Below are positions 1 to 64,000 of a stretch of 64,000 nucleotides of DNA, piece after piece; the stretch's first letter is position 1; each line of letters starts with the position of its first letter. The translations under genes were made by a program, and so were the position numbers. The DNA lies in IMG/VR virus record IMGVR_UViG_2721755756_000002. One strand, 5' to 3'. The notes below the pieces were generated by a model. That model worked only from the letters and a program-made list of their open reading frames with translations, made no database searches and was not told the origin of the DNA. This stretch comes from a virus (lineage: Duplodnaviria; Heunggongvirae; Uroviricota; Caudoviricetes).

Positions 1-107
1 CATTTTGTATAAAAAATGATGAATACGATTATACAAAGTACTCTTTTGATATTCCAAGTGAAATAAATAGGGAATACGAATATGCGATTTCTAATGATGT
101 TTCATTC

Positions 108-680
108 ATGGAAATTGATGGTGTAACTTATTTCGTGGCAGAAGAGAAATATCAAGATAGATATACAATGGAAAAGTATTTAGAAGCAATGAAGTATTAT
201 TATACTCCTAATTATAATAATGAAAAATTGAGCAAGGAAGCCCAAGACGAAGTTAATTATGGAATGATGCAATATCTACTTGCCTATATATCACCTGATT
301 ATAAGGGAAAAGATTATAAAACGATAATCCCGAAGGCTGAAAAAATAATAGGCTCCAGAAAAGAGTGGGAAAAGAATTACAAAGAAAATTTAGAACGCAA
401 TAGAGATTATGCAATCAAATTTATACCGGATAACCAACTCGCATCAATTAGAGAATTTGGAAAACAAGTAAAAGAACAAAAGGATGAAGAGATGCAAAAG
501 AAAAAGATTGAACCTGCCATAGGTATGACAGAAGAGGAAATAATTTCAGGCATGTGGGGATCTCCGAAAAGGAAAAACAAGGATGAATATTCATGGGGGA
601 CAGAAGAACAGTGGGTATATCCTAGTAGAGGTTATATTTATTTTAAAAATGGAATTGTAACAAGTATCCAACATAGATAA
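108..680 (+). CDS. hypothetical Lys/Glu-rich protein; belongs to neighbouring unit left of the lysogeny switch
   Basis: 190-aa ORF ending before a 1.2-kb non-coding block; no recognisable motif. Confidence 0.45.
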   Translation: MEIDGVTYFVAEEKYQDRYTMEKYLEAMKYYYTPNYNNEKLSKEAQDEVNYGMMQYLLAYISPDYKGKDYKTIIPKAEKIIGSRKEWEKNYKENLERNRDYAIKFIPDNQLASIREFGKQVKEQKDEEMQKKKIEPAIGMTEEEIISGMWGSPKRKNKDEYSWGTEEQWVYPSRGYIYFKNGIVTSIQHR

Positions 681-724
681 CGAGACAGACACACTAGAAC
701 AGCGGAGTCGTGATTTTCCTTTTC

Positions 725-760
725 TTTGGAGTATATATATTTATATATATACTCTTTCTT
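725..760. repeat. perfect AT-rich palindrome GAGTATATATA-ttt-TATATATACTC
   Basis: 11-bp arms directly downstream of ORF 108-680; weak terminator or binding site. Confidence 0.4.
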
Positions 761-1458
761 TTATATAATATAATAACCTTTATAAGTAAAATGTATAAGT
801 AATATTAAAGTGTAATATTATTTGACTTTATATTTACTTGTCTTTTTATTATTCACTACGTTCATAATAAAAGAGACAAGTTCGAGCCTTACTCACTACG
901 TTCGTAGTCTCGGATAGTCTATATCGACAAAGAATGATAGATATTAAAAGTGTACTTATTATGATAATTGAATAAATATTCACTGATATATAAAATGTGA
1001 GATTGGTTGTATGACCCTTAAATTGATTATAAGCCTTGAATCAATCCGTTTGAGAGACTTTTGGATGCTTGGTGAGTATTTGTCTATCAGAAGTTAATTG
1101 CGAAGCTTATACGATTAAAATTCAGTGGTAGTATAGAAACGGTTTGAATAAATGAGCTGACGATCATAAATTGGTAAAGAGGGTGATTTTATAATACACC
1201 CCTTATTTTTGCCTGTATGGGCAGAGTATAAGATAGAGATGAGTATCAGGTAGGGGAAAGGGATTAAAGCTTGCTGAACGGGTCATTTGAAGGCTTATAT
1301 CAAATTTTAAGATTAGATCGTTGGTGCTATATGTTTTTTTTGTACAATTATAAGACAGATCGTTCATTGCTGCATAATTAGCATCAAGAGGTGATAAAGT
1401 GCAATATCGAATCAACATAATAATCAACATAAAAATACAACAGGAAAATCACTGTTTT

Positions 1459-1484
1459 CAAGCTCTTTTTGAGCTCTTTTTTTG
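1459..1484 (+). terminator. rho-independent terminator (agctc-ttttt-gagct + T-run)
   Basis: 5-bp GC-containing stem, 5-nt loop, followed by a T-run. Confidence 0.5.
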
Positions 1485-1690
1485 TTGGATAAAACAGGGT
1501 AAAATCATAGGAAAAATCGTGCGAAAAATAGCCTGAAAATATATGTAAAAGAGGTGATTGAAAGAAGGAGAATAAAAGTACCAGGAATAAACATGCCCCC
1601 CCCTTTATAATGATGAGAAAAAGCCTATAGATAAAGGATAATTTGAATATTGTGTGCGTTGACTAGGTGGGCGGTTTTTCAGCGATTTAC

Positions 1691-1718
1691 AAAAAAAAGA
1701 GGTAGTAAACTACCCCCA
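1691..1718 (-). terminator. probable minus-strand terminator (A-run + ggtag/ctacc hairpin on + strand)
   Basis: hairpin followed by a T-run when read on the minus strand; downstream of the leftward HTH genes. Confidence 0.4.
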
Positions 1719-1919
1719 TCGGTCGTTAGAATAGGCATTTTAACTTGCCGATGCCATAAGCATACCAATTAGCTTGAATTTTAGTGATATTGCTAAAATT
1801 GTCACAAATAACAATTTTGATAAAATGCCAAGCTTGCTTTGCAACTATACGTAGCACTACTATACTTTACACTACTTTATCTTATACCACGATATAACAT
1901 TTACATAATTTGTCCTATC

Positions 1920-2186
1920 TCATTGCTGCTCTTTATCTGCTGGATCCATGGCTGGGTTAATGTCATACTCGTTGTAAGACACAAGCTCTTTATCAGTCCT
2001 ATTGTCTATTATTGATACTCTACAGTTATACTCTGAACATAGCTCCACTAAGTCTTTAAGATATATTTTATCTTTGATTATCTTCTGGTGTAGGTTACTT
2101 TTACTTGTACCCTTTAACGTTGCATAGCTAGTCAAGTTAATGCCTTTTATCTTAATAAAGCCTTTTGTTTTGGCTTTTATACTCAT
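1920..2186 (-). CDS. small HTH-like regulator
   Basis: 88 aa; segment ATLKGTSKSNLHQKI...LVELCSEYNCRVSIID resembles helices 2-3 plus C-terminal helix of XRE-type HTH; minus-strand orientation typical of a lysogeny module. Confidence 0.45.
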   Translation of the reverse strand: MSIKAKTKGFIKIKGINLTSYATLKGTSKSNLHQKIIKDKIYLKDLVELCSEYNCRVSIIDNRTDKELVSYNEYDINPAMDPADKEQQ

Positions 2187-2271
2187 TGTTTCACATCCTT
2201 TTTTTTATGCCTATATATAGAAAGCTAAATGCATAAAAACAAATTTACAAAAATATTTTTAAAAAAGTTTA

Positions 2272-2300
2272 GAAAAAAGCTTTACACAAGTTTAGATATT
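2272..2300 (+). promoter_or_regulatory. sigma70-like promoter TTTACA-17-TAAACT with embedded palindrome AGTTTAG-n7-CTAAACT
   Basis: 17-bp spacer; 21-bp palindrome overlaps the spacer and -10 box (operator-like). Confidence 0.45.
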
Positions 2301-2416
2301 TGCTAAACTATAGGTGTCAAAGGACAGGACGCAATAAAGGCTACCAACCAAACGCACCTATCCAATGACAGAAATAACCTTTACAAAAACATTTTTAAAA
2401 AAGTTTTGAAAAAAGG

Positions 2417-2445
2417 TTGACAAGGTAACCAAAATTGGTTATCAT
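2417..2445 (+). promoter_or_regulatory. sigma70-like promoter TTGACA-17-TATCAT with embedded 20-bp palindrome GGTAACCAAAATTGGTTAtC
   Basis: near-consensus -35 and -10 boxes; exact 17-bp spacer; palindrome in spacer; a second GGTAACC repeat lies just downstream (2456-2480). Confidence 0.55.
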
Positions 2446-2475
2446 GTAATCGTAAGGTAACCAAAGATGGTAACC

Positions 2476-2700
2476 TTACAGAAAATCATCACTAGAAATA
2501 GTAGAAATTGAATTGCCGTTCTTATCGACTATTTCCAGTGAATAACCAAGGTATTCACAAAGCTTTACTAAGTTTACGGCTTTAACATTCTGGTTAAAGG
2601 TTCGATTAAAATGTTGCTTGAAAATTCCAGTTTTCTTACAATATCCGGCCTTAGTTTTACCAGTTTGTTCTAAAAGCTGATTGACTTTATCTAATAACAT
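2476..2700 (-). CDS. XRE-family HTH transcriptional regulator (Cro/CI-type)
   Basis: 74 aa; GKTKAGYCKKTGIFKQHF...NLVKLCEYLGYSLEIV fits the HTH_XRE pattern; GGAGG RBS 8 nt upstream on the minus strand. Confidence 0.7.
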   Translation of the reverse strand: MLLDKVNQLLEQTGKTKAGYCKKTGIFKQHFNRTFNQNVKAVNLVKLCEYLGYSLEIVDKNGNSISTISSDDFL

Positions 2701-3345
2701 TTGTGAAAACCTCCAGTCAGTAGGTCGACATAAAGAACCTACACGTTATAACTGATAGACAACAGGCCATTCGGGCGTGCCTACCAATCAATAAAAATCG
2801 TACCGGCGCTAACCTGTGACGTTAACAGGATTCAAGAATTTGGCTCTTTGACAATCGAATCAGCAACCCGAACTATAAAGCAATCCACCTATAAGGTGAG
2901 CGCTTGGAATCCTCCTGCCAAGTTGTGGAGGGTTTTCCCAAAAAGGGTAATCATAGGGTGTTTGCTGATACTGTTTAGTGCCTATCGGTACAATGACAGT
3001 ATAAATAAAATAACAAGAAAAGTCAATTCCTGTATGGCTATGAAAATAAAAAGGCGTGCGCCTTAATTGCACTTGTGCCGTTTTCCTTGGACGAGTGCAG
3101 CAATACCACAGAATGCGCTTATTCCGCAAAAAATGGTACTTAGAATGAGTAAAACAATTTTTAACACGCCTTTGTACTATGGAGTTTTTTCATAATACAC
3201 GCCTCCTTTCGTGAATCTAAAGGGGCAAAACAATTATATCATAGCTACGCAGTTTTGAAAATAGAGGCTCAATGCCTCATGTATAAAATGGATTAGTAAC
3301 AAGGTCGGTGAATAACTGGCCTTTTGTAATAGGAGGAAAGAAAAT

Positions 3346-3597
3346 ATGGAAATGTATGAATTAGTACCTACAAATCAAAAGAGTTTTTATGGCAAAGCTA
3401 TCGTGGTAAGAGACGAAGCAGGAAATAAAACACTATATAGTTATAACACACCAATTATCAAACGTTCTAATTCTGGTGAGCTTGTCAGATTATGGGATGG
3501 TTGGAGTGCTACAACAGGCAGACATATAAAAGCTTTTTGTGGATTGAATAAGGCAGGTTTCATGGCCTTACCAGCACAAAATACAGGAGGAAAATAA
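3346..3597 (+). CDS. hypothetical early protein
   Basis: ORF with AGGAGG RBS; first gene of a long + strand early operon. Confidence 0.5.
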   Translation: MEMYELVPTNQKSFYGKAIVVRDEAGNKTLYSYNTPIIKRSNSGELVRLWDGWSATTGRHIKAFCGLNKAGFMALPAQNTGGK

Positions 3598-3599
3598 GA

Positions 3600-4091
3600 A
3601 TGTTAGATGGTACAAAAAAATATAGCATGGAGAAGTTTGGGAAGAAATGTTTTTTGTTAGGTCAAGACAAGGATGGAATTAACTATTTCCTTGAGGCAGC
3701 CACATGGGATTGTGAATGGTACTGGGGTGGTGGATATGTAGAAACATACACAAATAACTGTAATCCGGTATTATCAAAAGATATTAAAAGTCACCAACAT
3801 TTTGATGGGCTTTTCTTTGGTGGACGAAAAAATGGCTTTGATACATTTAAGGAATTTCTGCCAGTTAATCCTTTTACTGATTCGGAAATTTGGCAAATAT
3901 GCGAATTGATGAAATCGTTTTATATAGCGCGAAAGTATGCCGATATGGTTTATACAGGCGGTGCACATTATACAAAAAATCCAGCTGCTGAAATTATCAA
4001 ATCAGAAGACGAGTACAAGCGTATAAATAACATCGTAATCCCAGCTATTATGGAATCATTATATAAAATTTTGGAGGAGGTAGCAGCATGA
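3600..4091 (+). CDS. hypothetical protein
   Basis: 163-aa ORF tightly packed with the preceding ORF. Confidence 0.5.
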   Translation: MLDGTKKYSMEKFGKKCFLLGQDKDGINYFLEAATWDCEWYWGGGYVETYTNNCNPVLSKDIKSHQHFDGLFFGGRKNGFDTFKEFLPVNPFTDSEIWQICELMKSFYIARKYADMVYTGGAHYTKNPAAEIIKSEDEYKRINNIVIPAIMESLYKILEEVAA

Positions 4092-4336
4092 AAACACTGT
4101 ATCAGCGACTTGTTGAGGTCATGAAACCAGAAGAAATCGACCATCACAGCAGTGACCTGTATGTAAGGATAACAAAAGAAAGCAAACGAATCATTGACGA
4201 ATACTATGCAGAACATCCAGAGTTACATAAACATATGTTTGTAAGTATTTTTGAATCAAATATACCACCTCGTTGTTTGTGGTATGACATCGCATTTGCA
4301 TATGACCCATTCTGGGAGGAGGCGAGCAAAAAATGA
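4088..4336 (+). CDS. hypothetical protein
   Basis: ATGA overlap with upstream ORF (translational coupling). Confidence 0.5.
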   Translation: MKTLYQRLVEVMKPEEIDHHSSDLYVRITKESKRIIDEYYAEHPELHKHMFVSIFESNIPPRCLWYDIAFAYDPFWEEASKK

Positions 4337-4521
4337 AAAAGGCAGGAACAATCTTTACACTATTACTTGTTGCGTTGGTCTTAGCAACGTTTACAGCAGG
4401 ATTTTATTGTGGGCAGCAGCATACACTTGACAATCAAATTGTAACTAACACCGATCGCACGGAAGGAAACTACCTTGTGGATCTAAACGGGAAAACATAC
4501 TACTACTGGTATGAGGAATAG
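4333..4521 (+). CDS. small membrane protein (N-terminal TM helix)
   Basis: hydrophobic stretch IFTLLLVALVLATFTAGFY; ATGA overlap with upstream ORF. Confidence 0.45.
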   Translation: MKKAGTIFTLLLVALVLATFTAGFYCGQQHTLDNQIVTNTDRTEGNYLVDLNGKTYYYWYEE

Positions 4522-4768
4522 GGAAGGTAGGAAAGTAATGAAAAATTTACCAAGTGGGTACAAAAACGGGCAGTATATGCTTGTGAAGTCCATTGTGCAA
4601 AAGTATGCACATATGGCGAAAGAAGTACAACTGATTAAATGCAATACTATGTATAGAACGTTTGCACCTGAAGAGCTTATATCAGCAGAGCTGTATGGGC
4701 ACTGGCATGTACATACGTTTGATTACAACCCTGTGACATGTTCATTAGGGATATGGACTGTAGAATAA
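4511..4768 (+). CDS. hypothetical protein
   Basis: 85-aa ORF ending inside the terminator hairpin. Confidence 0.45.
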   Translation: MRNREGRKVMKNLPSGYKNGQYMLVKSIVQKYAHMAKEVQLIKCNTMYRTFAPEELISAELYGHWHVHTFDYNPVTCSLGIWTVE

Positions 4769-4783
4769 CTACAGTCTTTTTTA
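4755..4783 (+). terminator. rho-independent terminator (gactgtag-aataa-ctacagtc + T7)
   Basis: 8-bp perfect stem followed by a T-run. Confidence 0.6.
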
Positions 4784-4880
4784 TTAAACTAATCCATTTT
4801 AAACACGAGGTATTGAGCTGTGCACGGTATTTTGTACCGTGTCATAAGACAATGTAAAATAAAAGAAAGAGGTAATATAA

Positions 4881-5162
4881 ATGAAATTATCAGAATTAAA
4901 AAAAGAGCCGTTTAAATGGGAAGATATGCCTTCATATTTCCGCTTAGGGAATAGTAGATATTGTACATTTATTAAGCTTTCCAGTGTAAAAGAATGTTCT
5001 AATCCATATGCTTATATCGAAGAAGAGCCATGTCAGAATCATATTTGCAGGGTATTAAGCCCAGAAAAAACATACAATGAAGCTCTTGTAATTAGAGATG
5101 ATGGAACGGTATGGAAAATTCGTTTAGATTGTTTTAAAGATGTCGTTTTATTAGCATTTTAA
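4881..5162 (+). CDS. hypothetical protein
   Basis: 93-aa ORF with RBS. Confidence 0.45.
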   Translation: MKLSELKKEPFKWEDMPSYFRLGNSRYCTFIKLSSVKECSNPYAYIEEEPCQNHICRVLSPEKTYNEALVIRDDGTVWKIRLDCFKDVVLLAF

Positions 5163-6028
5163 AAAAAATGTTTTACAAAAATACTTTTTACATTGTCTTG
5201 TGATACGGCATAAGCCGTATGCAGATTTGTTGGATAACAACCGACCATCTGCAGTTGGTGTGAGGAGGTGAAACCATGAAAAAATCATACCAACTAAAAA
5301 AGCCCGTAAAGCGTGTACTATGGTTGACGGCCACGGTACTACTTGGGGCTTTTGTCTTCACGACTAATAGGGCACTTCTCATTTCATGGCTGGCAGTGCT
5401 GCTATTAGCCACGCTATCTATTGATTTTTAATAGATAGCTCAAGGGGTGGAGGTTGATATCTCCATCCCTACTATATCAAAAATACAGTAATTATACAAT
5501 ATAAAAAAGAAGGCTAACCCACGACAGCCGCCTTCAATACTCATTCTACAACAATTCGCCATTGGTGGCAAGGAGGAAACAAAATGACAAGAGAAGAATT
5601 TGTAAATAATACTGGATGGAAAATGACATATGAAGAATTCCTTATGTGTGATTGTACAATTTGTAATAAAAAGGATTGTGTGCACAGGGATGCATTTAGA
5701 AGAATGCCCCGCATAGATGGCGGTCTGGGGCTTTGTCCTAATTTAAAGAAAGTGCAATGAGTAATTATGAGGGGTTCTTCCCCTCTTCCCTAAGTGGGAA
5801 AGGAGGATGAAAAAGTGAAAACATATAGAGCAGAAATTGAGGATGATAATTTTGAAATTATTTTTGCAGATAACGATTATGATGCTATGGAAGAATATTT
5901 GAATCTGTCAAAAGAAGGTCACGATATTTTCAATTTATTCGAGTTAAATGAAGACAATGATGTAATAAGGACGATTGCGTAATCAAATAAGGGCATAGGA
6001 GACATAATTTAAAAGGAGGAAACCCAAA

Positions 6029-6316
6029 ATGAAGGGTAGCGAACAAGTGTCAAACAAGTATTCAGTTAATTATCATTCAGGTATTACATATGAGTTTGAT
6101 AACGTTTGTGAAGCAATGAAGTTTGCAGATAATAATGCAGGATATTCACAGCGTAATATCACGATCGAAGATAAATTGGGTAACACAATCGCTGAACGTA
6201 CCTGGTATGGTTGTAAAGATGGAATCAGCCTTTGTGAAAATCCTATCTCGTTTGGTGATTTTGGATTTTATGATGATTGGTGTACTTTTGATGTAAGAGA
6301 AAGGTTAAAGTCATGA
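6029..6316 (+). CDS. hypothetical protein
   Basis: ORF with AGGAGG RBS. Confidence 0.45.
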   Translation: MKGSEQVSNKYSVNYHSGITYEFDNVCEAMKFADNNAGYSQRNITIEDKLGNTIAERTWYGCKDGISLCENPISFGDFGFYDDWCTFDVRERLKS

Positions 6317-6576
6317 AGAATAATGAAAGAGAAGTCACGCTTAAAATGATTAAACAGCAGGTAGAAATATGGGGTGATTATTATTATGAGGAAGGTGAAT
6401 ACAGAGACGATACGATATTTCTTGAGACTGAAAACGGTGACACTGCAATATATGACCCCTATGTGAGTGAGTGCATGAGGTTTGATGTTGACCCTGTTAA
6501 ATATTATGGTAAGCAAGCGTACGAGGATTGGCTGGGAAAAATGGCAGAACATATCAGAAAAAACGGAGTGAAATAG
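6313..6576 (+). CDS. hypothetical protein
   Basis: ATGA-coupled to the upstream ORF. Confidence 0.45.
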   Translation: MKNNEREVTLKMIKQQVEIWGDYYYEEGEYRDDTIFLETENGDTAIYDPYVSECMRFDVDPVKYYGKQAYEDWLGKMAEHIRKNGVK

Positions 6577-7011
6577 CCATGAGATGGATAGAAAGAGGGT
6601 AAAAGGATGAAATTAGATGGCACAAAAATCATAATTGAAAGCAGACGGGAAATTGATTTGCTGCAAGATATGATAGATTTATATACTAAGAATAATAAAG
6701 ACATTAGCGAATCAGCAAAGCGTGAACTTCTGAAGTTAAAGGGGCAACTTGAAGGTTTATGGTTTTGTTGGTAAGAAGAACATGTATTCAAAATTTTAGG
6801 AGGACAAAGGGATGCAAAAGAAGCGATATAAAGATAATTACGGCGGTGGCTTATCTATTTCAAAATGTCAGACAGGCGGTTTCCGCCTTAAGTGTTGGAT
6901 ATATACAGGCGAAGTGTATTATAACAAGGTTTTGAAGACAGAGCTTGCTTGTAAACAGCAGATGGGTAGATTGACAGATGGGTATGTGGAAGTGAAGTAG
7001 GAGGTAAGAGG

Positions 7012-7302
7012 ATGAATGATATACATTATTATGAACTATGCTTCTTCCATGACGAAGACGATTCAATGGCAACACAAGGAAGATGCAGCTTTTGCATAAA
7101 AACTGAAATATCGCCTGTTATTTCTAACGATGTAGCATTAAGTATTTTGTTTGGTGATAATCCGTCTGAGTACGATAAAGTATTGATGGCTAATTTAACA
7201 TGCATAATCGAAGTAACTGCCGAGGAAGCAAAATGGTTATTTGATACTGACGGTCTTACTATACGAATCGAAAAGGAATATGGTGTATTTTATACACGAT
7301 AA
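7012..7302 (+). CDS. hypothetical protein
   Basis: 96-aa ORF with RBS. Confidence 0.45.
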   Translation: MNDIHYYELCFFHDEDDSMATQGRCSFCIKTEISPVISNDVALSILFGDNPSEYDKVLMANLTCIIEVTAEEAKWLFDTDGLTIRIEKEYGVFYTR

Positions 7303-7326
7303 TCAAAATAAAAGGAGTGATTTTTA

Positions 7327-7542
7327 ATGGAAATTCATTTTTTTAAATTAACTGTGCTCGATGCACTTGTTATAGATGGGAAACGTTATAAAAATGTTAA
7401 AGCTTTCAAATTAGAAATATTGGAAGATGGAGAAGTGGAAATAACATTTGATGCTGATAATGTAAAGACTACTTTAAGAGGACGTGCTGATGCTACTGTT
7501 CAAGTTTTAATGGGATTTGAGGAAAGTGAAGTTATTGAATAG
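7327..7542 (+). CDS. hypothetical protein
   Basis: 71-aa ORF followed by a hairpin. Confidence 0.4.
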   Translation: MEIHFFKLTVLDALVIDGKRYKNVKAFKLEILEDGEVEITFDADNVKTTLRGRADATVQVLMGFEESEVIE

Positions 7543-7585
7543 TTAAAAAAAGAAAGACAACTACAAAGTTGCCTTTTCACTAGAG

Positions 7586-7852
7586 CTATAATAAATTAAC
7601 ATAAGCTATTCGCTGATGGATTTTACCATTCCAGTGCTCATTAAAAATTTTGAAAACACGGAATTTCTGAGACATCGAATTGGTTAGGATATCTCCAATC
7701 TCAATATTGGTAGTAGGACGAAATCCTATAATGGGAATCCCTTCATGTTCTCCATAAATCCCAATGGTGTTCTCTACTAAAATATCATTACGATGAATTT
7801 CATAGGACTCCCCATTGATTTTTAAAGCTATTTCTAGTGGTTCCAAGCTCAT
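7586..7852 (-). CDS. hypothetical protein; isolated minus-strand gene inside the + strand early operon
   Basis: 88-aa ORF with its own flanking intergenic spacers; convergent with the upstream + genes. Confidence 0.45.
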   Translation of the reverse strand: MSLEPLEIALKINGESYEIHRNDILVENTIGIYGEHEGIPIIGFRPTTNIEIGDILTNSMSQKFRVFKIFNEHWNGKIHQRIAYVNLL

Positions 7853-7925
7853 AAATTACACCCCTTTTATTTAAGTATAACAGAAATAGGGGTGTTTTAA
7901 AATAAAAAGGAAAGAAGGTATTCAT

Positions 7926-8648
7926 ATGAAGTCAAATGAAATAAAACCTCTCGTTTGGAATAATGAGAGGGTTTTGACAACAAAACAAATAGCAGAAGCT
8001 TATGGTTGTAAAGAAAAACAGATAAGACAAAACTTTAACAATCATAAAGACCGCTATAAAGAAGGTAAACACTATTATACGTTAAAAGGGAGTGATTTAA
8101 AATTCTTTAAGGATTATGTTAACTCAATGGAGTACGTCGATAACATCGACTTAGTTGATAAACGAGCACCGCATACAACTATATACACTAAAAAGGGTGC
8201 GTTTATGGCGGCTAAGCTTATTGACACAGATAAAGCGTGGGATATGTACGAACAGCTTGTTGACCACTATTTCACTGTGAATGATGCTGTCAATAAGCCA
8301 GCTCTTCCATCAGATCCAAATGAAATACTCAAGCTGATTGTACAAGCAAACGAAAATGTCTCTAAACGTGTTACAGCTATTGAACAGGATAATATCGTTA
8401 TGAAGGAACAAATGAGCACTATAAATGATGTTATCATCCTTTCAGCTGAGCATTGGGAGGAGGTCAAGAAAGTCGTAATGGAAAGAGTACATGGCATAAC
8501 AGGGAATGTATCTAAACAAAGAAAACTGTATAGGGGATTATGGAAGGCTATGCAGGAACGATATAATGTTACAAAGTGTAAGCAGATTAAGGACAAAGAT
8601 TATGCAGATGCTATTGAATTTATCAATAATTGGGAAGGAGTAAGCTGA
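7926..8648 (+). CDS. phage antirepressor-like protein (ORF6N domain)
   Basis: N-terminus LVWNNERVLTTKQIAEAYGC...HYYTLKGSDLKFF...KLIDTDKAWDMYEQLVDHYF matches the ORF6N/Ant pattern. Confidence 0.65.
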   Translation: MKSNEIKPLVWNNERVLTTKQIAEAYGCKEKQIRQNFNNHKDRYKEGKHYYTLKGSDLKFFKDYVNSMEYVDNIDLVDKRAPHTTIYTKKGAFMAAKLIDTDKAWDMYEQLVDHYFTVNDAVNKPALPSDPNEILKLIVQANENVSKRVTAIEQDNIVMKEQMSTINDVIILSAEHWEEVKKVVMERVHGITGNVSKQRKLYRGLWKAMQERYNVTKCKQIKDKDYADAIEFINNWEGVS

Positions 8649-8649
8649 C

Positions 8650-9591
8650 ATGGAAGAAAAATTGAGATTAGCGTTATTTACAGAAAGAACAAATGTTTTT
8701 ATCCATGGAGATGATGTTGATGTGGACAATCCAAAATATACCATGGATATAGTAGGTAATAAGCTTTATTATCGTCATCCAAGGTTTAGTGAAGCGCTGG
8801 TGGAGTTTCCGCTTGAATTTGCATTTCAAAATTTGCCAGATGAATATTTAACTGAACATGCGAAAGTATATTTTTGTACATGTAACTGGTACGAGCGTAA
8901 TATATCTTGGGCGAAACCATATTGTAATTTATGGGATTTCGGAGGGTTAGACAACTTTTATGGAAGGACTGCTGATGATACATGGGCAGTATATGAAGAT
9001 TTTTATGATTTTGTGAAAGAGCTGTCAGTAGAAAACAGGGAATATCTGGACTTGTTGATCGCTTTGAATAAATATTCTGGTGATGAAGGAGATGGATTTG
9101 AACAATATGGTAAAATCAGTGAAATTCCGGATGTTATCCCTTTAGCTTACACAACATCTGATAATGGAGATTTTGAGGTTCGAGTAGAATTTGACCTGAA
9201 AAATTTAAAATGGAAAGAATATATAAATGAAGATTTATTCAGGGAAGAAAAGATGTCTTTGCACGATTTTATTGACAAACTTAATGAATGCGAATTTATG
9301 ATAGTGTTGCATGATGTACTTGCAGCTGCAAATATAATCGAGGAGAATAACGATATGAGCAAATATGAGATGGTTGGGACTTATACAGATAATAAAACAG
9401 GTACACAATCTGTTTTGACATGTAGTATTGAAGATAACACGGTTGTGTTCAATAATTTTAATAAAGGTAATGCAGGTTCGTGGACAGATAGATTTCCATT
9501 AGACGAGGCGATAGGTGAAAAGCATAACGGAGAGAAATGGTTTTCTTTGCTTTATAATTGGCTCCATGATGGAAGGAGGTACATTAAATGA
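8650..9591 (+). CDS. hypothetical protein (313 aa)
   Basis: long ORF; no recognisable motif. Confidence 0.55.
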   Translation: MEEKLRLALFTERTNVFIHGDDVDVDNPKYTMDIVGNKLYYRHPRFSEALVEFPLEFAFQNLPDEYLTEHAKVYFCTCNWYERNISWAKPYCNLWDFGGLDNFYGRTADDTWAVYEDFYDFVKELSVENREYLDLLIALNKYSGDEGDGFEQYGKISEIPDVIPLAYTTSDNGDFEVRVEFDLKNLKWKEYINEDLFREEKMSLHDFIDKLNECEFMIVLHDVLAAANIIEENNDMSKYEMVGTYTDNKTGTQSVLTCSIEDNTVVFNNFNKGNAGSWTDRFPLDEAIGEKHNGEKWFSLLYNWLHDGRRYIK

Positions 9592-9884
9592 GTGCTTGGA
9601 ATTCTAGAATGGTATATCTTTTGACTGAGGAGTACATAAAAGATACCAGTGTGTTTCAAAGCAGTATTATATGTGCTTCTACAGATAAACAGTTTTGTAA
9701 TGAACAGATGAAAGAGTTGATTAAAGCTGACATATATGAGCTTTTCAAGGAAAATGGTGCAAATCAATTAGACAATAATACTATTTGTTCTTGCAATGAG
9801 GATTCCGAGGAATATGTCATTTATCAAATTCATGAATTTGAGCTTAACAAGCCATGGGTTGATTTTAGAGACAGCTCACAATAG
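9588..9884 (+). CDS. hypothetical protein
   Basis: ATGA-coupled ORF. Confidence 0.45.
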   Translation: MSAWNSRMVYLLTEEYIKDTSVFQSSIICASTDKQFCNEQMKELIKADIYELFKENGANQLDNNTICSCNEDSEEYVIYQIHEFELNKPWVDFRDSSQ

Positions 9885-9890
9885 GAGGAA

Positions 9891-10415
9891 GTGAATATGA
9901 GATATAAAATTGGAGATCAGGTGAAGGTTAGAAGAGATTTAGTGGTTGGAAGGGATTATAATGGTTACACTTTTCTGTCGGAAATGGAAAAATGTAGAGG
10001 AAAAATTCTATTTGTATTTGACTATATAGAAGGAGGATATAAACTGACAAATGCTCCGATTACATGGACAGAAGAAATGTTTGAAACACTTGATGTTAAA
10101 GGTCTTAATAGTCTTGAAAATGGTATGACTTGTGAATTGAGAGATGGAGTTATTTGTAAATTATTGGAAAACGGATATGGCACATATTTTCTTCACAAAA
10201 ATGGAATCTTATCCACTGATTTAGATGAAGAGTATTATGATGACTTAACTTCACGTTCTGATAGCGATAATGATATTATGAAAATTAGTGTAAGTGATAA
10301 TCCTTTTGATTTCACGCATGGGGCAATCATATGGGAACGTGAAGAGGCTGTTGAAATGACTTTGGATGAGATTGAAGAAGCACTTGGATATAAAGTTAAA
10401 ATTGTAGGAAGCTAA
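9891..10415 (+). CDS. hypothetical protein
   Basis: 174-aa ORF with RBS. Confidence 0.5.
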   Translation: MNMRYKIGDQVKVRRDLVVGRDYNGYTFLSEMEKCRGKILFVFDYIEGGYKLTNAPITWTEEMFETLDVKGLNSLENGMTCELRDGVICKLLENGYGTYFLHKNGILSTDLDEEYYDDLTSRSDSDNDIMKISVSDNPFDFTHGAIIWEREEAVEMTLDEIEEALGYKVKIVGS

Positions 10416-10418
10416 GGG

Positions 10419-10442
10419 ACAGCATAAAGCTGTTTTTATTTT
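10419..10442 (+). terminator. rho-independent terminator (acagc-ataaa-gctgt + T-run)
   Basis: hairpin followed by a T-run after ORF 9891-10415. Confidence 0.5.
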
Positions 10443-10552
10443 AGAAAAGAGGACGAGATAAATGGAAAAGAAATTTGAATTGACTAATATATCTATAGAA
10501 AAAAAACGGAAGAAAACTATACAGAATTAAAGCACTCAAATCGTTCCAAAAA

Positions 10553-10993
10553 GTGAAGGTGGGTGAGTTAGGAGGTTATGTAGAAAAAGAAGAAAATCTA
10601 TCTCATAAAGGTTCTGCGTGGATATCAGATGATGCATTAGTATATGATAATGTAATTATACGTGATAATGCACTTGTACGTGGCAATGCAATTGTGTGTG
10701 ATAATGCAATTGTGTGTGATAATGCATTAGTATATGATAATATGATAATACTTGGTAATGCATGGATAACAAATATAGGCGATGTGCTAACTGTATCTCA
10801 TATAGGTTCAAGGTATGATACGACAACATTTTTCAACACATTTGACTCAATTGAAGTTAAATGTGGATGTTTTAGGGGAGATATTAACGAATTTGAGAAA
10901 GCTGTAGAAGCCACACATAAAGGCTCTATTTATGAACAGCAATATAAACTAGCTATACAATTAGCAAAAATAAGTATTAAAAAAAGGAACTAA
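10553..10993 (+). CDS. hexapeptide-repeat (left-handed beta-helix-like) protein
   Basis: tandem six-residue repeats DNALVR/GNAIVC/DNAIVC/DNALVY/DNMIIL/GNAWIT; GTG start. Confidence 0.55.
   Translation: MKVGELGGYVEKEENLSHKGSAWISDDALVYDNVIIRDNALVRGNAIVCDNAIVCDNALVYDNMIILGNAWITNIGDVLTVSHIGSRYDTTTFFNTFDSIEVKCGCFRGDINEFEKAVEATHKGSIYEQQYKLAIQLAKISIKKRN
10655..10760 (+). repeat. tandem 18-bp DNA repeats (gataatgcaattgtgtgt x2 plus degenerate copies) encoding the hexapeptide repeats
   Basis: exact duplication visible in the sequence. Confidence 0.7.
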
Positions 10994-11009
10994 GAAAAGA
11001 GGATTATAT

Positions 11010-11465
11010 ATGGAACTTATAGATAGAAAGGTAGATGAAGAACTTAATCTAAAGCAAGTAACACGAAGTAATGCAAAAAAATACTTTAGTGATGGAGTTG
11101 TTATATACGCCAGATTTATGGATAACATATGGGCAGCTTACGTTAAGGATGTCGATATTGATTTCCCTGATATCGACTATTCGGTGCGGTGCTATGTACA
11201 AGAGGATGAGCAGCCTGTCATTATTTGCAAAGATAAAAAGATTCTGCAGAATCTTGCCAAACATAATATTGTTGGCACTGTTGTTGATTGTATAGATGCG
11301 GAATTGATGAAAAACAGAGTAGTTTACTATTATGGTGACAAGAATATTGGTATTAAAGAAGCTGGATCGTGTAAGGCCTTTTACGAGGTTTGCAGGTGTC
11401 TATCTGCTGATGACAAGATTAAGTTCAACAAATATGTGTGTAAAAGGGAAACGTTTTTCTTATAG
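11010..11465 (+). CDS. hypothetical protein
   Basis: 151-aa ORF. Confidence 0.45.
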   Translation: MELIDRKVDEELNLKQVTRSNAKKYFSDGVVIYARFMDNIWAAYVKDVDIDFPDIDYSVRCYVQEDEQPVIICKDKKILQNLAKHNIVGTVVDCIDAELMKNRVVYYYGDKNIGIKEAGSCKAFYEVCRCLSADDKIKFNKYVCKRETFFL

Positions 11466-11659
11466 GAATACTTGAAATTATATCTAAAATGAATGATAAT
11501 TTCTTGTATAGAATGGAGCTGATATTTTGAGGAAGATGCTTGAAAAGAGATATAATGTAAAAATTGAACAAACTAAGTATGGCTATATCCTTCATGTAGA
11601 TGATAGAAAAATATCATTTCATTATGTGCGTGATATAGTGAAATATTTAAATCAGAATT

Positions 11660-12295
11660 ATGCAGACAGGTGTAAATAACCTGTCTTTTATTATGGAGAA
11701 TATGGAGGAGAATATGTCAGATAAGTTTGAATTATTAGGTAAGATGAACCTTACTATTCGTGGGCTGAATGTCAATATCAGCAAATTACACAGAGAAATT
11801 GATAGTCTCTATGAAAAGCTTGATATCAATAGTGATGTGAAATATGCCATTAGAGACATTAAACAGATGGAACAGGAGCTCCATGAGAAAAAAGAATATT
11901 GTAAGAAGCTGTTAATTAAGATAGATGCTTGGGAACAGTGTCGATATATACTGTTTGAAAGGTCTTCATATAAAGCACCGAATCAAACCTATATGGAGGC
12001 TTTGGAAGCTTTAAAACGATATGACGAAAATTATGAAGCTGCCCTTCTTCAACATGGTGAAAATATTGTTAGTGAACCGGTGTACGAAAATCAAAAAGCA
12101 ATTGACCAATTAGAAAGTCTGATTGGATGTCAGTTTAGTAAAAAAGAACTTGGCTATATTAGACTTAAAACGCTAGGTTATGACAGTACACTCAAATATT
12201 GTATTGATATGTCAGCAGAAGAACAAGAAGATTTAACTAGCAGCATTGAGCAGAAGCTTTCTCAGCAGGAGGTACTGATTGGAGACGGACTGTAA
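11660..12295 (+). CDS. hypothetical coiled-coil protein
   Basis: 211 aa; heptad-rich sequence. Confidence 0.5.
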   Translation: MQTGVNNLSFIMENMEENMSDKFELLGKMNLTIRGLNVNISKLHREIDSLYEKLDINSDVKYAIRDIKQMEQELHEKKEYCKKLLIKIDAWEQCRYILFERSSYKAPNQTYMEALEALKRYDENYEAALLQHGENIVSEPVYENQKAIDQLESLIGCQFSKKELGYIRLKTLGYDSTLKYCIDMSAEEQEDLTSSIEQKLSQQEVLIGDGL

Positions 12296-12394
12296 AGGAA
12301 AGAGTATGGTATTTACATCGAAGGATTATTCTCATTTTAAGCGGCTTTGCTACTGATAAAATTGGATGCTTGATAGATATTGAAAGAGGGATAG

Positions 12395-13228
12395 GTGACG
12401 ATTATGGAATATAAAGTCAAGGTATTTTTGAATACAGAATTTGAAGTTGAAGCATCTTCAATGGAAGAAGCTGAAGCTGTTGCATGGCCGCAGGTCTATG
12501 AAAATGCTATTGAGCATGGTTTTGAAATAGAAGTTGAAGAAATGGACAAAGATTTGCGAGACAAGTTTAATTATTATTTTGAAATTGTTTATAATGCTTT
12601 GAAAAAGAAAAATTATATAGATTTTATAGAGATTATGAATAACCCTGACTTAAAATATGGATTGTATTATATCACACGATGTTACCATATTGGATACAGT
12701 TTTGCAGAATACGGATTATGCAATATGGTGATGCTGATGAATGGTTCTAATAGCAAATATTTGAATTACCATGACCTGCAAAAAATAGGGATAGACAGAA
12801 AAGAATATGAGCAATGCTTTTGTGAATTTAAGAAAGTTGGCATCCCTATAGTTACAGTATCAGTACAAGAAAAAAAGAACGAATTTGCAGGAGAATTTGG
12901 ATGGCTTTCTCCTACAGGTGTATTTACACCATCACCATTTGGAACTCATGAGCAAACAGCTAGTGAAATAACAGAGAAGAAGCACCTTGCAACTGATTTT
13001 CGCTTATGGATAAGAAAGCAAAAAAAAGAAGAACAAATTTTTATGAGTTTATATAGAGATTTTCTAATCCATGAAAAAGGATATTGTCTTATCCACAACC
13101 CATCATCCAATGGTGGATATATTGTTACAAATCATAAAAAACTAACAAAGGCTCAGAACGAATTTTTGTTTGGCTATTTTATGGATCTAGGGTATGCATT
13201 AAAAGCCGAGCGATTTATAGAAAAATAA
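12395..13228 (+). CDS. hypothetical protein (277 aa)
   Basis: long ORF. Confidence 0.5.
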   Translation: MTIMEYKVKVFLNTEFEVEASSMEEAEAVAWPQVYENAIEHGFEIEVEEMDKDLRDKFNYYFEIVYNALKKKNYIDFIEIMNNPDLKYGLYYITRCYHIGYSFAEYGLCNMVMLMNGSNSKYLNYHDLQKIGIDRKEYEQCFCEFKKVGIPIVTVSVQEKKNEFAGEFGWLSPTGVFTPSPFGTHEQTASEITEKKHLATDFRLWIRKQKKEEQIFMSLYRDFLIHEKGYCLIHNPSSNGGYIVTNHKKLTKAQNEFLFGYFMDLGYALKAERFIEK

Positions 13229-13246
13229 TAAAGGAGAGTAAAGAAA

Positions 13247-13714
13247 ATGAAACTAACTAAAGAAGAATGCCAAAAAGCATTGAGTGTTGTTGAAAATTTA
13301 AAAGGAATACCATGTCCTGTATGCAGGGAGAATGAAACAGACGATACAGTTCTGTTTGATGAAAGCCAAGAGTTTGTAAAAGATTGTGATGTACTCTGCG
13401 AGCTCATAAGAGAACATTTTGAACTTATAGAAACAGCAAAACAACTTCAAGATGAAGTTGATAAATACAAACACGAATATTTTGCGATGTGTGATTTGAT
13501 AGAAAACCCTGTGCCCTTAAATTTCGAAGAATTAAAAAAAGGTATGTGGGTGTGGGATGATAAGAAAAAATGGTATAGGAAAATAGTTATTCTTTTTGAA
13601 CCCTGCCAAGAACACCCTAAAGGTAGTTTTAAATCATATGCAGATTCATGTGAAACAAGTTTAGATTTTATAGAATTTAAAGAAAACCGTTTCTATCGCG
13701 GGGAGGTGCAATAA
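13247..13714 (+). CDS. hypothetical protein with CxxC pair
   Basis: contains CPVC. Confidence 0.5.
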   Translation: MKLTKEECQKALSVVENLKGIPCPVCRENETDDTVLFDESQEFVKDCDVLCELIREHFELIETAKQLQDEVDKYKHEYFAMCDLIENPVPLNFEELKKGMWVWDDKKKWYRKIVILFEPCQEHPKGSFKSYADSCETSLDFIEFKENRFYRGEVQ

Positions 13715-14095
13715 ATGATGTATACATGGACTTTTAATCCAAATAATCCGTGGCCAAATGATACGTTTGATACTATCGAAGAATGCTTGGGTGAAGCACG
13801 ATGTAACCCATACTATGAAGGTCAGATTATTTATATTGGTGAAGCAATACCCTACACATTTACTGTTGATGCAGAGTATATGTTGGATAGATTGTCAGAG
13901 CAGGCATTTTATGAGGTAGGAGAAGTAGCGGATGATTGGCCTTATGGTTATCGCAGTGAAGATTTAGATAAACTAGCAGAAAAATTAACTGAATGCGTTA
14001 CAGAATGGTTAAAAGAACACAATGATTTGCCAAGCTTTTACAAAGTTAGCAATGTTAGAGCGATAGGAATAGATAATAATGAAAAAATACAATAG
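13715..14095 (+). CDS. hypothetical protein
   Basis: 126-aa ORF. Confidence 0.5.
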   Translation: MMYTWTFNPNNPWPNDTFDTIEECLGEARCNPYYEGQIIYIGEAIPYTFTVDAEYMLDRLSEQAFYEVGEVADDWPYGYRSEDLDKLAEKLTECVTEWLKEHNDLPSFYKVSNVRAIGIDNNEKIQ

Positions 14096-14165
14096 TATAG
14101 ACGGCCGTATACATACAAACAGCAGGTTGTGGTTTGCTTTCCGGATGGCAGTGAGGAGTTAGTAT

Positions 14166-14555
14166 ATGAAAAAATATCAAGAAGCACTAAATAGAATATT
14201 AGATAATGACTACGATTTTCCACACGATTTTTATGGGGAAGATAAAGCTACTACGAAAGAACGTGATGCCGATATTTTGCAAGAGTTAATCGATAGAGAA
14301 AACAATAGCAAGACAGCAAGAGAGATGTTTAAAGAATTAGGGTATGAGTGTGATGATTCATACGATGATTGTATATATTTCACAAAATACTTCCAAGAAA
14401 CAAAAGTGAATTTTCAAATTTGTTTTGATTTAAAAATCAAACAATGTGAATTGAATGCAGATTGTGATTGTAAAGGATTAATTCTTAGTTTTGATGAAAA
14501 AGAACATAAAGCGATTCATCAACAAATGAAAGAACTGGGGTGGCTAGAACAATGA
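14166..14555 (+). CDS. member 1 of the 'KYQEAL' small-protein paralogue family
   Basis: N-terminus MKKYQEALNRIL and internal ILQELIDREN, shared with the three downstream ORFs. Confidence 0.5.
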   Translation: MKKYQEALNRILDNDYDFPHDFYGEDKATTKERDADILQELIDRENNSKTAREMFKELGYECDDSYDDCIYFTKYFQETKVNFQICFDLKIKQCELNADCDCKGLILSFDEKEHKAIHQQMKELGWLEQ

Positions 14556-14857
14556 ATAAATACCAAGAAGCGTTAAATAGTTTAATAAGAGTGTCTTGTG
14601 TCAAAAAAAATAGTTGTAATGAATGCGAAATACGTAAGGTTTGTAATTGTGAAGCTAGGTCATATATTGACACGCTACAAGAATTAGTGAATAGAGCAAC
14701 ACCTAAAAGACCAGCTACTAAAGGTGGATATACAGATTTTAAATGTCCTGTTTGTGGTAGACGTGTTAGAAGTGGCAAAGGTTCATCAAGTAGGCAAAAG
14801 GATAATGTGTGTCAAAGATGTTTTCAGGTTCTAGATTGGAGTGAAGAAAATGAATAA
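14540..14857 (+). CDS. member 2 of the 'KYQEAL' family; Cys-rich with zinc-ribbon-like motifs
   Basis: MNKYQEALNSLI...TLQELVNRATPKRP...CPVC...CQRC. Confidence 0.5.
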   Translation: MARTMNKYQEALNSLIRVSCVKKNSCNECEIRKVCNCEARSYIDTLQELVNRATPKRPATKGGYTDFKCPVCGRRVRSGKGSSSRQKDNVCQRCFQVLDWSEENE

Positions 14858-15136
14858 ATACCAAAAAGCTTTACTTGCTATAAAAAAATCGTCATCGATG
14901 AACGAGCTGATGGCTTTTATCATCCACGGACAGTTGCAGATTTTTACTGCGGTGAAGTCGATATTATGCAAGAATTAGTTAATAAGGCATCTCCTAAAAA
15001 GCCATATCGTGGTGAATTTGGTTATCGTTGTCCGATTTGTAAAACTTACGAGATTTACGATTATGAACATGATTATGAATCAATGTATTGCTCAAATTGT
15101 GGACAACGAATAGATTGGAGTGATGGAATTGAATAA
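14850..15136 (+). pseudogene. member 3 of the 'KYQEAL' family, interrupted by a -1 frameshift at an A7 run (14882-14888)
   Basis: MNKYQKALLAIKK in one frame; ...IMQELVNKASPKKP...CPIC...CSNCGQRIDWSDGIE in the -1 frame; the halves are homologous to members 1 and 2. Confidence 0.45.
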
Positions 15137-15515
15137 ATATCAAGTTGCATTCGATGCATTGTATGATGAAGATGAAATGTATAAATTGGCCAAAGGATTT
15201 TCTTTTGATGATGATTACACATCCGAATATGATTATGAAAAAGCCAAAGAATATTGCAAAAGTACGATGCAGGGATTGATAGATAAGTATGCTTGGATAC
15301 CGGTAGAAGAAAGACTGCCTGAAAAAGAAGGATATTATATAAGTGGTGATTATTTAGTTACACTAAAATATGACATTCTGAATATGAGCGTAGTTCAGTG
15401 CGCAAGAATTACACCAGATGAAAGATGGATGCGCATGACACCCAATGGTGAAATTGATGTAACCAATGAAGTTATTGCATGGATGTCATTACCGGAGGCA
15501 TATGGAGGTGAATAA
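15120..15515 (+). CDS. member 4 of the 'KYQEAL' family (divergent C-terminus)
   Basis: M(M)ELNKYQVAFDAL N-terminus. Confidence 0.45.
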   Translation: MMELNKYQVAFDALYDEDEMYKLAKGFSFDDDYTSEYDYEKAKEYCKSTMQGLIDKYAWIPVEERLPEKEGYYISGDYLVTLKYDILNMSVVQCARITPDERWMRMTPNGEIDVTNEVIAWMSLPEAYGGE

Positions 15516-15525
15516 AATGAATGAA

Positions 15526-15753
15526 TTAAAACAATGCCCATTTTGTGGAGGAGCAGCAGAAGTTTATGAATATGATAATGGCCATAAAGGAAATGGCATA
15601 TATACAGCTACATATAGAATAGGTTGTCCAAAATGTAAAGTGTATTTCACACATAATGTTGAGTTTAAATTAGAAAAAGGCCAGCCTGTGTTTATACAAA
15701 ACGGCTATGAAAAATGTGCTAATGCTTGGAACAGGAGAATTGGTAATGAGTGA
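15526..15753 (+). CDS. Lar-family restriction alleviation protein
   Basis: MNELKQCPFCGG...CPKCK...ANAWNRR matches the Lar (TIGR03655-like) signature CPFCG...AWNRR; GGAGGTG RBS 8 nt upstream. The track ORF 15466-15753 probably starts too early. Confidence 0.6.
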   Translation, partial: LKQCPFCGGAAEVYEYDNGHKGNGIYTATYRIGCPKCKVYFTHNVEFKLEKGQPVFIQNGYEKCANAWNRRIGNE

Positions 15754-16153
15754 AATTTTAAATAAAAGAGGTATTGACCTTAATGAAGGGCATCGGCTTC
15801 CAGATTTGCTAAATCAATGCAATCCTTGTGTAATGTGTTCATCAAATCCATTTCACTGCAAAGAAAGGAAAGATTGTAATGCAATTAGTAAATGGGTAGA
15901 GCTGGTGAACTATATAGAGATGTTAGATGCATCTGATACTTCTAAAGAAGAATGTACAATCATGCAATATGGAGAAATTAAGGAACTTGAGAATGAGGTG
16001 AAGAGTCTTCAGGCAGCTTTAAATAGAGCATGTGATAAATTGGAGTTCTTCAGTAGAATATGTAATGATTACGATGAAGATATCGCTTTGAGCGAAGACT
16101 GGAAAGAGTGGTGTATAGAAAGTGAAGGAGCTAAAAGAAAACACAAGCTTTAA
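15707..16153 (+). CDS. hypothetical Cys-rich protein
   Basis: ORF; true start may be the internal Met at about 15746. Confidence 0.4.
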   Translation: MKNVLMLGTGELVMSEILNKRGIDLNEGHRLPDLLNQCNPCVMCSSNPFHCKERKDCNAISKWVELVNYIEMLDASDTSKEECTIMQYGEIKELENEVKSLQAALNRACDKLEFFSRICNDYDEDIALSEDWKEWCIESEGAKRKHKL

Positions 16154-17114
16154 CGTCGGGGATACTACTATAAATACAATCGTAAATGCAAGTACGGCTA
16201 TAGCAGTACAATTTCAATTTGATGCGCCAACATTCTTGGAATGTTGGAATGAGGTGTACGCCAAAAAGATAATCAAAAAGTCAGAAGGTACGCAACGTAG
16301 TTATCAGTCAGCATTCAGAAGATTTTCTTATCTGTACGAAAGGAAGATCAATACAATCACTTTAAGAGATTTACAACCCATCTTTGATAATGCCATGGAA
16401 GCAGGAGCATCTAGGTCATTATTATGTAATATGAAATGTATTTTAAATTATATTTATGACTATGCCCTAAGGTATGATTATGCATTTAAACGTTATCCAG
16501 ACTATATCGAATGGGAAGCTACTACTCAAGATGTAATCAAACACGAACCATTTTCAAAGGAAGAAATTCAAAAAATATATGAAGCTGCAAGTCATTCAAG
16601 ATTTTGTGAGTTAATACTAATTTATATCTATACTGGTATGCGTCCAATTGAGCTTATCTGTATGACTTCAGAGGATATACACCTTGATGACGATTATATG
16701 GTAGGTGGTGCAAAAACACATGCAGGTAAGAATAGGATAATCCCTATACACCCGTTGATTAAACCGTACATCGTCCATTTGCTTGAAAGGGATAAAAGGT
16801 ATCTACTATATAATGATTGTAATAGACATACGGTAAATAATTATCGTATGAACATGTTTTATCCCGTAATGGACATTTTAGGTATGGATCATTACCCATA
16901 CGATACTCGACATACCTTTGCAACACTTTGTAATGAATATCATGTTGATGATTATGCAGTCAAGAAAATTATGGGGCATTCTTGCAATGATATCACTAAA
17001 GATGTGTATACACATGCATATCTTGATTATTTACAAAAACAAATCAGAAAGTTACCAAATCCTGATAAATTGAATAAGAAAAGTATGTGGAGGAAATTGT
17101 TTGAAGAGATATGA
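16122..17114 (+). CDS. tyrosine site-specific recombinase (phage integrase family), internal to the replication region
   Basis: SAM-like N-terminal domain; catalytic-region motifs TGMRPIEL (Arg), KTHAGKNRIIPI (Lys), DTRHTFATL (H/R), GHS...DVYTHAY (His, Tyr). Confidence 0.75.
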   Translation: MKELKENTSFNVGDTTINTIVNASTAIAVQFQFDAPTFLECWNEVYAKKIIKKSEGTQRSYQSAFRRFSYLYERKINTITLRDLQPIFDNAMEAGASRSLLCNMKCILNYIYDYALRYDYAFKRYPDYIEWEATTQDVIKHEPFSKEEIQKIYEAASHSRFCELILIYIYTGMRPIELICMTSEDIHLDDDYMVGGAKTHAGKNRIIPIHPLIKPYIVHLLERDKRYLLYNDCNRHTVNNYRMNMFYPVMDILGMDHYPYDTRHTFATLCNEYHVDDYAVKKIMGHSCNDITKDVYTHAYLDYLQKQIRKLPNPDKLNKKSMWRKLFEEI

Positions 17115-17227
17115 TACGATGACTTCAAAAAATGTAGCATGTTTTTTAGAGCGTTTCGGACTACGTCTCAGTAATTATGAGTAGTTTAATCGTTCAAGAG
17201 AACCAACAAAGATAGAAAGAGGTACTG

Positions 17228-17620
17228 ATGAAAAAAAGAAAATGTGGAAGATTTGAGTTTTACGATTATCAGGCAGAAATTAAAGATATCATCTATCTTG
17301 CGAAAGATGAATTTGAGTGTAATTTAAAAGATATAAAAAAATTAGACCAATTACAACAGGACTTGTTGCATAAGCTTGAAGAAGATATCAATACTATAAA
17401 TGTATTGCAAATAGCTTGGGATTTGAGAAGACTGAGACTTAAAAGAAGAGAGTGCAAGGCGAGAGATAAATTTTTATATCAGTTTATCAATGAGCTTAAT
17501 AACTCTTATAATAAAAAGACCTTAAATCGAATGCTTGATCCTAAAATCATGAATTACGAAGACCATGAGTATCGTCCAAGGCTAGGTGACAAACAAAAAG
17601 TAAATGAAATATTGTCATAA
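17228..17620 (+). CDS. hypothetical basic protein between the two recombinase-like genes
   Basis: 130 aa; K/R-rich. Confidence 0.45.
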   Translation: MKKRKCGRFEFYDYQAEIKDIIYLAKDEFECNLKDIKKLDQLQQDLLHKLEEDINTINVLQIAWDLRRLRLKRRECKARDKFLYQFINELNNSYNKKTLNRMLDPKIMNYEDHEYRPRLGDKQKVNEILS

Positions 17621-17651
17621 ATGGAAAAAAATGGAAATTATTCATAAATTG

Positions 17652-17680
17652 ATTGACACATACCCCAGAATTGTGTAAAA
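17652..17680 (+). promoter_or_regulatory. sigma70-like promoter TTGACA-17-TAAAAT carrying the conserved motif CCCAGAATTGTG.AAA.TGTAGACGAA
   Basis: consensus boxes with 17-bp spacer; the same ~30-nt motif recurs at 30690-30720. Confidence 0.5.
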
Positions 17681-17722
17681 TGTAGACGAATCAAAGAAAG
17701 AGTCTATGTAATAATGTAACAA

Positions 17723-18550
17723 ATGCTAGTGATACTAATATTGAAAGGAGGGAAATGTGTGGGTAAAAATGAAATAACTGATTTTGACAAGTATGTATCT
17801 GAAAGATATACAACTACCATTGCAAAAAGATTTGGTACAATTGCTAAGTTGTTTAATCAATACATGTGTGATAACGGGCTTAAAGCAGAAGCTGTTACAG
17901 AACAGGATATAAAGGACTTTATATCTAGCAAGGAAAAATTGAGAATGACCGAATACTTGATGTGCTCAGCTATAAAATGTTATGGAGAATATCTAGGGCT
18001 GAATAACATCATTGGTGTAGATGTCGATACGGGCAAAGATGTTAAGGTCTTAACTAGATCCGACATTGACAATATGCTGGATCGACATGATGTTACGTAT
18101 AGGCAAAAGTTATTGGTAAAACTATCTTATACGTATCTATTCAAAAAGTCAGATATTATCAATTTGAAGTTTTCTGATATTGACTTTGATATGAGGACGA
18201 TCCGACGTGGAGATTTGATTTTAGACATAGATGATGAGTTTGAAATCATGTACAAAGACTATTATAAAGATCTTATGGAAGATATAGCTAGGTGGCAGGA
18301 AACAAGAAGAAAGAAGTCCCGCCCTGAGCTAAAGTATTCAAATCATGTGTTTCGGACAGCCAATTCAATTAAATTGTCAATTTCAACAATAGAACAGGAT
18401 TTATTAAGGTTAGGTACAAACGTAAAAGTTTTACGAGACAGTGGAAAGGTAGACCTATTAAAAAACGGTCATACTGTTGCAGAAGTTTTGGAGCTTGCAG
18501 GTACAGACAACTATGATGCTGTAATTAAACTTTATAAACATGTCTTATAG
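17723..18550 (+). CDS. divergent tyrosine-recombinase-like protein (possibly catalytically altered)
   Basis: integrase-like N-terminal region; C-terminus VLRDSGKVDLLKNGHTVAEVLELAG...KLYKHV is similar to LRHTFAT...GH...YxH but lacks the HxxR His. Confidence 0.4.
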   Translation: MLVILILKGGKCVGKNEITDFDKYVSERYTTTIAKRFGTIAKLFNQYMCDNGLKAEAVTEQDIKDFISSKEKLRMTEYLMCSAIKCYGEYLGLNNIIGVDVDTGKDVKVLTRSDIDNMLDRHDVTYRQKLLVKLSYTYLFKKSDIINLKFSDIDFDMRTIRRGDLILDIDDEFEIMYKDYYKDLMEDIARWQETRRKKSRPELKYSNHVFRTANSIKLSISTIEQDLLRLGTNVKVLRDSGKVDLLKNGHTVAEVLELAGTDNYDAVIKLYKHVL

Positions 18551-18638
18551 TGTTAATATATTACATAAGAGCAGAAATGCTCTTTAAAAACCAATTTCCA
18601 GAATTACGGAATTTGTAGATGGATAAAAGGAGAAAAGG

Positions 18639-18872
18639 ATGAAGATTGGAAATTACATTGAAGCGGTAGTGTCTCCGGTGTTAGACACGATCGAGGTGAT
18701 GTTCTCGCAAGGAGACATACGTTACGAGCATGGAATAATGCTCGCTGAAGGAGTTTGTAACATCAAGAATTGCATTGAGGAGGGCGAAGATAGCCACGAT
18801 ATTGACTCTGCATATATGATGTTCAAAAAAGATATGAAGCAATTAAAAGAAAAGGAAGGTAAAAAATGCTAA
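18639..18872 (+). CDS. hypothetical protein
   Basis: 77-aa ORF with RBS. Confidence 0.4.
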   Translation: MKIGNYIEAVVSPVLDTIEVMFSQGDIRYEHGIMLAEGVCNIKNCIEEGEDSHDIDSAYMMFKKDMKQLKEKEGKKC

Positions 18873-19672
18873 AAACAGAAAACAGAATTGAAGTAGTAGG
18901 GACGGTAAGTAACTTTAAAATCATGAAAAATGATAAGACAGGAAAGAAGAGAGCCTTTATCACAATCAAGGATAGTAAGGCAAATAACTACACATCTGTA
19001 ACAATGTATGATCGTGAAAATTTGAAATATGGTGATCAGGAAGTAACACTTGGAGCATTGAAAAAGATTTTCTTAGATGCAAATGATAAGTCAAATAATG
19101 TTTTGGTTCATGCTATCGGATCTTGTAGTGAATCTTATGACGATGACAAAGGAAAATTGTACGAAAACAATAATGTTTTCTTCATAAATCCATGTGACGA
19201 TGTTGAAAATCAAAAATCGGTGTTCGCAATCAAGGGTTTTATTGAAACAATTAAAAAATTTAAAGAAACAGATGAAGCTGGCGATGAAAAAGAGTGTATT
19301 CGAGTTAAAATTGGAACATATGCATATAAATCTGGTACGGATCAGAATGAAGTAACAGGAGTAAACCATAAAACACTTATTGCAAGAGGAGAAGCTGCCG
19401 AGAAATTGGAAGACCTTGGAAAGGGTGCTTATGTTGTTGTTGGTGGTAGAATCTTCAATCAGTTACCTCCGAGAGACGAGTTTGGTTTACAGAGTGGCAA
19501 TGGGAAGAAAGAATACGCTATTGCTGTAGTAAAATCAGTAATAGATGCTGATGACGTAGATGAGGATGAAGCAAAGCTGTTTTCAAAAGCTAATAAACTG
19601 AAAATAGGAGACTCCATGTCGCTTGTAGTTAAAGATGAAGCTGCAGATGTAGATGAGGAGGCGTTTGACTAA
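18866..19672 (+). CDS. ssDNA-binding-like protein (OB-fold-like, acidic C-terminal tail)
   Basis: acidic tail DVDEDEAKLF...DEAADVDEEAFD typical of SSB partners; precedes an AAA_24 ATPase. Confidence 0.4.
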   Translation: MLKTENRIEVVGTVSNFKIMKNDKTGKKRAFITIKDSKANNYTSVTMYDRENLKYGDQEVTLGALKKIFLDANDKSNNVLVHAIGSCSESYDDDKGKLYENNNVFFINPCDDVENQKSVFAIKGFIETIKKFKETDEAGDEKECIRVKIGTYAYKSGTDQNEVTGVNHKTLIARGEAAEKLEDLGKGAYVVVGGRIFNQLPPRDEFGLQSGNGKKEYAIAVVKSVIDADDVDEDEAKLFSKANKLKIGDSMSLVVKDEAADVDEEAFD

Positions 19673-20772
19673 TGGCTGACGTATTTGACTTGTGGGGGCT
19701 TGATGTAAAGCCGATTGATGATAACATCAATCACTATAGCTTCAACTTAGTGGGTCAGGATGGAGCTGGCAAAACATCCTTCATGACTGCTCTAATGAAT
19801 ACTATGGGTAAAACATTCACATGTGGGTTCGAGGATCGCTTTAAATCCGTACCTAATATTAAGGTAATGCAGTTTAATAAATGGAAGGAATTTCTTGAGT
19901 TTAAGAAAGGTTTAAAGAAAGGACTTAAAGAAGGTCGTGCATTGCCTTTCGATTGCTGCGTCATTGACACGATTGGTGAAGCTGCAAAGATGGGAAAAGA
20001 GCACATTATGAACCTTAATGGATGGACTGAATTAAAAGGAGATCAGTACAATATCGTTGGCCAGTCGATTACTGATGAGATCCGTGAACTTCGGAAGTTA
20101 GGCTTTATCGTCAATTTTGTTTCTCATGATAAATCCCGTGAACTTACAACGGCTACAGGAGATAAATACAATCAGACTGTCCCTGATGCAATGAATCAGA
20201 TTAAACATCTTGTTATGGGCGATTGTGATTTTATCCTTTATCTTGAGGTTGTGAATGAAACAGACGAAGATGGGGACAAGAAAGAGTTCCGTAGGTTGTG
20301 GATCCATGGACATCCAATGCTAAAGCTAAAGACCGCATTATATGGGATGCCTAATTACATTGACTATACCAATGTAGGTGAAGGAGTTTCTAAGTTTCTT
20401 GCTGCATTCAATGAAGGAGTAAAATTCACTCAAAAGATGCAGGATGATGGAATGGATGTCAGCAATCCTAATTCTGACAATAATGTAATTGTTGAAGAAA
20501 AACAAATTATTACAGGATTGAACGAAGATACGTTGCCTGATTTTGAAGAAGAATTTGAGAAAGAACCTGCACAGGAAGTGAAGGAGCCAGTTAAGGAAGA
20601 AGTAGATATTGAAATCTTGCGAGAGCAAGTGAAGAAAACTCGAGATGCCATGCTGAAGACCATGGAGGCATCAGCAGTTAAAGACATCATGAGATCTGAG
20701 CTTGGATTCGTTCAGGTAAGTAAGGTTAGTGATGCAAATAAATTAAAGAAATTTATTAACAAGCACAATTGA
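19672..20772 (+). CDS. AAA_24 / Sak4-like phage ATPase (RecA-fold recombination mediator)
   Basis: Walker A LVGQDGAGKTSF near the N-terminus; Walker B-like CCVIDTIGE; K/E-rich C-terminal extension. Confidence 0.55.
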   Translation: MADVFDLWGLDVKPIDDNINHYSFNLVGQDGAGKTSFMTALMNTMGKTFTCGFEDRFKSVPNIKVMQFNKWKEFLEFKKGLKKGLKEGRALPFDCCVIDTIGEAAKMGKEHIMNLNGWTELKGDQYNIVGQSITDEIRELRKLGFIVNFVSHDKSRELTTATGDKYNQTVPDAMNQIKHLVMGDCDFILYLEVVNETDEDGDKKEFRRLWIHGHPMLKLKTALYGMPNYIDYTNVGEGVSKFLAAFNEGVKFTQKMQDDGMDVSNPNSDNNVIVEEKQIITGLNEDTLPDFEEEFEKEPAQEVKEPVKEEVDIEILREQVKKTRDAMLKTMEASAVKDIMRSELGFVQVSKVSDANKLKKFINKHN

Positions 20773-20786
20773 ATTTTTACGACATA

Positions 20787-20812
20787 GGGTAGATGTTTTC
20801 TACCCTTTCTTT
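20787..20812 (+). terminator. possible terminator (gggtaga/tctaccc hairpin + T-rich)
   Basis: 7-bp stem followed by tttcttt. Confidence 0.4.
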
Positions 20813-20831
20813 ATAAAGGAAGTGATAAATT

Positions 20832-21302
20832 ATGGCAGATATTTGTAAAATCTGTGGAAGGCGTATCATCCGGAAAAGTACAAATTGGATGCTTAAAGAT
20901 GGTTTTATGATTCATATTAAGTGCCCAACATCAAAGCAGAACGTTATACCAGCCTCTGAGAGAGCAGAATATGACCATCTCAGAGATAGACTTAAGGAAG
21001 TCTCTATTACGTGTCCACGAGGCTATTTAGCGGAGCATCAAATGAATTTTGCTAAAGCGATGCAATCAGTTAAGCATATGCATGATAACGGATATACATA
21101 TGGAGAGATTGAGTACGCTTTGGATATAGTAGTAGATGAACAGAAGGGTTTTTGGGGCATTGGTGCTGTTGAAAATCGAATTGATGTAATCATTATGCGT
21201 AAAAGGAAATTTGAAGAAAGAAAGGAGAATACTCAGAAAGTAAAGAAAACATATGATTCGCTTGATTTAAGCGCTATGATGACAAAATCTGATGAGTGGT
21301 AA
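20832..21302 (+). CDS. hypothetical protein with N-terminal zinc-ribbon-like motif
   Basis: CKICGRR...HIKCPT. Confidence 0.45.
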   Translation: MADICKICGRRIIRKSTNWMLKDGFMIHIKCPTSKQNVIPASERAEYDHLRDRLKEVSITCPRGYLAEHQMNFAKAMQSVKHMHDNGYTYGEIEYALDIVVDEQKGFWGIGAVENRIDVIIMRKRKFEERKENTQKVKKTYDSLDLSAMMTKSDEW

Positions 21303-21646
21303 TTATGGAAAATAAAAAACAGGAATATTACAGTTTCCCTTTAAATGAAGAATTCCGTATAACGCAATATGGAAAAGGAAAGTTTCAACTTGAACAGTTC
21401 GTGACAACTGAATATGTCAAACAAAAGAAAAAGGATGGACAAGAAGAAATACGAGATGTTAGCAATAAGTGGGTGCCGATTGCTTATCAGATGAATCCTT
21501 ACTTGCTAGTGAAAAGATTCATGAGCATGGTAGATATTGGAGAAAACGAGACTCTACAATCATATTTTCAAAAGGTTGATGATCAGTGGAAGTGCATCAT
21601 GGAATTTGTAGAAAAATATGGAGATATTCTGAATGGTAAGCAGTAA
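21296..21646 (+). CDS. hypothetical protein
   Basis: 116-aa ORF. Confidence 0.45.
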   Translation: MVIMENKKQEYYSFPLNEEFRITQYGKGKFQLEQFVTTEYVKQKKKDGQEEIRDVSNKWVPIAYQMNPYLLVKRFMSMVDIGENETLQSYFQKVDDQWKCIMEFVEKYGDILNGKQ

Positions 21647-21793
21647 AAAGAAATTTCTATTCTTCCCTAAACATATCAATAATAACTGGTATTGGTTAAG
21701 AACTGTCACAGTTTATGAGAAAAGGACTCCGATTATCGTTGACGGAAGAGTAGGAACAAGGGTTGAAAAATCCTATAAGATTTGAGGTGATTT

Positions 21794-22270
21794 ATGACAC
21801 TGAATAAGAAACGAACAATCATACTTATCATAACTCTTCTAGCTTTATTCTTTGTAACCAGACTTTGTGATTTTGAGGACAAAACATTCAGTTATGGACA
21901 TGCAGTATCAAATATAAAAGAACAAGCGAAGAGAGTTAAATTACCAAAAATAAAGGCATACAAAAAAAAGTCAAAAAAAGAAGTAAACTGGGTCAATATA
22001 GGAAGCTTTCGTATAACACATTACGGTATGGATATCACCACAGCTACAGCAACTGGTGCAACACCTACTATTGGTAGAACGATTGGAGTAGACCCAAATG
22101 TTATCCCTTATGGAACACAGGTAATGATTAACGGGCATGTATATATTGCCGAAGATACAGGTGCTTACACAGGTAACCATATCGACGTATTATGTGAGAG
22201 TGAAGCATATTCAGCTGAACTCGGTACTTACACCACAGACGTTTATATAAAAAATGAAAGGTCAGAGTAG
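21794..22270 (+). CDS. membrane-anchored 3D-domain protein (MltA/YuiC-like cell-wall binding/hydrolase domain)
   Basis: N-terminal TM helix; RITHYGMD...IGVDPNVIPYGTQVMINGHVYIAEDTGAYTGNHIDV is a 3D-domain signature. Confidence 0.7.
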   Translation: MTLNKKRTIILIITLLALFFVTRLCDFEDKTFSYGHAVSNIKEQAKRVKLPKIKAYKKKSKKEVNWVNIGSFRITHYGMDITTATATGATPTIGRTIGVDPNVIPYGTQVMINGHVYIAEDTGAYTGNHIDVLCESEAYSAELGTYTTDVYIKNERSE

Positions 22271-22888
22271 TTGATGAACAATGTAGTAATTGGATTAAGT
22301 GGAGCTGCAAGAGCTGGTAAAGACACTACAGCAATAATGATAAAGCATATCTTAAAAAGCTCTTTTGAAAAAAAGACGTGCTTATTAGCTTATGCAGATT
22401 ATCTAAAAATGATATGCATGAAGAATTTTGGATATGTAGATAAAAGAACAGATCGTAAAGTCTTACAGGACTTTGGTGAGAATGTACGTAAAGAGAACGA
22501 GGATTTCTGGATGTCAACGACATGGTTTACAATAGACCAATTTAGAAATTTATTTGACGTTTTTATTATAAGCGATGTCAGATATGAAAATGAGTTACAT
22601 CCATATCCATGGAATGTTGTTTACCCTTTTATCAATGTACTTGTAAAGAGAGATACATCAGGGCTACTTAATGATGAAGAAGCTGCTCATGAAAGTGAAG
22701 TAATGGCTCATGATGGTGACGAAAGCAAGTATGATTTTATCATTAACAACAATGGAACAATGGAAGAAACATACGCACAAGTGCTAAAAATGGTCAATGA
22801 AATCATGGATAGATGGGATGAGTGGTTCACAGAATTAAAAGCCAAAAATCCTGAAGGGAGTGCAAGCGATGCGTTACAGGGAGAATAA
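22271..22888 (+). CDS. deoxynucleoside monophosphate kinase-like P-loop protein
   Basis: GLSGAARAGKDT resembles the T4 gp1 dNMP kinase P-loop (SGxxRSGKDT). Confidence 0.5.
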   Translation: MMNNVVIGLSGAARAGKDTTAIMIKHILKSSFEKKTCLLAYADYLKMICMKNFGYVDKRTDRKVLQDFGENVRKENEDFWMSTTWFTIDQFRNLFDVFIISDVRYENELHPYPWNVVYPFINVLVKRDTSGLLNDEEAAHESEVMAHDGDESKYDFIINNNGTMEETYAQVLKMVNEIMDRWDEWFTELKAKNPEGSASDALQGE

Positions 22889-23033
22889 GCTCAACAATGA
22901 TAATATAAACTCTTTCATTAAAGAAGTTAAAAAGAATGGAGTATTGCACTTGGTGACTTGTTGCAAAAATGGAAATTACTTTGCGATTTACAGTGGTGAG
23001 CATGTCAACTTACAGAATATCGGGAATTGATAA

Positions 23034-24425
23034 ATGGTAGAGTATACAGCAGTAACCTCTGAGGGCGTTGTAATAGGAGCACTAATGAATGATGTTAAGC
23101 TCATTCTGGCATTAAAGGAGCTTAAACCAGATTTCTTCACACACCCTGCGTATAAGATTTTATATCTAACGATAAGAAAATTGTTTAGAGATGGTTCAAC
23201 AGAAATAGATATTCTTGATGTTTATGCTTTCTTGGAATCAAGTAAGAAGTATTTTAAGATTATTGAAGATGAAGGTGGCGTAGATTTTCTTGACACCTTA
23301 TATGGTATGGGAGAAGGTTATACTCTCGACATGCTAAAACCTCACGTATATAACATTTGCAGATGTGCTTGCAGGAATGAAGTAAATGATGTGATAATCG
23401 GGCTTCAAGACTATATAAGCAATGCAGAAAACTATTCGATAAGAGAAATCTTTGACGAAATTGAATCAAGATTCCTCTCATTAAAAGGAAAATATTCTAC
23501 AGGACATAAAATGGATCTACTTGGAGAAAGGCTAGACAACGTTTTAGAGGAACTTGAAAGAAATTCGCATAAAGAATTTTGTGGATTCCCAACTGGGTTT
23601 CCATTAGTAGATAAATTCTTCACATACGAAAAGGGGGAGCTTGTTATCTTAGCAGCTCCTGCCAAATTTGGTAAATCACAGTTTGTCACAGATGCCGTAT
23701 ATCGTCTCTGTATAAGAAATAAAGTTCCTATGTCTGTTATAGATAGTGAGTTGTCAGATAAATTGTTCACGTTGAGACTGATTGCTCGAATCATGGAGGT
23801 TAACTTCTCTTTTATCAAAACAGGGAAGTACAAAGAATATGACTGGGCTGTTAAGAAATTCAATGAAGCCGAGGAATTGATTAGAAATAGCCCTCTTATT
23901 CACCAATATATTTCTGGATGGGCGAATGAAGAAGTTTACAGTGAAATAAAAAGAACCACCATACAAAACAACATTCAAATCGTCTTTTGGGATTATCTCA
24001 AGGTTGATGACCTTGGTGACAACAAGAAAGAAAATGTTGAGTTAGCTAAAATGACGAATTTTTTGAAAAACAAAGTAGCTGGCGAATTAAATATTGCCGT
24101 TGTAGCTATGGCTCAAACTTCTGATTATAGTAAGCAAGAGGGCTCATTGAGACTTTGGGGCAGTAACCAAATCAAGCAGTTTGCATCAACTATTGCTTAT
24201 TTTGTAAAAAAGAACAAAGAACAAGTTGCAAGAGATCTCGATGCTGATGTTGGAGGTGACTCCTATTTACATGTCAAGGAAAATCGTAATGGACCTTCGA
24301 TGGATGATGAGGAATTTGGTATAAATTTCTGTACAAACAAAGCCAAAGCAATATTTGAACAGGCGGATCAGCAATGTAAAGAAGTTCAAGAGATTCTTGC
24401 ATCATATGAAGTAAAAGAGCGGTGA
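23034..24425 (+). CDS. DnaB-like replicative helicase
   Basis: DnaB N-terminal domain; Walker A LAAPAKFGKSQF; Walker B IVFWDYLKVDDLG; RecA-fold C-terminal half. Confidence 0.75.
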   Translation: MVEYTAVTSEGVVIGALMNDVKLILALKELKPDFFTHPAYKILYLTIRKLFRDGSTEIDILDVYAFLESSKKYFKIIEDEGGVDFLDTLYGMGEGYTLDMLKPHVYNICRCACRNEVNDVIIGLQDYISNAENYSIREIFDEIESRFLSLKGKYSTGHKMDLLGERLDNVLEELERNSHKEFCGFPTGFPLVDKFFTYEKGELVILAAPAKFGKSQFVTDAVYRLCIRNKVPMSVIDSELSDKLFTLRLIARIMEVNFSFIKTGKYKEYDWAVKKFNEAEELIRNSPLIHQYISGWANEEVYSEIKRTTIQNNIQIVFWDYLKVDDLGDNKKENVELAKMTNFLKNKVAGELNIAVVAMAQTSDYSKQEGSLRLWGSNQIKQFASTIAYFVKKNKEQVARDLDADVGGDSYLHVKENRNGPSMDDEEFGINFCTNKAKAIFEQADQQCKEVQEILASYEVKER

Positions 24426-24612
24426 TTGTAAACAAATGAAGCGTAATTTATATTTTTGTGTTTACGATCTACGTGACAATGAACTTTGCGTTGGATCATT
24501 TGATAACAAAGAGGATTTGTGCAAAATGCTTGGTATAAAGATTCAGTATCTAAGTCGCATCATGCAACGAGACGGTGTATACAAGAGCCGATATAAAATT
24601 GTCATAAAGTAG

Positions 24613-25617
24613 GTGGAATATCATGTGAAGTTAGATAGTCAAGCAATTATAGAAGCTGCAGACCCATACATCACAGATATTCTTGACAAGTTGGGCATGG
24701 AATGGATGCAGGAAAGCTCTTGGTTAGCTACACCTTGTATATTCCACGGCGGTACTAATTTCAAACTTAAATATAAAAACCTTAAATTCTATTGCTTCAG
24801 CGAATGTAATAAAAGCTATAGCGTAATTGACGTTGTAAAAAAGGCATTAGACTTAGACTTTGTAGCAGCAATGAAATGGTTGTGTAGTGAATTAGGATTA
24901 TCAGCAAATGATTATGTCGTAAGTGATAAAAAGATCAGATCACGAAAGAATTTGAAATTGATGAAGAGACTATCAAAGAAGAAGTCTCATACTGAATATA
25001 AGCAAGTAGATCAGCTAATTCTAAATGACATTATTCCTTATTCACATCCATATTTATTAAATCAGGGGTTCTCTGATAACACATTAAGGTACTTCAATAT
25101 AGGATTCTGTTTATATGGAGAATTAGAAAATAGGGTATGTTTTCCAATTGATGCACCTGATGGAACAATCATAAGTATATCTGGTAGGGCAATAGATGGA
25201 GCTGAACCAAAATATTTAATCATTGGTAATACGTTTAAGAATTTGACTTTGTATAACTATTCAAGAGCTAAAAAAGAGGCAATTGAAAGAGGCTATGTAA
25301 TATTGGTCGAGGGGTTTAAATCTGTTATGAAATTACATGAATTTGGATATAAAAATTCTGTAGCTTGTATGGGAAGTAGTATTGATGATAAGCAGATGAA
25401 GCTGCTTCTAAAATTAGGGGTGATAATAGTAGTTTGTGGTGACAACGACAAGACAGGAAAATTGTTAAATCAAAAGGTATATAACATGTGTTATAAGTTT
25501 ACAAAAGTGATTAAGCTGCCAATGAGTAAATATACAGAGAAGGAAGCTGATAGCATTGCTGATTTGGACAATGATGCAATATTTGAATTAGTTGATGATT
25601 TGGATGGAATCAAATAG
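24613..25617 (+). CDS. DnaG-type DNA primase (zinc-binding + TOPRIM)
   Basis: CHC2-like CIFHGG...CFSEC; TOPRIM VILVEGFKSVMKL...GDNDKTG. Confidence 0.75.
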   Translation: MEYHVKLDSQAIIEAADPYITDILDKLGMEWMQESSWLATPCIFHGGTNFKLKYKNLKFYCFSECNKSYSVIDVVKKALDLDFVAAMKWLCSELGLSANDYVVSDKKIRSRKNLKLMKRLSKKKSHTEYKQVDQLILNDIIPYSHPYLLNQGFSDNTLRYFNIGFCLYGELENRVCFPIDAPDGTIISISGRAIDGAEPKYLIIGNTFKNLTLYNYSRAKKEAIERGYVILVEGFKSVMKLHEFGYKNSVACMGSSIDDKQMKLLLKLGVIIVVCGDNDKTGKLLNQKVYNMCYKFTKVIKLPMSKYTEKEADSIADLDNDAIFELVDDLDGIK

Positions 25618-25918
25618 AGGAGGATATATTATGAATACGAGATTTAATATAGGTGATACAGTTTATCCAATTAACGTGGTTGATGCTTACGTTGGAGGAG
25701 CACAGGTTATAGAGTACATTACTGCAGGCGAAAAGGGGACATTCTATAGTCTCACAGTATGGCAAAATGTAAAAGCTTCGTTATGTTTTAGGTCTTTCGA
25801 GGAAGCTAAAGAAAACCTGCTAAAAATGATGGCTGAAGACTTTAGTGAAAAATTAAAAACAGTTATAGATTCAGTTGACGAAACCAGATGTGATGATCCA
25901 TATGAAGACTTTGAATGA
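25592..25918 (+). CDS. hypothetical protein (likely start about 25631)
   Basis: ORF with AGGAGG RBS before the internal Met. Confidence 0.4.
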   Translation: MMIWMESNRGGYIMNTRFNIGDTVYPINVVDAYVGGAQVIEYITAGEKGTFYSLTVWQNVKASLCFRSFEEAKENLLKMMAEDFSEKLKTVIDSVDETRCDDPYEDFE

Positions 25919-26228
25919 AGTTATTGATTCTCTATATAAAAAATATAGTAAGTACGGCATTACAAAAGAATTTATAAAAAGGCAGCTTGATGATGGGTTT
26001 AAAGCAGGGCTGAGTTTAGAACTGATGCATGTTACTTTAAGATTGATGTTAGCAGATCATTATGACGAAGATGAGTTATTTGATACTCATGATATGGCAG
26101 TTCTGCTTGACGTGAGCGATTTTGAGGCTTCAAAGATTATTGAGGAACAAAAGGCAAAGTTTGAAGAACAAGGTATTGATACAAGTGACATGATTTGGAA
26201 GAAACCACCACGTCATTTGATGTCATAG
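25875..26228 (+). CDS. hypothetical protein
   Basis: 117-aa ORF. Confidence 0.45.
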   Translation: MTKPDVMIHMKTLNEVIDSLYKKYSKYGITKEFIKRQLDDGFKAGLSLELMHVTLRLMLADHYDEDELFDTHDMAVLLDVSDFEASKIIEEQKAKFEEQGIDTSDMIWKKPPRHLMS

Positions 26229-26235
26229 AAGGAAG

Positions 26236-26547
26236 GTGAAGGTAATGGAAGGTTTAGTCAAGGTAACGTATAACGATGACAGGATAACGGTATCAGCAAG
26301 GGAGTTACATGAATTCTTTGGAGTTTCAACAAGGTACAACGACTGGTTCAAGCGGATGTGCGAGTATGGCTTTGAAGAAAACGTTGACTTTCAGGCTATT
26401 ACTCAAAAAAAAGTAACAGCTCAAGGGTGTAAATTTTTTAACACCCTAGCAAAACAAGAACTTCAAGACTTTCAAATTACGATCGATAAGGGAAACTTGC
26501 ATGATTGTGTTTTCACCAATAAGAAAGGTGGCGTATCTTATGCATGA
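26236..26547 (+). CDS. AntA/AntB-like antirepressor N-terminal domain protein
   Basis: ELHEFFGVSTRYNDWFKRMCEYGFEENVDF matches the AntA pattern. Confidence 0.5.
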   Translation: MKVMEGLVKVTYNDDRITVSARELHEFFGVSTRYNDWFKRMCEYGFEENVDFQAITQKKVTAQGCKFFNTLAKQELQDFQITIDKGNLHDCVFTNKKGGVSYA

Positions 26548-27313
26548 ATTGCAAATATTTGAAAATTCACAGTTCGGCAGTTTGAGAGTTACTGAAATAA
26601 ACGGGAAGATATATTATTGCGGGACAGACGTTGCGAGAGCATTAGGATATACGAAACCAAACAATGCAATAAATCAACATTGTAGGTATACCCTAAAACA
26701 GGGCATACCTCATCCCCAAAATCCTACAAAGAAAATTGAAATGTCCTTTATTCCAGAAGGCGATGTATACAGATTGACAGCACGAAGTAAGCTGCCGCAG
26801 GCTGTTGAATTTGAGTCATGGGTATTTGACACAGTGTTACCATCTATCAATAAAAATGGTGGATATTTAGCTGGACAAGAAAACATGACTCCTGCAGAAA
26901 TTGTTGCGCAGGGATTGCTGGTCGCACAGAAGATCATTGATGAAAAGACACAACTTTTACAGGCTCAACAAGTTGAACTAGAAGCACTTAAACCCAAAGC
27001 GGATTATTGTGACATAATTCTGAATTGTAAAGACTGTGTGACCATATCACAAGTAGCAAAGGACTATGGATTTACTGCAAATCACATGAACAAATACTTA
27101 CATGAGCAGGGCGTACAATACAAAGTTAACAAACAATGGGTTCTATATTCAAAACATGCAGACAAAGGTTACGTTGAGTCTGATACTACATACAAGGAAG
27201 ACCGATATGGGGTTTCACATGCTTATGTGAATACTAAGTGGACTCAAAAAGGACGCTTATTCATTTATGACCTGTTGAAAGAAAATGGAATCCTTCCATT
27301 GGTGGAACGATGA
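26501..27313 (+). CDS. Bro-N / KilA-C phage antirepressor
   Basis: N-terminus ELQIFENSQFGSLRV...CGTDVARALGY (Bro-N); KilA-C-like C-terminus. Confidence 0.65.
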   Translation: MIVFSPIRKVAYLMHELQIFENSQFGSLRVTEINGKIYYCGTDVARALGYTKPNNAINQHCRYTLKQGIPHPQNPTKKIEMSFIPEGDVYRLTARSKLPQAVEFESWVFDTVLPSINKNGGYLAGQENMTPAEIVAQGLLVAQKIIDEKTQLLQAQQVELEALKPKADYCDIILNCKDCVTISQVAKDYGFTANHMNKYLHEQGVQYKVNKQWVLYSKHADKGYVESDTTYKEDRYGVSHAYVNTKWTQKGRLFIYDLLKENGILPLVER

Positions 27314-28587
27314 ACTTAGATAAGACTCAGGAAGCAATTGTTAACAGCAATGCTTCTAAAATTATCGTGAATGCAGGAGCTGGCTCGGGGAAAACAAGGG
27401 TACTTATTGAGCGTATTGTCAGATTACTAAATGAAGGTGTCGAATCAACTTCTATTGTAGCAATTACGTTTACTAATATGGCAGCTGATGAAATGAAGAA
27501 ACGCATCTCTGAGTACGTTAACTGTTCAGGCATGTTTATTGGGACGATACATTCATTCGCAAATACAATTTTAAAATCGTCAGGGGAAGACTATCAGTTG
27601 TTTACTGATGAAACTAAAAATTACTATATGAGCGTACTCATTAAGAAATATGCAAAATATCTGAGCTATAAAAAGTATTTAGAGTTTGAAAAAGTGAGAA
27701 GCAGAGAATTACTTGGTTTGACGAATAAAAAGCGTTCTATAGATATACTTAATTATGATGAGTACAAGGAATATGAGCGCTTAATGAAGTTGGAACCTGT
27801 TGAGAACTACCCAGAAACGATTACAAGCATGAAAAAGAAGCTTAACGCAATCAGTTTTGATGAACTCATTACAAAAGCAACCTCGTATTTCAGTAAAAAT
27901 GGTAGCAAAATCTCGTATTTATTTGTAGATGAATTTCAGGATGTAGGACATATGGAATACGAGTTTCTTGAAGCTTTGAATGCTGATAATTGCTTCCTAG
28001 TAGGGGATGACTGGCAGTCGATTTTTAGCTTCAAAGGAGGATGTGTTGATATCTTCATTAAAATATTCAATAGTCCGGAATGGGAATCTTACATTATGGC
28101 GAATAATTATAGATGTGGTAGTGAAATTTTAGATTATGCTAATACAGTTATTCATCAGGCTGGGGACATTATTGAAAAAGAAGTCATATACAAGAGTGGA
28201 AAAGAAGGGGAAGTTATCATTCAACCTAAAAGATTTTTTATGGATGTGATAAATGTCATACATAAAGATGATTATGGTAAATGGGCAGTCCTTGTCAGAA
28301 CAAATAAGGAGCTTGAAAGTATTGCAGGAAGACTTGAATATGAGGGAATTCCATTCATGACATTTAAGAAATCAGATTATAGTCTTGAAGAGATGAATAA
28401 GATGCTTAAAGAGAATAAGGTTAAGGTTTTGACAGTCCATACATCTAAAGGGTTAGAATTTGACAATGTGATTTTGTATGGCAATTGGTATCTGCATGAA
28501 CCGAGTTACAGAAGAAATTCTGATGAACGTAAGGTCATGTATGTAGGAATGACAAGAGCAATAAATAATCTTGTTATTCAGAATTGA
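27310..28587 (+). CDS. compact UvrD/PcrA-like SF1 DNA helicase
   Basis: Walker A GAGSGKTRVL; motif II LFVDEFQDVGH; motifs V-VI VHTSKGLEFDNVILYG...VGMTRA. Confidence 0.75.
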   Translation: MNLDKTQEAIVNSNASKIIVNAGAGSGKTRVLIERIVRLLNEGVESTSIVAITFTNMAADEMKKRISEYVNCSGMFIGTIHSFANTILKSSGEDYQLFTDETKNYYMSVLIKKYAKYLSYKKYLEFEKVRSRELLGLTNKKRSIDILNYDEYKEYERLMKLEPVENYPETITSMKKKLNAISFDELITKATSYFSKNGSKISYLFVDEFQDVGHMEYEFLEALNADNCFLVGDDWQSIFSFKGGCVDIFIKIFNSPEWESYIMANNYRCGSEILDYANTVIHQAGDIIEKEVIYKSGKEGEVIIQPKRFFMDVINVIHKDDYGKWAVLVRTNKELESIAGRLEYEGIPFMTFKKSDYSLEEMNKMLKENKVKVLTVHTSKGLEFDNVILYGNWYLHEPSYRRNSDERKVMYVGMTRAINNLVIQN

Positions 28588-28882
28588 AGAGAGGCTTAGG
28601 ATGGTAACAGTGAGTATTGTATTAAGTATTGTGTTTGGTGTTGCTACGTTTGCAGCTACGTTGGTAGGACTTAGAAAAGAGTTTAATGGCAAAATGATAA
28701 ATTCAGAAGATCTTTCATTTATAGCATTTATTTTCTTTGTTAGTGAGTTTATTGCGATCACTATAGGACTTTTCTGGTTTGTTGTTATTCCAATTATTAT
28801 CATAGTCGGTGGGGTATTATTGTTTATATACTGGAACACATTCAAACAGTTTTGGAAGGAGTGGAAAGATGGCAGAAATTAG
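28571..28882 (+). CDS. small two-TM membrane protein
   Basis: two hydrophobic helices. Confidence 0.45.
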   Translation: MLFRIEERLRMVTVSIVLSIVFGVATFAATLVGLRKEFNGKMINSEDLSFIAFIFFVSEFIAITIGLFWFVVIPIIIIVGGVLLFIYWNTFKQFWKEWKDGRN

Positions 28883-29162
28883 TTATGGTGTCAGTATGAT
28901 ATTTTCTATAGCCGCCCCTGTCGTTACGATTTTCATAATAAAGAATTATTATAGAAATAAATGTACACGCGAAGTAGATGGCTATGACATCGTTCTGACA
29001 CTTATGATTATTGTTTTCTCTATATTTTGCGGAGCTTTTATTGGAGTATTATGGTTTATCATTGTCCCGAATATTTTGATTGGTACAGCTATAGTAAAGT
29101 TTATATTTCCAGATAAGACAAAGAAAATGTGGAAAGACTTTAAGAAAATGGTGACTAAATGA
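28809..29162 (+). CDS. small two-TM membrane protein (paralogue-like of 28571-28882)
   Basis: similar architecture; motif FIGVLWFIIVP resembles TIGLFWFVVIP in the preceding protein. Confidence 0.45.
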   Translation: MGYYCLYTGTHSNSFGRSGKMAEISYGVSMIFSIAAPVVTIFIIKNYYRNKCTREVDGYDIVLTLMIIVFSIFCGAFIGVLWFIIVPNILIGTAIVKFIFPDKTKKMWKDFKKMVTK

Positions 29163-29206
29163 AGTTGAATAAAGGGTTAAAAAAATAAGGAAAGGAAATA
29201 GAAAAA

Positions 29207-29722
29207 ATGAAGAAAGTTGAAATAGGAGATATTGTAAGAGCTAATAAGTTGTCTTTTGTGTATAGAATCACAACACTAGAAAACAAGTGGGTTGGGAGAG
29301 TTACAGCTGTTAATGAAGATGGTTCTTTCAATGCTAAAACTATTGAGTCTGCATTAGATAATTATGGACGATGTTACCTTAACTTAGAACCAAGATACTT
29401 TGATTTGGTTAAAAGACTTAAGAGGGACTGTGTGTTGGTTTCAGATCAAACCACAATACTATTTGATGAAGATGGTAAAAAACATGTGTCAAAGTGTAGC
29501 AATGAAGAATTTGATATTGAAAAGGGTATTATGATGTGTCTTTGTAAAAAACATGGATATACATACCAAGATATAAGAAGGCTCCTTAAAAATGTAGAAT
29601 TTAAAGAAGTAGAGAGGCGAGGTAGTGTACTATCCAATTTCGTAGCATTTTGCGAGAATCCACTAGCCTCTGGAACAAAATTTCAAGACACGAGGGATAT
29701 AGATGCCAACGAAGATATTTAA
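29207..29722 (+). CDS. hypothetical protein
   Basis: 171-aa ORF with RBS. Confidence 0.5.
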   Translation: MKKVEIGDIVRANKLSFVYRITTLENKWVGRVTAVNEDGSFNAKTIESALDNYGRCYLNLEPRYFDLVKRLKRDCVLVSDQTTILFDEDGKKHVSKCSNEEFDIEKGIMMCLCKKHGYTYQDIRRLLKNVEFKEVERRGSVLSNFVAFCENPLASGTKFQDTRDIDANEDI

Positions 29723-30677
29723 AACATTCCTTGATAAGAATGGGAGTGAATTTAGAAGACTGGCTGTTTCCTACTCTCAATTAGACACTTTTCTTACATG
29801 CCCAAGAAGGTGGATGTATAGATATTTACAAGGGTATGGGAAAAGTGATGACACTGAATCAACACAGTTGGGAACACAAGTACATGCATCAATTGAAGAA
29901 TACTGTAAACGCTTGTCTGAAGGCTATGAATGGACGATTGCTGAAGCTGTTGATCTAGTACAAAGCAATCTCAATAAGCGAACGATCAAGTTTAAAGATA
30001 TTGATGATGAAATCGTTGAGCAGCACAAAGCAATGATGGAAGGTCTAGTGACTGGCGATGGAGAATTAGCAGAATTACTTAATAAGTGTGATGTGTTAGC
30101 CCAAGAACTTGAATTTAGATTGCCGATAAAACTGCCTTTTAAAGTACGTGATAAACAAAAGAATTTGTATGATGAAGTTATATTAAACGGGTTTATAGAT
30201 CTAGTGCTTAAAGACCGAGATACAGGAGGTATTATCGTAATTGACCATAAAACGGGGAAGTCTTTATTCAAGCCAATTAAGCTAAGAACTAACTTGCAGC
30301 TCCCTATTTATTCGCTTGTTATTCAAAGTGTGTACGGTAGACTACCTGAACGTTGCTGTTATTACTTTACTAGGTTTGACCAGCTGCAGGATGTACAGCC
30401 TTTAGCGCTTGACGATAACAGTGCGGAGTGTGTTTATTTTAAAACAGGCAAAAGAAAAGGACAATTAAAATCTAAGCAAAGAACTGTTAAGGATATTGAA
30501 ACTGAATTACTTTCAATATTCAAAAGAATGTACACGTCTAGTACATACACCACTTCAAGTACGCCACTTTGTTCGTGGTGCGAATTTGGAGCATATGGAG
30601 ACTTAAGATGTGATGATGCTCAATTTTATAGAAGAAGCGATATAGAATTACCAACTCATAATAGGGTGTCAATATGA
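29703..30677 (+). CDS. PD-(D/E)XK nuclease (Cas4/RecB-like) with C-terminal Cys cluster
   Basis: SYSQLDTFLTCPRRWMYRYL N-terminal motif; IDLV...IDHKTGK core; C-terminal CSWCEFGAYGDLRCDD (Fe-S-like). Confidence 0.6.
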   Translation: MPTKIFKTFLDKNGSEFRRLAVSYSQLDTFLTCPRRWMYRYLQGYGKSDDTESTQLGTQVHASIEEYCKRLSEGYEWTIAEAVDLVQSNLNKRTIKFKDIDDEIVEQHKAMMEGLVTGDGELAELLNKCDVLAQELEFRLPIKLPFKVRDKQKNLYDEVILNGFIDLVLKDRDTGGIIVIDHKTGKSLFKPIKLRTNLQLPIYSLVIQSVYGRLPERCCYYFTRFDQLQDVQPLALDDNSAECVYFKTGKRKGQLKSKQRTVKDIETELLSIFKRMYTSSTYTTSSTPLCSWCEFGAYGDLRCDDAQFYRRSDIELPTHNRVSI

Positions 30678-30724
30678 TTTTTTTTAAAAGCCCAGAATTG
30701 TGCAAATTGTAGACGAAAGAAGAG

Positions 30725-31390
30725 GTGGACAGTATTAACGTATATAAAGATGAAAAGGTTTTGGTTGTTGAAAATAAAGACCTTGCTGCTTGGGGAAGGG
30801 TATCTGATAACGATACAAAGGCACTTATAAATGCAGTGCAGCATCATGGTTTCTTCAAGGATAGAACCCTCGTTGAAAGCGATACAGAGCTAAAACAGGT
30901 CATCCCTTATATTGTGCTTGAATGTAATGGAAAATACCTTGTAACGAAGCGAATTAAGGGCGATGAGCGATTGGTAAATCAGTATTCGATCGGTGCCGGT
31001 GGACATGTAAATTTAGACGATTATGTAAAAGGTGCAGGAGCAATCGAGGTTATTGACTTTCAAGCTACAATTACTAATTGTGTTGAGAGAGAACTGGCAG
31101 AAGAGACAACTTATAAAGGAGATTGTCATTTCAAAGCGATTGGAGCTTTCACAGATGATAAAGAAGAGGTATCAAAAGTACATATTTGCTATTTGGTTAA
31201 AATGAGCCTGTCAGAGCAGGTACAGATAAGGGAAACAGACAAACTTGAAGGCTCTTGGTTAGAGGTTGAGGAACTACGTAATTTAATTAGCAAGATGGAG
31301 AATTGGAGTGTTATAGCGATTGAGATGCTTGGAATATTGAAAACTCCAAAGAAAAGAAAGCGTAGAACGAAGAAGGTGCAGGTATGTTAG
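30725..31390 (+). CDS. possible Nudix-like hydrolase
   Basis: GGHVNLDD...ERELAEETTY loosely resembles a Nudix box; basic C-terminal tail. Confidence 0.35.
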   Translation: MDSINVYKDEKVLVVENKDLAAWGRVSDNDTKALINAVQHHGFFKDRTLVESDTELKQVIPYIVLECNGKYLVTKRIKGDERLVNQYSIGAGGHVNLDDYVKGAGAIEVIDFQATITNCVERELAEETTYKGDCHFKAIGAFTDDKEEVSKVHICYLVKMSLSEQVQIRETDKLEGSWLEVEELRNLISKMENWSVIAIEMLGILKTPKKRKRRTKKVQVC

Positions 31391-31559
31391 TTATAAATTT
31401 CCTCGTTTATGCGTTAGCAATAATGTTCTTTGCGATAGTGGTATATGGTGCTTTCAGATTGATGATGAGAGGTCTGAAGGATGTTCATAAATACGAACAA
31501 GAATTAAAGCATGAAAAAGAATTAGAAAATGAAAAAAGAGAAAAGGAAGGTAAAGAAAA

Positions 31560-32450
31560 ATGAGTAAAACAAAAAGCGTTGCATTAGGATTAGGAATCGG
31601 AGCAGTTGTATTAGTTGGTGGTGGAGCATTAGGTATGGTAGCCACGGGAAGCTTTGTGACAATTAACCCCGGAGAAGTTGGCGTTGTCTATGATTTAAGA
31701 AATGGTACGTTGGATGACACTCTTCAGCAGGGCTTCCATGTTATTTCACCATTTCAGAATGTCAACAAATATAATGTTTCGCAGGAACAGTTGATGCTGA
31801 CATCCGATAAACCTTCAGATGTCGATGAAGATGATTTTGAAGATCACCATATTGACGGTGTTGCAAAAGGTGGAGGAGCTATCAAAGTAAATTTGCAGGT
31901 TCAGTACAAATTTGACGAGGAACGTGTACCTGAAATCTACCAGAAATTTAAAGGTAAAACAGGCGAATATATTGTAGAGCATTACATGTCTAACAAGATT
32001 ATCTCTTCTACAAAAGCTATTATTGCGAATTATAGTGTTGAAGAGCTGTATCCGGTGACAGACAAAATCAATGAGGAATTGAAGAAACAACTGGATGATG
32101 AATTGAATAGTGCTTATGGTATCCGTATTGTAGAAGCAAATATCGTTAAGACAACACCAACAAAAGAGGTTATGAAGAAAATTGATGCTAAAGTGCAGGC
32201 AAAACAGGAGAAAGAGAAGGCAGAGTTGGATATGGCAACGGCCGAAGCGCAGGCAAATACTAACAAGGTAAAGGCTGAAGGTGAAGCAGCTGTAGCAATT
32301 GAAAAAGCAAAGGGACAGGCAGAGGCAAATCGTGTTGTAAGTCAGTCTATTACAAAAGAGTTGATTGAAATGAAGAATGCAGAAGCTCGTTTAAAACATG
32401 GATGGGTAGAAGTACAAGGTGCTGACTCTGTTGTCGTGAAAGGAAAGTAG
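31560..32450 (+). CDS. SPFH/band-7 (prohibitin/stomatin-like) membrane protein
   Basis: N-terminal TM helix; SPFH core; Ala/Glu/Lys-rich coiled-coil C-terminus. Confidence 0.65.
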   Translation: MSKTKSVALGLGIGAVVLVGGGALGMVATGSFVTINPGEVGVVYDLRNGTLDDTLQQGFHVISPFQNVNKYNVSQEQLMLTSDKPSDVDEDDFEDHHIDGVAKGGGAIKVNLQVQYKFDEERVPEIYQKFKGKTGEYIVEHYMSNKIISSTKAIIANYSVEELYPVTDKINEELKKQLDDELNSAYGIRIVEANIVKTTPTKEVMKKIDAKVQAKQEKEKAELDMATAEAQANTNKVKAEGEAAVAIEKAKGQAEANRVVSQSITKELIEMKNAEARLKHGWVEVQGADSVVVKGK

Positions 32451-32453
32451 TGG

Positions 32454-33359
32454 ATGGATTTTAAAAAATATCAGCATGTAGGTCGTTTAGGGACTACATC
32501 GACAGAAGGAATATTGAACGGCTATGTCTATGTTCAGCCCAAAATAGATGGTTGTAATACGACCATTTACATTGATGATAATGACTGTATACATATTGCA
32601 GGGAGGAATAAAGAATACGAGAAAGGAACAAAAAATGATAGGGGTCTTATAAACTATATAGAATCGCATATAGAGTATAGAAAATTCTTGTTAGAACATA
32701 AGGGAACAAGACTGTATATGGAGTATTTAGTCCCTCATTCACTTCGCACTTACTTTGATGATGCTTGGAGAGTTCCATATGTATTTGATGCTATGAAAGA
32801 AGATGAATCTTATTGGGTTCCAAGCACGTTACACGCTGAATTAGAATCATATGGAATCCCTTATGTACCTAATTTGTGGGAGGGTGACGGAAGTGATTTA
32901 ACTGCAGAAAAAATCAAGGAATTGGTAAATGGTAATAAATTTTTAGTTGATCCAGAAAAAGGAGAGTTTGGTGAGGGAATCGTAATTAAAAACTACACTT
33001 ACAAAAATCCATATGGGGATATTATCTGGGCGAAAGTCCTGCATGATGAGTTCAATAATCATTCCAATGTAAAAGGAAGACTAAAGGATGTATCTAATAG
33101 CGAATTAGAAAATGAGATAGCTACTTTGTATATCACTAAAGATTTTGTTAATAAAGAATATGCAAAAATCCTAAATGACGATCCGTTTATTGAAAGGCAT
33201 AAGGTTATTCCAATGCTGTTATCAACATGCTGGCATGAGTTTATATGTGAAGAAACATATAATTTTGTAAAAAAATTCAGATGTCCAAAGGTAGATTTTA
33301 AAACATTAAATCAGGTAGTAATAAAAAGGATAAAGGAATTGAAACCAGAGTTGTTTTAA
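32454..33359 (+). CDS. ATP-dependent polynucleotide ligase, Rnl2-like (KxDGxN motif I)
   Basis: motif I QPKIDGCN (lysine-adenylate); size about 300 aa. Confidence 0.55.
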   Translation: MDFKKYQHVGRLGTTSTEGILNGYVYVQPKIDGCNTTIYIDDNDCIHIAGRNKEYEKGTKNDRGLINYIESHIEYRKFLLEHKGTRLYMEYLVPHSLRTYFDDAWRVPYVFDAMKEDESYWVPSTLHAELESYGIPYVPNLWEGDGSDLTAEKIKELVNGNKFLVDPEKGEFGEGIVIKNYTYKNPYGDIIWAKVLHDEFNNHSNVKGRLKDVSNSELENEIATLYITKDFVNKEYAKILNDDPFIERHKVIPMLLSTCWHEFICEETYNFVKKFRCPKVDFKTLNQVVIKRIKELKPELF

Positions 33360-33452
33360 TCCCTGAAATGATTGATTGTAGCGTTGTAATAGTAGTGTCT
33401 AACACATAGTCATTTAATATTACAACGCTTCTTATATAAAGCGATAGGAGGC

Positions 33453-33692
33453 TTGAAAATGAATATAATGCTAATTTGCGATGAGTATTGTGGGAAGATA
33501 GAAGGTTTTATGTTTAATAGTTCAAATAAATATCGAGCACATGTAATTTTAAACGATAGTTCAAAATCTTTTTGGTTAGATTTGACAAAATATAACATTA
33601 CAAAAGAAGATATCAAGAAGGAAATGAAAAAGCTTAAAACAAGTGAAAGTGATAGCAGTTGTGTGATTTGGATTGATATGACGGAGGATTAG
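33453..33692 (+). CDS. hypothetical small protein
   Basis: 79-aa ORF with GGAGG RBS. Confidence 0.4.
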   Translation: MKMNIMLICDEYCGKIEGFMFNSSNKYRAHVILNDSSKSFWLDLTKYNITKEDIKKEMKKLKTSESDSSCVIWIDMTED

Positions 33693-33694
33693 TT

Positions 33695-33901
33695 ATGAGA
33701 TTATTTTGGGAAAAGCCTCATGAGAAGAAATATATATGTGATGTAGAAGACCGAGCTAAGGCAATAAAAATGATTTATGATATCTTAGATTCTTTATATA
33801 TAAAAATTGACATATTGGTGGTAGACAGAGATGATGCAGGTAATACCATAATTGACATAAATCATAAAAATGGAATCTTTCATTACGTCTTGGAGGAATA
33901 A
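33695..33901 (+). CDS. hypothetical small protein
   Basis: 68-aa ORF. Confidence 0.4.
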   Translation: MRLFWEKPHEKKYICDVEDRAKAIKMIYDILDSLYIKIDILVVDRDDAGNTIIDINHKNGIFHYVLEE

Positions 33902-36900
33902 TGAGTACGTCATTACATACCCACAGCTGTTTATCACTTGGTGATTCTACAGCGACTATTGAAGAAATTGTAGGCTTCGCAAAAGAGAACGATCATGAAG
34001 CTGTATGCATATCTGACCATGGTACTCTAGCAGCAATGATTCAGTCACATAAATTAGCAAGGAAGGCAGGTATCAAATGTTTAACAGCTTGTGAAATCTA
34101 TGAGGTTGATGATGATGAATGGCGGTCTGATACAAAGGAATATAGTCAGCCAAGATACCATTTATTATTGATAGCAAAAAATAATATAGGGCTTCACAAC
34201 CTGATTCAAATAGTTTCTTATGCGAATACTGATGGTTTTTACAAAAAACCAAGAATTGATATCAACAGGATTAAAAACAATGGTTGGGGTGAAGGTCTAA
34301 TTTGCTGCACGGCTTGTCAGGCAGGTCGCTTGAGTAAATATTTAACACAGAAAATGGAGGAAGAGGCGTGGAAATACGCAGATGATCTGTGTGGGACATT
34401 CGATAATGTTTATTGTGAAATACAATCACATAATACACCAGAACAAGCTAAAGCAAATAGGCTCATATATGACTTTGCCATTGAAAACGACTTACCATAT
34501 GTTATTACTACAGATGCACATATGATAAGAAAAGAAGATATGAAATATCATTCGATGTTTGTTGAAGCTATTGGACATAGAGAAGTAGGAGAAGCGTACA
34601 TAGATTGCTATATGCAGACAGACAGCGATATATATAATACTTTGGGCAACCAGTTTACGAAAGGGCAGATAAAAAAGGGGATTGAAGCAACTACTGAAAT
34701 AGCGGATATGTGCGAGCAGGTTGATGTTGGTCTTGATAATGACAATCAAATGCCTCATATAGATGTACCTGATGATTTTTTCGATTCTGAAGACTATCTC
34801 AGATATCTGTGTTATAAGACCTTTAACGAGAAATTTGGGCATATGAACAAGGAAGAGCAGCAAAAGAGAAAAGACAGAATAGAAATGGAAATACCAGTGC
34901 TTGTCGAACTTGATTTTGTTGATTACCTTATAATGCTGAGTATGATAGCTGATGAATGTAGAAAACGAGATATTCCATTAGGGTACAGTCGTGGATCAGG
35001 GGGTAATTGTCTGTGCTTATATATGCTAAATGTTACACAGATAGACAGTGTAAGATGGGATTTAGATTTTTCACGATTTGCAAACATTGGCAGAAAAGGC
35101 ACCTTGGCAGATTATGATTTTGATGTCAGTAAAATACATCGTCCTCAAATGGTGCAAGTATTCAGAGATTTATTTGGGGAAGAAAACGTATGCAATATTT
35201 CAACCTACAATACATTTACAAACAAGGTAGCAATAAAAGACCTTGGCAAGGTCTTCAACGATAAACCTGATAGTCCATACTTCGGACAGATACCTCAGGA
35301 GCTGAGAGATCATGTTGCAAAAATCATACCAGTTATCAAAGTAGTAGACGAAAATGGAGAAGAAATTGAAAAAGATGTTGCCTTAAAAGATGCAATAAAA
35401 GGGAATGAGGAATTAGAAAATTTACACAAAAAATACCCAGCTTGGTTTGACAGTGTAATTCATTTAAGTGGACTTCCTAAATCTCGTGGATGTCATGCAT
35501 CGGCCATAATGATAACGCCTAAACCTGTTACTGAATATTGCTCTATCTGTAACAATAAAGATGGCGAAGTTATGTATGAAGATGAAATGCACTCTTTAAT
35601 GGACGATATCAAGCTTATCAAAATGGATTGCTTGGGTCTCAAAAACTTGAGCGTTGTCGATATGACACTCAATCTATCAGGGCTGACTTGGAGTGATGTT
35701 GATATAAATACTTTAAACCTTAAAGATGAAGCTGTGTACAACGAAATATACAAGACAGGGTATACAGCTGGTGTTTTCCAGATGGAGTCACTAGAAGCTC
35801 GTAGGATGCTTATAGCAGCTAAGGCGGATAACATTGAGGATATCATCGTAGTTAATAGTGCAAATAGACCAGGCACAAAAGAATCTTTTCCCGACTACTG
35901 TCACAATAAATTACATCCAGAAGATATCACAGTCATTCATGATGATCTAAAAGAAATTTTCAAGCAATCACATAGCGTGTTGCTTTATCAGGAACAAGCA
36001 CTGGCATTACTCCGATATGCAGGGTTCCCTGAAGAAGAAGTGGAAACTGGACGAAAAGCGATTGGAAAGAAGCTTGAAGCGGTTATGAGGAGCCTGAAAA
36101 AGAAATTCAAGAATGGCCTTAAAGAAAGAGGTTGGCTGGACGAGCAAATTGAGACTATATGGAAGCTGCTAAAAAAACAATCTGAGTATTGCTTTAACAG
36201 AGGTCATGCAGTTGCTTATAGCTTGTTGTCATATCTGACTGCATATCTAAAAACACATTATCCGATAGAATACATGACCGCAAGCTTATCGTTAGAGGAA
36301 GATAAAGAAAAATCAGCAGCCCTCCTTAATGAGCTAAAGAGAATGGGAATGAAGTTAGATAACCCAGATATAAATTTATCAAGTGAAACATTTACGCCTG
36401 ATAAGGAGAATAATAGAGTCTTGTATGGCCTTGGATTTGTAAAAGGATTGTCAAGTAAAGGCTATGAAGCTGTTATGAATAATAGACCATATAGTGACTT
36501 TGAAGACTTTCTTGATAAAGTATATTCAAAAGTTGATATATCTGACGTAAATGCTCTGATTAAAGCAGGTGCTTTTGGAACTGAGTGTAAAATTGATTGT
36601 TTTAGAATGTATTATACAAAAAGGTTTTGGGATAAAAAAATAGATAGGAAAATAGCAAAGCATCCTATAAAAAATGCAAAAAAAGCTTTCATTGAAGAAG
36701 CTTTTAAATTAGGTCTGACTACTCCAGAAAATAAAGATAATAAAGAGTTGGTAGTAAAGTGTATAAATCAATATAGGTTAGAAAATGGATGGGAAGTATT
36801 TAAAAAGAAATACTGTGAAGGGAATGAATTAGAGTGGGAAATGGAGACTTTAAACACATTCCTATCTGGTGATCCATTTGAAGGCGTTTTCATACCTAAT

Positions 36901-37224
36901 TGGGATAACGTTAAGGATGATGAAGATGGATGGCTTGGCGGTGTTATTGTCAATGTTAAAGATGTAATTGTAAAAAACGGTAAGAATAAGGGTCAAAAGA
37001 TGTGTTTTGTGAATCTTGATATAAATGGTGAAATGGGCGATTTGGTAGTTTTCTCTAATAATTATTCTAAGTTCTCAGATATTTTAAAGAATGGGAAATG
37101 CGTTGTATGCAGAGTGACTAAAGACGCTTCTGCAAAATATAAAGGAATCATTCAAGGAGTATCGCTTTTAAGTAAATACCTAGAGCAGACCAAAACGGTG
37201 CAGCAGAAAAGAGGGAAAAAGTGA
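33901..37224 (+). CDS. dnaE: DNA polymerase III alpha subunit (DnaE-type, N-terminal PHP domain), phage-encoded
   Basis: PHP motif LHTHSCLSLGDS...ISDHGT; 1107 aa; polymerase core region GSGGN... Confidence 0.85.
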   Translation: MSTSLHTHSCLSLGDSTATIEEIVGFAKENDHEAVCISDHGTLAAMIQSHKLARKAGIKCLTACEIYEVDDDEWRSDTKEYSQPRYHLLLIAKNNIGLHNLIQIVSYANTDGFYKKPRIDINRIKNNGWGEGLICCTACQAGRLSKYLTQKMEEEAWKYADDLCGTFDNVYCEIQSHNTPEQAKANRLIYDFAIENDLPYVITTDAHMIRKEDMKYHSMFVEAIGHREVGEAYIDCYMQTDSDIYNTLGNQFTKGQIKKGIEATTEIADMCEQVDVGLDNDNQMPHIDVPDDFFDSEDYLRYLCYKTFNEKFGHMNKEEQQKRKDRIEMEIPVLVELDFVDYLIMLSMIADECRKRDIPLGYSRGSGGNCLCLYMLNVTQIDSVRWDLDFSRFANIGRKGTLADYDFDVSKIHRPQMVQVFRDLFGEENVCNISTYNTFTNKVAIKDLGKVFNDKPDSPYFGQIPQELRDHVAKIIPVIKVVDENGEEIEKDVALKDAIKGNEELENLHKKYPAWFDSVIHLSGLPKSRGCHASAIMITPKPVTEYCSICNNKDGEVMYEDEMHSLMDDIKLIKMDCLGLKNLSVVDMTLNLSGLTWSDVDINTLNLKDEAVYNEIYKTGYTAGVFQMESLEARRMLIAAKADNIEDIIVVNSANRPGTKESFPDYCHNKLHPEDITVIHDDLKEIFKQSHSVLLYQEQALALLRYAGFPEEEVETGRKAIGKKLEAVMRSLKKKFKNGLKERGWLDEQIETIWKLLKKQSEYCFNRGHAVAYSLLSYLTAYLKTHYPIEYMTASLSLEEDKEKSAALLNELKRMGMKLDNPDINLSSETFTPDKENNRVLYGLGFVKGLSSKGYEAVMNNRPYSDFEDFLDKVYSKVDISDVNALIKAGAFGTECKIDCFRMYYTKRFWDKKIDRKIAKHPIKNAKKAFIEEAFKLGLTTPENKDNKELVVKCINQYRLENGWEVFKKKYCEGNELEWEMETLNTFLSGDPFEGVFIPNWDNVKDDEDGWLGGVIVNVKDVIVKNGKNKGQKMCFVNLDINGEMGDLVVFSNNYSKFSDILKNGKCVVCRVTKDASAKYKGIIQGVSLLSKYLEQTKTVQQKRGKK

Positions 37225-37415
37225 AGAATAAAAAGGAAGAAGCTCGGCGTAAGCTTAATGCTAGAGTCAAAACAATCAACTTGAATTATCAAAGACGGAA
37301 TCCAGATTCTCTGCTAAACGAAATGTTAAAAATAAAATTAAACAGATTTGAAAGCTATATTATCAAGAAACTGGTGCAGAGGAGTGTAAAGCGTGGAAGA
37401 AAAAAGAACAGGTAA
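37221..37415 (+). CDS. small basic protein
   Basis: K/R-rich 64-aa ORF; ATGA-coupled. Confidence 0.35.
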   Translation: MKNKKEEARRKLNARVKTINLNYQRRNPDSLLNEMLKIKLNRFESYIIKKLVQRSVKRGRKKNR

Positions 37416-37579
37416 AGGAATAATCATCCATAACTGGTGTAAAGATCAAATAACAATAGGGAAAATCTATCCAATATACATTAAGAATGGCAAGGATGGT
37501 ATTTACGATGATATTGGATGGTTCTTGCCAATGAATTTCTTGAATATCTTCGCACAATATGAGGAGTGTGTATTAGAAA

Positions 37580-38062
37580 ATGATATTTAGTATAGACCCG
37601 GGCAACGTGTATAGTGCATATTCAGTTTTAAATGAAGATTTAAGACCTATTGAGTTTGGCAAAGTAGAAAATCAAGAACTATCTGAAATTATAAAGAATC
37701 ATTATGAATTGGATCATACGAGGATGCCATTTGTAATCGAAATGATTGGACACTATGGCACAGGAATGCCTGCAGGAAAGACGGTGTTTGATACATGTGT
37801 ATGGATTGGAAGATTTACAGAGTTGTATCACCAATACACTGGTAAAGAACCTGTCTATATTATGCGTAGAGAAGAGAAGTTGAATCTATGTGGGAATATG
37901 AAAGCCAAAGATGGGAATATACGACAAGCATTGATAGATAGGTTCGGTGTTGTAGGCACAAAGAAAAACCCGGGGTGGTTCTATGGGGTTTCTAAAGATG
38001 TATGGGCTGCCATTGCTGTTGGAGTTTCGTATCATGATATTTATGAGGAGGAAAGAAAATGA
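37580..38062 (+). CDS. RuvC-like / RNase-H-fold Holliday junction resolvase candidate
   Basis: N-terminus MIFSIDPGNVYSAYSVL resembles the RuvC GIDPG motif. Confidence 0.45.
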   Translation: MIFSIDPGNVYSAYSVLNEDLRPIEFGKVENQELSEIIKNHYELDHTRMPFVIEMIGHYGTGMPAGKTVFDTCVWIGRFTELYHQYTGKEPVYIMRREEKLNLCGNMKAKDGNIRQALIDRFGVVGTKKNPGWFYGVSKDVWAAIAVGVSYHDIYEEERK

Positions 38063-38601
38063 AACTGAGTGATTTGAAAACGGGTATGTGGGTTAAGTCA
38101 AGGAATGGTGACATGTCTCTTGTTATGAGAGACCACGTATCTATAAGTTCAAGTGATGGCATATTTATTGACAAATGTGGATATTTTGAATTCAAAGAAT
38201 ACAATGATGATATGACAGATTGTGAGTTCACAGAATGCGACATAATCGAAGTGTTTATACCAGATTTGGAAAAGTGCACATTAAATGGAGATGGTCTAAT
38301 CTCTATTTGGAAAAGAAAGGAATTGCCGAAATTAGCTCCATTTGAAAAAGAATTCCTAAAAGCTTTAAAGCCTGCATATAGAAGTTGTTGGATTGCTAGA
38401 GATAAAGGTGGAGACTTGTATGCACATGATGGAAAGCCAATAAAGAATGAACTGGTTTGGGTAAGTGAATACTGCCATGAAATTAGTGATTCTGCCAATT
38501 TCCAGCTCTTTTCCAAAGAACCCTTTACATGGTGCAAATGGGAAGACGAAGAACCGTGGTATATTCCGGATTTGTTAAAAGAGGCATAAGGTATGGCTGA
38601 T
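38050..38601 (+). repeat. ~550-bp direct repeat, copy 1 (paired with 57452-58004)
   Basis: first ~330 nt differ at only a few positions, the remainder at about 90%; identity ends right after TAAGGTATGGCT. Confidence 0.8.
38059..38589 (+). CDS. hypothetical protein; copy 1 of a duplicated gene (copy 2 at 57453-57992)
   Basis: about 95% identical at DNA level to the second copy. Confidence 0.6.
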   Translation: MKLSDLKTGMWVKSRNGDMSLVMRDHVSISSSDGIFIDKCGYFEFKEYNDDMTDCEFTECDIIEVFIPDLEKCTLNGDGLISIWKRKELPKLAPFEKEFLKALKPAYRSCWIARDKGGDLYAHDGKPIKNELVWVSEYCHEISDSANFQLFSKEPFTWCKWEDEEPWYIPDLLKEA

Positions 38602-38728
38602 AACAAACATATCACGATATGGGAAAAAGAGAATTCTGAACATTCTAGCAAAGCAAGGGCTGAAGTGCAGATTTGTCTTAACAGGGACTGAAAATGATCC
38701 AACTGATATTTTGGAGATAGTGAAATGA
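38593..38728 (+). pseudogene. decayed 3' remnant of a homologue of ORF 60215-60688
   Basis: about 85% nucleotide identity to 60566-60688; encodes the in-frame C-terminus ISRYGKKRILNILAKQGLKCRFVLTGTENDPTDILEIVK without any start codon. Confidence 0.5.
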
Positions 38729-39714
38729 TCAAGACACTTGAATTTTTTGGTGGTATAGGATCACCTCGATGTGCGCTTCGTAATATAGGTGTTCCAGTAA
38801 AAGCAATAGACTATGTAGAAATTGATGAAAAGGCTGTGAGAAGCTATAATGCAATGTTTTCATCTGAATTAAGATATAAAACGCAGTCTGTAGTTGGCTG
38901 GAATTTAAAGCCAGATATTTTGATACATGGATCACCTTGTCAAGACTTTTCAATAGCAGGCCATCAAGGCAAAGCTAGAGCAGTTGACGGTAGAATAAAT
39001 ATTGGCGCAGGAGGGGATGAAGGAAGTGGTACAACATCATCTCTTATGTGGGAAACAATACATATAATTGAACAAATGGGGAAGTGGAAACCAAAATATG
39101 TTATATGGGAAAATGTGAAAAATGTACGTTCTAAACACATGGTAGCAAATCATGAACGGTATTTAAAAGTTATGGAATCAATGGGATACGCAAATTCATT
39201 TGCTCTCCTTGACGCTAGAGATTTTGGATTGCCACAATACAGACAAAGAATTTTCACAATCAGTTGCTTAGATGGTGAGAAATTTAATTTTGACGATTTG
39301 ATTAGAACCCCTATGAGAGATATTGACGATTTCTTGCTGCCGAATGAAGAAGTGTCACATGTGTATGATGTAACTCAGCCTAGTGTTTTAAATGGAATTG
39401 GTAGAAATGACATTAAAAGAACAACCATAATTAAAGATTTTGCATACACAATTACAACACGCCAAGACAGGACGCCAGCGCAAGTCATTGATTGTGGTAA
39501 TGGAAGATATCGCTATTTAACAGAGCTTGAATGTTGGAGATTGCAAGGATATAAAGACGAAGATTTTTATGCAGCTAGTTCAGTACATAAAAAAAATGGA
39601 AGATTTTGTATGCCACTTTACAAACAGGCGGGGAATAGCATACCGGTTCCAATTTTTGAATCAATCTTTAGAAAATTATTTTTAGGTGAAACAGTAGTAA
39701 AGGAAAAGGAGTAA
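38725..39714 (+). CDS. C5-cytosine DNA methyltransferase
   Basis: motif I FFGGIGS; motif IV GSPCQDFSIAG; motif VI VIWENVKNV. Confidence 0.8.
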   Translation: MIKTLEFFGGIGSPRCALRNIGVPVKAIDYVEIDEKAVRSYNAMFSSELRYKTQSVVGWNLKPDILIHGSPCQDFSIAGHQGKARAVDGRINIGAGGDEGSGTTSSLMWETIHIIEQMGKWKPKYVIWENVKNVRSKHMVANHERYLKVMESMGYANSFALLDARDFGLPQYRQRIFTISCLDGEKFNFDDLIRTPMRDIDDFLLPNEEVSHVYDVTQPSVLNGIGRNDIKRTTIIKDFAYTITTRQDRTPAQVIDCGNGRYRYLTELECWRLQGYKDEDFYAASSVHKKNGRFCMPLYKQAGNSIPVPIFESIFRKLFLGETVVKEKE

Positions 39715-39963
39715 AGCAATGGAAGTTAGAACGGATAGATTTACAGTAATGGAAACTAAACCATTACAAATCTAAAGAATAATCAAGAAAACAAAAGCAA
39801 TAGGCTTTGATAATTTAAAAGTTGGAGATGTAATAAGGGTGGCAACTATTTTAAGACCTGTAGGTAACAACTCTAAAGGTGCAGCTCGGCCAGTATATTT
39901 CTATGTCAAAGTGAATGATGGACAGTATATTAAGACAACACGTACATACAACACTATAAATGC

Positions 39964-40335
39964 ATGTTTAGATTGCTTCGAATTTGTGGTGTTAGAATGA
40001 CGGAAAGGGTATGGGTTCGTAGCCAAGACAGAACTTGTCTGTCATCATGCGATGATTTTTCAATAGAAGTTTATTATCAAGATAAAAAAACACATAAGAT
40101 ACTTGTAGAGTCTCTTTATGTAATGGGGTATGAAGAAAAATATGAGAAAATATTCTATATTAATAATTTAGGAGTCTACACTTCTGAAGAAAAAGCGCTA
40201 AGTGTATTAGATTGTATTGCTGAACATATATCACACAATACGAATGCTGTATTTCAAATGCCACAAGATGATGAGGTGAAGACTGTTAATGATTATCTCC
40301 AGAATCGTCTTCGCCAGATATTTGAGGGATCATAA
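39964..40335 (+). CDS. hypothetical protein
   Basis: 123-aa ORF. Confidence 0.45.
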   Translation: MFRLLRICGVRMTERVWVRSQDRTCLSSCDDFSIEVYYQDKKTHKILVESLYVMGYEEKYEKIFYINNLGVYTSEEKALSVLDCIAEHISHNTNAVFQMPQDDEVKTVNDYLQNRLRQIFEGS

Positions 40336-40805
40336 TGAACAAGTGTGTGATTATGTGTGGATTGCCAGGTAGTGGGAAAAGCACGTACATCAAGAAGAAC
40401 TTTTTAGGGCGTATAGTAGTATCAAAAGATGTTATCAGAGAAACTGCTCTCAAAAAAATTTTCGGTAATACGAAAGAAGAAGAGTATGTGCATTTTGTTG
40501 CGATATATACCTTCAGGTATTTTCTAGCCTATGGAATAGATGTTGTCTATGATACTACGGCTTTAAAACCAAGGTATAGAAAAGAATTGATAGAGTTGGC
40601 AAAAGAATATGGTTATAAGGTTGAATGTCATGTCATGCAGACACCAATTGATATATGTAAGGAGCGAGCAGAAAAGAGGTCTGGAAAAGAATGGAAGACC
40701 TCTCCTTCAGAAGTTATTGATAGAATGAATAAAGGATATGTCTTCCCTAAATTGAGTGAAGGATTCGATAGAATAATAATCATAAAGGAAAGAATAGCAT
40801 TATGA
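40335..40805 (+). CDS. polynucleotide 5'-kinase-like P-loop kinase (T4 Pnk kinase-domain-like, no phosphatase domain)
   Basis: CGLPGSGKSTY; region KEYGYKVECHVMQTPIDICKERAEKRSGKEW parallels T4 Pnk [27 protein letters not shown]. Confidence 0.6.
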   Translation: MNKCVIMCGLPGSGKSTYIKKNFLGRIVVSKDVIRETALKKIFGNTKEEEYVHFVAIYTFRYFLAYGIDVVYDTTALKPRYRKELIELAKEYGYKVECHVMQTPIDICKERAEKRSGKEWKTSPSEVIDRMNKGYVFPKLSEGFDRIIIIKERIAL

Positions 40806-41035
40806 TAAAGAGAGGATCTAAACTTTTTTCCGCCCACGATGGTGCTATACAAGAGTTGACAATCGTTGATATATGTTTGGATGGTGATGATATTTGGCCG
40901 TTACCAATAATAGTGATGATAAACCAATATGGTGAACGTATAGTTCATACCAGATATCCAATTACTGATCTTGTAAAAACTTATGAGGAAGCAGAAGAGC
41001 AGCTGTTTCGTTATCAAGGGGGCGGAATCGCATGA
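40802..41035 (+). CDS. hypothetical protein
   Basis: ATGA-coupled 77-aa ORF. Confidence 0.4.
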   Translation: MIKRGSKLFSAHDGAIQELTIVDICLDGDDIWPLPIIVMINQYGERIVHTRYPITDLVKTYEEAEEQLFRYQGGGIA

Positions 41036-41388
41036 AAGGAGAAAACAAAATGGATGTGCGTGGATTAAAGATGGAAATTGAAAGGTTAAAACGGAAAATC
41101 GAGAAACTAAAAAAAGAAAACGCTAAATATGAACAAATGAATGCCTTTCTTCAAGGAGAATACTATGAGATAGAAATGAAAAACAAATGCCTAAAAAAAG
41201 AACTTAGGATTAAAGAAGATGAAAGAGAGGTATCAAAAGATGAAATGAGAAAAATACTAGTAGAACGCTATCAAAGAGTAATCGATGTAAGAAACGATCC
41301 AGTAAGGAAAGAACGTGAATACTACCAAGGTGCTGCTGCAGCACTCAAATTAGCATTGGAAGTAATGAAAAGGTGTTATGATAAATAA
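41032..41388 (+). CDS. hypothetical coiled-coil protein
   Basis: charged heptad-rich sequence. Confidence 0.45.
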   Translation: MKGENKMDVRGLKMEIERLKRKIEKLKKENAKYEQMNAFLQGEYYEIEMKNKCLKKELRIKEDEREVSKDEMRKILVERYQRVIDVRNDPVRKEREYYQGAAAALKLALEVMKRCYDK

Positions 41389-41842
41389 CATCGCATCAAA
41401 GGAGAAAATAATGAGTCTATATATTAAAGGACGAGAAGTTGAAGCTATGTTTATGTATGACGGGGATTTAATTGATTCAAATGGTGCATTCTATGTACCT
41501 GTGTGGGCAGAGAGACTTTATAGAGACGGCTATTTATACTATAAAGAATATAAAGGTAGTCCAAGTGAGCTGTTTTATAAGACAGAAAAGATAGATATGC
41601 ATATACCTGTCAACTCATACGTTTTTAAGTGTTATGAAAGAGATTACTTAGTGATTTTAACAGAAGATGAAGTTAACGAAACTTCTATATATGCTGAGGA
41701 TTATTACATAAAAGAAATAGAAATGGCTGAATCGAGAATTGATACATTAAAAAAGATAAATAGTGACTTAACTGATAGATTAAGGAAGTATGAATGGAAT
41801 CATGAAATGATGAAACGCATGATTGAAGGAGCTATAAAGTAA
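41378..41842 (+). CDS. hypothetical protein
   Basis: 154-aa ORF. Confidence 0.45.
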   Translation: MINNIASKEKIMSLYIKGREVEAMFMYDGDLIDSNGAFYVPVWAERLYRDGYLYYKEYKGSPSELFYKTEKIDMHIPVNSYVFKCYERDYLVILTEDEVNETSIYAEDYYIKEIEMAESRIDTLKKINSDLTDRLRKYEWNHEMMKRMIEGAIK

Positions 41843-41889
41843 TATGGAAAGGGTATTAGCTGTTTTTGGAGCTGTTCACATCCTAATCG

Positions 41890-42720
41890 ATGCGACAGCT
41901 TTGGTTGCACTATGGTTTGCTTACCGTAATGCTCCTAAGATATACGATGATTGGAGAACAGATGGAAGAATTTGAAAAAGAAGAAATAATGGAAGGTGTG
42001 AAAAAACATCTTGAATATGTAGAACAAAAGTACCCACAGCTTAAAGTGTTAGGTATATTCGTTATTGGCAGTCAGAATTACGGTTTAAGCCTTCAAACAG
42101 ACGAATACAGAAGCAATTTGGATACAGTGGTAATTGTACAAGCGGATGATAGTTTTCCTTCCTATATGAATACTGAAATGGATACAGATAATAAAAATCG
42201 CATCCAAATTCATGCACAAGATTATTTTGCAAATTGGTTAGCTTATAACACATGGAACATTACACAAGTGTTATTTACCGATTTTAAAATTATTAAAGAC
42301 GATAGATTAAATATTTTGATTCGAAATGCTAATAGGTTATCAGAAGCAAATCAGTGCAAGATGCAGTTAGACATATTAGAGCATGTTGTTATAATGTGTG
42401 ATTCATTGAGTCTTGATGATAGTTATATCAACAAAAGACTTTATGATACTTTTAGACTATACGTTTTTGCAAGAGATCTATACTATGGTGTGCCTTACAG
42501 GGATGCATTGCATCCTGATAGTATAGATGCAAAAATCCTAATTGATATAAAGACTGGTAAGTTTAGTGAGGTTAATGACATTTCCTTGCAAAAATTTGCT
42601 GAAGAGATAAAGGCAAGCGCTATCAATCTCTTAAAGCAGATAGAAGAACACGTTGACGATTTTACAATTGATACGTCAGCATACGATATATTAGATGAGT
42701 TCAAAAAGCAATTCAATTAA
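41890..42720 (+). CDS. possible Pol-beta-superfamily nucleotidyltransferase-like protein
   Basis: GSQNYGLSLQTDEYRSNLDTVVIV resembles GS...D.E/D NTase motif; start probably at the internal Met about 41959. Confidence 0.35.
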   Translation: MRQLWLHYGLLTVMLLRYTMIGEQMEEFEKEEIMEGVKKHLEYVEQKYPQLKVLGIFVIGSQNYGLSLQTDEYRSNLDTVVIVQADDSFPSYMNTEMDTDNKNRIQIHAQDYFANWLAYNTWNITQVLFTDFKIIKDDRLNILIRNANRLSEANQCKMQLDILEHVVIMCDSLSLDDSYINKRLYDTFRLYVFARDLYYGVPYRDALHPDSIDAKILIDIKTGKFSEVNDISLQKFAEEIKASAINLLKQIEEHVDDFTIDTSAYDILDEFKKQFN

Positions 42721-42725
42721 AATAA

Positions 42726-42760
42726 CCACTTCTCCTTTGTGAGAGGTGGTCTTTTTTTTT
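42726..42760 (+). terminator. rho-independent terminator (ccacttctc/gagaggtgg + T9)
   Basis: 9-bp stem with one mismatch followed by a T-run. Confidence 0.6.
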
Positions 42761-42817
42761 ATTGTGAAACAGCCCTTATGGTGATACAATGGTACTGAAT
42801 CAAGGAGGTGATTTCTA

Positions 42818-44200
42818 ATGGCTACTAGAGCCTATAATTTTACAGATAAAAGCGGAAATAAGTTTTATAAGAAGACAGAACTAGGAAAAGACTATTTCTC
42901 CAAGCAATACCAATTGACTATAGATGGAGTAGCTCAAAAACCTAAATGGACACCTCAATTTAATACTACGAAAAAGGTATTAGATTTCATAAACGATGAA
43001 AAGGCCAAAGCAAGGTCAATGACAGGGGTATATAAGACTTTGGACAAACATTCCTTCAGATTTGTTTTTGACAAGTGTTATGAGAAGATGATAGAACAAT
43101 ACAAGCTTAGTGGGAAAAGTCCGAGAACTATCAAAAAGTATGAAACCAATATCATGAAGTATGTTATAGGGAGAAACGATGAGCTGCCCTATAAAGGTAT
43201 CGGTGATATGAATGTTGAAGATATGACGATCATGGATGTTAAGAATCTCAAATTTGCCATCAACAAAGCATATGCAGCTGTATATTCAAAAGATACTATT
43301 AAACATATATTTGGGCACATAGATAAGACTTTCCTGTATGCGAGGGATAATGGTTGGGTGTCATATGATTTTTGTAACAACATAAAGGTGTCACCTGAAG
43401 GGAAGCTTCAAACAAGTAAGCAAGCTATAAGAAATTTCTTTTCAGAGAAAGAATATGAGTTATTCAGGTCAAAATATGACAAATATGCAAAAGCAGTATT
43501 TACAGACAACTACAAAAATTATCCTTTAGAAGTCAAAGAGAAAGATAGTGAAGATGTCATCGTTGATTTTAGAACTATACTGTATAGGGCATTCTTCTCA
43601 TTTGTGTTTTATACTGGAAGTAGAAAAGGAGAGGCCAGAGGTTGTAAATGGTCTGACATTATTGCAGGTAGTGATGCTTTTGACTTGGAATGTATAAAGA
43701 TTGACAGTCAATATGCCGAAGACAATGCTGAAATATTAGGAAAGAAGGTTCACACAAAACCTAAAACGGACGATAGTGTACGTATATGTACGATGCATGA
43801 GCAACTTTCAGATGATTTAAAAGAGCTGAAGACCTTCCTGCAGCTGCATGGTTTGTTTGATCCAGAGCAATATATATTTTTTGATTATTACTGCGAAGAG
43901 CCTAAACCCATACCTAGCAGCAATATAAACAATCAATTCAATAAATTCAAGGCATTAACGAATATAGAGAATGATAGTATTGCAATCAATGGTATTGAGA
44001 GAAAGATCACAGTACATGGTATGCGACATTCAGCTTGTGCAATGCTATTAGAAAAAGGTATGGATAAAGTAGATGTAGCTAAATTTCTTGGCCATAAAGA
44101 TACAAAAATGGTTGAAGAAGTGTATATGCACTTCATAAATCCTATTGATATGGAAGAAGAAAGACGAAAAAAGAATATGCAGTTCTTTAGAAAAGGTTAG
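42818..44200 (+). CDS. int: tyrosine integrase
   Basis: motifs YTGSRKGEARGCKWSDI (Arg), HGMRHSACAMLL (H-x-x-R), LGHKD...EVYMHF (His, Tyr); 460 aa with long N-terminal domain. Confidence 0.8.
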   Translation: MATRAYNFTDKSGNKFYKKTELGKDYFSKQYQLTIDGVAQKPKWTPQFNTTKKVLDFINDEKAKARSMTGVYKTLDKHSFRFVFDKCYEKMIEQYKLSGKSPRTIKKYETNIMKYVIGRNDELPYKGIGDMNVEDMTIMDVKNLKFAINKAYAAVYSKDTIKHIFGHIDKTFLYARDNGWVSYDFCNNIKVSPEGKLQTSKQAIRNFFSEKEYELFRSKYDKYAKAVFTDNYKNYPLEVKEKDSEDVIVDFRTILYRAFFSFVFYTGSRKGEARGCKWSDIIAGSDAFDLECIKIDSQYAEDNAEILGKKVHTKPKTDDSVRICTMHEQLSDDLKELKTFLQLHGLFDPEQYIFFDYYCEEPKPIPSSNINNQFNKFKALTNIENDSIAINGIERKITVHGMRHSACAMLLEKGMDKVDVAKFLGHKDTKMVEEVYMHFINPIDMEEERRKKNMQFFRKG

Positions 44201-44204
44201 GTTC

Positions 44205-44230
44205 TCTAGATTTTCTCTAGATTACGTGTT
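44205..44230. repeat. direct repeat TTCTCTAGATT x2 (possible integrase arm-type site)
   Basis: ggttctctagattttctctagatt. Confidence 0.35.
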
Positions 44231-44333
44231 AAAACAAGGGGGTATGTAGTGACACGTAGCATCACGAAAAGCCTTATTTTATCGTGTTTTGACACATTGA
44301 GAGTTTTTGCCGTATTACTCTCAAGGCTGTATC

Positions 44334-44361
44334 ACGGGTTCGAATCCCGTACGCGATACCA
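44334..44361 (+). tRNA. tRNA/tmRNA-like 3' terminal fragment (T-arm + acceptor 3' strand + discriminator + CCA); probable att core
   Basis: acggg-TTCGAAT-cccgt T-arm, then ACGCGAT-A-CCA; a complementary heptamer atcgtgt lies at 44281-44287 but the intervening sequence does not fold into canonical D/anticodon arms. Confidence 0.5.
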
Positions 44362-44374
44362 TATAGCGTTTAAC

Positions 44375-44397
44375 CCTTTAAATAAAAGGGTTTTTTT
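44375..44397 (+). terminator. rho-independent terminator (cccttt-aaata-aaaggg + T7)
   Basis: follows the tRNA-like fragment as in genuine tRNA gene ends or attP. Confidence 0.55.
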
Positions 44398-44435
44398 ATT
44401 ACTTCTCTTAATTTGGTGTAAATTTGGTGTAAAAT

Positions 44436-45623
44436 TCATATGGAATTAAGCTTATCCACCATTTTTATTTGAGCGTCATTGAACCAATGACCATAAATAT
44501 TGTTCACCATATCCACGGTATGCCCAAGTCTTTTTGCTATATCAAATGAATCAAAGCCTAAGTTGATTAATAATGAAACATGAGAATGACGGAAATCATG
44601 AATTCTGATTATCGGAACATCAGCTTTTTCAGCACATCTATCTTTGATGTTTTTGATATTATTATTGTCTAATGGCTTATCCATGAAGAAAACAAAACTA
44701 TCTTCACTAAAACCGATTATGTCTTTTTCATACTGATAAAGAATTAACATGGCTTTATAACACGTATCAGGCATAAGGATTGTCCTATATGAATTTCTTG
44801 TTTTAGGTGTAGTTATTAACTTTGTTTGCTTACTGTATGTTTTAGAAATATGAATGCTTTTTTCTTGCATATTAACATCAGACCATTTTAGTGCAAGTGT
44901 TTCACCAAGTCTGGTGCCACACCAATAAAGAACACTATAGAAGGCTACATATATAACACTTTTTTCTTCAAGCTGAACTTGTTTGATGAAGCTATTATAT
45001 TCGTCAGGATGCCAGAAATGCATCTCTTTCTTGATTTCATTTTTCCTTTGAGCAATTTTGAAATTGGTAATTCTATAATCTTTAATGTATCCCATGTCAA
45101 AACCGTATTTGAGAATTCCTTTAAATTTTGTTTGGATCGCTTCTATTGTCCTGTTTGCTAATAAGCCGCCATGTTTAGACTTTTGAGTTAATAAACTTTT
45201 TTGGTATAACTCGATTGTTTTTTTTGAAATCTTATCAAGGTGAATATCCTTCCAATAAGGAAGAATATGTAACTCAGAGACTTTTGTATAATCATAAATT
45301 GATCTTTCTTTTAATATGCCTTGCTTTGATGAAATAAATATACTGTATAGTTCACCAAAAGTTATATTACTACTAACTTCATTTTTTGCTGCTAAAAGGA
45401 ATGAACGTTCCCAATCTTTTGCTTCTTCCTTTCCTGCAAAACCTCTTTTATGATATCTATGAAGTTCGCCATTACAGTCAACGTAGCTTCCTTCACATTT
45501 ATAGGTTATTTTTTTTACCATTTTACTTTTGTCTTTTTTGCTTTTGACAAAGCGTTCATCTTTTTTAACTGCCATTGAATTTACCTCCATTTTTTTAGTA
45601 TAATGAAGGTACAATAAAAGCAA
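44436..45623 (-). CDS. int: tyrosine integrase
   Basis: CGTRLGETLALKW (Arg); HDFRHSHVSLL (H-x-x-R); LGHTVDMVNNIYGHW (His, Tyr); convergent with the other integrase across the att remnant. Confidence 0.8.
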   Translation of the reverse strand: MLLLYLHYTKKMEVNSMAVKKDERFVKSKKDKSKMVKKITYKCEGSYVDCNGELHRYHKRGFAGKEEAKDWERSFLLAAKNEVSSNITFGELYSIFISSKQGILKERSIYDYTKVSELHILPYWKDIHLDKISKKTIELYQKSLLTQKSKHGGLLANRTIEAIQTKFKGILKYGFDMGYIKDYRITNFKIAQRKNEIKKEMHFWHPDEYNSFIKQVQLEEKSVIYVAFYSVLYWCGTRLGETLALKWSDVNMQEKSIHISKTYSKQTKLITTPKTRNSYRTILMPDTCYKAMLILYQYEKDIIGFSEDSFVFFMDKPLDNNNIKNIKDRCAEKADVPIIRIHDFRHSHVSLLINLGFDSFDIAKRLGHTVDMVNNIYGHWFNDAQIKMVDKLNSI

Positions 45624-45719
45624 TGATTCGTGGTCATTCGTTTATTGTACCGATAGTGGTACGCCAATACCTACTATCACCCTCGTTCCTACGCCAATAG
45701 GAGCGGGGGATTTTTTTGT

Positions 45720-46514
45720 TTAATCATATTTATTTGTATAAACTGTCCCATCCAAAGATAAATAAGTACATGATGCTATATCATCTTGTATTTCCATTTT
45801 AATTACAAAATCACCACGTACTTCAGTACCAAAACTATTTTGTGAATCAACATAAGACTTAACAGTGATTATTTCATCTTTTTCATCATACTGCCAGTCT
45901 TTATCTGGATTTAAAAAAGAACCGGGGTATTTAGCTGTTGATGGTGATTTTAGTATCTTACTAATCCACTGTTTACAATTTTCTTGAATAGCACTTCTAC
46001 CATATGTATCTAATAATGACGATGAATTAGTAGATTTACCTAAACTTGCAGGTATACTTTTTTTTGCTAATTCTTTATAATTTTTGTTAATAGAGGACAT
46101 TTGGTTAATAAAGTCATCAAATTGAATATTTATAACTTTTAGATATTTTTCAAAATCATCACGAGCTTCTTTATTTGTATTTTGTTTGTCATTACTGTAG
46201 ACTATTTCAGTGATGTATTTACCATCTGAATACTTATCAAATCTCGAATAGTCAATCATAACTAACTTAGTATAGTCATGCATTATGCTAATCATCAAAT
46301 AATCATCTTCAACATAACCTTTTATATCCAAATAAATATATCCGTCAGTTCCATCTTTTTTATTGCCTTCACTGTATTCAAATTCAAAACCATCTTCTTT
46401 CATTGTTTCTAAAGGATCATCAGAATAGTTTTTTTCTTTTTCATCATCGGATCCTCCGCATCCACTTATTCCAAAACATAAGATTAGGCACAATACTAAG
46501 AAAAACTTTTTCAT
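45720..46514 (-). CDS. lipoprotein (moron / possible superinfection exclusion candidate)
   Basis: signal peptide plus lipobox ISGCGG; located between int and the CI-like repressor. Confidence 0.6.
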   Translation of the reverse strand: MKKFFLVLCLILCFGISGCGGSDDEKEKNYSDDPLETMKEDGFEFEYSEGNKKDGTDGYIYLDIKGYVEDDYLMISIMHDYTKLVMIDYSRFDKYSDGKYITEIVYSNDKQNTNKEARDDFEKYLKVINIQFDDFINQMSSINKNYKELAKKSIPASLGKSTNSSSLLDTYGRSAIQENCKQWISKILKSPSTAKYPGSFLNPDKDWQYDEKDEIITVKSYVDSQNSFGTEVRGDFVIKMEIQDDIASCTYLSLDGTVYTNKYD

Positions 46515-46577
46515 TTTACTTTTTCTTCCTTATTATTCAAGTATGCTTTCATCATAAAGATATATCAATTATAAGAC

Positions 46578-47444
46578 CTAATACTTTTGTCGACACTCAA
46601 CAACTTTGCCAATTATTTTAACCGGGAGTTGTTCAATATCATCTGCTGTATATATCCATGGATCATATTTTGTGTTAAAAGGTATCAGCATGATACCGTT
46701 ATCCATGATTCTGATCTTTTTAACTGTTGCTTCATCGCCATTTACGAGTACGATTGCCACATCACCTGTCTGAGCGGTTTCTTGCTTCCGGACAATAACG
46801 ACATCCCCTTCGCTCATTTTTGGCTCCATGCTGTCTCCTTTGACCTGTAATGCGAAAAAATCACCAGTACGTGCCATTGATTCAGATATTTCTTCATAAT
46901 CTAATATTTCTTCGATCGCTTCGATTGGAATTCCTGCAACAACACGTCCAAGAACAGGTACTTTGATACCGCCGGTTGATAAAGAACTTCTTCCGACTAA
47001 TTCTGTAAGATCAGATTTATAACATTTAAAATAGCTTGTTAACTTTTGTAATATTGTTATATTAGGTATTTTTATACCATTTAACCATTTATTGACTTCA
47101 TCAATTTTCACATCACATACTTGGGCGATGATTTCTTTTGAACTAGCTGACATATTTAAATAATGTTTTAATTTATATGCGAAAATTTCTTCTTTAGATT
47201 TAAAGGTTTTCGGATTACCATTAAAGTCAGTTAAATCATTATTTACACCCATTAACCATGCTGGTGATACATTTAATGCTTCGGCTAGTAAATAGATTTT
47301 ATCTTGCTTAGGTATTACTTTGCCCTTTAAATATTGACTTATTGCAGGACGACCTAAATTAGTGTCTCTTGCTAGATCAGCTTGTGTTTTATTGGATTTT
47401 GAAAAAGCTAGATTAAGCCGTTCTGTAGTTTTAGATGTTTCCAT
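46578..47444 (-). CDS. CI/LexA-like repressor (HTH_XRE x2 + S24 peptidase)
   Basis: N-terminal HTH QADLARDTNL...ISQYLKG; S24 core GDSMEP...GDVAIVLVNGDEATVKK with a Ser/Lys dyad. Confidence 0.75.
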   Translation of the reverse strand: METSKTTERLNLAFSKSNKTQADLARDTNLGRPAISQYLKGKVIPKQDKIYLLAEALNVSPAWLMGVNNDLTDFNGNPKTFKSKEEIFAYKLKHYLNMSASSKEIIAQVCDVKIDEVNKWLNGIKIPNITILQKLTSYFKCYKSDLTELVGRSSLSTGGIKVPVLGRVVAGIPIEAIEEILDYEEISESMARTGDFFALQVKGDSMEPKMSEGDVVIVRKQETAQTGDVAIVLVNGDEATVKKIRIMDNGIMLIPFNTKYDPWIYTADDIEQLPVKIIGKVVECRQKY

Positions 47445-47606
47445 AATTTCCTCCTTGTTAAATAGATTATAACACTTTGAACAAACTATTCAAGATGTTT
47501 AACTGCTAATGTTAAATAAATTGAATAAACATATTGCTTTTTTTGAAAATAGGTGCTATTCTTTAATCGTGTTCAAAAAGTTTAACACAAGAGAGGAGGT
47601 GATATC

Positions 47607-47846
47607 ATGTGCACAAGTCAGGTTACGTTTGATTATTGCAAACTGAGAGGAAGGATAGTTGAGAAGTTTGGGTCTCAACGTGCTTTTGCTGATGCGTTAA
47701 AGACCTCTGAGAATCAAGTTTCTTATAAATTAAACAACAAAAAGAAATTTGAAGACAGAGAAATTTTACATTGGTGTGAGTTGCTTGGTATACCAGATAG
47801 GGATATAAACCTATATTTTTTTACAAAGAGTGTTCAAAATGTTTAA
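47607..47846 (+). CDS. Cro-like HTH protein
   Basis: 79 aa; divergent from the repressor; RAFADALKTSENQVSYKLNN HTH-like. Confidence 0.5.
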   Translation: MCTSQVTFDYCKLRGRIVEKFGSQRAFADALKTSENQVSYKLNNKKKFEDREILHWCELLGIPDRDINLYFFTKSVQNV

Positions 47847-47868
47847 CAGATAGGAGGGCAGCCTTATT

Positions 47869-48633
47869 ATGAAGGTATTAAATGAAATTGAGTATTCAAA
47901 TAAGAAAGTCTTAATAACTCAGCAATTAGCAGAAGTTTACGAAACTGATATTAAGAATATTCAAATGAATTTTGCTAGAAATAAGACACGATTTGTTGAG
48001 GGAGTACATTTCTTTCTTCTTAAAGGAGATGCTTTAAGAGCGTTTAAGAACTTACCAACTTTGAGTGGGTTAGTTGACAAACATGCAAATCAACTAATTC
48101 TCTGGACAGAAAAAGGCGCTGACCGTCACTGCAAGATTCTTGATACAGATAAAGCATGGGAGCAATTTGATAATCTGGAAGAAACTTATTTCAGAGTTAA
48201 AGATAATGCAGCAATTCCAAAAACACTTCCAGAAGCTTTAAGGGCATATGCTGATCAGGTGGAAGCAAATGAAAAATTACAAATAGAAAACAACAACATG
48301 AGGCCTAAAGCATTATTTGCTGATGCTGTAGCAACGAGTAATGATTCAATCTTAGTCGGACAACTCGCCAAGCTTATTAAACAGAACGGATGCAATATCG
48401 GGCAAAATAGATTGTTTGCATGGATGCGAGAGAATGAGTTTCTTTGTATCAAAGGTGATAACTATAATATGCCCACGCAGAAAGCAATGGAACGTGGTTT
48501 GTTTGAAATTAAAGAACGAACTGTTAATAATCCAGACGGTAGTGTTAGGACTACACGGACACCAAAGGTTACAGGCAAAGGTCAGATATTTTTTGTTAAT
48601 AAGTTTTGTAAAGGAAATGGATGTTTAAAGTGA
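47869..48633 (+). CDS. phage antirepressor (ORF6N + KilA-C-like)
   Basis: KVLITQQLAEVYETDIKNIQMNF...HFFLLKGDAL...ILDTDKAWEQFDNLEETYF parallels the 7926-8648 protein. Confidence 0.65.
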   Translation: MKVLNEIEYSNKKVLITQQLAEVYETDIKNIQMNFARNKTRFVEGVHFFLLKGDALRAFKNLPTLSGLVDKHANQLILWTEKGADRHCKILDTDKAWEQFDNLEETYFRVKDNAAIPKTLPEALRAYADQVEANEKLQIENNNMRPKALFADAVATSNDSILVGQLAKLIKQNGCNIGQNRLFAWMRENEFLCIKGDNYNMPTQKAMERGLFEIKERTVNNPDGSVRTTRTPKVTGKGQIFFVNKFCKGNGCLK

Positions 48634-48935
48634 AAGGAAAGTATGATGATTCGCTAAATATTGAGCGTGAACGTATCATTATGAAAATTTACCTTACTTT
48701 AACGGATGTGAGAAATTTTCTTAGATGTAGTTGGCCAAAAGCCAAGATAAGATTTAATGAGGCAGCTGATCTATGCATAAAAGATGGAAAGAAAAATCTT
48801 GAAGGAAGGGTTTATTACAAATATTTTCTTCAAGTAATTGCTATAAGCGAGAGTGAAATTCATAAAATGGCTAAATATGAAAGGCAAATAAAAATGTCGC
48901 ACCCCACGACCAATGACGATGCGACAAAACTATAA
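48621..48935 (+). CDS. hypothetical protein (possible small DNA-binding regulator; start likely internal Met)
   Basis: 104-aa ORF. Confidence 0.35.
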   Translation: MFKVKGKYDDSLNIERERIIMKIYLTLTDVRNFLRCSWPKAKIRFNEAADLCIKDGKKNLEGRVYYKYFLQVIAISESEIHKMAKYERQIKMSHPTTNDDATKL

Positions 48936-48988
48936 GCGACTCGAATAACAAGTCAATCTTATTATAGAGCGGGGAAAGGAGAAAAACA

Positions 48989-49213
48989 ATGGTTTATTTG
49001 GTGATTTCCATCATTGCTTTAATGATATCCGTGATTTGTTATATAAGGGTGCGTGCTTTAGATAACGAGTTTGAAAGTTTGGAGCGAAGAACCTATGGGA
49101 ACATTAAATTCAATAGTTTCTATTTACAGCCAACAAGAGAACAATTAGAAAAAGCTGAAAGATATGAAAAAATCCTCAAAGAATATAAAACTACTTTTGA
49201 GGATAAGGAATAG
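48989..49213 (+). CDS. small membrane protein
   Basis: N-terminal TM helix VYLVISIIALMISVICYI. Confidence 0.4.
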   Translation: MVYLVISIIALMISVICYIRVRALDNEFESLERRTYGNIKFNSFYLQPTREQLEKAERYEKILKEYKTTFEDKE

Positions 49214-49757
49214 TAACAGAGTATTGTTTGAAATTCTTACGCTTCCTGTTACGGTCTATTGAATTTGGAATTAGAGTTTCTTTGGTTATTTTAAACCTAA
49301 TTGTTATAGAAGATGTATGAAGATTCGTTACATTGACAGGTATTTCAAAACGTGTGAAATGATTGCTCTTGAATATACCGAAATTACTGTCCAGTGGATA
49401 TAATCTGCATCTGTAATTATTTATATATGAATAAACTAGTCCACTATCTTGTGGTGTTAGACCTACATTAAATTTTGTTAGATAGTCTATAGGGTTATTC
49501 TTATCATCAAGAACCATTAAATCAAAAAAGCCAATGTCAGTCGGACTTGGATTTACTAATAAAAAAGAGAAAGATGCCAATGTATATTCAGTTATTGGTT
49601 CGGCTTGTGGGTCAGTAAATATTTCATTCAATATGAAATATTCTTCTGGCAGATGCACACTTAGACGTTTCCTTGATTTATATAGTGTATATAGAGAAAT
49701 CAAAATCGCAATGAAAGAAAAAATGAACGAATAAAAATTTAAGTCAAGCTCATGCAT
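49191..49757 (-). CDS. membrane protein encoded antisense to the early operon (moron; exclusion/abortive-infection candidate)
   Basis: 188 aa; N-terminal TM helix FYSFIFSFIAILISLYTLY; only sizeable minus-strand ORF in this block. Confidence 0.45.
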   Translation of the reverse strand: MHELDLNFYSFIFSFIAILISLYTLYKSRKRLSVHLPEEYFILNEIFTDPQAEPITEYTLASFSFLLVNPSPTDIGFFDLMVLDDKNNPIDYLTKFNVGLTPQDSGLVYSYINNYRCRLYPLDSNFGIFKSNHFTRFEIPVNVTNLHTSSITIRFKITKETLIPNSIDRNRKRKNFKQYSVTIPYPQK

Positions 49758-50277
49758 ACTACCACCTCTTTACAAGGTTAATTATAGTATGCCAAGAAGA
49801 TAAAAACAATATGAAAGGAGGAGAACAAAGCATATGGAATCTTCAATTAATGATAAAGCTTCAATAACGTATGATTTGCAAGGATTGATGATTGAAAAAA
49901 TCGTGTTTACAAGTTGTCCAAAAGAGGTAGAAGATTTAAAAAAATCTGAATTCAGCGTGATACTAAATCCAGATAGTAAAGATGGAGTATTGCTTCATGC
50001 GAATTTCTTTATCCTTTGTAAAGAGACGAATCAGGAATAGGCAGTTTATCATCACCTTCACAAATGAATGATAAGAATGAATGTGGAAAATCGGTATCAA
50101 CTGACTCACCTTGAAAGTACCAACCGAGTTTAACATATTCAGCAATTATCCATTCTTTATAATTTTCACTTAATTCCTCGCTCCTTAGGCGTTGAATAAA
50201 AGTCATAAATGGCAGCCCCCTTTCTTAGCTATATTTTAACGCTAATCGGGGGAATTATAAGAAGAAAGGAGAAGTCA

Positions 50278-50550
50278 ATGGAAGAACATGTTAACGCAGA
50301 AGTGAAACAGAAAGAACGAATGTTATGGACAATGCTTGTGTTGGCGCTCAGCATTACTCTTAACATCGTATTTACATACTCAATACACATGAATTTAGAA
50401 AGTATTGATATATACCGGAAGAAAGTCACTACAACAGAAACCCGAGCGGTGGAGTTAGAGGATGACTTAGAAAGAATGACCACGAAAAATAAAGAACTAG
50501 ATGCGAAGGTTGAAAAGTTAGAAAGGAAACTGGCTGAGCAACCAAAATGA
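50278..50550 (+). CDS. TM + coiled-coil protein ending at an in-frame TGA that precedes a 3D domain
   Basis: RBS AGGAGAAG before ATG 50278; TM helix LWTMLVLALSITLNIVFTY then a heptad-rich segment; TGA at 50548-50550. Confidence 0.5.
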   Translation: MEEHVNAEVKQKERMLWTMLVLALSITLNIVFTYSIHMNLESIDIYRKKVTTTETRAVELEDDLERMTTKNKELDAKVEKLERKLAEQPK

Positions 50551-50838
50551 AGATCATTAGGAGTTTTTAAGCTTACAGCCTATTATGCAGGCGAAGATGA
50601 ATGGGGTAATACAATCGCAAAACCCTGTGATGGTGAGCATAAAGCACGGCTAAACCACACAATAGCTGTTGACCCAAACGTTATACCTCCAGGAAGTAAA
50701 GTCCTCATTGATGGCATCGTCTACACGGCTGAGGATGTAGGCGGCTCAATCAAAGGAAATATCATAGATATCTGGGTAGGCACTGAGCAAAACAGCTTTG
50801 GTGTGAAATACAAAGAAGTTCGCATAATGGAAAAATAG
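50551..50838 (+). CDS. 3D-domain coding segment, in frame with and immediately after the TGA of 50278-50550; no start codon of its own
   Basis: translates to ...FKLTAYYAGEDEWGNTIAKPCDGEHKARLNHTIAVDPNVIPPGSKVLIDGIVYTAEDVGGSIKGNIIDIWVG, clearly homologous to the 3D domain of 21794-22270. Confidence 0.5.
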   Translation, partial: RSLGVFKLTAYYAGEDEWGNTIAKPCDGEHKARLNHTIAVDPNVIPPGSKVLIDGIVYTAEDVGGSIKGNIIDIWVGTEQNSFGVKYKEVRIMEK

Positions 50839-50848
50839 GAGAAAAAAT

Positions 50849-51313
50849 ATGACAAAAGAAGAATTCTGGAAGAAGTTTAAATCTGGTGTGCTTTGCATTC
50901 ACACACCTACGGAAGAACAGTGCATGGCAGTTGTAAAGATGAGTAAAAAAAATGGCATATATTTTGGTTTAGATAGGGCAGAGTATTTTGAATATGGCGA
51001 AAATACATACTTAGGAGTCGTGAAAAAAGATGATTTAGATTTTTTCTCAAGAGTCATGGCTGAATCGCATTTCGGAAAAAGTATTGATTGTTGGCTTGCT
51101 TATGGAACAAAAGAACACGTTGGTCACACTCAGATTGTTGAGTTTTCAGAGGTGTTTGGCGAGGAAGGAGAAGAAAATGAATCAGAGTTGAACATCGATG
51201 CAATTCTTTTAACAGGTTTATCCACTGCTATCGCGGTACTCATTGAGTCAGGGATTCCAGAGTTTTTAATTAATAAGGCAGTTAAAGAAGGTATTGAACA
51301 TGCAAAAAACTGA
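50849..51313 (+). CDS. hypothetical protein
   Basis: 154-aa ORF with RBS. Confidence 0.5.
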   Translation: MTKEEFWKKFKSGVLCIHTPTEEQCMAVVKMSKKNGIYFGLDRAEYFEYGENTYLGVVKKDDLDFFSRVMAESHFGKSIDCWLAYGTKEHVGHTQIVEFSEVFGEEGEENESELNIDAILLTGLSTAIAVLIESGIPEFLINKAVKEGIEHAKN

Positions 51314-51427
51314 GACCAACGAAGTTCTGGATAACATCGACTTCCAGCTGGAGAAAGATGCTGAAGCAGAAGAAGAATTTATGGCACACGAGGAAAGGGA
51401 CAGGAAAAGTACGGAGGAGATTTTCTA

Positions 51428-53485
51428 ATGAAAATATTAAAGGTTATAATTGATAACTTCCGCAATATCGCTCATGCGGACTACGACTTAGGGGATAGGA
51501 ATATCTTCATCGGGCCGAATTATAAAGGCAAGACCAATACAATTCTTGCTATCTATTGGGCGCTAACAGGTTATATGCTTGATGGCAGCAATGATGATAT
51601 GTCACTGAAACCACTAGATGATACCAAGAAGGAAGTATCTGTTGAGCTTGTGTTTGAAGATGGTTGGACATATAAAAAAGCCTATAGTGAAAAATGGACT
51701 ACGAAGCGTGGTACTAAGGAAACAGTAATGGAAGGCCATGTCACTCAATATTACGTTAAGGGTGATAAGAGTAGTGCTAAAGATGCACTGTCAGAGTTGT
51801 TCCAGCATATGGGATTATCAAATATAAAGTTGGAAACGAGTAAATTCGGTTTAGTTAGAGCCATAATTGATCCGTATTATATGGCAGAAACATGTGATTG
51901 GGCAATACTTCGCAGTTTTGTGATTGAGTTAGTTGGCGATGTCAGTAATGACGATGTATATGCTGCCGAAGAGCTGTTAAATAATATTCGTCCTTTATTA
52001 ACTGGATACGGTCATGATACAGCAAAAGCTACTAAGCACCTGAAAAGCAGAATCAAAGGTGCAAAAGATGAAACGAATGAAAAGAAAGCTATGCTGAAAG
52101 GCTTTTCTGATATTGCAGATGTCGATGCTAGTGTATTGGCTACGGCAAAAAAAATATTGGCCGATACCGACAAGACGATTGCACAATACGCTGCACAGAA
52201 AGCCGGATCAGTAAATCAGAAGCTTATTGATTTGCGAAACAATCTTGCACAGGTGAATTTGGAACTGGCAGAATCTATTGAATATGACCGCCACCATCTG
52301 GATGAAGTAAATGCAGATACCAAAGCAAAAATTAGAGGGTATGAAGAAGAAGTGTCTTCCGTGAGGAAAACACTTGCTGAGAAGCGCAATGTATTTACAA
52401 ATATGCAAAACGAGAATGTAAAACTTGATGCTGACATTGAGCGGGTAAAAAATGAAATAGATATCAAGAAAAAAGCAAAGGGAAATAAGCGGGATGAATA
52501 CTTAGTGGCTAAAAAAAGCCAGTTTGATGGTGGTATGGTTCTTCCTGATGAGAATACATGCCCTCGTTGCGGAGAAGTTCTGAATGCTGAATACATTGAT
52601 ACTGTAAAGGCACAGAACGAAAAACTTAAATCAGAGTTTGAGAAAAAAAAGAAAGTCACTCTGGATAGTATTGCATCAGAAGGTAAAAAATTAGAACTTG
52701 AGATCCAGAATCTTGAGTTTGAATTAGACAACTTACAGAAAAAAGAACGTCAAAACCCTGATTTTATCCTTGCAGAAATCAAAAGCATAGAAGCTGATAT
52801 GGCACAGAAGAAAGTAACCATTGAATCTCTGGAAAAGGCCATGGTAAACGAATATACATCGGAGAAGACATATGGTCTTCGCATGAAACAGAACGATATA
52901 CAGTGTGCTATTCGCAAAGAGGAGACTGTAAACACTACAGAAGAACTTGATGCTAAAATTGCAGAATTAAAGGTATCAAAGGTGCCTTATGAAGAAACAA
53001 TCAATAAACATAACCTGTATTTGCAGGCTCATGAACGAGTTAATTTGCTGAATAAAGAACTGGATGATATTGCAACAAAACAGTGCGAATATGAAAGCAA
53101 ACTGATGCTTGTTGAGAAATTCACTCAGACAAAGCTTTCTATGCTTCAGAGCAACGTTGAGAAGGTGTTCGGCAAAGCTGTTAAATTTACTCTTGTTAAA
53201 AGCAATATCAAAGAGGGTTCGTGGGATGAGGTATGTTATCCGTCAGTATTTGGTAAAGATACACCATTTAAAAAGGGTTCTGAATCAGAAAAGATCATTA
53301 CTGGCATTTATCTGATTGAGTGCGTGAAGAAAAAGATGGGTATACCGGATTTACCAATTATCTTTGATGCAGGCAGTGAATTGGACACACAGTCTTTAAA
53401 TACAAGATTAAACACTAATTCACAGCTCATCATGACAAAAGTTGACGATATCAATTATACGGATGTAACGCTGCTTAAAGCGTAG
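51428..53485 (+). CDS. SbcC/Rad50-like SMC ATPase with CxxC zinc hook
   Basis: AAA_23-like N-terminus FRNI...IFIGPNYKGKTNTILAIYWALTG; long coiled coil; CPRCGEVL hook; C-terminal Walker B/D-loop LPIIFDAGSELD. Confidence 0.65.
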   Translation: MKILKVIIDNFRNIAHADYDLGDRNIFIGPNYKGKTNTILAIYWALTGYMLDGSNDDMSLKPLDDTKKEVSVELVFEDGWTYKKAYSEKWTTKRGTKETVMEGHVTQYYVKGDKSSAKDALSELFQHMGLSNIKLETSKFGLVRAIIDPYYMAETCDWAILRSFVIELVGDVSNDDVYAAEELLNNIRPLLTGYGHDTAKATKHLKSRIKGAKDETNEKKAMLKGFSDIADVDASVLATAKKILADTDKTIAQYAAQKAGSVNQKLIDLRNNLAQVNLELAESIEYDRHHLDEVNADTKAKIRGYEEEVSSVRKTLAEKRNVFTNMQNENVKLDADIERVKNEIDIKKKAKGNKRDEYLVAKKSQFDGGMVLPDENTCPRCGEVLNAEYIDTVKAQNEKLKSEFEKKKKVTLDSIASEGKKLELEIQNLEFELDNLQKKERQNPDFILAEIKSIEADMAQKKVTIESLEKAMVNEYTSEKTYGLRMKQNDIQCAIRKEETVNTTEELDAKIAELKVSKVPYEETINKHNLYLQAHERVNLLNKELDDIATKQCEYESKLMLVEKFTQTKLSMLQSNVEKVFGKAVKFTLVKSNIKEGSWDEVCYPSVFGKDTPFKKGSESEKIITGIYLIECVKKKMGIPDLPIIFDAGSELDTQSLNTRLNTNSQLIMTKVDDINYTDVTLLKA

Positions 53486-53499
53486 AAGGAGAAATTATC

Positions 53500-54528
53500 A
53501 TGGGAAATGAAGTAGCAAAGAAACAGCCATTTACTACGGCATTAGCACAAATTCAGGACAAGTTTACAAACGCTGTCGTTAATGCAGGGAAGGCCATGAA
53601 TATTCAGTACAATGAATATCAATCAGCCTGCATGATGAATATGCTTGGAAAAATGCAAGCACTTGCTGTAGAAAATCAATTAGATATTCTGAAAATGGAT
53701 TATAGCCAGATTACGAATATCCTACAGACAGTAGCAATGCTGAATTTGAATATTTCAGCAATACCTAGAGAATGTTATATCATCATCCGAAGCAAAAAGG
53801 TAGGTAATAACTGGAAAAAGGAATTTGAATTTAATATCGAAGGTGATGGTAATGACAAGTTGTTACGGAAATTCGGTGTTGGTGTAAAGGAAGTCCGCAC
53901 ACCTTGGTTAGTGAGAGAGAACGATGAGTTTACATATCCGTCATTTAATGGTTTAGAGGTCACCCCTCCTACATGGACACCAAAGGATTATACCTCAAAG
54001 GTTGTAAGAATCGTGTATCCAATCATTAAGGATAATGACATGGTGGAATTTCATATCGCAGAAAGAGAGGGCGTTGTTCATAATCTGCAAGCGCATATCG
54101 CAAACAATCTAATGAAAAACCGAGAAGTAAAAAATGCGGCAGAATTAAATCAGATGGCAGCAACAAAAACACTGGATGAGATTCTCTCATGCCCTGAATT
54201 GCTTCCTCATATTTCTCCGGCGTGGAAAAATGCCGGAAGTAGTGAAGCTATGATTATCAGGAAAATGAAGAACAATGCCACAAAGAAATTCCCTAAGGAC
54301 TTCCAGAACGCATTCACTGCTGCAGCTTATGAATCAGCATATGAAGATTATGAACAGTACAAAGAGGATGAAAGAATAAATAAAGAAGAAGCTGTAGATG
54401 CAGAAATCATTGAACAATCCGGTACTGAACATATCGAAACACCAAAAGAAGTTATTAAGGAAAAAGCTGCAACACAGCCTGATTCTTCTGATTCTAGGCC
54501 TAAAGATGATGAGGAATGTCCGTTCTGA
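53500..54528 (+). CDS. RecT-family ssDNA-annealing protein
   Basis: N-terminal pattern NEVAKKQPFTTALAQIQDKF...CMMNMLGKMQALAVENQLDI...IIIRSKK typical of RecT/Red-beta-like proteins. Confidence 0.5.
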   Translation: MGNEVAKKQPFTTALAQIQDKFTNAVVNAGKAMNIQYNEYQSACMMNMLGKMQALAVENQLDILKMDYSQITNILQTVAMLNLNISAIPRECYIIIRSKKVGNNWKKEFEFNIEGDGNDKLLRKFGVGVKEVRTPWLVRENDEFTYPSFNGLEVTPPTWTPKDYTSKVVRIVYPIIKDNDMVEFHIAEREGVVHNLQAHIANNLMKNREVKNAAELNQMAATKTLDEILSCPELLPHISPAWKNAGSSEAMIIRKMKNNATKKFPKDFQNAFTAAAYESAYEDYEQYKEDERINKEEAVDAEIIEQSGTEHIETPKEVIKEKAATQPDSSDSRPKDDEECPF

Positions 54529-55286
54529 TGAAATTTATTTGTTTAGCAAGTAGTAGCGCTGGAAACTGCTACTACGTTGAAATAGAAAGAGTAAACCTAC
54601 CTCCAGTGAAATTGATGCTGGAAGTAGGTATCCCTTTTAAAGAAATCATGTATAAGGGACTTAATCAAGGAATCAAAATGTCTGAGATTGATGCAGCAGT
54701 CGTAACACATGGACACGGTGATCATTGTTGTGCTGCAAAGGATTTTGTAAGCCACAGAATACCATTTTATGCAAATGAAGATGTGCTTAGTAAATGTGGT
54801 GGAAACCCAAAGAATAGGCTCATTCACAATGAAATGCGTTATCTAGCAAAGGATACGCTAATCATACCGTTCAACGTAGAACATGATGCGCCCAATAGTC
54901 TTGGTTTCGTGATTTGTACAGACAAGGAAACATTGCTATTCGTTAATGATTGCAAATTCTTCAAAGCTGATTTGTCTGATTATAAATTTGATTATGTTTG
55001 CATCGAAGCGAATTATGATGGCCAGCAAATGCATTTTGCATATGAAGATGCGAAACAGAAAAATGATTATCAGAATATAGCCAGATATGAACGCTTGTTC
55101 GATAGCCATATGTCATTAGCACATTGTCGTGACCATCTAAAAAAGCTGAATTTATCTCAATGTAAGGCAATCTTCCTGATGCACTTGTCGGATAGACATG
55201 CCAATGAAAATAAATTCAAGGAGACTATTTTTGAAGCAACTGGAATCAACACTTATGTGTGTAAAAAGAATGGAGGTATTGTATGA
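54516..55286 (+). CDS. metallo-beta-lactamase-fold nuclease
   Basis: VVTHGHGDHC (HxHxDH) motif. Confidence 0.65.
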   Translation: MSVLMKFICLASSSAGNCYYVEIERVNLPPVKLMLEVGIPFKEIMYKGLNQGIKMSEIDAAVVTHGHGDHCCAAKDFVSHRIPFYANEDVLSKCGGNPKNRLIHNEMRYLAKDTLIIPFNVEHDAPNSLGFVICTDKETLLFVNDCKFFKADLSDYKFDYVCIEANYDGQQMHFAYEDAKQKNDYQNIARYERLFDSHMSLAHCRDHLKKLNLSQCKAIFLMHLSDRHANENKFKETIFEATGINTYVCKKNGGIV

Positions 55287-55534
55287 ACTTGTGGATAGAA
55301 TCTCAGGATAAAGAATTTTTAGGAATATTCAAAAAAATCCAGCAGCATGATGAAGAAATACTTGGATATGATGAAACATGGGAGGATGATGCCAAAGTAG
55401 TTCTTGGAGAATACGCATCAACTGAGCGGGCTAAAGAAGTTATGGCTGAAATTAAAAAAGAGATTATGTTTCTGGCTATGGAAGATGGAACATATTTATG
55501 TCCAAATAATGTATTTGAAATGCCGCAGGAGTAA
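55283..55534 (+). CDS. hypothetical protein
   Basis: 83-aa ORF; ATGA-coupled. Confidence 0.4.
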   Translation: MNLWIESQDKEFLGIFKKIQQHDEEILGYDETWEDDAKVVLGEYASTERAKEVMAEIKKEIMFLAMEDGTYLCPNNVFEMPQE

Positions 55535-55552
55535 GGAAAGAGAGGGAACAAA

Positions 55553-55984
55553 ATGAAACAGACAAAGAAATCAATTATCGAAGCATGTCATGGAAAAATC
55601 ATGGAGAAGGCTGATTATGCATTAGAACAGGTGTTGGCAAATATCAATGATATGAATACTGACGAAAGAAAAAAAAGAGCTATCACGATAAAGTTGGAAT
55701 TCGCTCCGCAGAATGAGCGAAAGGAAATCAAAATGGCGGTTCAGGCATCGGTAAAACTTGTGCCGGCAAACCCAATCGAAACAACGTTATTCAATGTCAT
55801 GGAGCAGAATAAAGAAACTGGTGAAGTGGTTAATGTTTTAAAGGAAATGACAGGGCAGGCACCAGGGCAGATCAATTTTGAAGGTGACATCATCGAACCG
55901 GAAGTATTTGTAATCGGCATGGAAGCAGAAAAAATCATCACAAAGGAAGAAGCCAATAGGGCAGGAGGAGAAGCATTATGTTAA
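55553..55984 (+). CDS. hypothetical protein
   Basis: 143-aa ORF. Confidence 0.45.
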   Translation: MKQTKKSIIEACHGKIMEKADYALEQVLANINDMNTDERKKRAITIKLEFAPQNERKEIKMAVQASVKLVPANPIETTLFNVMEQNKETGEVVNVLKEMTGQAPGQINFEGDIIEPEVFVIGMEAEKIITKEEANRAGGEALC

Positions 55985-56709
55985 AAGAAGCATTGCAGTA
56001 TGTAGCTAGATTAGCTACCGATTCACAGGAAATCATCGTAAAAGATATTAATGGTGAAACTTATGTAAAAGGAGATGCACACCGCATACCTACAGACATG
56101 GCATCTAAAATGAGACTCAATAGTTTGGATTCCACAGTAGACTATATTAAAGATTGTATCAGTGGTTGTAAGTTTGTGCTTCCGTATGTTGTCAATGTTG
56201 GATATAAAGAAATTGATGTATATAGCGGACTCAATGAACGTCTGGAACGTAATGTTTTGATCGAAACAACACCTTTATTGCCTCGTATATCATTTGATCA
56301 TTGGATGGACATGGAATCATTTGTAATCCAGTTGAAAACTTGCTTTGTTGAAACTGACAATTTGAATAAGTTGGTCGCTATTGTATCATCCATTACCGAT
56401 GAATCGAAGGTTTCAATGGAGGATGATGGATTTGGACTGAAAGTATCTCAGGTGAGCGGCACCACCATCAAAAAACCGGAAGAATTCCAGATTAACCCAA
56501 TTGTGAGACTTGCTCCATACCGTACTTTTACCGAATTAACTCAGCCAGAAAGTAGATTCCTGTTACGTGTTCGAGACGGCGGTAAAATGGCACTTTATGA
56601 AGCTGATGGAGGAATGTGGAAATTAGAAGCGCAGCGAAACACATCGGATTATCTGCGTGAAGCACTGGCAGAAGAGATTGCAAATGGCACAGTGGTGGTA
56701 GTCGGATAA
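55978..56709 (+). CDS. hypothetical protein
   Basis: 243-aa ORF. Confidence 0.5.
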   Translation: MLKEALQYVARLATDSQEIIVKDINGETYVKGDAHRIPTDMASKMRLNSLDSTVDYIKDCISGCKFVLPYVVNVGYKEIDVYSGLNERLERNVLIETTPLLPRISFDHWMDMESFVIQLKTCFVETDNLNKLVAIVSSITDESKVSMEDDGFGLKVSQVSGTTIKKPEEFQINPIVRLAPYRTFTELTQPESRFLLRVRDGGKMALYEADGGMWKLEAQRNTSDYLREALAEEIANGTVVVVG

Positions 56710-57131
56710 TGCAATTTACCGTCTATGGTGAACCAGTAGCAAAAGGAAGACCTAAGTTCAGCAGACAGGGAAATTTTGTAAGATCATATACTTCGACCAA
56801 GACAACGAATTATGAGAATTTAGTGAAGCTCTCATATGCTGAAGCGTGCCGTGGATTGAATAATCCTTTAGAGGGGGAAGTGTCAATGAGAATTGATGCT
56901 TTCTTCTCTATCCCAAAATCAACAAGTAAAAAGAAAAGAGAGTTGATGAACACTGGATTGATAAATCACACAAAGCGCCCTGATGCAGATAATCTTGCTA
57001 AAGCCATATGTGATGCACTGAACAAGGTTGCCTATGCCGATGATAGCCAGATCGTGCATCTTGAAGTAAATAAGTATTATAGTGATGTCCCAAGGGTAGA
57101 AATCACGATTGAGGAGGTACTACATGAATGA
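56709..57131 (+). CDS. rusA: RusA-family Holliday junction resolvase
   Basis: MQFTVYGEPVAKGRPKF N-terminus and ...RPDADNLAKAICDAL Asp motif. Confidence 0.7.
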   Translation: MQFTVYGEPVAKGRPKFSRQGNFVRSYTSTKTTNYENLVKLSYAEACRGLNNPLEGEVSMRIDAFFSIPKSTSKKKRELMNTGLINHTKRPDADNLAKAICDALNKVAYADDSQIVHLEVNKYYSDVPRVEITIEEVLHE

Positions 57132-57432
57132 AGAAAGCAATGAAGTTATCACCTTACAAATTAATGACAAACTACGCATTTTGAATGGTGATAACGACAG
57201 CTTTATTTTACAGGAAGCTTATATATCAGAAAAAACGAACACTTTACAGTGGCGTAATAAGAGCTATTACAGCGACATTTTGACTTGCCTATACGCAATC
57301 CTCCGGAGAATGCCAATCGAGCAGGGAGATACCATTGCAACGTACACAGAGCGTTTTGAGAAGTTATATCAGTTTCTATACATTGATTTTCTTGGAAAAG
57401 TAAGTTTGAAAGCAAAAAAAACATGGGGGTAA
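57109..57432 (+). CDS. hypothetical protein
   Basis: 107-aa ORF. Confidence 0.4.
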   Translation: MRRYYMNEESNEVITLQINDKLRILNGDNDSFILQEAYISEKTNTLQWRNKSYYSDILTCLYAILRRMPIEQGDTIATYTERFEKLYQFLYIDFLGKVSLKAKKTWG

Positions 57433-57451
57433 GGGGGCAGTGAAAGAAGGG

Positions 57452-58004
57452 GATGAAGAAAATGAAACTGAGTGATTTGAAAACGGGTATGTGGGCTAAG
57501 TCAAGGAATGGTGACATGTCTCTTGTTATGAGAGACCACGTATCTATAAGTTCAAGTGATGGCATATTTATTGACAAATGTGGATATTTTGAATTCAAAG
57601 AATACAATGATGATATGACAGATTGTGAGTTCACAGAACGCGACATAATCGAAGTGTTTATACCAGATTTGGAAAAGTGCACATTAAATGGAGATGGTCT
57701 AATCTCTATCTGGAAAAGAAAAGAATTGCCGAAATTAGCTCCATTTGAAAAAGAATTTCTAAAAGCTTTAAAGCCTGCATATAGAAATGGTTGGATTGCT
57801 AGAGATAAAGGTGGAGACTTGTATGCACATGATAGAGAGCCAATAAAGAACGGACTAGGTTGGGTAAGTAGATACTGTTATGAAATTAGTGATTTTGCCA
57901 ATTTCCCGCTCTTTTCCAGAGAATCCTTTACATGGTGTCAATGGGAAGACGAAGAACCGTGGTATATTCCGGATTTGTTAAAAGAGGCATAAGGTATGGC
58001 TTCA
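57452..58004 (+). repeat. ~550-bp direct repeat, copy 2
   Basis: see copy 1. Confidence 0.8.
57453..57992 (+). CDS. hypothetical protein; copy 2 of the duplicated gene (copy 1 at 38059-38589)
   Basis: near-identical protein with 3 extra N-terminal residues. Confidence 0.6.
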   Translation: MKKMKLSDLKTGMWAKSRNGDMSLVMRDHVSISSSDGIFIDKCGYFEFKEYNDDMTDCEFTERDIIEVFIPDLEKCTLNGDGLISIWKRKELPKLAPFEKEFLKALKPAYRNGWIARDKGGDLYAHDREPIKNGLGWVSRYCYEISDFANFPLFSRESFTWCQWEDEEPWYIPDLLKEA

Positions 58005-58820
58005 TATAAAAGGCATCTGAATAAAGACTATACTGTCATGCCTAACCATCATCTACGAAATAAGGATTTATCGTTAAAAGCAAAAGGATTGCTTAGCATG
58101 ATGTTAGGGTTACCTGATGATTGGGATTATTCAATCAACGGTCTGGTGGCAATATCCAGAGAAGGCAGAACAGCTGTTGAAAATGCTTTGAAAGAATTAA
58201 GAGAAGCGGGCTATGTTGTCATACGTAAGTTATATCCTAATCAAACAGATAGTAGAATCATTGAATATGAGTACAATATCTACGAATTTCCACAAGGCGA
58301 AAATGTAGCGAGTCAAGACATCATATATCAAGAAGCACATAAACAAGGAACAGGTTTTCAGCCCCTTGAAAACCACCAACAATTAAATACTTATAAATCA
58401 AATACTTATAATAAAAGAAATATAAAAGAAATTCAATTTGATTTGACAGGAAAAGAAGAAACGGACAAATCTACACCAGAGATAGAGTTAGAGATAGATA
58501 TATATAAATATAATGTGCAAATTCATGATGAATTTGAAGAATTATGGAAGCTTTATCCTAACAAAAAAGGTAAGACTAATGCATTTAAGTCTTATGAAAG
58601 AGAATGCAAGAAAAAGAAGAATCCTGCTAAGTTTGAGGAAGTGAAGAAAGGCCTTATTGCATATTGTGAATATATCAAAGCAACGAATATAGAAATGCGC
58701 TTCATAAAGAATGGTTCTACCTGGTTTAATCAAAGATGCTGGGAGGATGATTATACTATCCAAAATGGAAAGAATAGTCAGACAAATAAGAAGGCTCAAC
58801 CGGAATATGAATTATTGTGA
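57996..58820 (+). CDS. DnaD-like phage replisome organiser / replication initiator
   Basis: N-terminus YTVMPNHHLRNKDLSLKAKGLLSMMLGLPDDWDYSINGL...AVENALKELREAGYV resembles the phage replisome-organiser N-terminal domain. Confidence 0.5.
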   Translation: MASYKRHLNKDYTVMPNHHLRNKDLSLKAKGLLSMMLGLPDDWDYSINGLVAISREGRTAVENALKELREAGYVVIRKLYPNQTDSRIIEYEYNIYEFPQGENVASQDIIYQEAHKQGTGFQPLENHQQLNTYKSNTYNKRNIKEIQFDLTGKEETDKSTPEIELEIDIYKYNVQIHDEFEELWKLYPNKKGKTNAFKSYERECKKKKNPAKFEEVKKGLIAYCEYIKATNIEMRFIKNGSTWFNQRCWEDDYTIQNGKNSQTNKKAQPEYELL

Positions 58821-60018
58821 TTCTGACAAAAGTTATCTCCTAGAACAACAGGTACTCTCTATTCTCATGGTAAATGATGAAATGCTGAAAGAGTCTGAAC
58901 TAGATCCAGAGATATTCACGGATATTAGACATCGTAGAATTTACCAAAGTATGAAAGATATTTACAAAAGCAAAGGTATTGTTGATCTTATTGAAGTTGC
59001 AAAAAGAAATGAAGATATTTATAAGCTTCCAGATTATTTGTTTGCGCTTCAAGATCAATACTTTAGCTCAAAAAACTTTTATGCCTATGTCGATGGGTTG
59101 CAAGAAGTATACAAGAGGCGTAAAGCACATGAGATTTTGGCAAAGTGTGATAAAGAAGAAATTACATATGATGAAATGGTCAGTGAAATTTCAAAAGTTG
59201 GTGTTACCTTTGCACAGGAATCTAATGCAACTATGTTAAGCGCAGTGGATATGTATGAGTTAGTCACAACAGATAATGCAAAAATCAAGTTTGTGAGATT
59301 CGCAAGTCTACAAGAAAAAATTGGTTTCATCGAAAATACAATGAATATCATTGCTGCCAGAACATCCGTAGGTAAATCTGCTTTTGCATTGAATTTGATT
59401 GATGATCTATCACGGAATTATAAGTGTTTATACATGAACATGGAAATGACGGAAAAGGAGCTATATCAGAGATTAGTCAGCATTAACAGTGGTGTACCTA
59501 TCAATGAGTTTACGAAAACAAGACAAAACAAAACGTTGAGTAATAAAATCATTCAGGCTATAAACATTGTGCGTAGCAAAAAAATCAAGGTATACAATGG
59601 TTCTAAAAGTATTGATGGTATTAGAAAAATAATTTCAAGAGAATGTAAGGATGGACACTGCATTGTTTTTATAGATTATGTTGGTTATGTGTCAACGAGG
59701 AAACGACAAAATGATAGGGAGCGTGTAGGAGAAGTTACAAGAGAATTACAGATTATGACAAAGGATTTTAACTGCACGATATTTCTTCTCGCCCAAATTA
59801 ACAGGGAAGGAACAGAGGCACCTACTTTAACAAATCTGAAAGATAGCGGTGAGCTAGAGCAGTCTGGACATGCAATACTCTTTCTTCATAATCCTTCAAA
59901 CGACATCAACGATCAGACACCAGAGTATGATTTGATAGTTGCTAAAAACCGTAGTGGCAGGCTTGGAAAATTAAAAATCATGTTCTATAAAGCGATTCAG
60001 AGATTTGAGGTGATGTAG
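58711..60018 (+). CDS. DnaB-like replicative helicase (second copy in the window)
   Basis: DnaB N-terminal domain LSILMVNDEML...; Walker A ARTSVGKSAFAL; Walker B IVFIDYVGY; true start likely internal Met about 58850. Confidence 0.7.
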   Translation: MVLPGLIKDAGRMIILSKMERIVRQIRRLNRNMNYCDSDKSYLLEQQVLSILMVNDEMLKESELDPEIFTDIRHRRIYQSMKDIYKSKGIVDLIEVAKRNEDIYKLPDYLFALQDQYFSSKNFYAYVDGLQEVYKRRKAHEILAKCDKEEITYDEMVSEISKVGVTFAQESNATMLSAVDMYELVTTDNAKIKFVRFASLQEKIGFIENTMNIIAARTSVGKSAFALNLIDDLSRNYKCLYMNMEMTEKELYQRLVSINSGVPINEFTKTRQNKTLSNKIIQAINIVRSKKIKVYNGSKSIDGIRKIISRECKDGHCIVFIDYVGYVSTRKRQNDRERVGEVTRELQIMTKDFNCTIFLLAQINREGTEAPTLTNLKDSGELEQSGHAILFLHNPSNDINDQTPEYDLIVAKNRSGRLGKLKIMFYKAIQRFEVM

Positions 60019-60214
60019 ATGTGGAAAGTTTATGAAATGATAAAATCAGGGGATTTTGATATCGAACTAATAAAAAAGATTCCGCCACAAGAGATAAAAG
60101 AGGCATTGATTGAATTTGCATTAAGCAAAGATAAGTAATCTGTACGTGTAGCGGCGTTATAGCAAGGCGAAAGGTGTTGCCCCTTATCGGTCTCACTTCC
60201 GCCTGTTACACGCC

Positions 60215-60688
60215 ATGGAACAGCCATATGAGGCGCTGATAACGAATCAGAAGGGAGTGAGGGATATGCGGATAGCTAAAAGAGCAGAATTGCTAAAGAG
60301 ATGGGAGCAAGAGCATAAATCGTTCCGAAATGAATTGGCAGAACGGATAGGTATTACTCCGGTAAGCATCAATAATTATTTGAAAATATACACAGGGACG
60401 ATCAAGCAGAAGGAGTTCTGGAAGGTTGCAGGTGAAATGATGGGAGTAGATTTTGAAGCTGAAACTGAAAAACCAAGAAAATATGAGAAGGTTGTATTAC
60501 CACCTTACATTGCAACAACGTTGAAATCAAAAGGCAGGACTGTGATTGAACGCAAGTACATATCACGATATGGGAAAAAGAGAATTACGAACTATTTAAC
60601 TAAACAAGGGTTAAAGTGCAGATTTGTCTTAGCCGGAACTGAAGAAGATCCAACTGATATTTTGGAGATTGCAGCAGATAACAAATGA
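60215..60688 (+). CDS. hypothetical protein (intact homologue of the remnant at 38593-38728)
   Basis: 157 aa; its C-terminus corresponds to the remnant. Confidence 0.5.
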   Translation: MEQPYEALITNQKGVRDMRIAKRAELLKRWEQEHKSFRNELAERIGITPVSINNYLKIYTGTIKQKEFWKVAGEMMGVDFEAETEKPRKYEKVVLPPYIATTLKSKGRTVIERKYISRYGKKRITNYLTKQGLKCRFVLAGTEEDPTDILEIAADNK

Positions 60689-60724
60689 GGAAGGAGAGAG
60701 TTAATCACGGACAATACAAAAATT

Positions 60725-61342
60725 GTGAAAGCGATGGAACGCATTGAAGCGTTATACCATGATACCGGCGGTAAGTGCTATGTATCGTTTAGCGGTGGCA
60801 AAGACAGTACAGTCATACTCGCTCTCATAAAAATGTGCGAGCAGATTTATACACTACCACCAGATTCCATGCCTGCGGTATTTTGTAACACAGGGATAGA
60901 GCTGGGAGCTACGGTTAATTTTGTACGATGGGTAAAGGATAACTATTACTCCAACGTGCAGATTATCAGACCAGACCCTAAAAAGCCATTTGACTGGATA
61001 ATCAAAAACTGTGGGAAACCAATAAAGTCAAAAATGAAGAGCGAAATGCTGCACCGTTGGCATGCCACAAAAAACGAAAAATCGCTCAAATGCCTTGTTG
61101 ATGCAGATAACAAACTAAACAAAACAAAAATAGCGAACAAAGACCTGCACCTAATACATCCTGATTTTGATATCACCGTCAGTCAAAAATGTTGCATGTA
61201 CCTAAAAAAGAAACCATTCGAGAAATACAACAAAGATACCGGCATTAAAGGATTTATAACCGGATTACGATCTGGTGAGGGGCAAGACAGTTACAGGCAG
61301 ATGGAAGAATCAAAAATGGCGGCAGCTTATGCACGACGATGA
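60725..61342 (+). CDS. PAPS-reductase-family (PP-loop ATP pyrophosphatase) protein, N-terminal portion
   Basis: PP-loop SFSGGKDST; GLRSGEG...R motif. Confidence 0.6.
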   Translation: MKAMERIEALYHDTGGKCYVSFSGGKDSTVILALIKMCEQIYTLPPDSMPAVFCNTGIELGATVNFVRWVKDNYYSNVQIIRPDPKKPFDWIIKNCGKPIKSKMKSEMLHRWHATKNEKSLKCLVDADNKLNKTKIANKDLHLIHPDFDITVSQKCCMYLKKKPFEKYNKDTGIKGFITGLRSGEGQDSYRQMEESKMAAAYARR

Positions 61343-61734
61343 GAGGCAAATTAATAAACAAGCTACCAATCATCGACTGGACAGATAAAGACATTGAGGA
61401 CTTTATCAACGAGTATAACGTGCCTTTATCCAAAGCGTATACTGAGCAAGGCTACGAGCGTACAGGATGCTTCCTGTGTCCTTATTCTTTGCACCTTGGG
61501 GATAACTTAATCAAATTGCATAAGTATGAGCCATTGCGCTACAAAGCTGCCATGCATTGGTTAAAGGATGTGTATATAGCGCAAGGTGTAATCCTGCCGT
61601 TTGATGCTGAATACGAAACGGAAAGAGTGAAAAAATGGAATGAAGTTTACTCGCAAATGCGGTATGAAATGCTTTTGAAATACAGACCGCTATCAGCAAA
61701 AAAATATGAAAATGAGCAGCAATGTTTATTTTAA
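61339..61734 (+). CDS. C-terminal portion of the PAPS-reductase-family protein (separate ORF overlapping by ATGA)
   Basis: LPIIDWTDKDI...GYERTGCFLCP corresponds to the conserved C-terminal block of the same family. Confidence 0.5.
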   Translation: MRGKLINKLPIIDWTDKDIEDFINEYNVPLSKAYTEQGYERTGCFLCPYSLHLGDNLIKLHKYEPLRYKAAMHWLKDVYIAQGVILPFDAEYETERVKKWNEVYSQMRYEMLLKYRPLSAKKYENEQQCLF

Positions 61735-61742
61735 ATAAAAAT

Positions 61743-61873
61743 GGTGTCCTCCATCCATATGTTGAGCAAGACAACGACCCTATTTCATGCAGTGGAAAGT
61801 TGATAAAAGGCAAACGCTCAACCAGGTGCGTGCGGGAAAGGAGGGCAGTTTGACGCATGGATGGAGGGCATCA
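61743..61873 (+). promoter_or_regulatory. GC-rich structured leader closed by a 12-nt inverted repeat (cctccatccat / atggatggagg) with nested gttgagc/gctcaac stem
   Basis: visible inverted repeats; local GC much higher than surroundings; 3' arm overlaps the annotated start of the next ORF. Confidence 0.4.
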
Positions 61874-62187
61874 TTACAAAAAGAGAGGAAACTATGAAAG
61901 CATATTGCATGAACGGCAGTGTAATTGATGTTGTAAAAGCCGATAAGTATGTAAAACAAGTAGATGAGAATGCTGCTTATATGGCTGATGTAGGAACATA
62001 TATGCTTATGTTGATACCGTCCGATAAAACTGAAATCGAGTCAGGGCATGAATATATGACTTACAAAATAAACGATGAAATGTATGAATCGTGTTTGACA
62101 AGTAAGCACGATGAGCTTGTAAAATTTTACGGTGGCCAAACATTTCGTAAAAATAGAGCACTACATGAGCAATTAAGTTTATTTTAG
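61861..62187 (+). CDS. hypothetical protein (start likely the internal Met at 61894)
   Basis: RBS AGAGAGGAAACT before ATG 61894. Confidence 0.45.
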   Translation: MEGIITKREETMKAYCMNGSVIDVVKADKYVKQVDENAAYMADVGTYMLMLIPSDKTEIESGHEYMTYKINDEMYESCLTSKHDELVKFYGGQTFRKNRALHEQLSLF

Positions 62188-62202
62188 AAAGCAGGTGAAA
62201 TT

Positions 62203-62499
62203 TTGAAACAAGAAAGCTTATTTGGAAGAGCTGTTGATCTTTCAACAATGAAATATGAAAAAAGAGGAAAAAAGACTATAAAGCAAGCATTCCGTGAAGT
62301 GGCTGGATATAACGATAAACATACATGCGCTGACTGTAAGCATCATCATGCGTATAAACATTGTGGAAGTCGTAAAAGGATTTATCATAAATGTGAAAAA
62401 ATTGGAAATAGCAGCTGTGAATCCACAGATATCCGGTTGAGTGATAGAGCGTGTAAATTTTATGAGTCAGAAGGAAGCGAGAAGAATGGAACGAAGTGA
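62203..62499 (+). CDS. Cys/His-rich small protein (zinc-binding-like)
   Basis: CADCKHHHAYKHCGSRKRIYHKCEKIGNSSCE. Confidence 0.4.
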   Translation: MKQESLFGRAVDLSTMKYEKRGKKTIKQAFREVAGYNDKHTCADCKHHHAYKHCGSRKRIYHKCEKIGNSSCESTDIRLSDRACKFYESEGSEKNGTK

Positions 62500-62845
62500 A
62501 TTAAGGATTGGACAAACCGTGTATATCGAACCGACAGGGAATTCCGCTAGAAACGGCAAAGAAATTATCGAAACCAAAATATCGAAAATCGGAACGAAAT
62601 ACATTGAGACAGAACATTTTGGAAAAAGAACCAAATTTAATATCAGTGATGGCAAGGAAAAAGATACAGGATATGGTTACGGATATGACTATATCTTGTA
62701 CCTTACCAAAAAAGAAATTGAAGATAAAAATGAAAGAGAGGAATTACTTGGGGATTTACGTTATGACTGGTATCGCCTGAATTTAACCCTTGACCAATTA
62801 AGGAGAATAAAGGCGATTATAGATGAGGGGAAGGCTGAACAATGA
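62441..62845 (+). CDS. hypothetical protein
   Basis: 134-aa ORF. Confidence 0.4.
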   Translation: MIERVNFMSQKEARRMERSELRIGQTVYIEPTGNSARNGKEIIETKISKIGTKYIETEHFGKRTKFNISDGKEKDTGYGYGYDYILYLTKKEIEDKNEREELLGDLRYDWYRLNLTLDQLRRIKAIIDEGKAEQ

Positions 62846-63471
62846 AACCTATATTGTTTAACACTGAGATGGTGCAGGCCATTTTACAGGGCAGAAAGAC
62901 AGTAACAAGGCGTATAATCAAAGGATTGCCGCAAGATGCTAAGCGTATTGGATGGTTAACTGATAGTGGCAATGATGAGTCATATGGTGTGGCAATTTTT
63001 GAAATAAATGACAACAGAAAAGATTTTAAAGTACCATGTCTTGTCGGAGATATTTTGTACGTACGTGAAACGTGGCAAAAGTCACCGGCAGGGACATATC
63101 TTTACAAGACCGATAACAACGGTAATCTTTCTAATGGGCATGTCTATAAATGGAGACCATCTATCCACATGCCCAAAGAAGCCGCACGATCATTTTTGCG
63201 AATTACTGATGTACGAATAGAAAGATTACAAAGCATAAGTGGTGATGACTGTTTTCGTGAAGGAGCATTGACATTAAAAACATATCATAATTTTGATGGA
63301 GATATGATGCAATCTTGTGTTCCGTATGATTTTTTTGCGGACACGTGGAATTCGACACTGAAAAAAAATGAGCTAGAACAGTATGGATGGGATGCCAACC
63401 CTTATGTGTGGGTCTATAAATTTGAGGTTATCAGCAAAGAGGAAGCAATGAAGGAGAGTGAAGAAGAATGA
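62842..63471 (+). CDS. phage protein with ASCH/PUA-like N-terminal motif
   Basis: MKPILFNTEMVQAILQGRKTVTRR N-terminus. Confidence 0.4.
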   Translation: MKPILFNTEMVQAILQGRKTVTRRIIKGLPQDAKRIGWLTDSGNDESYGVAIFEINDNRKDFKVPCLVGDILYVRETWQKSPAGTYLYKTDNNGNLSNGHVYKWRPSIHMPKEAARSFLRITDVRIERLQSISGDDCFREGALTLKTYHNFDGDMMQSCVPYDFFADTWNSTLKKNELEQYGWDANPYVWVYKFEVISKEEAMKESEEE

Positions 63472-63923
63472 ACAGAGTGGTATTAGTTGGCAGGCTTACA
63501 AAAGACCCAGTGCTGCGTAAGACTGCAAACGGTGCCAGCGTCACAAGTTTTACATTGGCCTGCACCCGCCGTTTCAAGCAGGAGGGACAGCCGGATGCTG
63601 ATTTCATCAATACGGTTGCCTGGAATAAAACAGCGGATATCGTGCAGCAGTATACACATAAAGGCTCACTGGTCGGCGTGGAAGGAAGAATCCAGACACG
63701 CAGCTATGATGATCAAAGCGGTAAACGCGTTTATGTAACAGAAGTTGTCGCAGACAGTGTACAGTTTCTGGAAAGCAAAAGCGCTGCCGCAAGCAATGCG
63801 AATGCCTATGTACCGGAACAGGGAAGCAATCATGGCTACCAGAGTGACAACGACCAGTCCTATTCCAATGACTTTACAAGCAGCAGTACACTGGATATTG
63901 CAAGTGATGATCTACCATTTTAA
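63468..63923 (+). CDS. ssb: single-stranded DNA-binding protein
   Basis: OB-fold SSB core VVLVGRLTKDP...; acidic C-terminal tail ending DDLPF; notably higher GC than neighbours. Confidence 0.85.
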   Translation: MNRVVLVGRLTKDPVLRKTANGASVTSFTLACTRRFKQEGQPDADFINTVAWNKTADIVQQYTHKGSLVGVEGRIQTRSYDDQSGKRVYVTEVVADSVQFLESKSAAASNANAYVPEQGSNHGYQSDNDQSYSNDFTSSSTLDIASDDLPF

Positions 63924-64000
63924 GGAGGGTGTAAGATGCAGCTATTGATAAAAGATTTAAACATCAGTGGTACTATCAACAATCAGTGGATTATGGATAA

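Follow-up and report, generated by a model that had tools for sequence, protein, structure and literature searches.

A tandem array of small modular protein genes in the early arm of Clostridium phage Amboise

Organization of the locus

The DNA analyzed here, a window of 64,000 nucleotides (IMG/VR record IMGVR_UViG_2721755756_000002), represents Clostridium phage Amboise, which is carried as a prophage by C. innocuum I46, a strain of this gut bacterium included in OMM12. Four consecutive genes, designated A to D and all located on the plus strand, form the array. Gene A (14166-14555, 129 aa) opens with MKKYQEAL and carries an acidic insert, DYDFPHDFYGEDK, in its N-terminal module (N-module), which extends to the hinge LQELIDR (14277-14297). 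Its C-terminal module (C-module) is not a zinc ribbon: it contains Cys, is unrelated to the ribbons, and has no family match in Pfam, PHROGs, or NCBIfam. Gene B (14552-14857, 101 aa), the start of which overlaps the stop of gene A (ATGA), extends from MNKYQEAL through a Cys-rich loop in the N-module to the hinge LQELVNR (14675-14695), followed by a TPKRP linker and a zinc ribbon, CPVCGRRVRSGKGSSS…CQRC. Gene C is present in two parts. The 5' fragment (14850-14978, 42 codons in frame 0, GenBank WAK79375) starts with MNKYQKAL, and its homology with the family ends at a run of A. The 3' part (14889-15136), in the -1 frame, completes the N-module (…IVIDERADGFYHPRTVADFY…MQELVNK) and continues with the linker and a zinc ribbon; in GenBank, just 14966-15136 of it is called, from MQELVNK onwards, as a 'DNA binding protein' (WAK79376). 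Gene D ends at 15515 and starts either with TTG at 15129 (128 aa) or with ATG at 15123 (130 aa). It displays a divergent N-module, NKYQVAF…MQGLIDK (hinge 15267-15287), and, from WIPVEE (15294), a DUF551 C-module (PF04448; 22.6 bits against a gathering score of 22.0) in which residues 57-126 correspond to positions 1-66 of the 68 in the model. The gene also matches PHROG 15198 (E 1e-9).

The sequence-only reading had described four open reading frames with a common NKYQ motif and an LQEL block, and all four are found here. It had further regarded all of the C-termini as zinc-ribbon-like, which holds for B and C but not for A, with its unrelated Cys module, or for D, with DUF551. The canonical members of the array are B and C only. 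The products also differ in charge, B being basic (pI 9.05), A (pI 4.6) and D (pI 4.3) acidic, and C mildly acidic (range for A, C, and D, 4.3-5.4), so the copies may not all share one kind of target.

The array is followed on the same strand by a gene of 78 aa (15517-15753) that lacks the N-module and encodes a zinc ribbon of the Lar type. The CPFCGG…AWNRR signature noted earlier at the end of the array is indeed present, in a four-Cys ribbon with an N-terminal CPFCG knuckle and AWNRR, MNELKQCPFCGG…GCPKCK…CANAWNRR. The gene scores 30.2 bits against PF14354 (gathering score 28.6; positions 2-57 of 58 in the model), 37.1 bits against TIGR03655, just under the cut-off of 39.6, and E 3.8e-8 against PHROG 599. 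It should be noted that the assignment to Lar is borderline. Genes A to D did not match the Lar profile, the sole weak match (E 0.084, 13.6 bits) being that of gene C in its restored form, described below.

Within the prophage, the array is placed in the early arm, with anti-repressor genes on one side and recombination and replication genes on the other, and the structural genes occupy the opposite strand; its assignment to the early region is upheld by this position. A tyrosine recombinase gene lies downstream (16122-17114). Upstream, a plus-strand gene of 155 aa (13247-13714) carries a C-module, …GMWVWDD…ENRFYRGEV, from the same exchangeable pool as those of the array. This C-module is 73% identical (E 5e-44) to P0084, which has an N-module of the gene C type, and the DNA of the gene also matches gene 2 of locus L026. 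As an N-module member the gene was rejected (E 3.3 with the N-module HMM), its relatedness being limited to the C-module. Two further assignments were discarded. Terminase and portal genes had been placed at 23-31 kb, where the open reading frames are those of a DnaB helicase, a primase, anti-repressors, a helicase, and an exonuclease. A Cys-rich stretch in ORF 15746-16153 resembled the Cys-rich insert of B without significance (BLASTP E 0.26). A promoter scan gave no excess over shuffles. A terminator scan returned six terminator-like sites against 2.3 expected, none of them inside or flanking the array on its own strand, and no operon boundaries are given.

At the B/C junction, 8 nt of the plus strand, ATGAATAA (14850-14857), encode the end of B (…E-N-E-stop) and overlap M-N-K of C. 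The C/D junction is of the same type, as TTGAATAA at 15129-15136. A GGAG located 8-9 nt upstream of the junction is supplied by the preceding TGG AGT (W-S) codons, and TGG AGY is used by all eight distinct DWS tails, whereas AGY makes up a fraction of 0.40 of the Ser codons. The genes of the array are predicted to be translationally coupled, because they overlap at ATGA and at the 8-nt junctions and because GGAG is embedded in the DWS codons.

The split third gene

The run at which gene C is divided consists of seven A on the plus strand (14882-14888). A -1 frameshift of the third copy had been proposed at exactly this point, and both the frame arithmetic, in which (14966-14850) mod 3 = 2 assigns the 3' part to the -1 frame, and the restored reading frame agree well with it: addition of one A at 14882-14888 yields a 95-aa ORF that is 100% identical to the database protein P0080. 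Comparison of the window with the intact loci L011 and L012 revealed a single indel, in the A run (A8 against A7). Eight A are found in L011, L012, and L026-L028, and seven in the window, L013, L014, and L015, the last of these being the I46 chromosome; the other close relatives lack gene C. A pattern scan of IMG/VR DNA for the context of the run gave no match. The A7 run is a genuine, lineage-specific, and recent deletion of one base from an ancestral in-frame A8 (ATA AAA AAA ATC). It truncates the third copy in Amboise. Full-length C would then be produced at most in a small amount, through spontaneous -1 slippage, and a product consisting of the ribbon only could arise from an internal ATG.

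Two other explanations had been offered for the shift. A sequencing or assembly error can practically be dismissed: some platforms misread homopolymers readily, and one strain is the source of both the phage record and the chromosome, but the 56-aa fragment gene, which needs A7, is present in 219 blocks of independent assemblies, including those of the Illumina-based Logan and the complete I46 chromosome (CP065320.1), and the intact form occurs on four contigs only, all of a different haplotype. It is also very improbable, although less so, that the tract is a functional recoding or phase-variation site, whether through slippage in transcription, through -1 ribosomal frameshifting, or as an ON/OFF switch. 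In the frame that starts with the ATG at 14850, the A7 allele lies in the canonical phase (A_AAA_AAA) and fits the slippery heptamer X_XXY_YYZ; both alleles are found in nature, and a second homopolymer varies in the same prophage, L014 having an extra A at 12870-12876. However, every intact carrier of the N-module of C, even the distant L026-L028, has the in-frame A8, indicating that the shift is not conserved. The A8 loci represent a separate haplotype sharing three SNPs, with A7 and A8 unmixed within one lineage. Moreover, A7 is short for efficient slippage, and the RNA at 14875-14975 (101 nt) offers no stimulatory structure downstream, with a minimum free energy of -20.1 kcal/mol, z = -0.41, and 65 of 200 shuffles folding as well.

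A large family with a conserved N-module

An HMM of the N-module was built without any sequence from the window, the 982 stop-to-stop segments of which were then all searched with it. It matched B (E 8e-21), A (1.2e-9), and both parts of C, the downstream frame at 1.6e-14 (model positions 7-51) and the upstream fragment at 5.6e-6 (positions 1-19), while the match to D was marginal (0.015) and the best unrelated segment reached 0.32. The paralogy put forward earlier is thereby substantiated, in that three members are clear and D is divergent. Pfam, PHROGs, and NCBIfam hold no family model for the N-module of A to D, and a literature search for the motifs of the family found nothing, in line with the earlier remark that the family was unrecognised. 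At E <= 1e-3 it comprises 943 clusters at 90% identity and 1,151 representatives at 50% identity, mostly from prophages of Erysipelotrichales. Among 50,697 deposited phages, tblastn with B retrieved Amboise itself only, and tblastn with the C-module of A retrieved Amboise plus one weak match (E 8e-3).

The N-module starts within the first 19 residues in 150 of the 150 matches listed, and at residue 1-3 in more than 90% of them. In its canonical form it consists of a helix, a variable loop, and a second helix (MNKYQEAL…LQELVDKATPKKP), followed by a two-knuckle zinc ribbon; two Cys knuckles after the hinge are present in 215 of the 271 members inspected (approximately 80%). Near-invariant positions are K3, Y4, Q5, A7, L8, E44, L45, V46, P51, and the four Cys of the ribbon. 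An AF2 model of B (pLDDT 78) places helices at residues 3-15 and 32-49 and is confident for the ribbon but of low confidence for the loop; a model of A obtained from a two-sequence alignment was unusable (pLDDT 50.6). The conserved motifs appear to be under selection at the protein level, because the DNA encoding them differs at synonymous positions among the four paralogues. Each protein would be expected to begin with a two-helix hairpin, the conserved base of which is formed by MNKYQEAL-x-x-L in helix 1 and LQELV(D/N)K in helix 2, and the tip by a hypervariable insert of 10-40 residues. Subsequently, a Pro/Lys linker (TPKKP) would lead to an exchangeable C-module, of which the usual ribbon ends in CGQxLDWS(D/E)E.

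Exchange of modules

The same inserts and C-modules can be observed in many combinations. The insert of A is paired with A-, B-, and C-type C-modules, and that of C with the A and C types as well as DUF551 and the GMWVWD module; many different ribbons are combined with the Cys-rich B insert. For example, the A-type N-module is fused to the ribbon of B or C in P0007-P0014 and P0081, the A-type C-module is fused to the N-module of C in P0082, and an identical DUF551 module stands behind a different N-module in L002-L010. In L005, the flanks on both sides are 99-100% identical to the window and 14865-15293 is replaced, the breakpoints being located directly after MNKYQ and exactly at WIPVEE. The single gene of L029 combines the N-module of A (90% nt identity) with the C-module of B (97%), joined inside a 22-nt overlap at the hinge. 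From the handful of loci in which recombination can be read in this way, the N- and C-modules seem to assort independently among near-identical prophages, with crossovers at the MNKYQ start and the LQELV hinge. Rapid diversification had been proposed from the start and is indeed found, but chiefly through the exchange of modules and less through point divergence.

Recombination at the two conserved blocks would swap hairpin inserts and C-modules, and may also fuse or split neighbouring copies, giving one to four copies in varied combinations in each prophage. The array is presumably dispensable, since the number of copies per prophage varies from 1 to 4 and the A7 allele, with its truncated C, sits in a prophage that has been reported to be inducible (PMC10197239).

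Proposed role

On balance, the locus is probably a coupled tandem array of a large, previously undescribed family of small modular phage proteins, diversified by recombination and serving as early accessory binders. The products, expressed from the early accessory region, would be dispensable and would bind their targets without having enzymatic activity. Conservation, together with the one AF2 model, suggests that the hairpin base acts as a common scaffold or docking surface, while the variable tip and the C-module may confer target specificity, the targets being host factors that differ from one strain to another. Among the classes of target, interference with defence by the host would be the single most likely, and an anti-defence role of the array is plausible by association with the borderline Lar call.

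That the locus is an anti-defence island, in which each paralogue inhibits host restriction-modification or another defence together with Lar, may be entertained tentatively. The array adjoins the Lar-family gene in the early arm, its combinatorial diversification and variable copy number are as an arms race predicts, and A and D are acidic. In other phages, where family members adjoin SSB, ERF, RusA, and DNA methylases, L019 has two methylases directly upstream of a family member and L029 a D12 methylase approximately 2 kb upstream. However, replication and recombination genes are found in the same neighbourhoods, and the proteins display no similarity to known anti-defence proteins. Lar_restr_allev is absent from the 25 Pfam families most frequently matched by the 149 members scanned (E <= 0.01), which are generic zinc-ribbon, DUF, and chance families only, and the function of Lar here is read from near-threshold HMM scores.

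It is rather doubtful that the proteins are modulators of development or host physiology, which, like Ea22 and Ea8.5 of the lambda exo-xis region, would bias the lysis-lysogeny decision or host replication and not act on defence. Ea22 follows the same logic of a conserved N-part with mosaic, portable C-domains, including DUF551 (PMC10834534), and is located just upstream of xis and int, as the array precedes a tyrosine recombinase gene. Against this, no sequence relationship to Ead/Ea22 was detected with Pfam, Ea22 itself lacks a well-defined function, and shuffling of modules at the level of strains is less easily reconciled with a protein that controls the switch of the phage itself. It is likewise unlikely that the proteins are nucleic-acid-binding accessory factors of replication or recombination, with ribbons that contact DNA or RNA and a hairpin that dimerises. 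A family gene directly adjoins SSB in several prophages, with ERF, RusA, and DnaB nearby; the ribbon of B is very basic, in keeping with the pI of the protein, and contains an invariant RVRSGKGSSS; and the GenBank label of the C ribbon derives from a weak match to PHROG 16351 (E 0.005). Yet the majority of the paralogues are acidic, the DUF551 and GMWVWD C-modules are not ribbons, and hypervariability and dispensability are atypical of replication factors.

Gut-phage 'dark matter' amounting to approximately a thousand sequence clusters falls into one definable family with a clear two-module grammar and mapped recombination joints, and the array represents a concrete case of intragenic domain exchange beside whole-gene exchange in a phage accessory region. 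The otherwise near-identical prophages provide a natural combinatorial library, in which the same hairpin bears different cargo and the same cargo is borne by different hairpins. The host, C. innocuum I46, is culturable and a member of a defined mouse consortium (OMM12), which makes the roles of the conserved and variable parts readily testable. Should an anti-defence function be established, Erysipelotrichales phages would offer in this family a large new source of such factors; otherwise, the array keeps its value as a marker of recent recombination among these prophages.

Comparison with known systems

TraR/DksA-type proteins, such as lambda orf73, are small, join a helical hairpin to a four-Cys zinc finger, and likewise occur in phage accessory regions; the zf-dskA_traR zinc finger and the coiled coil with an acidic tip were not found here. 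Regarding Lar, as known from the Rac prophage (PF14354/TIGR03655), the product of 15517-15753 matches the whole model, with CPFCGG…CPKC…AWNRR, and resembles B and C in being a small zinc-ribbon protein. The NKYQEAL paralogues themselves are not Lar and, conversely, the Lar gene has no N-module.

As in the family, the T4 proteins that bear a capsid targeting sequence (CTS) form hyperplastic sets of unrelated small proteins sharing a short conserved N-terminus. T4 IPI* is an injected anti-restriction protein. In the internal proteins of T4, the CTS is MKTYQEFIAE, with a critical Y4 (PMC8442874, PMC9026906); it has M-x-x-Y-Q-E-hydrophobic-(I/L) in common with MNKYQEAL, in which Y4 is invariant. 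However, T4 is an unrelated type of phage with an unrelated host, and the array belongs to the early arm, on the strand opposite to that of the structural genes, with no recognisable prohead protease in the structural arm of the window. Furthermore, the CTS is a 10-aa propeptide, which the prohead protease cleaves at L/I-x-E and whose proteins are packaged in the head, whereas the conserved part of the family is a two-block hairpin of approximately 50 aa with no Glu at position 10. The likeness is a resemblance only. By this analogy, it would be far-fetched to regard the MNKYQEAL block and the hinge LQE|LVDKATPKKP not as a scaffold but as a CTS-like targeting and processing signal, by which temperate siphophages of Firmicutes load and inject shuffled effector modules. 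If that were so, injected zinc ribbons, DUF551, and other modules would provide first-strike counter-defence, and the conservation of the ends of the N-module, with free variation between and after them, would be explained.

For the family as a whole, the closest analogue is the mosaic Ea22 protein of lambda. In lambda and Stx phages, Ea22 (Ead/Ea22, IPR025153) is a small early accessory protein encoded upstream of recombinase genes, with a conserved helical N-part and portable C-domains; among these is DUF551, which has been described as a portable domain on varied N-termini (PMC10834534). Neither a function nor a solved structure is known for DUF551, which in the NKYQEAL family represents one choice of cargo among several. 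The module pairings and the breakpoints in L005 and L029 reproduce the combination of a conserved N-part with mosaic C-domains as a likeness of architecture, not of homology, the Ead_Ea22 signature giving no Pfam match on A to D at E <= 1. Ea22 has a long coiled coil and is encoded by a single gene, whereas the array is composed of coupled tandem genes, each encoding a short hairpin with a hypervariable tip and, usually, a zinc ribbon.

The NKYQ Gene Array and Its Junctions

The array is real: three of its genes are clear members of the family, and the fourth is a divergent one. Genes A (14166-14555), B (14552-14857), C (split, 14850-14978 and 14966-15136), and D (15123/15129-15515), located with the Lar-like gene (15517-15753) from the ORF list and sequence, begin M(K/N)KYQ(E/K/V)A(L/F) and carry a second block, L/MQ(E/G)L(I/V)(D/N)(R/K), some 40-50 residues from the start. 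An HMM of this N-module, built from database sequences only, was searched against all 982 stop-to-stop window segments as a chance control. It recovered B (E 8e-21), the downstream frame of C (1.6e-14, model positions 7-51), A (1.2e-9), and the upstream fragment of C (5.6e-6, model positions 1-19) strongly and D marginally (0.015), the best unrelated segment reaching 0.32, so that the array of paralogues proposed in the sequence-only reading stands. Its call of a Lar-family gene was right but borderline (PF14354, 30.2 bits against a gathering score of 28.6; PHROG 599, E 3.8e-8; TIGR03655, 37.1 bits against a cut-off of 39.6). The zinc-ribbon-like C-termini that it described were found in B and C only; the C-module of D is DUF551 (PF04448, 22.6 bits against a gathering score of 22.0), while that of A matched no Pfam or PHROGs family.

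A and B overlap by ATGA, and B/C and C/D by (A/T)TGAATAA, eight bases that encode the final NE-stop of one gene and the M-N-K of the next; ATGAATAA has a stop in both remaining frames. The DWS tail is encoded TGG AGY in 8/8 distinct tails available, so that GGAG sits 8-9 nt upstream of the start that follows. AGY accounts for 40% of Ser codons in this phage, and the usage is suggestive, the tails being related sequences that give no clean statistic. The start codon of D is probably TTG 15129, since this restores (M)NKYQ. From the overlapping junctions and the GGAG within the DWS codons, the block looks like a series of cassettes joined by translational coupling. A promoter scan gave no excess, and none of six terminator-like sites lay within or flanking the array on its strand.

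Origin of the Frameshift in Gene C

As had been read from the sequence, the third copy is split by a -1 frameshift at the A7 run 14882-14888. The 3' part of C is read in the -1 frame with respect to its 5' part, and one added A yields a 95-aa protein identical to database protein P0080, encoded with A8 on contigs L011 and L012. These contigs differ from the window solely by the extra A and 3-4 substitutions, three of them common to both. An in-frame A8 also occurs in the more distant prophages L026-L028, which have the same N-module as C and a different C-module. The A7 allele is present in the I46 chromosome, the phage record, and many independent assemblies, the 56-aa fragment gene being indexed in 219 blocks and the intact gene on 4 contigs. 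From this distribution, A8 is the ancestral state and A7 a genuine lineage-specific one-base deletion. The run is not a sequencing error, given the many occurrences of A7, and it is not a conserved slippery or recoding site, given the A8 relatives and RNA folding from the A run onwards that is no better than in shuffled sequence (z -0.41). With A_AAA_AAA left in phase by the deletion, spontaneous -1 slippage at a low level is conceivable. In GenBank, the halves of C are separate CDS, the second labelled 'DNA binding protein'.

Indels in homopolymers are a recurring feature of this prophage lineage, or of its assemblies. At 12870-12876 the metagenome assembly L014 has A8 against A7 in the window, so that the 277-aa gene 12395-13228 is broken into two pieces of 182 and 61 aa. 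The sole G or C run of at least 6 bases in the window is a C8 at 1596-1603, in sequence of 35% GC.

Family Extent and Architecture

A search with B returned 79 relatives. With the profile of the N-module alone (E<=1e-3), 943 clusters were recovered at 90% identity and, at 50% identity, 1,151 representatives. In the best 150 of these 1,151 the module starts within the first 19 residues, and at residue 1-3 in >90% of the 150. Judged by the sources that are named and by scanning species-representative genomes, the family is mainly found in Erysipelotrichales: C. innocuum, Thomasclavelia, Longibaculum, Merdibacter, Holdemania, Dielma, Longicatena, and Erysipelothrix. The NCBI source of one member, P0087, is a Phocaeicola vulgatus MAG, probably a mis-binned phage contig; every other named source is Erysipelotrichales or Firmicutes.

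A common plan is observed in 215 of 271 members inspected: MNKYQEAL-x-x-L is followed by a variable insert and (T)LQELVDKATPKKP, after which come two Cys knuckles with the ending CGQxLDWS(D/E)E. The remainder carry DUF551, a 'GMWVWDD…ENRFYRREV' module, the module of A, or helical tails. The AF2 model of B (50 homologues, pLDDT 78) predicts helices at residues 3-15 and 32-49 with a low-confidence Cys-rich loop between them, followed by a confident ribbon. In these proteins Pfam detected generic zinc-ribbon families only, with no match to the N-module; neither PHROGs nor NCBIfam has a model of it, and the motifs are absent from the searchable literature, in agreement with the earlier view that the family is unrecognised. 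The family is real, large, and undescribed, with unusually clear module exchange. A second N-module type, MTYEEAI…ALEKQIPKKP, occurs on the highly conserved ribbon of B (CPVCGRRVRSGKGSSS…CQRC) in P0037 and P0041-P0075, relatives of B, and probably shares ancestry with the NKYQEAL module (hhalign probability 93%, E 2.7e-7). If so, the plan of hairpin, PKKP, and ribbon reaches beyond the NKYQEAL branch, and the superfamily would be wider than the profile counts suggest.

Module Exchange and Recombination

Among near-identical C. innocuum prophages the N- and C-halves assort independently. The insert of A (DYDFPHDFYGEDK…) is found with the C-module of A, the ribbon of B (P0007-P0014), and that of C (P0081). 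The insert of C (IVIDERADGFYHPRTVADFY) is found with its own ribbon, the C-module of A (P0082), DUF551 (P0085), and the GMWVWD module (P0083, P0084, P0086, P0087, P0090), while the Cys-rich insert of B is paired with many different ribbons and with GMWVWD (P0058). The upstream window gene 13247-13714 also ends in a GMWVWD module, with 73% identity to P0084.

Two exchange events were mapped at the DNA level. Relatives L002-L010 match the window at 99-100% identity on either flank, and window 14865-15293, comprising the rest of C and the N-module of D, is swapped for a single 106-nt insert. One breakpoint directly follows MNKYQ and the other coincides with WIPVEE, which leaves the same DUF551 module with a different hairpin. 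At L029, a single gene joins the N-module of A (90% nucleotide identity) to the C-module of B (97%), the matches overlapping by 22 nt at the hinge; to judge from this joint, it is the product expected of unequal crossing-over between tandem copies. Prophages carry one to four copies. Synonymous sites differ in the motif DNA of the four window copies; the conserved blocks are thus maintained by protein-level selection, and they double as recombination joints.

Source Phage and Genomic Setting

Window 13200-16200 matches Clostridium phage Amboise (ON453899.1) at 100% identity. This phage is a prophage that can be induced from [Clostridium] innocuum I46, a strain of the OMM12 consortium, and the I46 chromosome (CP065320.1, L015) is identical to the window throughout the 6.2 kb fetched around the locus. 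The record ends ~19.6 kb short of the window end (window ~44362-64000), so the window derives from the I46 chromosome, including neighbouring host DNA or an adjacent prophage. Window genes turn to the minus strand at about 44.4 kb, and two functional prophages in this region are noted in the source paper.

The structural genes of the record lie on the other arm, on the opposite strand from the array. The plus-strand arm of the window carries anti-repressors, the array, recombinases, and a Sak4-type annealing protein, then DnaB, primase, helicases, and exonuclease. Placement of the array in the early region, judged from gene position, is therefore reasonable. Tyrosine-recombinase-like genes follow in the early operon at 16122-17114, directly after the array (PF00589, 48.8 bits), and at 17723-18550 (23.6 bits, below the gathering score); they may encode a second integrase, a resolvase, or an invertase. 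A further integrase lies outside the window at ON453899 31445-32500. The early-arm gene 13715-14095 is labelled 'tail protein' in GenBank (WAK79372), probably wrongly; its sole match is PHROG 1672 (E 1e-27), which has no function label.

In the Thomasclavelia-type prophage L016 (825-2960), ThiF (E1-like) and Prok-E2_D genes, which look like a prophage-carried ubiquitin-like conjugation module, lie 2-4 kb upstream of the NKYQEAL gene, with a SocA_Panacea gene downstream. Related prophages have DNA-modification genes near a family member: ParB_N, TAGT-like, and radical-SAM-like genes close by at L022 7555-9548, and both a C5 and an N6/N4 DNA methylase directly upstream at L019 3064-4988.

Probable Function

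The proteins are small and non-enzymatic, with a conserved hairpin base and a hypervariable tip and cargo. The genes are dispensable, since prophages differ in how many copies they carry and Amboise remains inducible with one of its copies broken. Their neighbours in the accessory early region of the window are Lar and DUF551, whereas other phages have the family beside SSB, ERF, RusA, and DNA methylases. A role as binder or adaptor proteins is considered most likely. In such a role the conserved hairpin would offer all members the same scaffold or docking surface, and strain-variable host factors would be recognised by the variable parts, host defence being the leading candidate target; the anti-defence role suggested earlier is put forward as a hypothesis. 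Given the strong charge difference between B (pI 9.05) and A, C, and D (4.3-5.4), the paralogues need not all act alike.

The N-terminal MNKYQEAL is similar to MKTYQEFIAE, the capsid targeting sequence of T4 (PMC8442874). In T4, packaging is governed by residues 4 and 7 of that sequence, and cleavage by residues 8 and 10 (PMC9026906). Y4 is invariant in the family, the hinge LQE fits the L/I-x-E cleavage pattern, and T4-type phages also possess hyperplastic sets of unrelated internal proteins sharing that signal only. However, the array genes lie in the early arm, the N-terminus has no Glu at position 10, the AF2 hairpin accounts for the conserved hydrophobic positions, and no prohead protease was recognised, making such a signal very improbable. 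Alternatively, the proteins could be nucleic-acid-binding helpers of replication or recombination, with which the basic ribbon of B, its invariant stretch RVRSGKGSSS, and the frequent adjacency of the family to SSB are consistent.

Modulators of development of the exo-xis type form another rival reading, favoured by the same module logic in lambda Ea22, which has a conserved helical N-part and a mosaic, portable C-terminal domain, DUF551 among them (PMC10834534). The array family belongs to the mosaic small accessory phage proteins, a kind already known.

Follow-up and report, generated by a model that had tools for sequence, protein, structure and literature searches.

The window analysed here, 64,000 nucleotides of a [Clostridium] innocuum chromosome, holds the right arm of the prophage Amboise (ON453899.1), to which the block under study (nt 27310–33359) is 100% identical along its full length. 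Every ORF reported by a first-pass annotation of this DNA was found on the + strand with unchanged coordinates, and the genes and domains it had listed were confirmed by Pfam and PHROG matches. The block nevertheless counts nine genes, including a 59-aa single-TM gene (nt 31384–31563) that had been missed, and, as a further correction, the ligase gene is separated from that of Pol III alpha by two small ORFs. The features are:

27310–28587, + strand: UvrD/PcrA/Rep-type SF1A helicase, presumably 2B-less, 425 aa (Pfam; optional cassette)
28601–28882, + strand: tm1, small membrane protein with about three TM segments, paralogue of tm2 (hydropathy)
28869–29162, + strand: tm2, small membrane protein with about three TM segments (hydropathy; weak phrog_15498 match)
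29207–29722, + strand: unknown protein; N-terminus predicted as an SH3/Tudor-like beta-barrel, central region conserved (AF2)
29703–30677, + strand: stand-alone PD-(D/E)XK nuclease of the RecB/AddB/AdnA/Cas4 family with a 4-Cys (Fe-S) cluster (PDDEXK_1; backbone)
30725–31390, + strand: Nudix-like hydrolase of the TM1382 type, Nudix box divergent (NUDIX, phrog_8902; backbone)
31384–31563, + strand: 59-aa protein with one TM segment and a tail rich in Lys/Glu; its gene overlaps the start of SPFH (ORF, hydropathy)
31560–32450, + strand: prohibitin/HflK-like SPFH (Band 7) protein; TM anchor at the N-terminus, coiled-coil tail (Band_7)
32454–33359, + strand: Rnl2-like ATP-dependent ligase with motif I KIDGCN (PF09414, phrog_548; swap-slot cassette)
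33380–33429, + strand: conserved single-copy hairpin, right border of the cassette slot (dG -26.2 kcal/mol, z -3.7)

The block genes share one orientation and are closely packed, the coordinates giving overlaps of 4 nt (bro/helicase), 14 nt (tm1/tm2), 20 nt (unknown protein/nuclease), 7 nt (Nudix/59-aa protein) and 4 nt (59-aa protein/SPFH). According to GenBank the neighbouring genes code for a Sak4-like protein, a dNMP kinase, DnaB, a primase and Pol III alpha, as well as for a Holliday junction resolvase, a Dcm methyltransferase and a polynucleotide kinase; the Sak4-like annealing protein is encoded at nt 19672–20772 and the RuvC-like resolvase at nt 37580–38062. No + strand terminator-like site was seen within nt 22000–38500, and no break in base composition was visible at the block.

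Gene content was compared with nine related phage loci, all from metagenomic contigs, viewed for about 10 kb on either side of the nuclease or the Nudix gene; absences given below hold for that region. The close relatives L008, L009 and L024 (nuclease 82–87% identical) have the whole gene order in common with Amboise, and the distant relatives L002 and L025–L030 (nuclease 42–64%) keep the order Sak4 – dNMP kinase – DnaB – primase – nuclease, with Nudix and Pol III alpha also kept in the loci that reach far enough. The nuclease and Nudix genes sit within this fixed order, which ends with Pol III alpha, and form a syntenic backbone; the helicase and the ligase are optional cassettes, gained and lost independently of each other and of the remaining genes. 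Across these nine loci the block is not inherited as one unit, as the first-pass annotation had presented it. dN/dS was computed for 15 genes; absolute values are rough because dS (0.8–2.3) is near saturation, and the ranking of the genes should be more robust.

The nuclease (PDDEXK_1, Pfam E 1.1e-30; dN/dS 0.05) is present in all nine relatives, and in six, more distant ones it lies immediately 3' of the primase. In 32 homologues C33, C290 and C293 are invariant and C303 nearly so, and D166, D181, K183, Q199 and Y203 are conserved alongside them, which bears out the Cas4-like Cys cluster noted earlier. The AF2 model (pLDDT 91.6) retrieved the AdnA nuclease domain as top fold (6ppr_A, E 2.8e-11), with the Argonaute-associated Cas4-family ACE1, AddB, RecB, Dna2 and RecE among the other best folds; as modelled, the protein most resembles the AdnAB, AddAB and RecBCD nuclease domains. 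With both genes syntenic in every covering relative, and with this fold of the nuclease, the replication accessory role also considered by the first-pass annotation is borne out for nuclease and Nudix protein alike. Phages pairing an exonuclease with a Sak4-like recombinase have been described (PMC3483164). As far as the modules of Sak4-like annealase and Cas4/RecB-family exonuclease are presented there (Lopes et al. 2010, as cited in PMC3483164), Amboise resembles them in having a Sak4-like AAA_24 protein, a RecB-family exonuclease and a junction resolvase in one operon, and in conserving the nuclease along with replisome genes. It differs in that the nuclease gene is not next to Sak4 but about 9 kb further downstream, and in that its product has the 4-Cys cluster and is structurally nearest to AdnA and AddB.

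The helicase matches UvrD-helicase (E 2.5e-50) and UvrD_C (3e-23) in Pfam and carries the SF1A signatures GAGSGKT, DEFQD, GDDWQSIF and TVHTSKGLEF with YVGMTRA. Its residues 4–303 align to E. coli UvrD 12–318 and residues 368–423 to UvrD 551–612, whereas UvrD ~319–550 (about 230 residues), which from the UvrD domain map we take to include the 2B domain, has no counterpart and is replaced by 64 residues; "minimal", as the protein had been called, is therefore right. Several dozen cluster representatives among the 150 best of >30,000 hits (E<=1e-10) were full-length matches of ~415–480 aa, so the short form is a family. The gene occurs in three genomes only (Amboise, L009 and L024) and is absent from the syntenic region of seven of the nine relatives. 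L008, which is 95–99% identical in nucleotide sequence to the helicase-bearing L024 across the nuclease–SPFH stretch, lost it by an in-frame deletion, a 34-aa in-frame remnant being left. Where present, the helicase is under purifying selection (dN/dS 0.05). Judged from this distribution it appears to be an optional cassette, which would be dispensable if the relatives, being metagenomic contigs, are functional phages.

The Nudix protein scores 24.3 bits against NUDIX (cut-off 21.1, E 3.3e-5) and 5.9e-36 against phrog_8902, and its residues 8–202 are matched by TM1382 (PDB 3e57, E 8e-19). The homology with TM1382 is full-length and the divergent Nudix box still has RELAEE, the REx2EE helix thus being retained; the Amboise protein differs from TM1382/YmaB-type proteins in a loop inside the box that is longer than the canonical 23-residue spacing allows. 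All eight relatives covering the region carry the gene, which in four distant ones lies downstream of anaerobic ribonucleotide reductase genes, either directly after NrdG (L028, L029) or 0.6–1.2 kb downstream (L030, L026). In Geobacillus phage GR1 a homologue is found among Pol III/PHP, dUTPase, thioredoxin and guanylate kinase genes. This genomic tie to ribonucleotide reductase in relatives is shared with the YmaB-type Nudix proteins of nrd operons, to which the Amboise protein may be linked through the JGI name of distant homologues and through COG4112 membership, which we presume. Preliminary evidence of dNTP pyrophosphohydrolase activity exists for YmaB, a Nudix protein that B. subtilis encodes in its nrd operon (PMC5960316).

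The SPFH protein matches Band_7 (Pfam, E 5.5e-26) and, in the PDB, prohibitin (6.2e-10) and QmcA (3.6e-6). Its first 60 residues contain no Cys, hence there is no lipobox and the GenBank label "lipoprotein" is unsupported. Its amino-acid identity to the three close relatives is 97% over the whole length and 98.5% over residues 31–296, and its dN/dS (0.012–0.020, with dS 0.8–1.2) is the lowest of the 15 genes measured. Of the seven genomes covering the region, six carry SPFH with small membrane partners; in L029 SPFH is absent and no clear membrane-protein gene lies between Nudix and Pol III. L002 and L026 have TM + TM + SPFH as three contiguous genes, and tm2 resembles the TM pair directly 5' of SPFH in L002. 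The 59-aa protein is conserved upstream of SPFH in the three close relatives, and a like-shaped 50-aa protein precedes SPFH in L026. The paralogues tm1 and tm2 (26% identity, E 6e-14 in a small search) are small membrane proteins, as had been proposed, but hydropathy fits about three TM segments and not two. For tm1 (dN/dS 0.26–0.27) no Pfam, PHROG or PADLOC family was found, and tm2 weakly matches phrog_15498, "membrane protein" (1.5e-3). Homologues of the SPFH protein are present in 433 phage records; in other Firmicutes phages, among them Streptococcus phiST1, Listeria LWP01 and vB_EfaM_A2 of the Herelleviridae, they lie in replication or nucleotide regions. With HflK/C, QmcA, prohibitin-like SPFH and the phage proteins of PHROG 200 it shares the TM anchor, the Band 7 domain, the coiled-coil tail and small membrane proteins encoded close by; it differs in scoring far under the HflK equivalog cut-off, in its location in a phage replication region and in that no NfeD partner was found.

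The unknown protein (dN/dS 0.27–0.29) gave no family match in Pfam, PHROG, PADLOC or NCBIfam and no PDB match at E<=1e-3; in its AF2 model residues 1–70 reach pLDDT ~78–91 and the remainder is low. Its relatives are 199 aa long with an extra C-terminal domain, the C-terminal repeat having been lost in Amboise, where ~134 nt are missing.

The ligase matches RNA_ligase (PF09414, E 1.4e-16) and phrog_548 (4.1e-27), and a three-sequence profile retrieved T4 Rnl2 (1s68, 2hvq; 8e-5) followed by the Naegleria RNA ligase. KIDGCN is aligned with KIHGTN in T4 Rnl2, a stretch that we take to be motif I with the adenylated Lys35, in agreement with the Rnl2-like KxDGxN ligase originally proposed. T4 Rnl2 is the best PDB sequence match and shares the N-terminal nucleotidyltransferase domain with KxDGxN, a similar length and an extra C-terminal region, but the similarity, as compared over the nucleotidyltransferase domain, is weak. 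In the slot after SPFH the ORF is exactly absent from L008 and absent from L009, L024 has an AntA/ANT antirepressor gene and L002 a ligase; the cassette boundaries are clean, at stop codons, and the ligase is an optional cassette in this swap slot. The hairpin at which the block had been said to end is indeed there, although without a U tract; single-copy within the window, it is 90–96% identical in nucleotides in the three close relatives, with no covariation and no Rfam match.

The first-pass annotation had also considered an embedded defence/counter-defence module. In the form weighed here, the block or a subset of it (helicase plus nuclease; SPFH plus membrane partners) would be a prophage anti-phage system protecting the lysogen. 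Prophages do often carry defence genes, the helicase matches the PADLOC GajB and DRT helicase models at E 1e-54 to 1e-55, the nuclease weakly matches PADLOC Cas4, DruK and the Argonaute-associated Cas4-like nuclease, and ACE1 is among the best folds of its model. These matches, however, reflect generic UvrD and RecB-nuclease similarity: PADLOC detected no complete system in the block, no GajA, HamA, reverse-transcriptase or Argonaute partner, and no match for the SPFH, ligase and TM proteins. The helicase is short and UvrD-type like Gabija GajB, but PDB GajB matches reach its N-terminal ~110 residues only, and its gene, with no GajA, lies inside a replication operon. The genes are mid-operon and oriented as the replisome genes, neither a terminator-like site nor a break in composition was seen, and in the relatives nuclease, Nudix and SPFH belong to the syntenic backbone instead of varying as an island would; synteny of nuclease and Nudix with DnaB, primase and Pol III alpha, together with the likeness of the nuclease to AdnAB, AddAB and RecBCD, is essentially what the annotation itself had named as speaking against defence. 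SPFH homologues are also found in Herelleviridae phages, to our knowledge strictly lytic, and in the searchable literature nothing was found tying SPFH proteins to anti-phage defence. A defence role is thus very improbable. Counter-defence by RNA repair is also unlikely. T4 Pnkp and Rnl1 reseal tRNAs cut by host anticodon nucleases, and the Rnl2-type ligase, an accessory cassette as counter-defence genes often are, might do so with the polynucleotide-kinase-like gene at nt 40335–40805, whose 156-aa product matches the bacterial Pnkp kinase domain (1.3e-14) and phrog_505, "polynucleotide kinase". Against this, a search for a phosphatase or cyclic-phosphodiesterase domain that could heal 2',3'-cyclic phosphate ends found none, the two genes are 7 kb apart, L008 has the kinase without the ligase, and the ligase genes of L002 and L022 are surrounded by replication genes.

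Two further readings stay within DNA metabolism. Helicase and nuclease may form a two-gene AddAB/AdnAB-like end-resection machine, a UvrD-type motor with a RecB-type Fe-S nuclease in trans, which partly overlaps with our preferred explanation and which we regard as possible but doubtful. In structure the nuclease best matches nuclease domains that are joined to UvrD-type motors in AdnAB and AddAB, with which Amboise shares the RecB-type fold, the AddB-like Cys cluster and a UvrD-type SF1A motor; the helicase has the expected signatures, is under purifying selection and matches the AddA and RecB NCBIfam models, albeit far below their cut-offs. Here, by contrast, the two genes are separate, three genes apart and not co-inherited, the motor lacks the region of the UvrD 2B domain and there is no second motor-nuclease subunit. 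Moreover, the syntenic region of seven of the nine relatives has the nuclease but no helicase, a deletion removed the helicase from one close relative whose nuclease stayed intact, and helicase relatives in other viral contigs have no homologue of the Amboise nuclease nearby. Quite unlikely, in our view, is Okazaki fragment maturation, with a Dna2-like nuclease removing primers or flaps and the ligase sealing nicks: the position right after the primase in six relatives, the Dna2 match and the fact that neither the arm's GenBank annotation nor the Pfam labels listed for the relatives' loci name a Pol I, FEN or RNase H would fit, but most relatives have no ligase, the Dna2 match is weaker than those to AdnA and AddB, and host enzymes could serve.

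We consider it probable (about 0.7) that the block, part of the early operon of Amboise, a gut prophage, is an ordinary mosaic replication arm rather than an anti-phage system complete in itself. The interval would be a stretch of a long co-directional early operon of a temperate phage, devoted to replication, recombination and nucleotide metabolism, and mosaic of three kinds of genes, namely backbone genes, a membrane set and two optional cassettes; the analysis establishes their domain identities, conservation patterns, cassette boundaries and strength of selection, and their biochemical roles are inferred. The nuclease most likely resects DNA ends, which would feed the Sak4-like annealing protein and the RuvC-like resolvase in recombination-dependent replication. 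The Nudix protein is most likely a (d)NTP pyrophosphohydrolase trimming nucleotide pools, and would work together with the dNMP kinase, as well as with the anaerobic ribonucleotide reductase where relatives encode it. The 2B-less helicase may help unwinding for the nuclease or the replisome, dispensably, and the Rnl2-like protein, a putative nick-sealing ligase, sits in the swap slot just 5' of the conserved hairpin. The membrane set, made up of the two paralogous ~3-TM proteins, the 59-aa single-TM protein and the prohibitin-like SPFH, would assemble into an oligomeric scaffold in the membrane that the phage requires early in lytic growth. This scaffold role is the weakest step of the explanation, and the highly constrained SPFH membrane set is the most interesting remainder of the block.

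The block between nt 27310 and 33359 shows 100% identity to Clostridium phage Amboise (ON453899.1, with window nt 27310 corresponding to nt 60271 of the record), a [Clostridium] innocuum prophage of 77,323 bp, and nt 44400–64000 of the window are 100% identical to the start (left end) of Clostridium phage Maintenon (ON453900.1, nt 56–19656). According to these matches the window is host chromosome in which the right arm of Amboise is followed by Maintenon, in agreement with the two adjacent functional prophages reported in strain I46 (PMC10197239). The sequence of the block is already deposited and roughly annotated, with GenBank labels for a helicase, hypotheticals, an exonuclease, a "lipoprotein" and an RNA ligase. 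Every ORF proposed in the first-pass annotation was found on the + strand and its domain calls were upheld by domain searches; a 59-aa gene had been overlooked. The features considered here are:

27310–28587, + strand, UvrD-type helicase
next two genes, + strand, paralogous small membrane proteins
29207–29722, + strand, 171-aa protein
29703–30677, + strand, PDDEXK_1 nuclease
30725–31390, + strand, Nudix protein
31384–31563, + strand, 59-aa protein with a single TM segment
next gene, + strand, SPFH protein
32454–33359, + strand, Rnl2-like ligase
33380–33429, hairpin
40335–40805, polynucleotide-kinase-like gene

A search of viral contigs with Pol III alpha found no relatives. Nine related loci were instead obtained, one (L002, from IMG/VR) through the nuclease and eight (L008, L009, L024–L026 and L028–L030) through Nudix or nuclease homologues, and the window proteins were placed on them by tblastn. 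The order Sak4-like (AAA_24) – dNMP kinase – DnaB – primase – nuclease is common to all of them, L002 being a 21-kb stretch that begins too late to include the Sak4 gene, and Nudix and Pol III alpha are also retained in the loci extending far enough. With nuclease and Nudix syntenic with replisome genes in the relatives, the suggestion of a role accessory to replication holds for these two. In the close relatives L008, L009 and L024 the nuclease is 82–87% identical; in six distant loci (L025–L030, counting the short fragment L027) it is 42–56% identical and lies directly after the primase, followed by methylase, SAM-synthetase or NrdD/NrdG genes, and no helicase or ligase homologue was found within the ±10 kb visible. 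A functional coupling of nuclease and Nudix was rejected on account of these intervening genes, the adjacency of the two in Amboise being a by-product of the missing cassettes.

The proposal of a single unit did not survive this comparison, as helicase and ligase vary independently across the nine loci. The helicase is missing from the syntenic region of most relatives, seven of the nine having the nuclease without it, and among the close ones it is present in L009 and L024. In L008 (around nt 7623–7727) it is replaced by a 34-codon in-frame remnant, MSLDETQDVIINS fused to DGRKVMYVGMTRAIKNLVIQN, in which the N-terminal 13 residues of the helicase are joined to its C-terminal 21; despite this loss, L008 and L024 share 95–99% nucleotide identity from nuclease to SPFH. 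The residues NS stand on both sides of the L008 deletion junction in the window sequence, possibly the trace of a short repeat. None of the three close relatives has the ligase; L002 (nuclease 64% identical) has it, but lacks the helicase in the region seen. In L008 the SPFH stop codon abuts the sequence that follows the ligase stop codon in the window, and in L024 an AntA/ANT antirepressor gene occupies the ligase slot. Overall, the interval is an unremarkable mosaic section of the early operon of a temperate phage.

The fixed right border of this slot, whether the slot is empty or occupied by the ligase or an antirepressor gene, is the hairpin at nt 33380–33429 (z −3.7). Its existence had been correctly called at first reading; the U tract is absent. 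It is a single-copy structure with a 12-bp perfect stem (AGCGTTGTAATA / TATTACAACGCT) and an inner stem, 90–96% conserved at nucleotide level in L008, L009 and L024, more than most of the flanking coding DNA, with no covariation across these three loci. A repeated operator (single copy), a canonical terminator (no U tract) and a known RNA family (no Rfam match) were all rejected; possible functions are protein binding, RNA processing or an association with a promoter.

Several further observations concern the same arm. The AF2 model of the 171-aa protein is confident for residues 1–70 only, and Foldseek retrieved generic SH3, Tudor and PWWP barrels, none at E ≤ 1e-3. At the 3′ end of its gene (nt 29612–29694) the Amboise copy is about 134 nt shorter than that of L009; the C-terminal SH3-like repeat of the 199-aa relatives is lost and an unrelated tail overlaps the nuclease start. 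HNH or GIY-YIG homing-endonuclease genes split Pol III alpha in L009 (nt 12325–16416) and NrdD in L026 (nt 11280–14324) and L030 (nt 13409–16532), suggesting mobile introns or inteins; in L002 (nt 13213–16536) the Pol III alpha frame is broken only by a gap of about 20 nt, without an endonuclease gene, and the Amboise polymerase is uninterrupted. A tyrosine-recombinase-like gene (window nt 16122–17114) lies two genes upstream of the Sak4-like gene and keeps that position in the distant L025, L028, L029 and L030; a further gene, for an integrase, lies at the end of the Amboise prophage (nt 42818–44200). More distant relatives carry, downstream of Nudix and ahead of SPFH or Pol III, a conserved gene of about 210–240 aa starting MIKFE.TEV.GW..AIRGMRNP.NSW (L002 nt 7103–7828; L026 nt 17743–18465; L029 nt 16157–16792; L030 nt 19714–20367), with no Pfam family recorded, usually preceded by a small SH3-like protein and with nothing similar among the annotated neighbours at that place in Amboise. 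A FolD-like methylene-THF dehydrogenase/cyclohydrolase gene lies upstream of the replication genes in more distant relatives (L025 nt 1470–2321; L026 nt 2138–3031; L028 nt 1534–2376; L029 nt 1823–2677; L030 nt 2038–2907), and in L028 the nuclease is followed by SAM synthetase and several cytosine methylases, which suggests that distant relatives invest substantially in one-carbon and nucleotide metabolism.

An embedded defence or counter-defence module, the other possibility raised for the block, was not upheld, given the lack of partner proteins and the co-orientation with the replisome. PADLOC matched the helicase to GajB and DRT-helicase models and the nuclease, weakly, to Cas4, DruK and Argonaute-associated-nuclease models, with no partner proteins and no match for the remaining genes; these hits appear to reflect generic UvrD and RecB-nuclease similarity. 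The block genes lie close together, with starts and stops that overlap, in the orientation of the replisome genes, no base-composition shift was detected at the block, and no terminator-like site was found on the + strand from nt 22000 to 38500. The literature searched yielded no link between SPFH proteins and anti-phage systems.

The helicase is of SF1A, UvrD type, with UvrD-helicase and UvrD_C domains. Its residues 4–303 align to E. coli UvrD 12–318 and residues 368–423 to UvrD 551–612, leaving about 230 UvrD residues without counterpart, a part that includes the 2B domain. Several dozen cluster representatives of about 415–480 aa align over the full length among the best 150 of more than 30,000 matches (E ≤ 1e-10); this short 2B-less form is a family. 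Relatives in viral contigs (L010–L021) have at most 41% identity; in the four inspected the gene codes for 372–728 aa and its contexts are unrelated. As for Gabija, the PADLOC GajB models match the helicase at E 4.6e-54, but UvrD, PcrA and Rep score alike and the PDB GajB matches span residues ~7–117 only; the best 25 of 50 PADLOC families are all GajB or DRT. PADLOC found no match for GajA, the OLD-family ATPase-TOPRIM nuclease, among the nine block proteins, and the helicase is flanked by the Bro/ANT antirepressor on one side and a small membrane protein on the other. In Hachiman, HamB is an SF2 DExH helicase, unlike the SF1A enzyme of the block, and HamA likewise had no PADLOC match among the block proteins. 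Nhi-like systems combine nuclease and SF1 helicase in a single polypeptide, whereas here they are separate ORFs, three genes apart.

For the nuclease, D166, D181, K183, Q199, Y203, C33, C290 and C293 are invariant in 32 homologues and C303 nearly so, in line with the initial call of a PD-(D/E)XK nuclease with a Cas4-like Cys cluster. The AF2 model built from these homologues (pLDDT 91.6) found in the PDB, by Foldseek, the AdnA nuclease domain as top match (6ppr_A, E 2.8e-11), followed by the Argonaute-associated Cas4-family ACE1, AddB and AddA, RecB, Dna2, RecE and Cas4, with Cas4 complexes among the weaker matches; 4cej_B was matched at E 1.3e-8. The predicted fold is that of an end-resection nuclease. 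It shares with CRISPR Cas4 the RecB motifs and the four-Cys cluster, but does not reach the family cut-off (TIGR00372, 37.9 bits vs 65, residues 24–73 only), and no cas1/cas2 or other cas genes are annotated in this arm. It resembles AddAB/AdnAB as a RecB-family domain with an Fe-S-type Cys cluster as in AddB; in those complexes, however, motor and nuclease are fused, obligately paired and co-inherited, whereas here they are separate genes. Elsewhere in this arm are genes for a Sak4-like annealase and for a product annotated as Holliday junction resolvase, and exonuclease-Sak4 pairs have been described in phages (PMC3483164); from these and the fold we infer that the nuclease would act in recombination-dependent replication. 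As a weaker alternative, suggested by the adjacency of the primase, it might help to mature the lagging strand in a Dna2-like manner.

The Nudix assignment rests on a narrow pass of PF00293 (24.3 bits, cut-off 21.1) and on a full-length match to the structural-genomics protein TM1382 (3e57, E 8e-19), which confirmed the earlier Nudix-like call. The catalytic REx2EE helix is retained ("ERELAEET"); the canonical 23-residue spacing GX5EX7REUXEEXGU is absent, with about 25 residues between GGHV and RELAEE, and TM1382 likewise has an extended loop. Homologues at 34–37% identity are named "predicted NUDIX family phosphoesterase" by JGI. The gene immediately follows NrdG in L028 and L029 but is 0.6–1.2 kb downstream of it in L030 and L026, and in Geobacillus phage GR1 the homologue is found among Pol III/PHP, dUTPase, thioredoxin and guanylate kinase. 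We take B. subtilis YmaB to belong to the same family. For YmaB, the Nudix protein of the nrd operon, preliminary dNTP pyrophosphohydrolase activity has been reported (PMC5960316). The Nudix protein of the block would, by analogy and context, control the nucleotide pool.

Only the ligase, paired with the kinase, could plausibly serve in counter-defence. The reported KxDGxN ligase of Rnl2 type was borne out by PF09414 (61.6 bits, cut-off 27) and by the motif I lysine, K30-I-D-G-C-N being invariant in three homologues and aligned to KIHGTN of T4 Rnl2. Against the PDB the single sequence gave only noise, and a three-sequence profile was required to reach T4 Rnl2, the best solved relative (E 8e-5, residues ~19–171 only). 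Against this pairing, only a kinase domain was detected at nt 40335–40805, with no 3′-end-healing (phosphatase/cyclic-phosphodiesterase) domain, the two genes are 7 kb apart, and L008 retains the kinase without the ligase. In T4-type RNA repair, 5′-kinase and 3′-end healing are co-inherited with the ligase, whereas here the kinase is alone and inherited separately.

The SPFH protein carries the Band 7 domain first proposed (PF01145, 92.1 bits, cut-off 23.6) and a hydrophobic N-terminal membrane anchor (residues 5–35), and matches prohibitin and QmcA in the PDB. With no Cys in its first 60 residues there is no lipobox, hence it is not a lipoprotein; it falls far short of the HflK equivalog (TIGR01933, 44.3 bits vs 159.4). 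The small proteins described as two-TM are indeed membrane proteins, but they are paralogous and each has about three TM segments, and a Pfam-type domain search found no NfeD partner among the small membrane proteins of the block.

Nei-Gojobori dN/dS against L009, L024 and L008; as dS is near saturation, values are trustworthy as a ranking only
SPFH, 0.012–0.020 (lowest listed)
DnaB, 0.03–0.07
Pol III alpha, 0.04–0.08
Helicase, 0.05
Nuclease, 0.05–0.06
Nudix, 0.06–0.10
Two 3-TM proteins and 171-aa protein, 0.26–0.35

In this ranking SPFH is under stronger purifying selection than Pol III alpha. Its amino-acid identity of 97% (97–98.5%) reflects constraint, because its dS (0.8–1.2) is comparable to that of neighbour genes; recent transfer was rejected for the same reason. 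Homologues occur in 433 phage records, mainly of Staphylococcus, Bacillus, Enterococcus and Streptococcus phages, and recur in replication regions of temperate and Herelleviridae phages of Firmicutes. In the three records inspected for context, the gene lies between SSB and RusA, immediately preceded by a small 2-TM gene (Streptococcus phiST1), about 2.7 kb downstream of the DNA polymerase gene (Listeria LWP01), or right after NrdG, with thymidylate synthase two genes further upstream (Herelleviridae phage vB_EfaM_A2). The occurrence in Herelleviridae, which are regarded as strictly lytic, speaks for a function in the lytic cycle rather than in protection of the lysogen. Among the related loci, L026 has a contiguous trio of 3-TM, ~50-aa 1-TM and SPFH genes, in L002 the SPFH gene is upstream, directly after two TM genes, and in L029 SPFH is missing and no gene from Nudix to Pol III clearly codes for a membrane protein.

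We tentatively propose, with a probability of roughly one in five, that SPFH, the two ~3-TM paralogues and the ~50–60-aa 1-TM protein would form a phage-encoded membrane scaffold required by the lytic programme, which would explain both the constraint on SPFH and the recurrence of its homologues in replication regions. Such a scaffold might hold the phage replisome, or the enzymes of nucleotide supply, at the membrane; another possibility is that it cages a host protease such as FtsH in the manner of HflK/C. Both activities are drawn from the roles of SPFH proteins elsewhere.

A candidate "defence island" is thus struck off the list, and the residual novelty is the strongly constrained SPFH membrane set together with the conserved hairpin at the border of a cassette slot. 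These gut phages (contigs of ~65–80 kb) have a fixed backbone for replication, recombination and nucleotide metabolism, with defined slots in which helicase, ligase, antirepressor, methylase and ribonucleotide reductase cassettes replace one another at gene boundaries. Amboise can be induced in vitro, and during colitis it expands in the OMM12 mouse virome (PMC10197239; bioRxiv 10.1101/2024.12.03.626644), and could serve as a workable system for testing the function of the SPFH membrane set, of a kind common in Firmicutes phages and strongly constrained here.

Follow-up and report, generated by a model that had tools for sequence, protein, structure and literature searches.

To our knowledge, the programmed readthrough of stop codons has been described in bacteria and their phages essentially only for the RNA coliphages and for Sec and Pyl decoding. 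Foremost among the systems that resemble the one described here is the A1 protein of Q-beta (Allolevivirus), a ssRNA coliphage, in which the ordinary tRNA-Trp reads the leaky UGA of the capsid protein and so gives a minor, C-terminally extended isoform. One phage gene can also give a short and a long product by other translational means, namely a -1 frameshift in lambda gpG/gpGT and, in the two-component endolysins Lys170 and CTP1L, an internal start from which only the C-terminal module is made. Readthrough in coliphages is among the subjects cited in PMC5289835, which likewise covers the misreading by tRNA-Trp of UGA followed by A in E. coli and of UGA in B. subtilis. As for the extent of such leakage, wild-type B. 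subtilis gives about 6% readthrough with catA86-TGA (PMC7918605), and adenines at -1 and -2 favour it (PMC7026636). Stop codons are also decoded in the recoded gut phages (TAG>Gln and TGA>Trp, under code 15 or 4), whose genes have in-frame stops (PMC9523058). On the side of the encoded protein, the nearest described relative is B. subtilis YuiC, a minimal MltA-type lytic transglycosylase that has been crystallised with its 1,6-anhydro product and whose conserved residues are named (PMC4499186), while an Sps protein in a prophage is exemplified by YorM of SP-beta (PMC1084345).

Here, we describe a gene in a 64-kb window (the whole stretch of DNA that was analysed) whose reading frame is divided by an in-frame TGA (50548-50550) into a membrane-anchored helical part and a 3D domain. 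From the comparison of homologues, we consider it likely that this TGA is a conserved, selected leaky stop, and thus a site of programmed UGA readthrough in an early gene of temperate phages with Erysipelotrichaceae-type hosts. A sequence-only reading of the window had put forward programmed readthrough beside a recent nonsense mutation and a sequencing error; the first of these is supported by the invariance of TGA in the homologues and by purifying selection downstream, whereas the other two did not hold up, as set out below. If readthrough does take place, the locus would resemble Q-beta A1 in having a minor extended isoform with an extra domain beside an abundant short form, and in relying on a short linear context with no dedicated tRNA. 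In contrast to A1, the protein is here early, non-structural, and (as predicted) membrane-anchored and muralytic, it belongs to dsDNA temperate phages of Gram-positive gut bacteria, and the stop stands in for what was a Trp codon in the ancestor, at a domain boundary. As in lambda gpG/gpGT, Lys170, and CTP1L, one gene would give short and long products that share a module, with their ratio set by translation, but the proposed leaky stop would produce the N-terminal module alone together with the full-length form. With the background leakiness of UGA in B. subtilis and E. coli, the site shares the codon, the presumed near-cognate tRNA, and the 3' A (PMC7918605, PMC5289835), though in that background the stops are incidental or mutant ones, whereas here the stop and its flanks appear to be held by selection across a gene family. 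As in the recoded gut phages (PMC9523058), the in-frame stop fragments the gene under standard annotation; there, however, many in-frame stops occur genome-wide along with suppressor tRNAs, while here each gene has a single TGA, most terminators elsewhere are TGA rather than any other stop, and the phage has no suppressor tRNA. Within a limited library, full-text literature searches turned up no account of readthrough at a conserved stop in any gene of a dsDNA phage or a Firmicute.

Prophage setting and gene anatomy

The window is made up of parts of two prophages. Positions 44345-64000 correspond to Clostridium phage Maintenon (ON453900.1; the first 19.7 kb of the record), from which they differ by two SNPs, both remote from the 50278-50838 gene, and positions 1-44344 to the right-hand portion of phage Amboise (ON453899.1). 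These phages sit side by side as prophages in [Clostridium] innocuum I46 of the OMM12 mouse consortium, and both are inducible, Maintenon being an active phage of this strain (PMC10197239). We had also considered the 64-kb window as a wrapped copy of a 57-kb phage, which was rejected, as the left 44 kb is the second prophage, Amboise. The gene itself is situated in the early region, with cro/antirepressor genes on one side and SbcC-like/RecT recombination genes on the other, and inspection of its neighbours showed that it is not part of a lysis cassette. A promoter/terminator scan gave nothing informative inside the gene.

Upstream of the TGA, the ORF with a ribosome-binding site, a transmembrane helix, and a coiled coil that the sequence-only reading had described was recovered in all its elements (Table 1). 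The same MEEHVN start is common to all Maintenon-like homologues. In the AlphaFold2 model of P0001, a 93%-identical homologue, this upstream part is one continuous helix (residues 2-87), whereas the coiled-coil-type Pfam and PHROG matches to the stalk are only weak. The full P0001 model has a pLDDT of 88.3, and in it the first beta-strand begins at residue 91, directly after the long helix, which places the TGA at the exact junction of the two. Downstream, the frame had been described as free of ATG, GTG, and TTG; this stands in so far as no start there is able to give the domain, though two canonical ones are present in frame, GTG 50803 (codon 85) and ATG 50827 (codon 93), and these solely. 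Since both lie at the extreme C-terminus, they cannot yield the 3D domain, which is thus without a start of its own.

Table 1. Features of the 50278-50838 gene and of its comparator, in window positions.
Feature	Coordinates	Strand	Basis or remark
Shine-Dalgarno AAAGGAG	50265..50271	+	6 nt 5' of ATG 50278; sequence read
Short product, 90-aa membrane-anchored helical protein (predicted)	50278..50550	+	ORF, 90 codons to TGA 50548-50550
Predicted transmembrane helix, residues 15-33 (MLWTMLVLALSITLNIVFT)	50320..50376	+	Hydrophobic 19-mer, mean Kyte-Doolittle 1.97
Long charged helix, coiled-coil-like stalk (predicted), residues about 36-88	50383..50541	+	AlphaFold helix 2-87, pLDDT about 90
Putative recoding site AAA-TGA-A (TGA 50548-50550, A at 50551)	50545..50551	+	Codon tabulation over 79 unique CDS
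Putative readthrough extension, 95 codons (3D / YuiC-MltA-type domain) and TAG 50836-50838	50551..50838	+	Open frame, Pfam match
Long product, 186 aa (TM helix, stalk, Trp/X91, 3D domain), only if TGA is decoded	50278..50838	+	
Comparator outside the element, TM-anchored 3D paralogue of Amboise	21794..22270	+	TGG (Trp) at homologous position, no internal stop

The 3D domain that had been recognised downstream of the stop was confirmed, as the 95 residues match Pfam 3D (PF06725) with E=1e-13 and 51.8 bits against a cut-off of 23.8. In a sequence search of the PDB (HMMER), the extension matches B. subtilis YuiC, and the best structural hits by Foldseek were YuiC (PDB ID: 4wlk; E=2.4e-4) and then MltA (PDB ID: 2ae0; E=3.9e-4), with a probability of 1.00. 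Moreover, the predicted model (pLDDT 88) displays the double-psi beta-barrel fold of YuiC and MltA, and three aspartates (D132, D153, and D164) are invariant in two homologue alignments and fall on the YuiC motifs when aligned by HMMER. Judged by these matches and by the model, the extension is a bona fide member of the 3D/Sps family, for which peptidoglycan cleavage is predicted. It therefore resembles YuiC/Sps and MltA in domain family, fold, and the three conserved aspartates, but the known members are single ORFs with a signal peptide or anchor, and there is no report of a member controlled by a stop within its frame. Here, neither a signal peptide nor any other export signal is present in the 3D segment itself, so that it would reach the peptidoglycan only as a fusion to the anchor. 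Such a fusion would reproduce the architecture of the TM-anchored 3D protein at the other end of our comparison (Table 1), as the sequence-only reading had anticipated; the homology that it had seen is borne out by BLASTP (39% identity, E=2e-14, aligned from W91, the TGA position, to W66), though the comparator belongs to the other prophage, Amboise. The peptides LTAYYAGEDEWGNTIAK, VLIDGIVYTAEDVGGSIK, and GNIIDIWVGTEQNSFGVK are listed as targets for detection of the long form.

Conservation of the stop and translation beyond it

To identify homologous loci, we used stop-independent peptide seeds in genome, viral, and metagenome collections, and we scored the codon that precedes the motif [RK][SA]LG.F. 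On alignment of the related 3D genes, the TGA proved to be conserved, with 130 full-length loci in other assemblies (four sequence collections pooled) having it at exactly this codon, which far exceeds what coincidence could produce. These represent 79 unique CDS and 72 unique proteins, which fall by single-linkage into 8 clusters at 70% identity and 14 at 90%, so the truly independent TGA lineages number about 8-14, far below the locus count, with several of the clusters closely related. The genome, viral, and Logan collections contributed 65 TGA loci, and TGA stands at this codon in 79 of the 80 loci from metagenomes; neither TAA nor TAG occurs at the site among the homologous loci tabulated. 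Carriers include isolate genomes (Merdibacter sp. Marseille-QA0792, with two copies, and C. innocuum) as well as MAGs labelled Erysipelotrichaceae, while more distant 3D proteins of the Lachnospiraceae type have no stop. None of the homologues found has the 3D domain as an independent gene with its own start, an arrangement that the sequence-only reading had set against its proposal; all of them carry TGA or a sense codon (TGG or CGA) within one ORF. One relative (L145) appears frameshifted. The exact 90-aa product is recorded in 27 blocks of public assemblies, and the ten places that were fetched are 100% identical over 561 nt, bar one locus with a single missense change. Sources that contain the 561-nt allele unchanged include the phage record, two complete NCBI chromosomes, and mouse and human gut metagenomes (Logan/ENA).

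Conservation extends to the immediate flanks. Among the 79 unique CDS, the base after TGA is A in every one, and the preceding codon is AAA in 73, AAT in four, and GAG in two. As an internal control, we took all 43 alignment columns in which the residue is at least 90% conserved: synonymous codon variation is present in 41 of them, the exceptions being the TGA (39/39) and the preceding Lys AAA (36/36). As these are the sole columns that lack codon variation, AAA-TGA is held at the nucleotide level. The AT-rich genome explains part of the preference for AAA and for A at +4, with Arg written as AGA at every Arg column and most Lys as AAA.

Further homologues speak to the residue that the stop replaced. 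The protein search returned full-length homologues of 170-186 aa that seemingly carry Trp where the stop lies. For P0001, P0004, and P0013, an intact TGG allele as the basis of this 'W' was rejected, their DNA having a TGA that the source pipeline had translated with code 4. Genuine TGG occurs in L018, which is nested inside the TGA clade in the neighbour-joining tree, and in L035 from Breznakia, which also has AAA-TGA-A 18 codons upstream, in the linker, and thereby suggests that the arrangement arose more than once. A third variant is the sense codon CGA, in a subgroup of five full-length 186-aa homologues (L005, L006, L020, L101, and L188) that is placed in the tree beside L102, a TGA carrier identical to it over the C-terminal half; CGA is one step from TGA and two from TGG. 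Going by these homologues, the site is an ancestral Trp (TGG in L018, the Amboise paralogue, and L035), and the stop seems to date back to the base of the clade and to have reverted to a sense codon on rare occasions. Were the UGA read as Trp, the long form would thus regain its original residue where the first beta-strand of the domain begins. That CGA and TGG variants exist indicates that a constitutive long form is viable, which makes any benefit of the stop a putative one.

On the 3' side of the TGA, substitution follows the pattern of a translated frame. For unsaturated TGA-TGA pairs, dN/dS after the TGA is 0.06-0.19, and upstream of it the unsaturated pairs give 0.07-0.32; between groups, synonymous sites of the downstream segment are saturated (pS about 0.75-0.9), with pN about 0.25. 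More conspicuously, residues +1 to +4 are preserved at the amino-acid level while their codons vary synonymously, the Leu at +3 being written with five codons from both Leu families and the Gly at +4 with all four. By this codon-level evidence, we show that the codons 3' of the TGA are translated in frame. As amino-acid selection acts immediately 3' of the stop, a start further downstream is excluded, and the SD-like GGAG in the window is incidental.

Decoding of the UGA and competing explanations

Efficient reassignment, by which UGA would be fully read as Trp (code-4-like, through a tRNA-Trp with anticodon UCA or an altered tRNA-Trp) and the long protein alone be made, is in our judgement very unlikely. 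The hosts are relatives of the Mollicutes, which we counted in its favour, as we did the use of code 4 by gene callers on several contigs, with W as the outcome. Moreover, the tRNA-Trp(CCA) of Maintenon (record 29137-29210) carries U11:A24, the pair that the Hirsh G24A UGA suppressor creates (PMC13092985); an identical tRNA-Trp was found solely in the two closest TGA-bearing viral contigs, and those phages are near-identical overall. Against this, TGA is the commonest true stop in Maintenon, where it ends 27 of the 59 plus-strand ORFs of at least 90 aa, and 12 of 44 homologous genes themselves end in TGA. Within these 44 genes, there are 101 in-frame TGG vs 44 TGA, exactly one TGA per gene, every other Trp codon being TGG. 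Maintenon has tRNAs for Trp (CCA), Gln (UUG), and Met (CAU), all with canonical anticodons, so the suppressor tRNA whose presence in the full phage genome had been raised as worth checking is absent from it; the window has no tRNA, and none with a UCA anticodon occurs in either. The remark that no other gene in the window shows an in-frame TGA also proved correct, as there is no other long TGA-interrupted frame in the 64 kb. The invariance of TGA as against TGG would, in addition, make no sense if the two were synonymous, given that other conserved columns drift between synonymous codons. Global reassignment of UGA is excluded by the stop usage of Maintenon and by the TGG/TGA counts.

We assign a similarly low likelihood to the domain being made without decoding of the stop, whether by an in-frame hop of peptidyl-tRNA-Lys from AAA to AAR, or by re-initiation at a nearby non-canonical codon, which would give a cytoplasmic 3D protein. 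Stop-hopping is a recognised theoretical alternative to readthrough (PMC5009743), and the codons partly suit it, with AAA before the stop and, in 35 of the 79 unique CDS, AAA or AAG after it; in 43, however, AGA follows instead, on which tRNA-Lys would land poorly, and a hop would delete the Trp that is conserved here in sense homologues. For re-initiation, one may point to the ATG or TTG that always overlaps the stop (A-TGA or T-TGA), and to the SD-like GGAG 9 nt downstream in the window. Yet the overlapping ATGA start was rejected, being in the wrong frame and closed after seven codons in the window, and so was an SD-driven internal start, as GGAG merely spells Leu-Gly codons and is not conserved in nucleotides (GGC, GGT, and GGG also occur). 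Likewise rejected was the ATC start of PGAP at 50614, which has no SD and is preceded by residues that are conserved as protein. No in-frame canonical start precedes codon 85, residues +1 to +4 are translated, as judged by their synonymous change, and a 3D domain that lacks the anchor has no export signal.

A recent nonsense mutation, which would make the gene a decaying prophage pseudogene whose 3D segment is no longer expressed, appears extremely improbable. Decay is indeed common among prophage genes, mobilome genes have the highest frequency of in-frame stops (PMC7918605), and the relative L145 looks frameshifted. However, the same-codon TGA is shared by 79 unique CDS in 8 clusters at 70% identity, between groups of which synonymous sites are saturated, and the downstream ORF is always intact, with the low dN/dS already given and none of the scattered stops or frameshifts of a decaying frame; Maintenon is, furthermore, inducible and active.

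Selenocysteine insertion has next to no chance of being the explanation, even with an in-frame UGA and a Firmicute-type host to commend it. We found no conserved RNA structure after the TGA (RNAalifold, 0 pairs over 12 diverse sequences), an unremarkable single-sequence fold of the window site (z=-0.37), and no Rfam match at the site (E<=10), hence no SECIS; the sense homologues have Trp or Arg, never Cys, and in the model the site is the structural start of a strand and not a redox site. Lastly, the chance of a sequencing or assembly error is negligible, for while a single G>A difference from a true TGG would be enough, different laboratories using different technologies arrived at one and the same sequence in assemblies independent of each other, among them at least 24 Logan/ENA contigs besides the phage record and two complete NCBI chromosomes, and diverged homologues have the same TGA.

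With reassignment and selenocysteine excluded, near-cognate decoding in a short leaky context is what remains. As no downstream stimulatory structure was found, the site would be of the short-linear-context type, and AAA-TGA-A does agree with the published leaky contexts (PMC5289835, PMC7026636). We infer that tRNA-Trp is the decoding agent, and by analogy with Bacillus subtilis, the efficiency of readthrough may be a few per cent.

Proposed mechanism and its reach

In the mechanism that we propose, most ribosomes would end at the TGA and release the 90-aa protein, in which the membrane helix is joined to the long stalk helix. A minority would decode the UGA in frame, most likely with the ordinary tRNA-Trp(CCA) and favoured by AAA-UGA-A, and go on for 95 codons to complete the 186-aa protein. 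Its C-terminal domain of the YuiC/MltA lytic-transglycosylase type would be held outside the membrane by the shared anchor, in a presumed N-in/C-out topology. The stop would fix a low ratio of long to short product, and thereby meter a hazardous wall-cutting enzyme against an excess of the stalk-only form. As to the biological role of the two isoforms, short and long products might form a hetero-oligomer via the helical stalk, and candidate purposes are the metering of a muralytic enzyme early in infection or an Sps/Rpf-like stimulation of the host wall.

An unlikely extension of the leaky-stop reading is that the UGA works as a regulated switch, the dose of lytic transglycosylase being tuned in infection by the phage tRNA-Trp(CCA) with its U11:A24 pair, or by the RF2/Trp-tRNA status of the host. 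If this were true, the site would be a translational timer or sensor. In Mollicutes, UGA became Trp, and a switch of this kind in their closest bacterial lineage would amount to a living, selectable case of UGA being decoded ambiguously as stop or Trp.

For the leaky stop as such, the gene family provides unusually clean comparative evidence, with a minimal signal of seven nucleotides, AAA-UGA-A. Current pipelines misannotate the gene: PHANOTATE covers the domain with two spurious antisense ORFs, PGAP calls a 74-aa ORF from the ATC, and metagenome callers apply code 4 and write W. Similar sites have probably been missed elsewhere. The finding suggests that phages may meter a wall-cutting enzyme against an excess of their own membrane stalk, and the family would give natural access to the ambiguity between UGA and Trp among bacteria related to the Mollicutes.

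Start codon overlapping the stop and annotation of the 3D segment

In all sites, namely at window positions 50547-50550 and in the homologous sites, we noticed that the in-frame stop is overlapped by a start codon; the form A-TGA predominates, and sequences with AAT before the stop have T-TGA instead. Since the frame that the overlapping ATG opens in the window closes after 7 codons (ATG AAG ATC ATT AGG AGT TTT TAA), the overlap probably just follows from the AAA/AAT context. Moreover, the 3D segment downstream is mishandled by public annotations, both in the deposited genome of the prophage Maintenon (ON453900.1) and in the chromosome entries CP022722.1 and CP015404.2, as listed in the table.

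Features in and around the study gene (window coordinates unless L002, the Maintenon record, is named)
Feature	Position	Strand	Source or note
Amboise prophage	1-44344		first of the tandem
tRNA 3'-half-like sequence, GGGTTCGAATCCCGTACGCGATACCA	about 44318-44344		Amboise/Maintenon junction
Maintenon prophage	44345-64000		second of the tandem
Small antisense 'hypothetical protein' over 3D segment	50583-50717	-	GenBank ON453900.1 (PHANOTATE)
Second small antisense 'hypothetical protein' over 3D segment	50721-50825	-	GenBank ON453900.1 (PHANOTATE)
74-aa ORF, start at in-frame ATC	50614-50838	+	PGAP on CP022722.1 and CP015404.2
Two adjacent CDS, both annotated PAPS reductase	16390-17390 (L002)		Maintenon record
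tRNA-Trp(CCA)	29137-29210 (L002)		Maintenon, outside window
Two adjacent CDS, both annotated major head protein	34120-35551 (L002)		Maintenon record

Prophage setting and tRNAs

The sequence at the junction of the two tandem prophages is probably an att core common to both, and ARAGORN found no complete tRNA in the window. As the window carries A at 53871 and 59412, where ON453900.1 has C, it represents an assembly independent of that record, probably of the host chromosome. Maintenon encodes three tRNAs, tRNA-Trp(CCA), tRNA-Gln(UUG), and tRNA-Met, of which tRNA-Trp has a U11:A24 pair and a normal anticodon stem of 5 bp; in E. coli tRNA-Trp, this pair arises from the Hirsh G24A UGA-suppressor mutation (PMC13092985). 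An identical tRNA is carried by the IMG/VR contigs of two TGA-bearing relatives (L099 and L100). The PAPS reductase and major head protein pairs were considered as further cases of TGA readthrough and ruled out, because the halves of each sit in different frames; these may be frameshifts or genuine two-gene arrangements.

Divergent homologues and protein entries

In the homologue from Breznakia pachnodae DSM 16784 (L035), the conserved Trp codon is TGG, and a separate in-frame GAT-AAA-TGA-ACT lies in the linker, 18 codons 5' of that Trp; the 3D match begins about 75 nt further downstream. Here, the AAA-TGA-A signal is the same as at the study site but at another position, and is possibly of independent origin. 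The upstream frame differs in L145 (IMGVR_UViG_3300045988_154225), a relative of the L143/L144 subgroup, where TGA-G occurs 13 codons before the domain and no usable start was seen; either the copy has apparently decayed through a frameshift or the assembly is at fault.

At three further loci (L004, L017, and L019), the DNA has TGA at the stop position, while the corresponding proteins (P0001, P0004, and P0013) show Trp, because the source gene caller used genetic code 4 on these contigs. Such code-4 protein entries can mask in-frame stops when homologues are compared as proteins.
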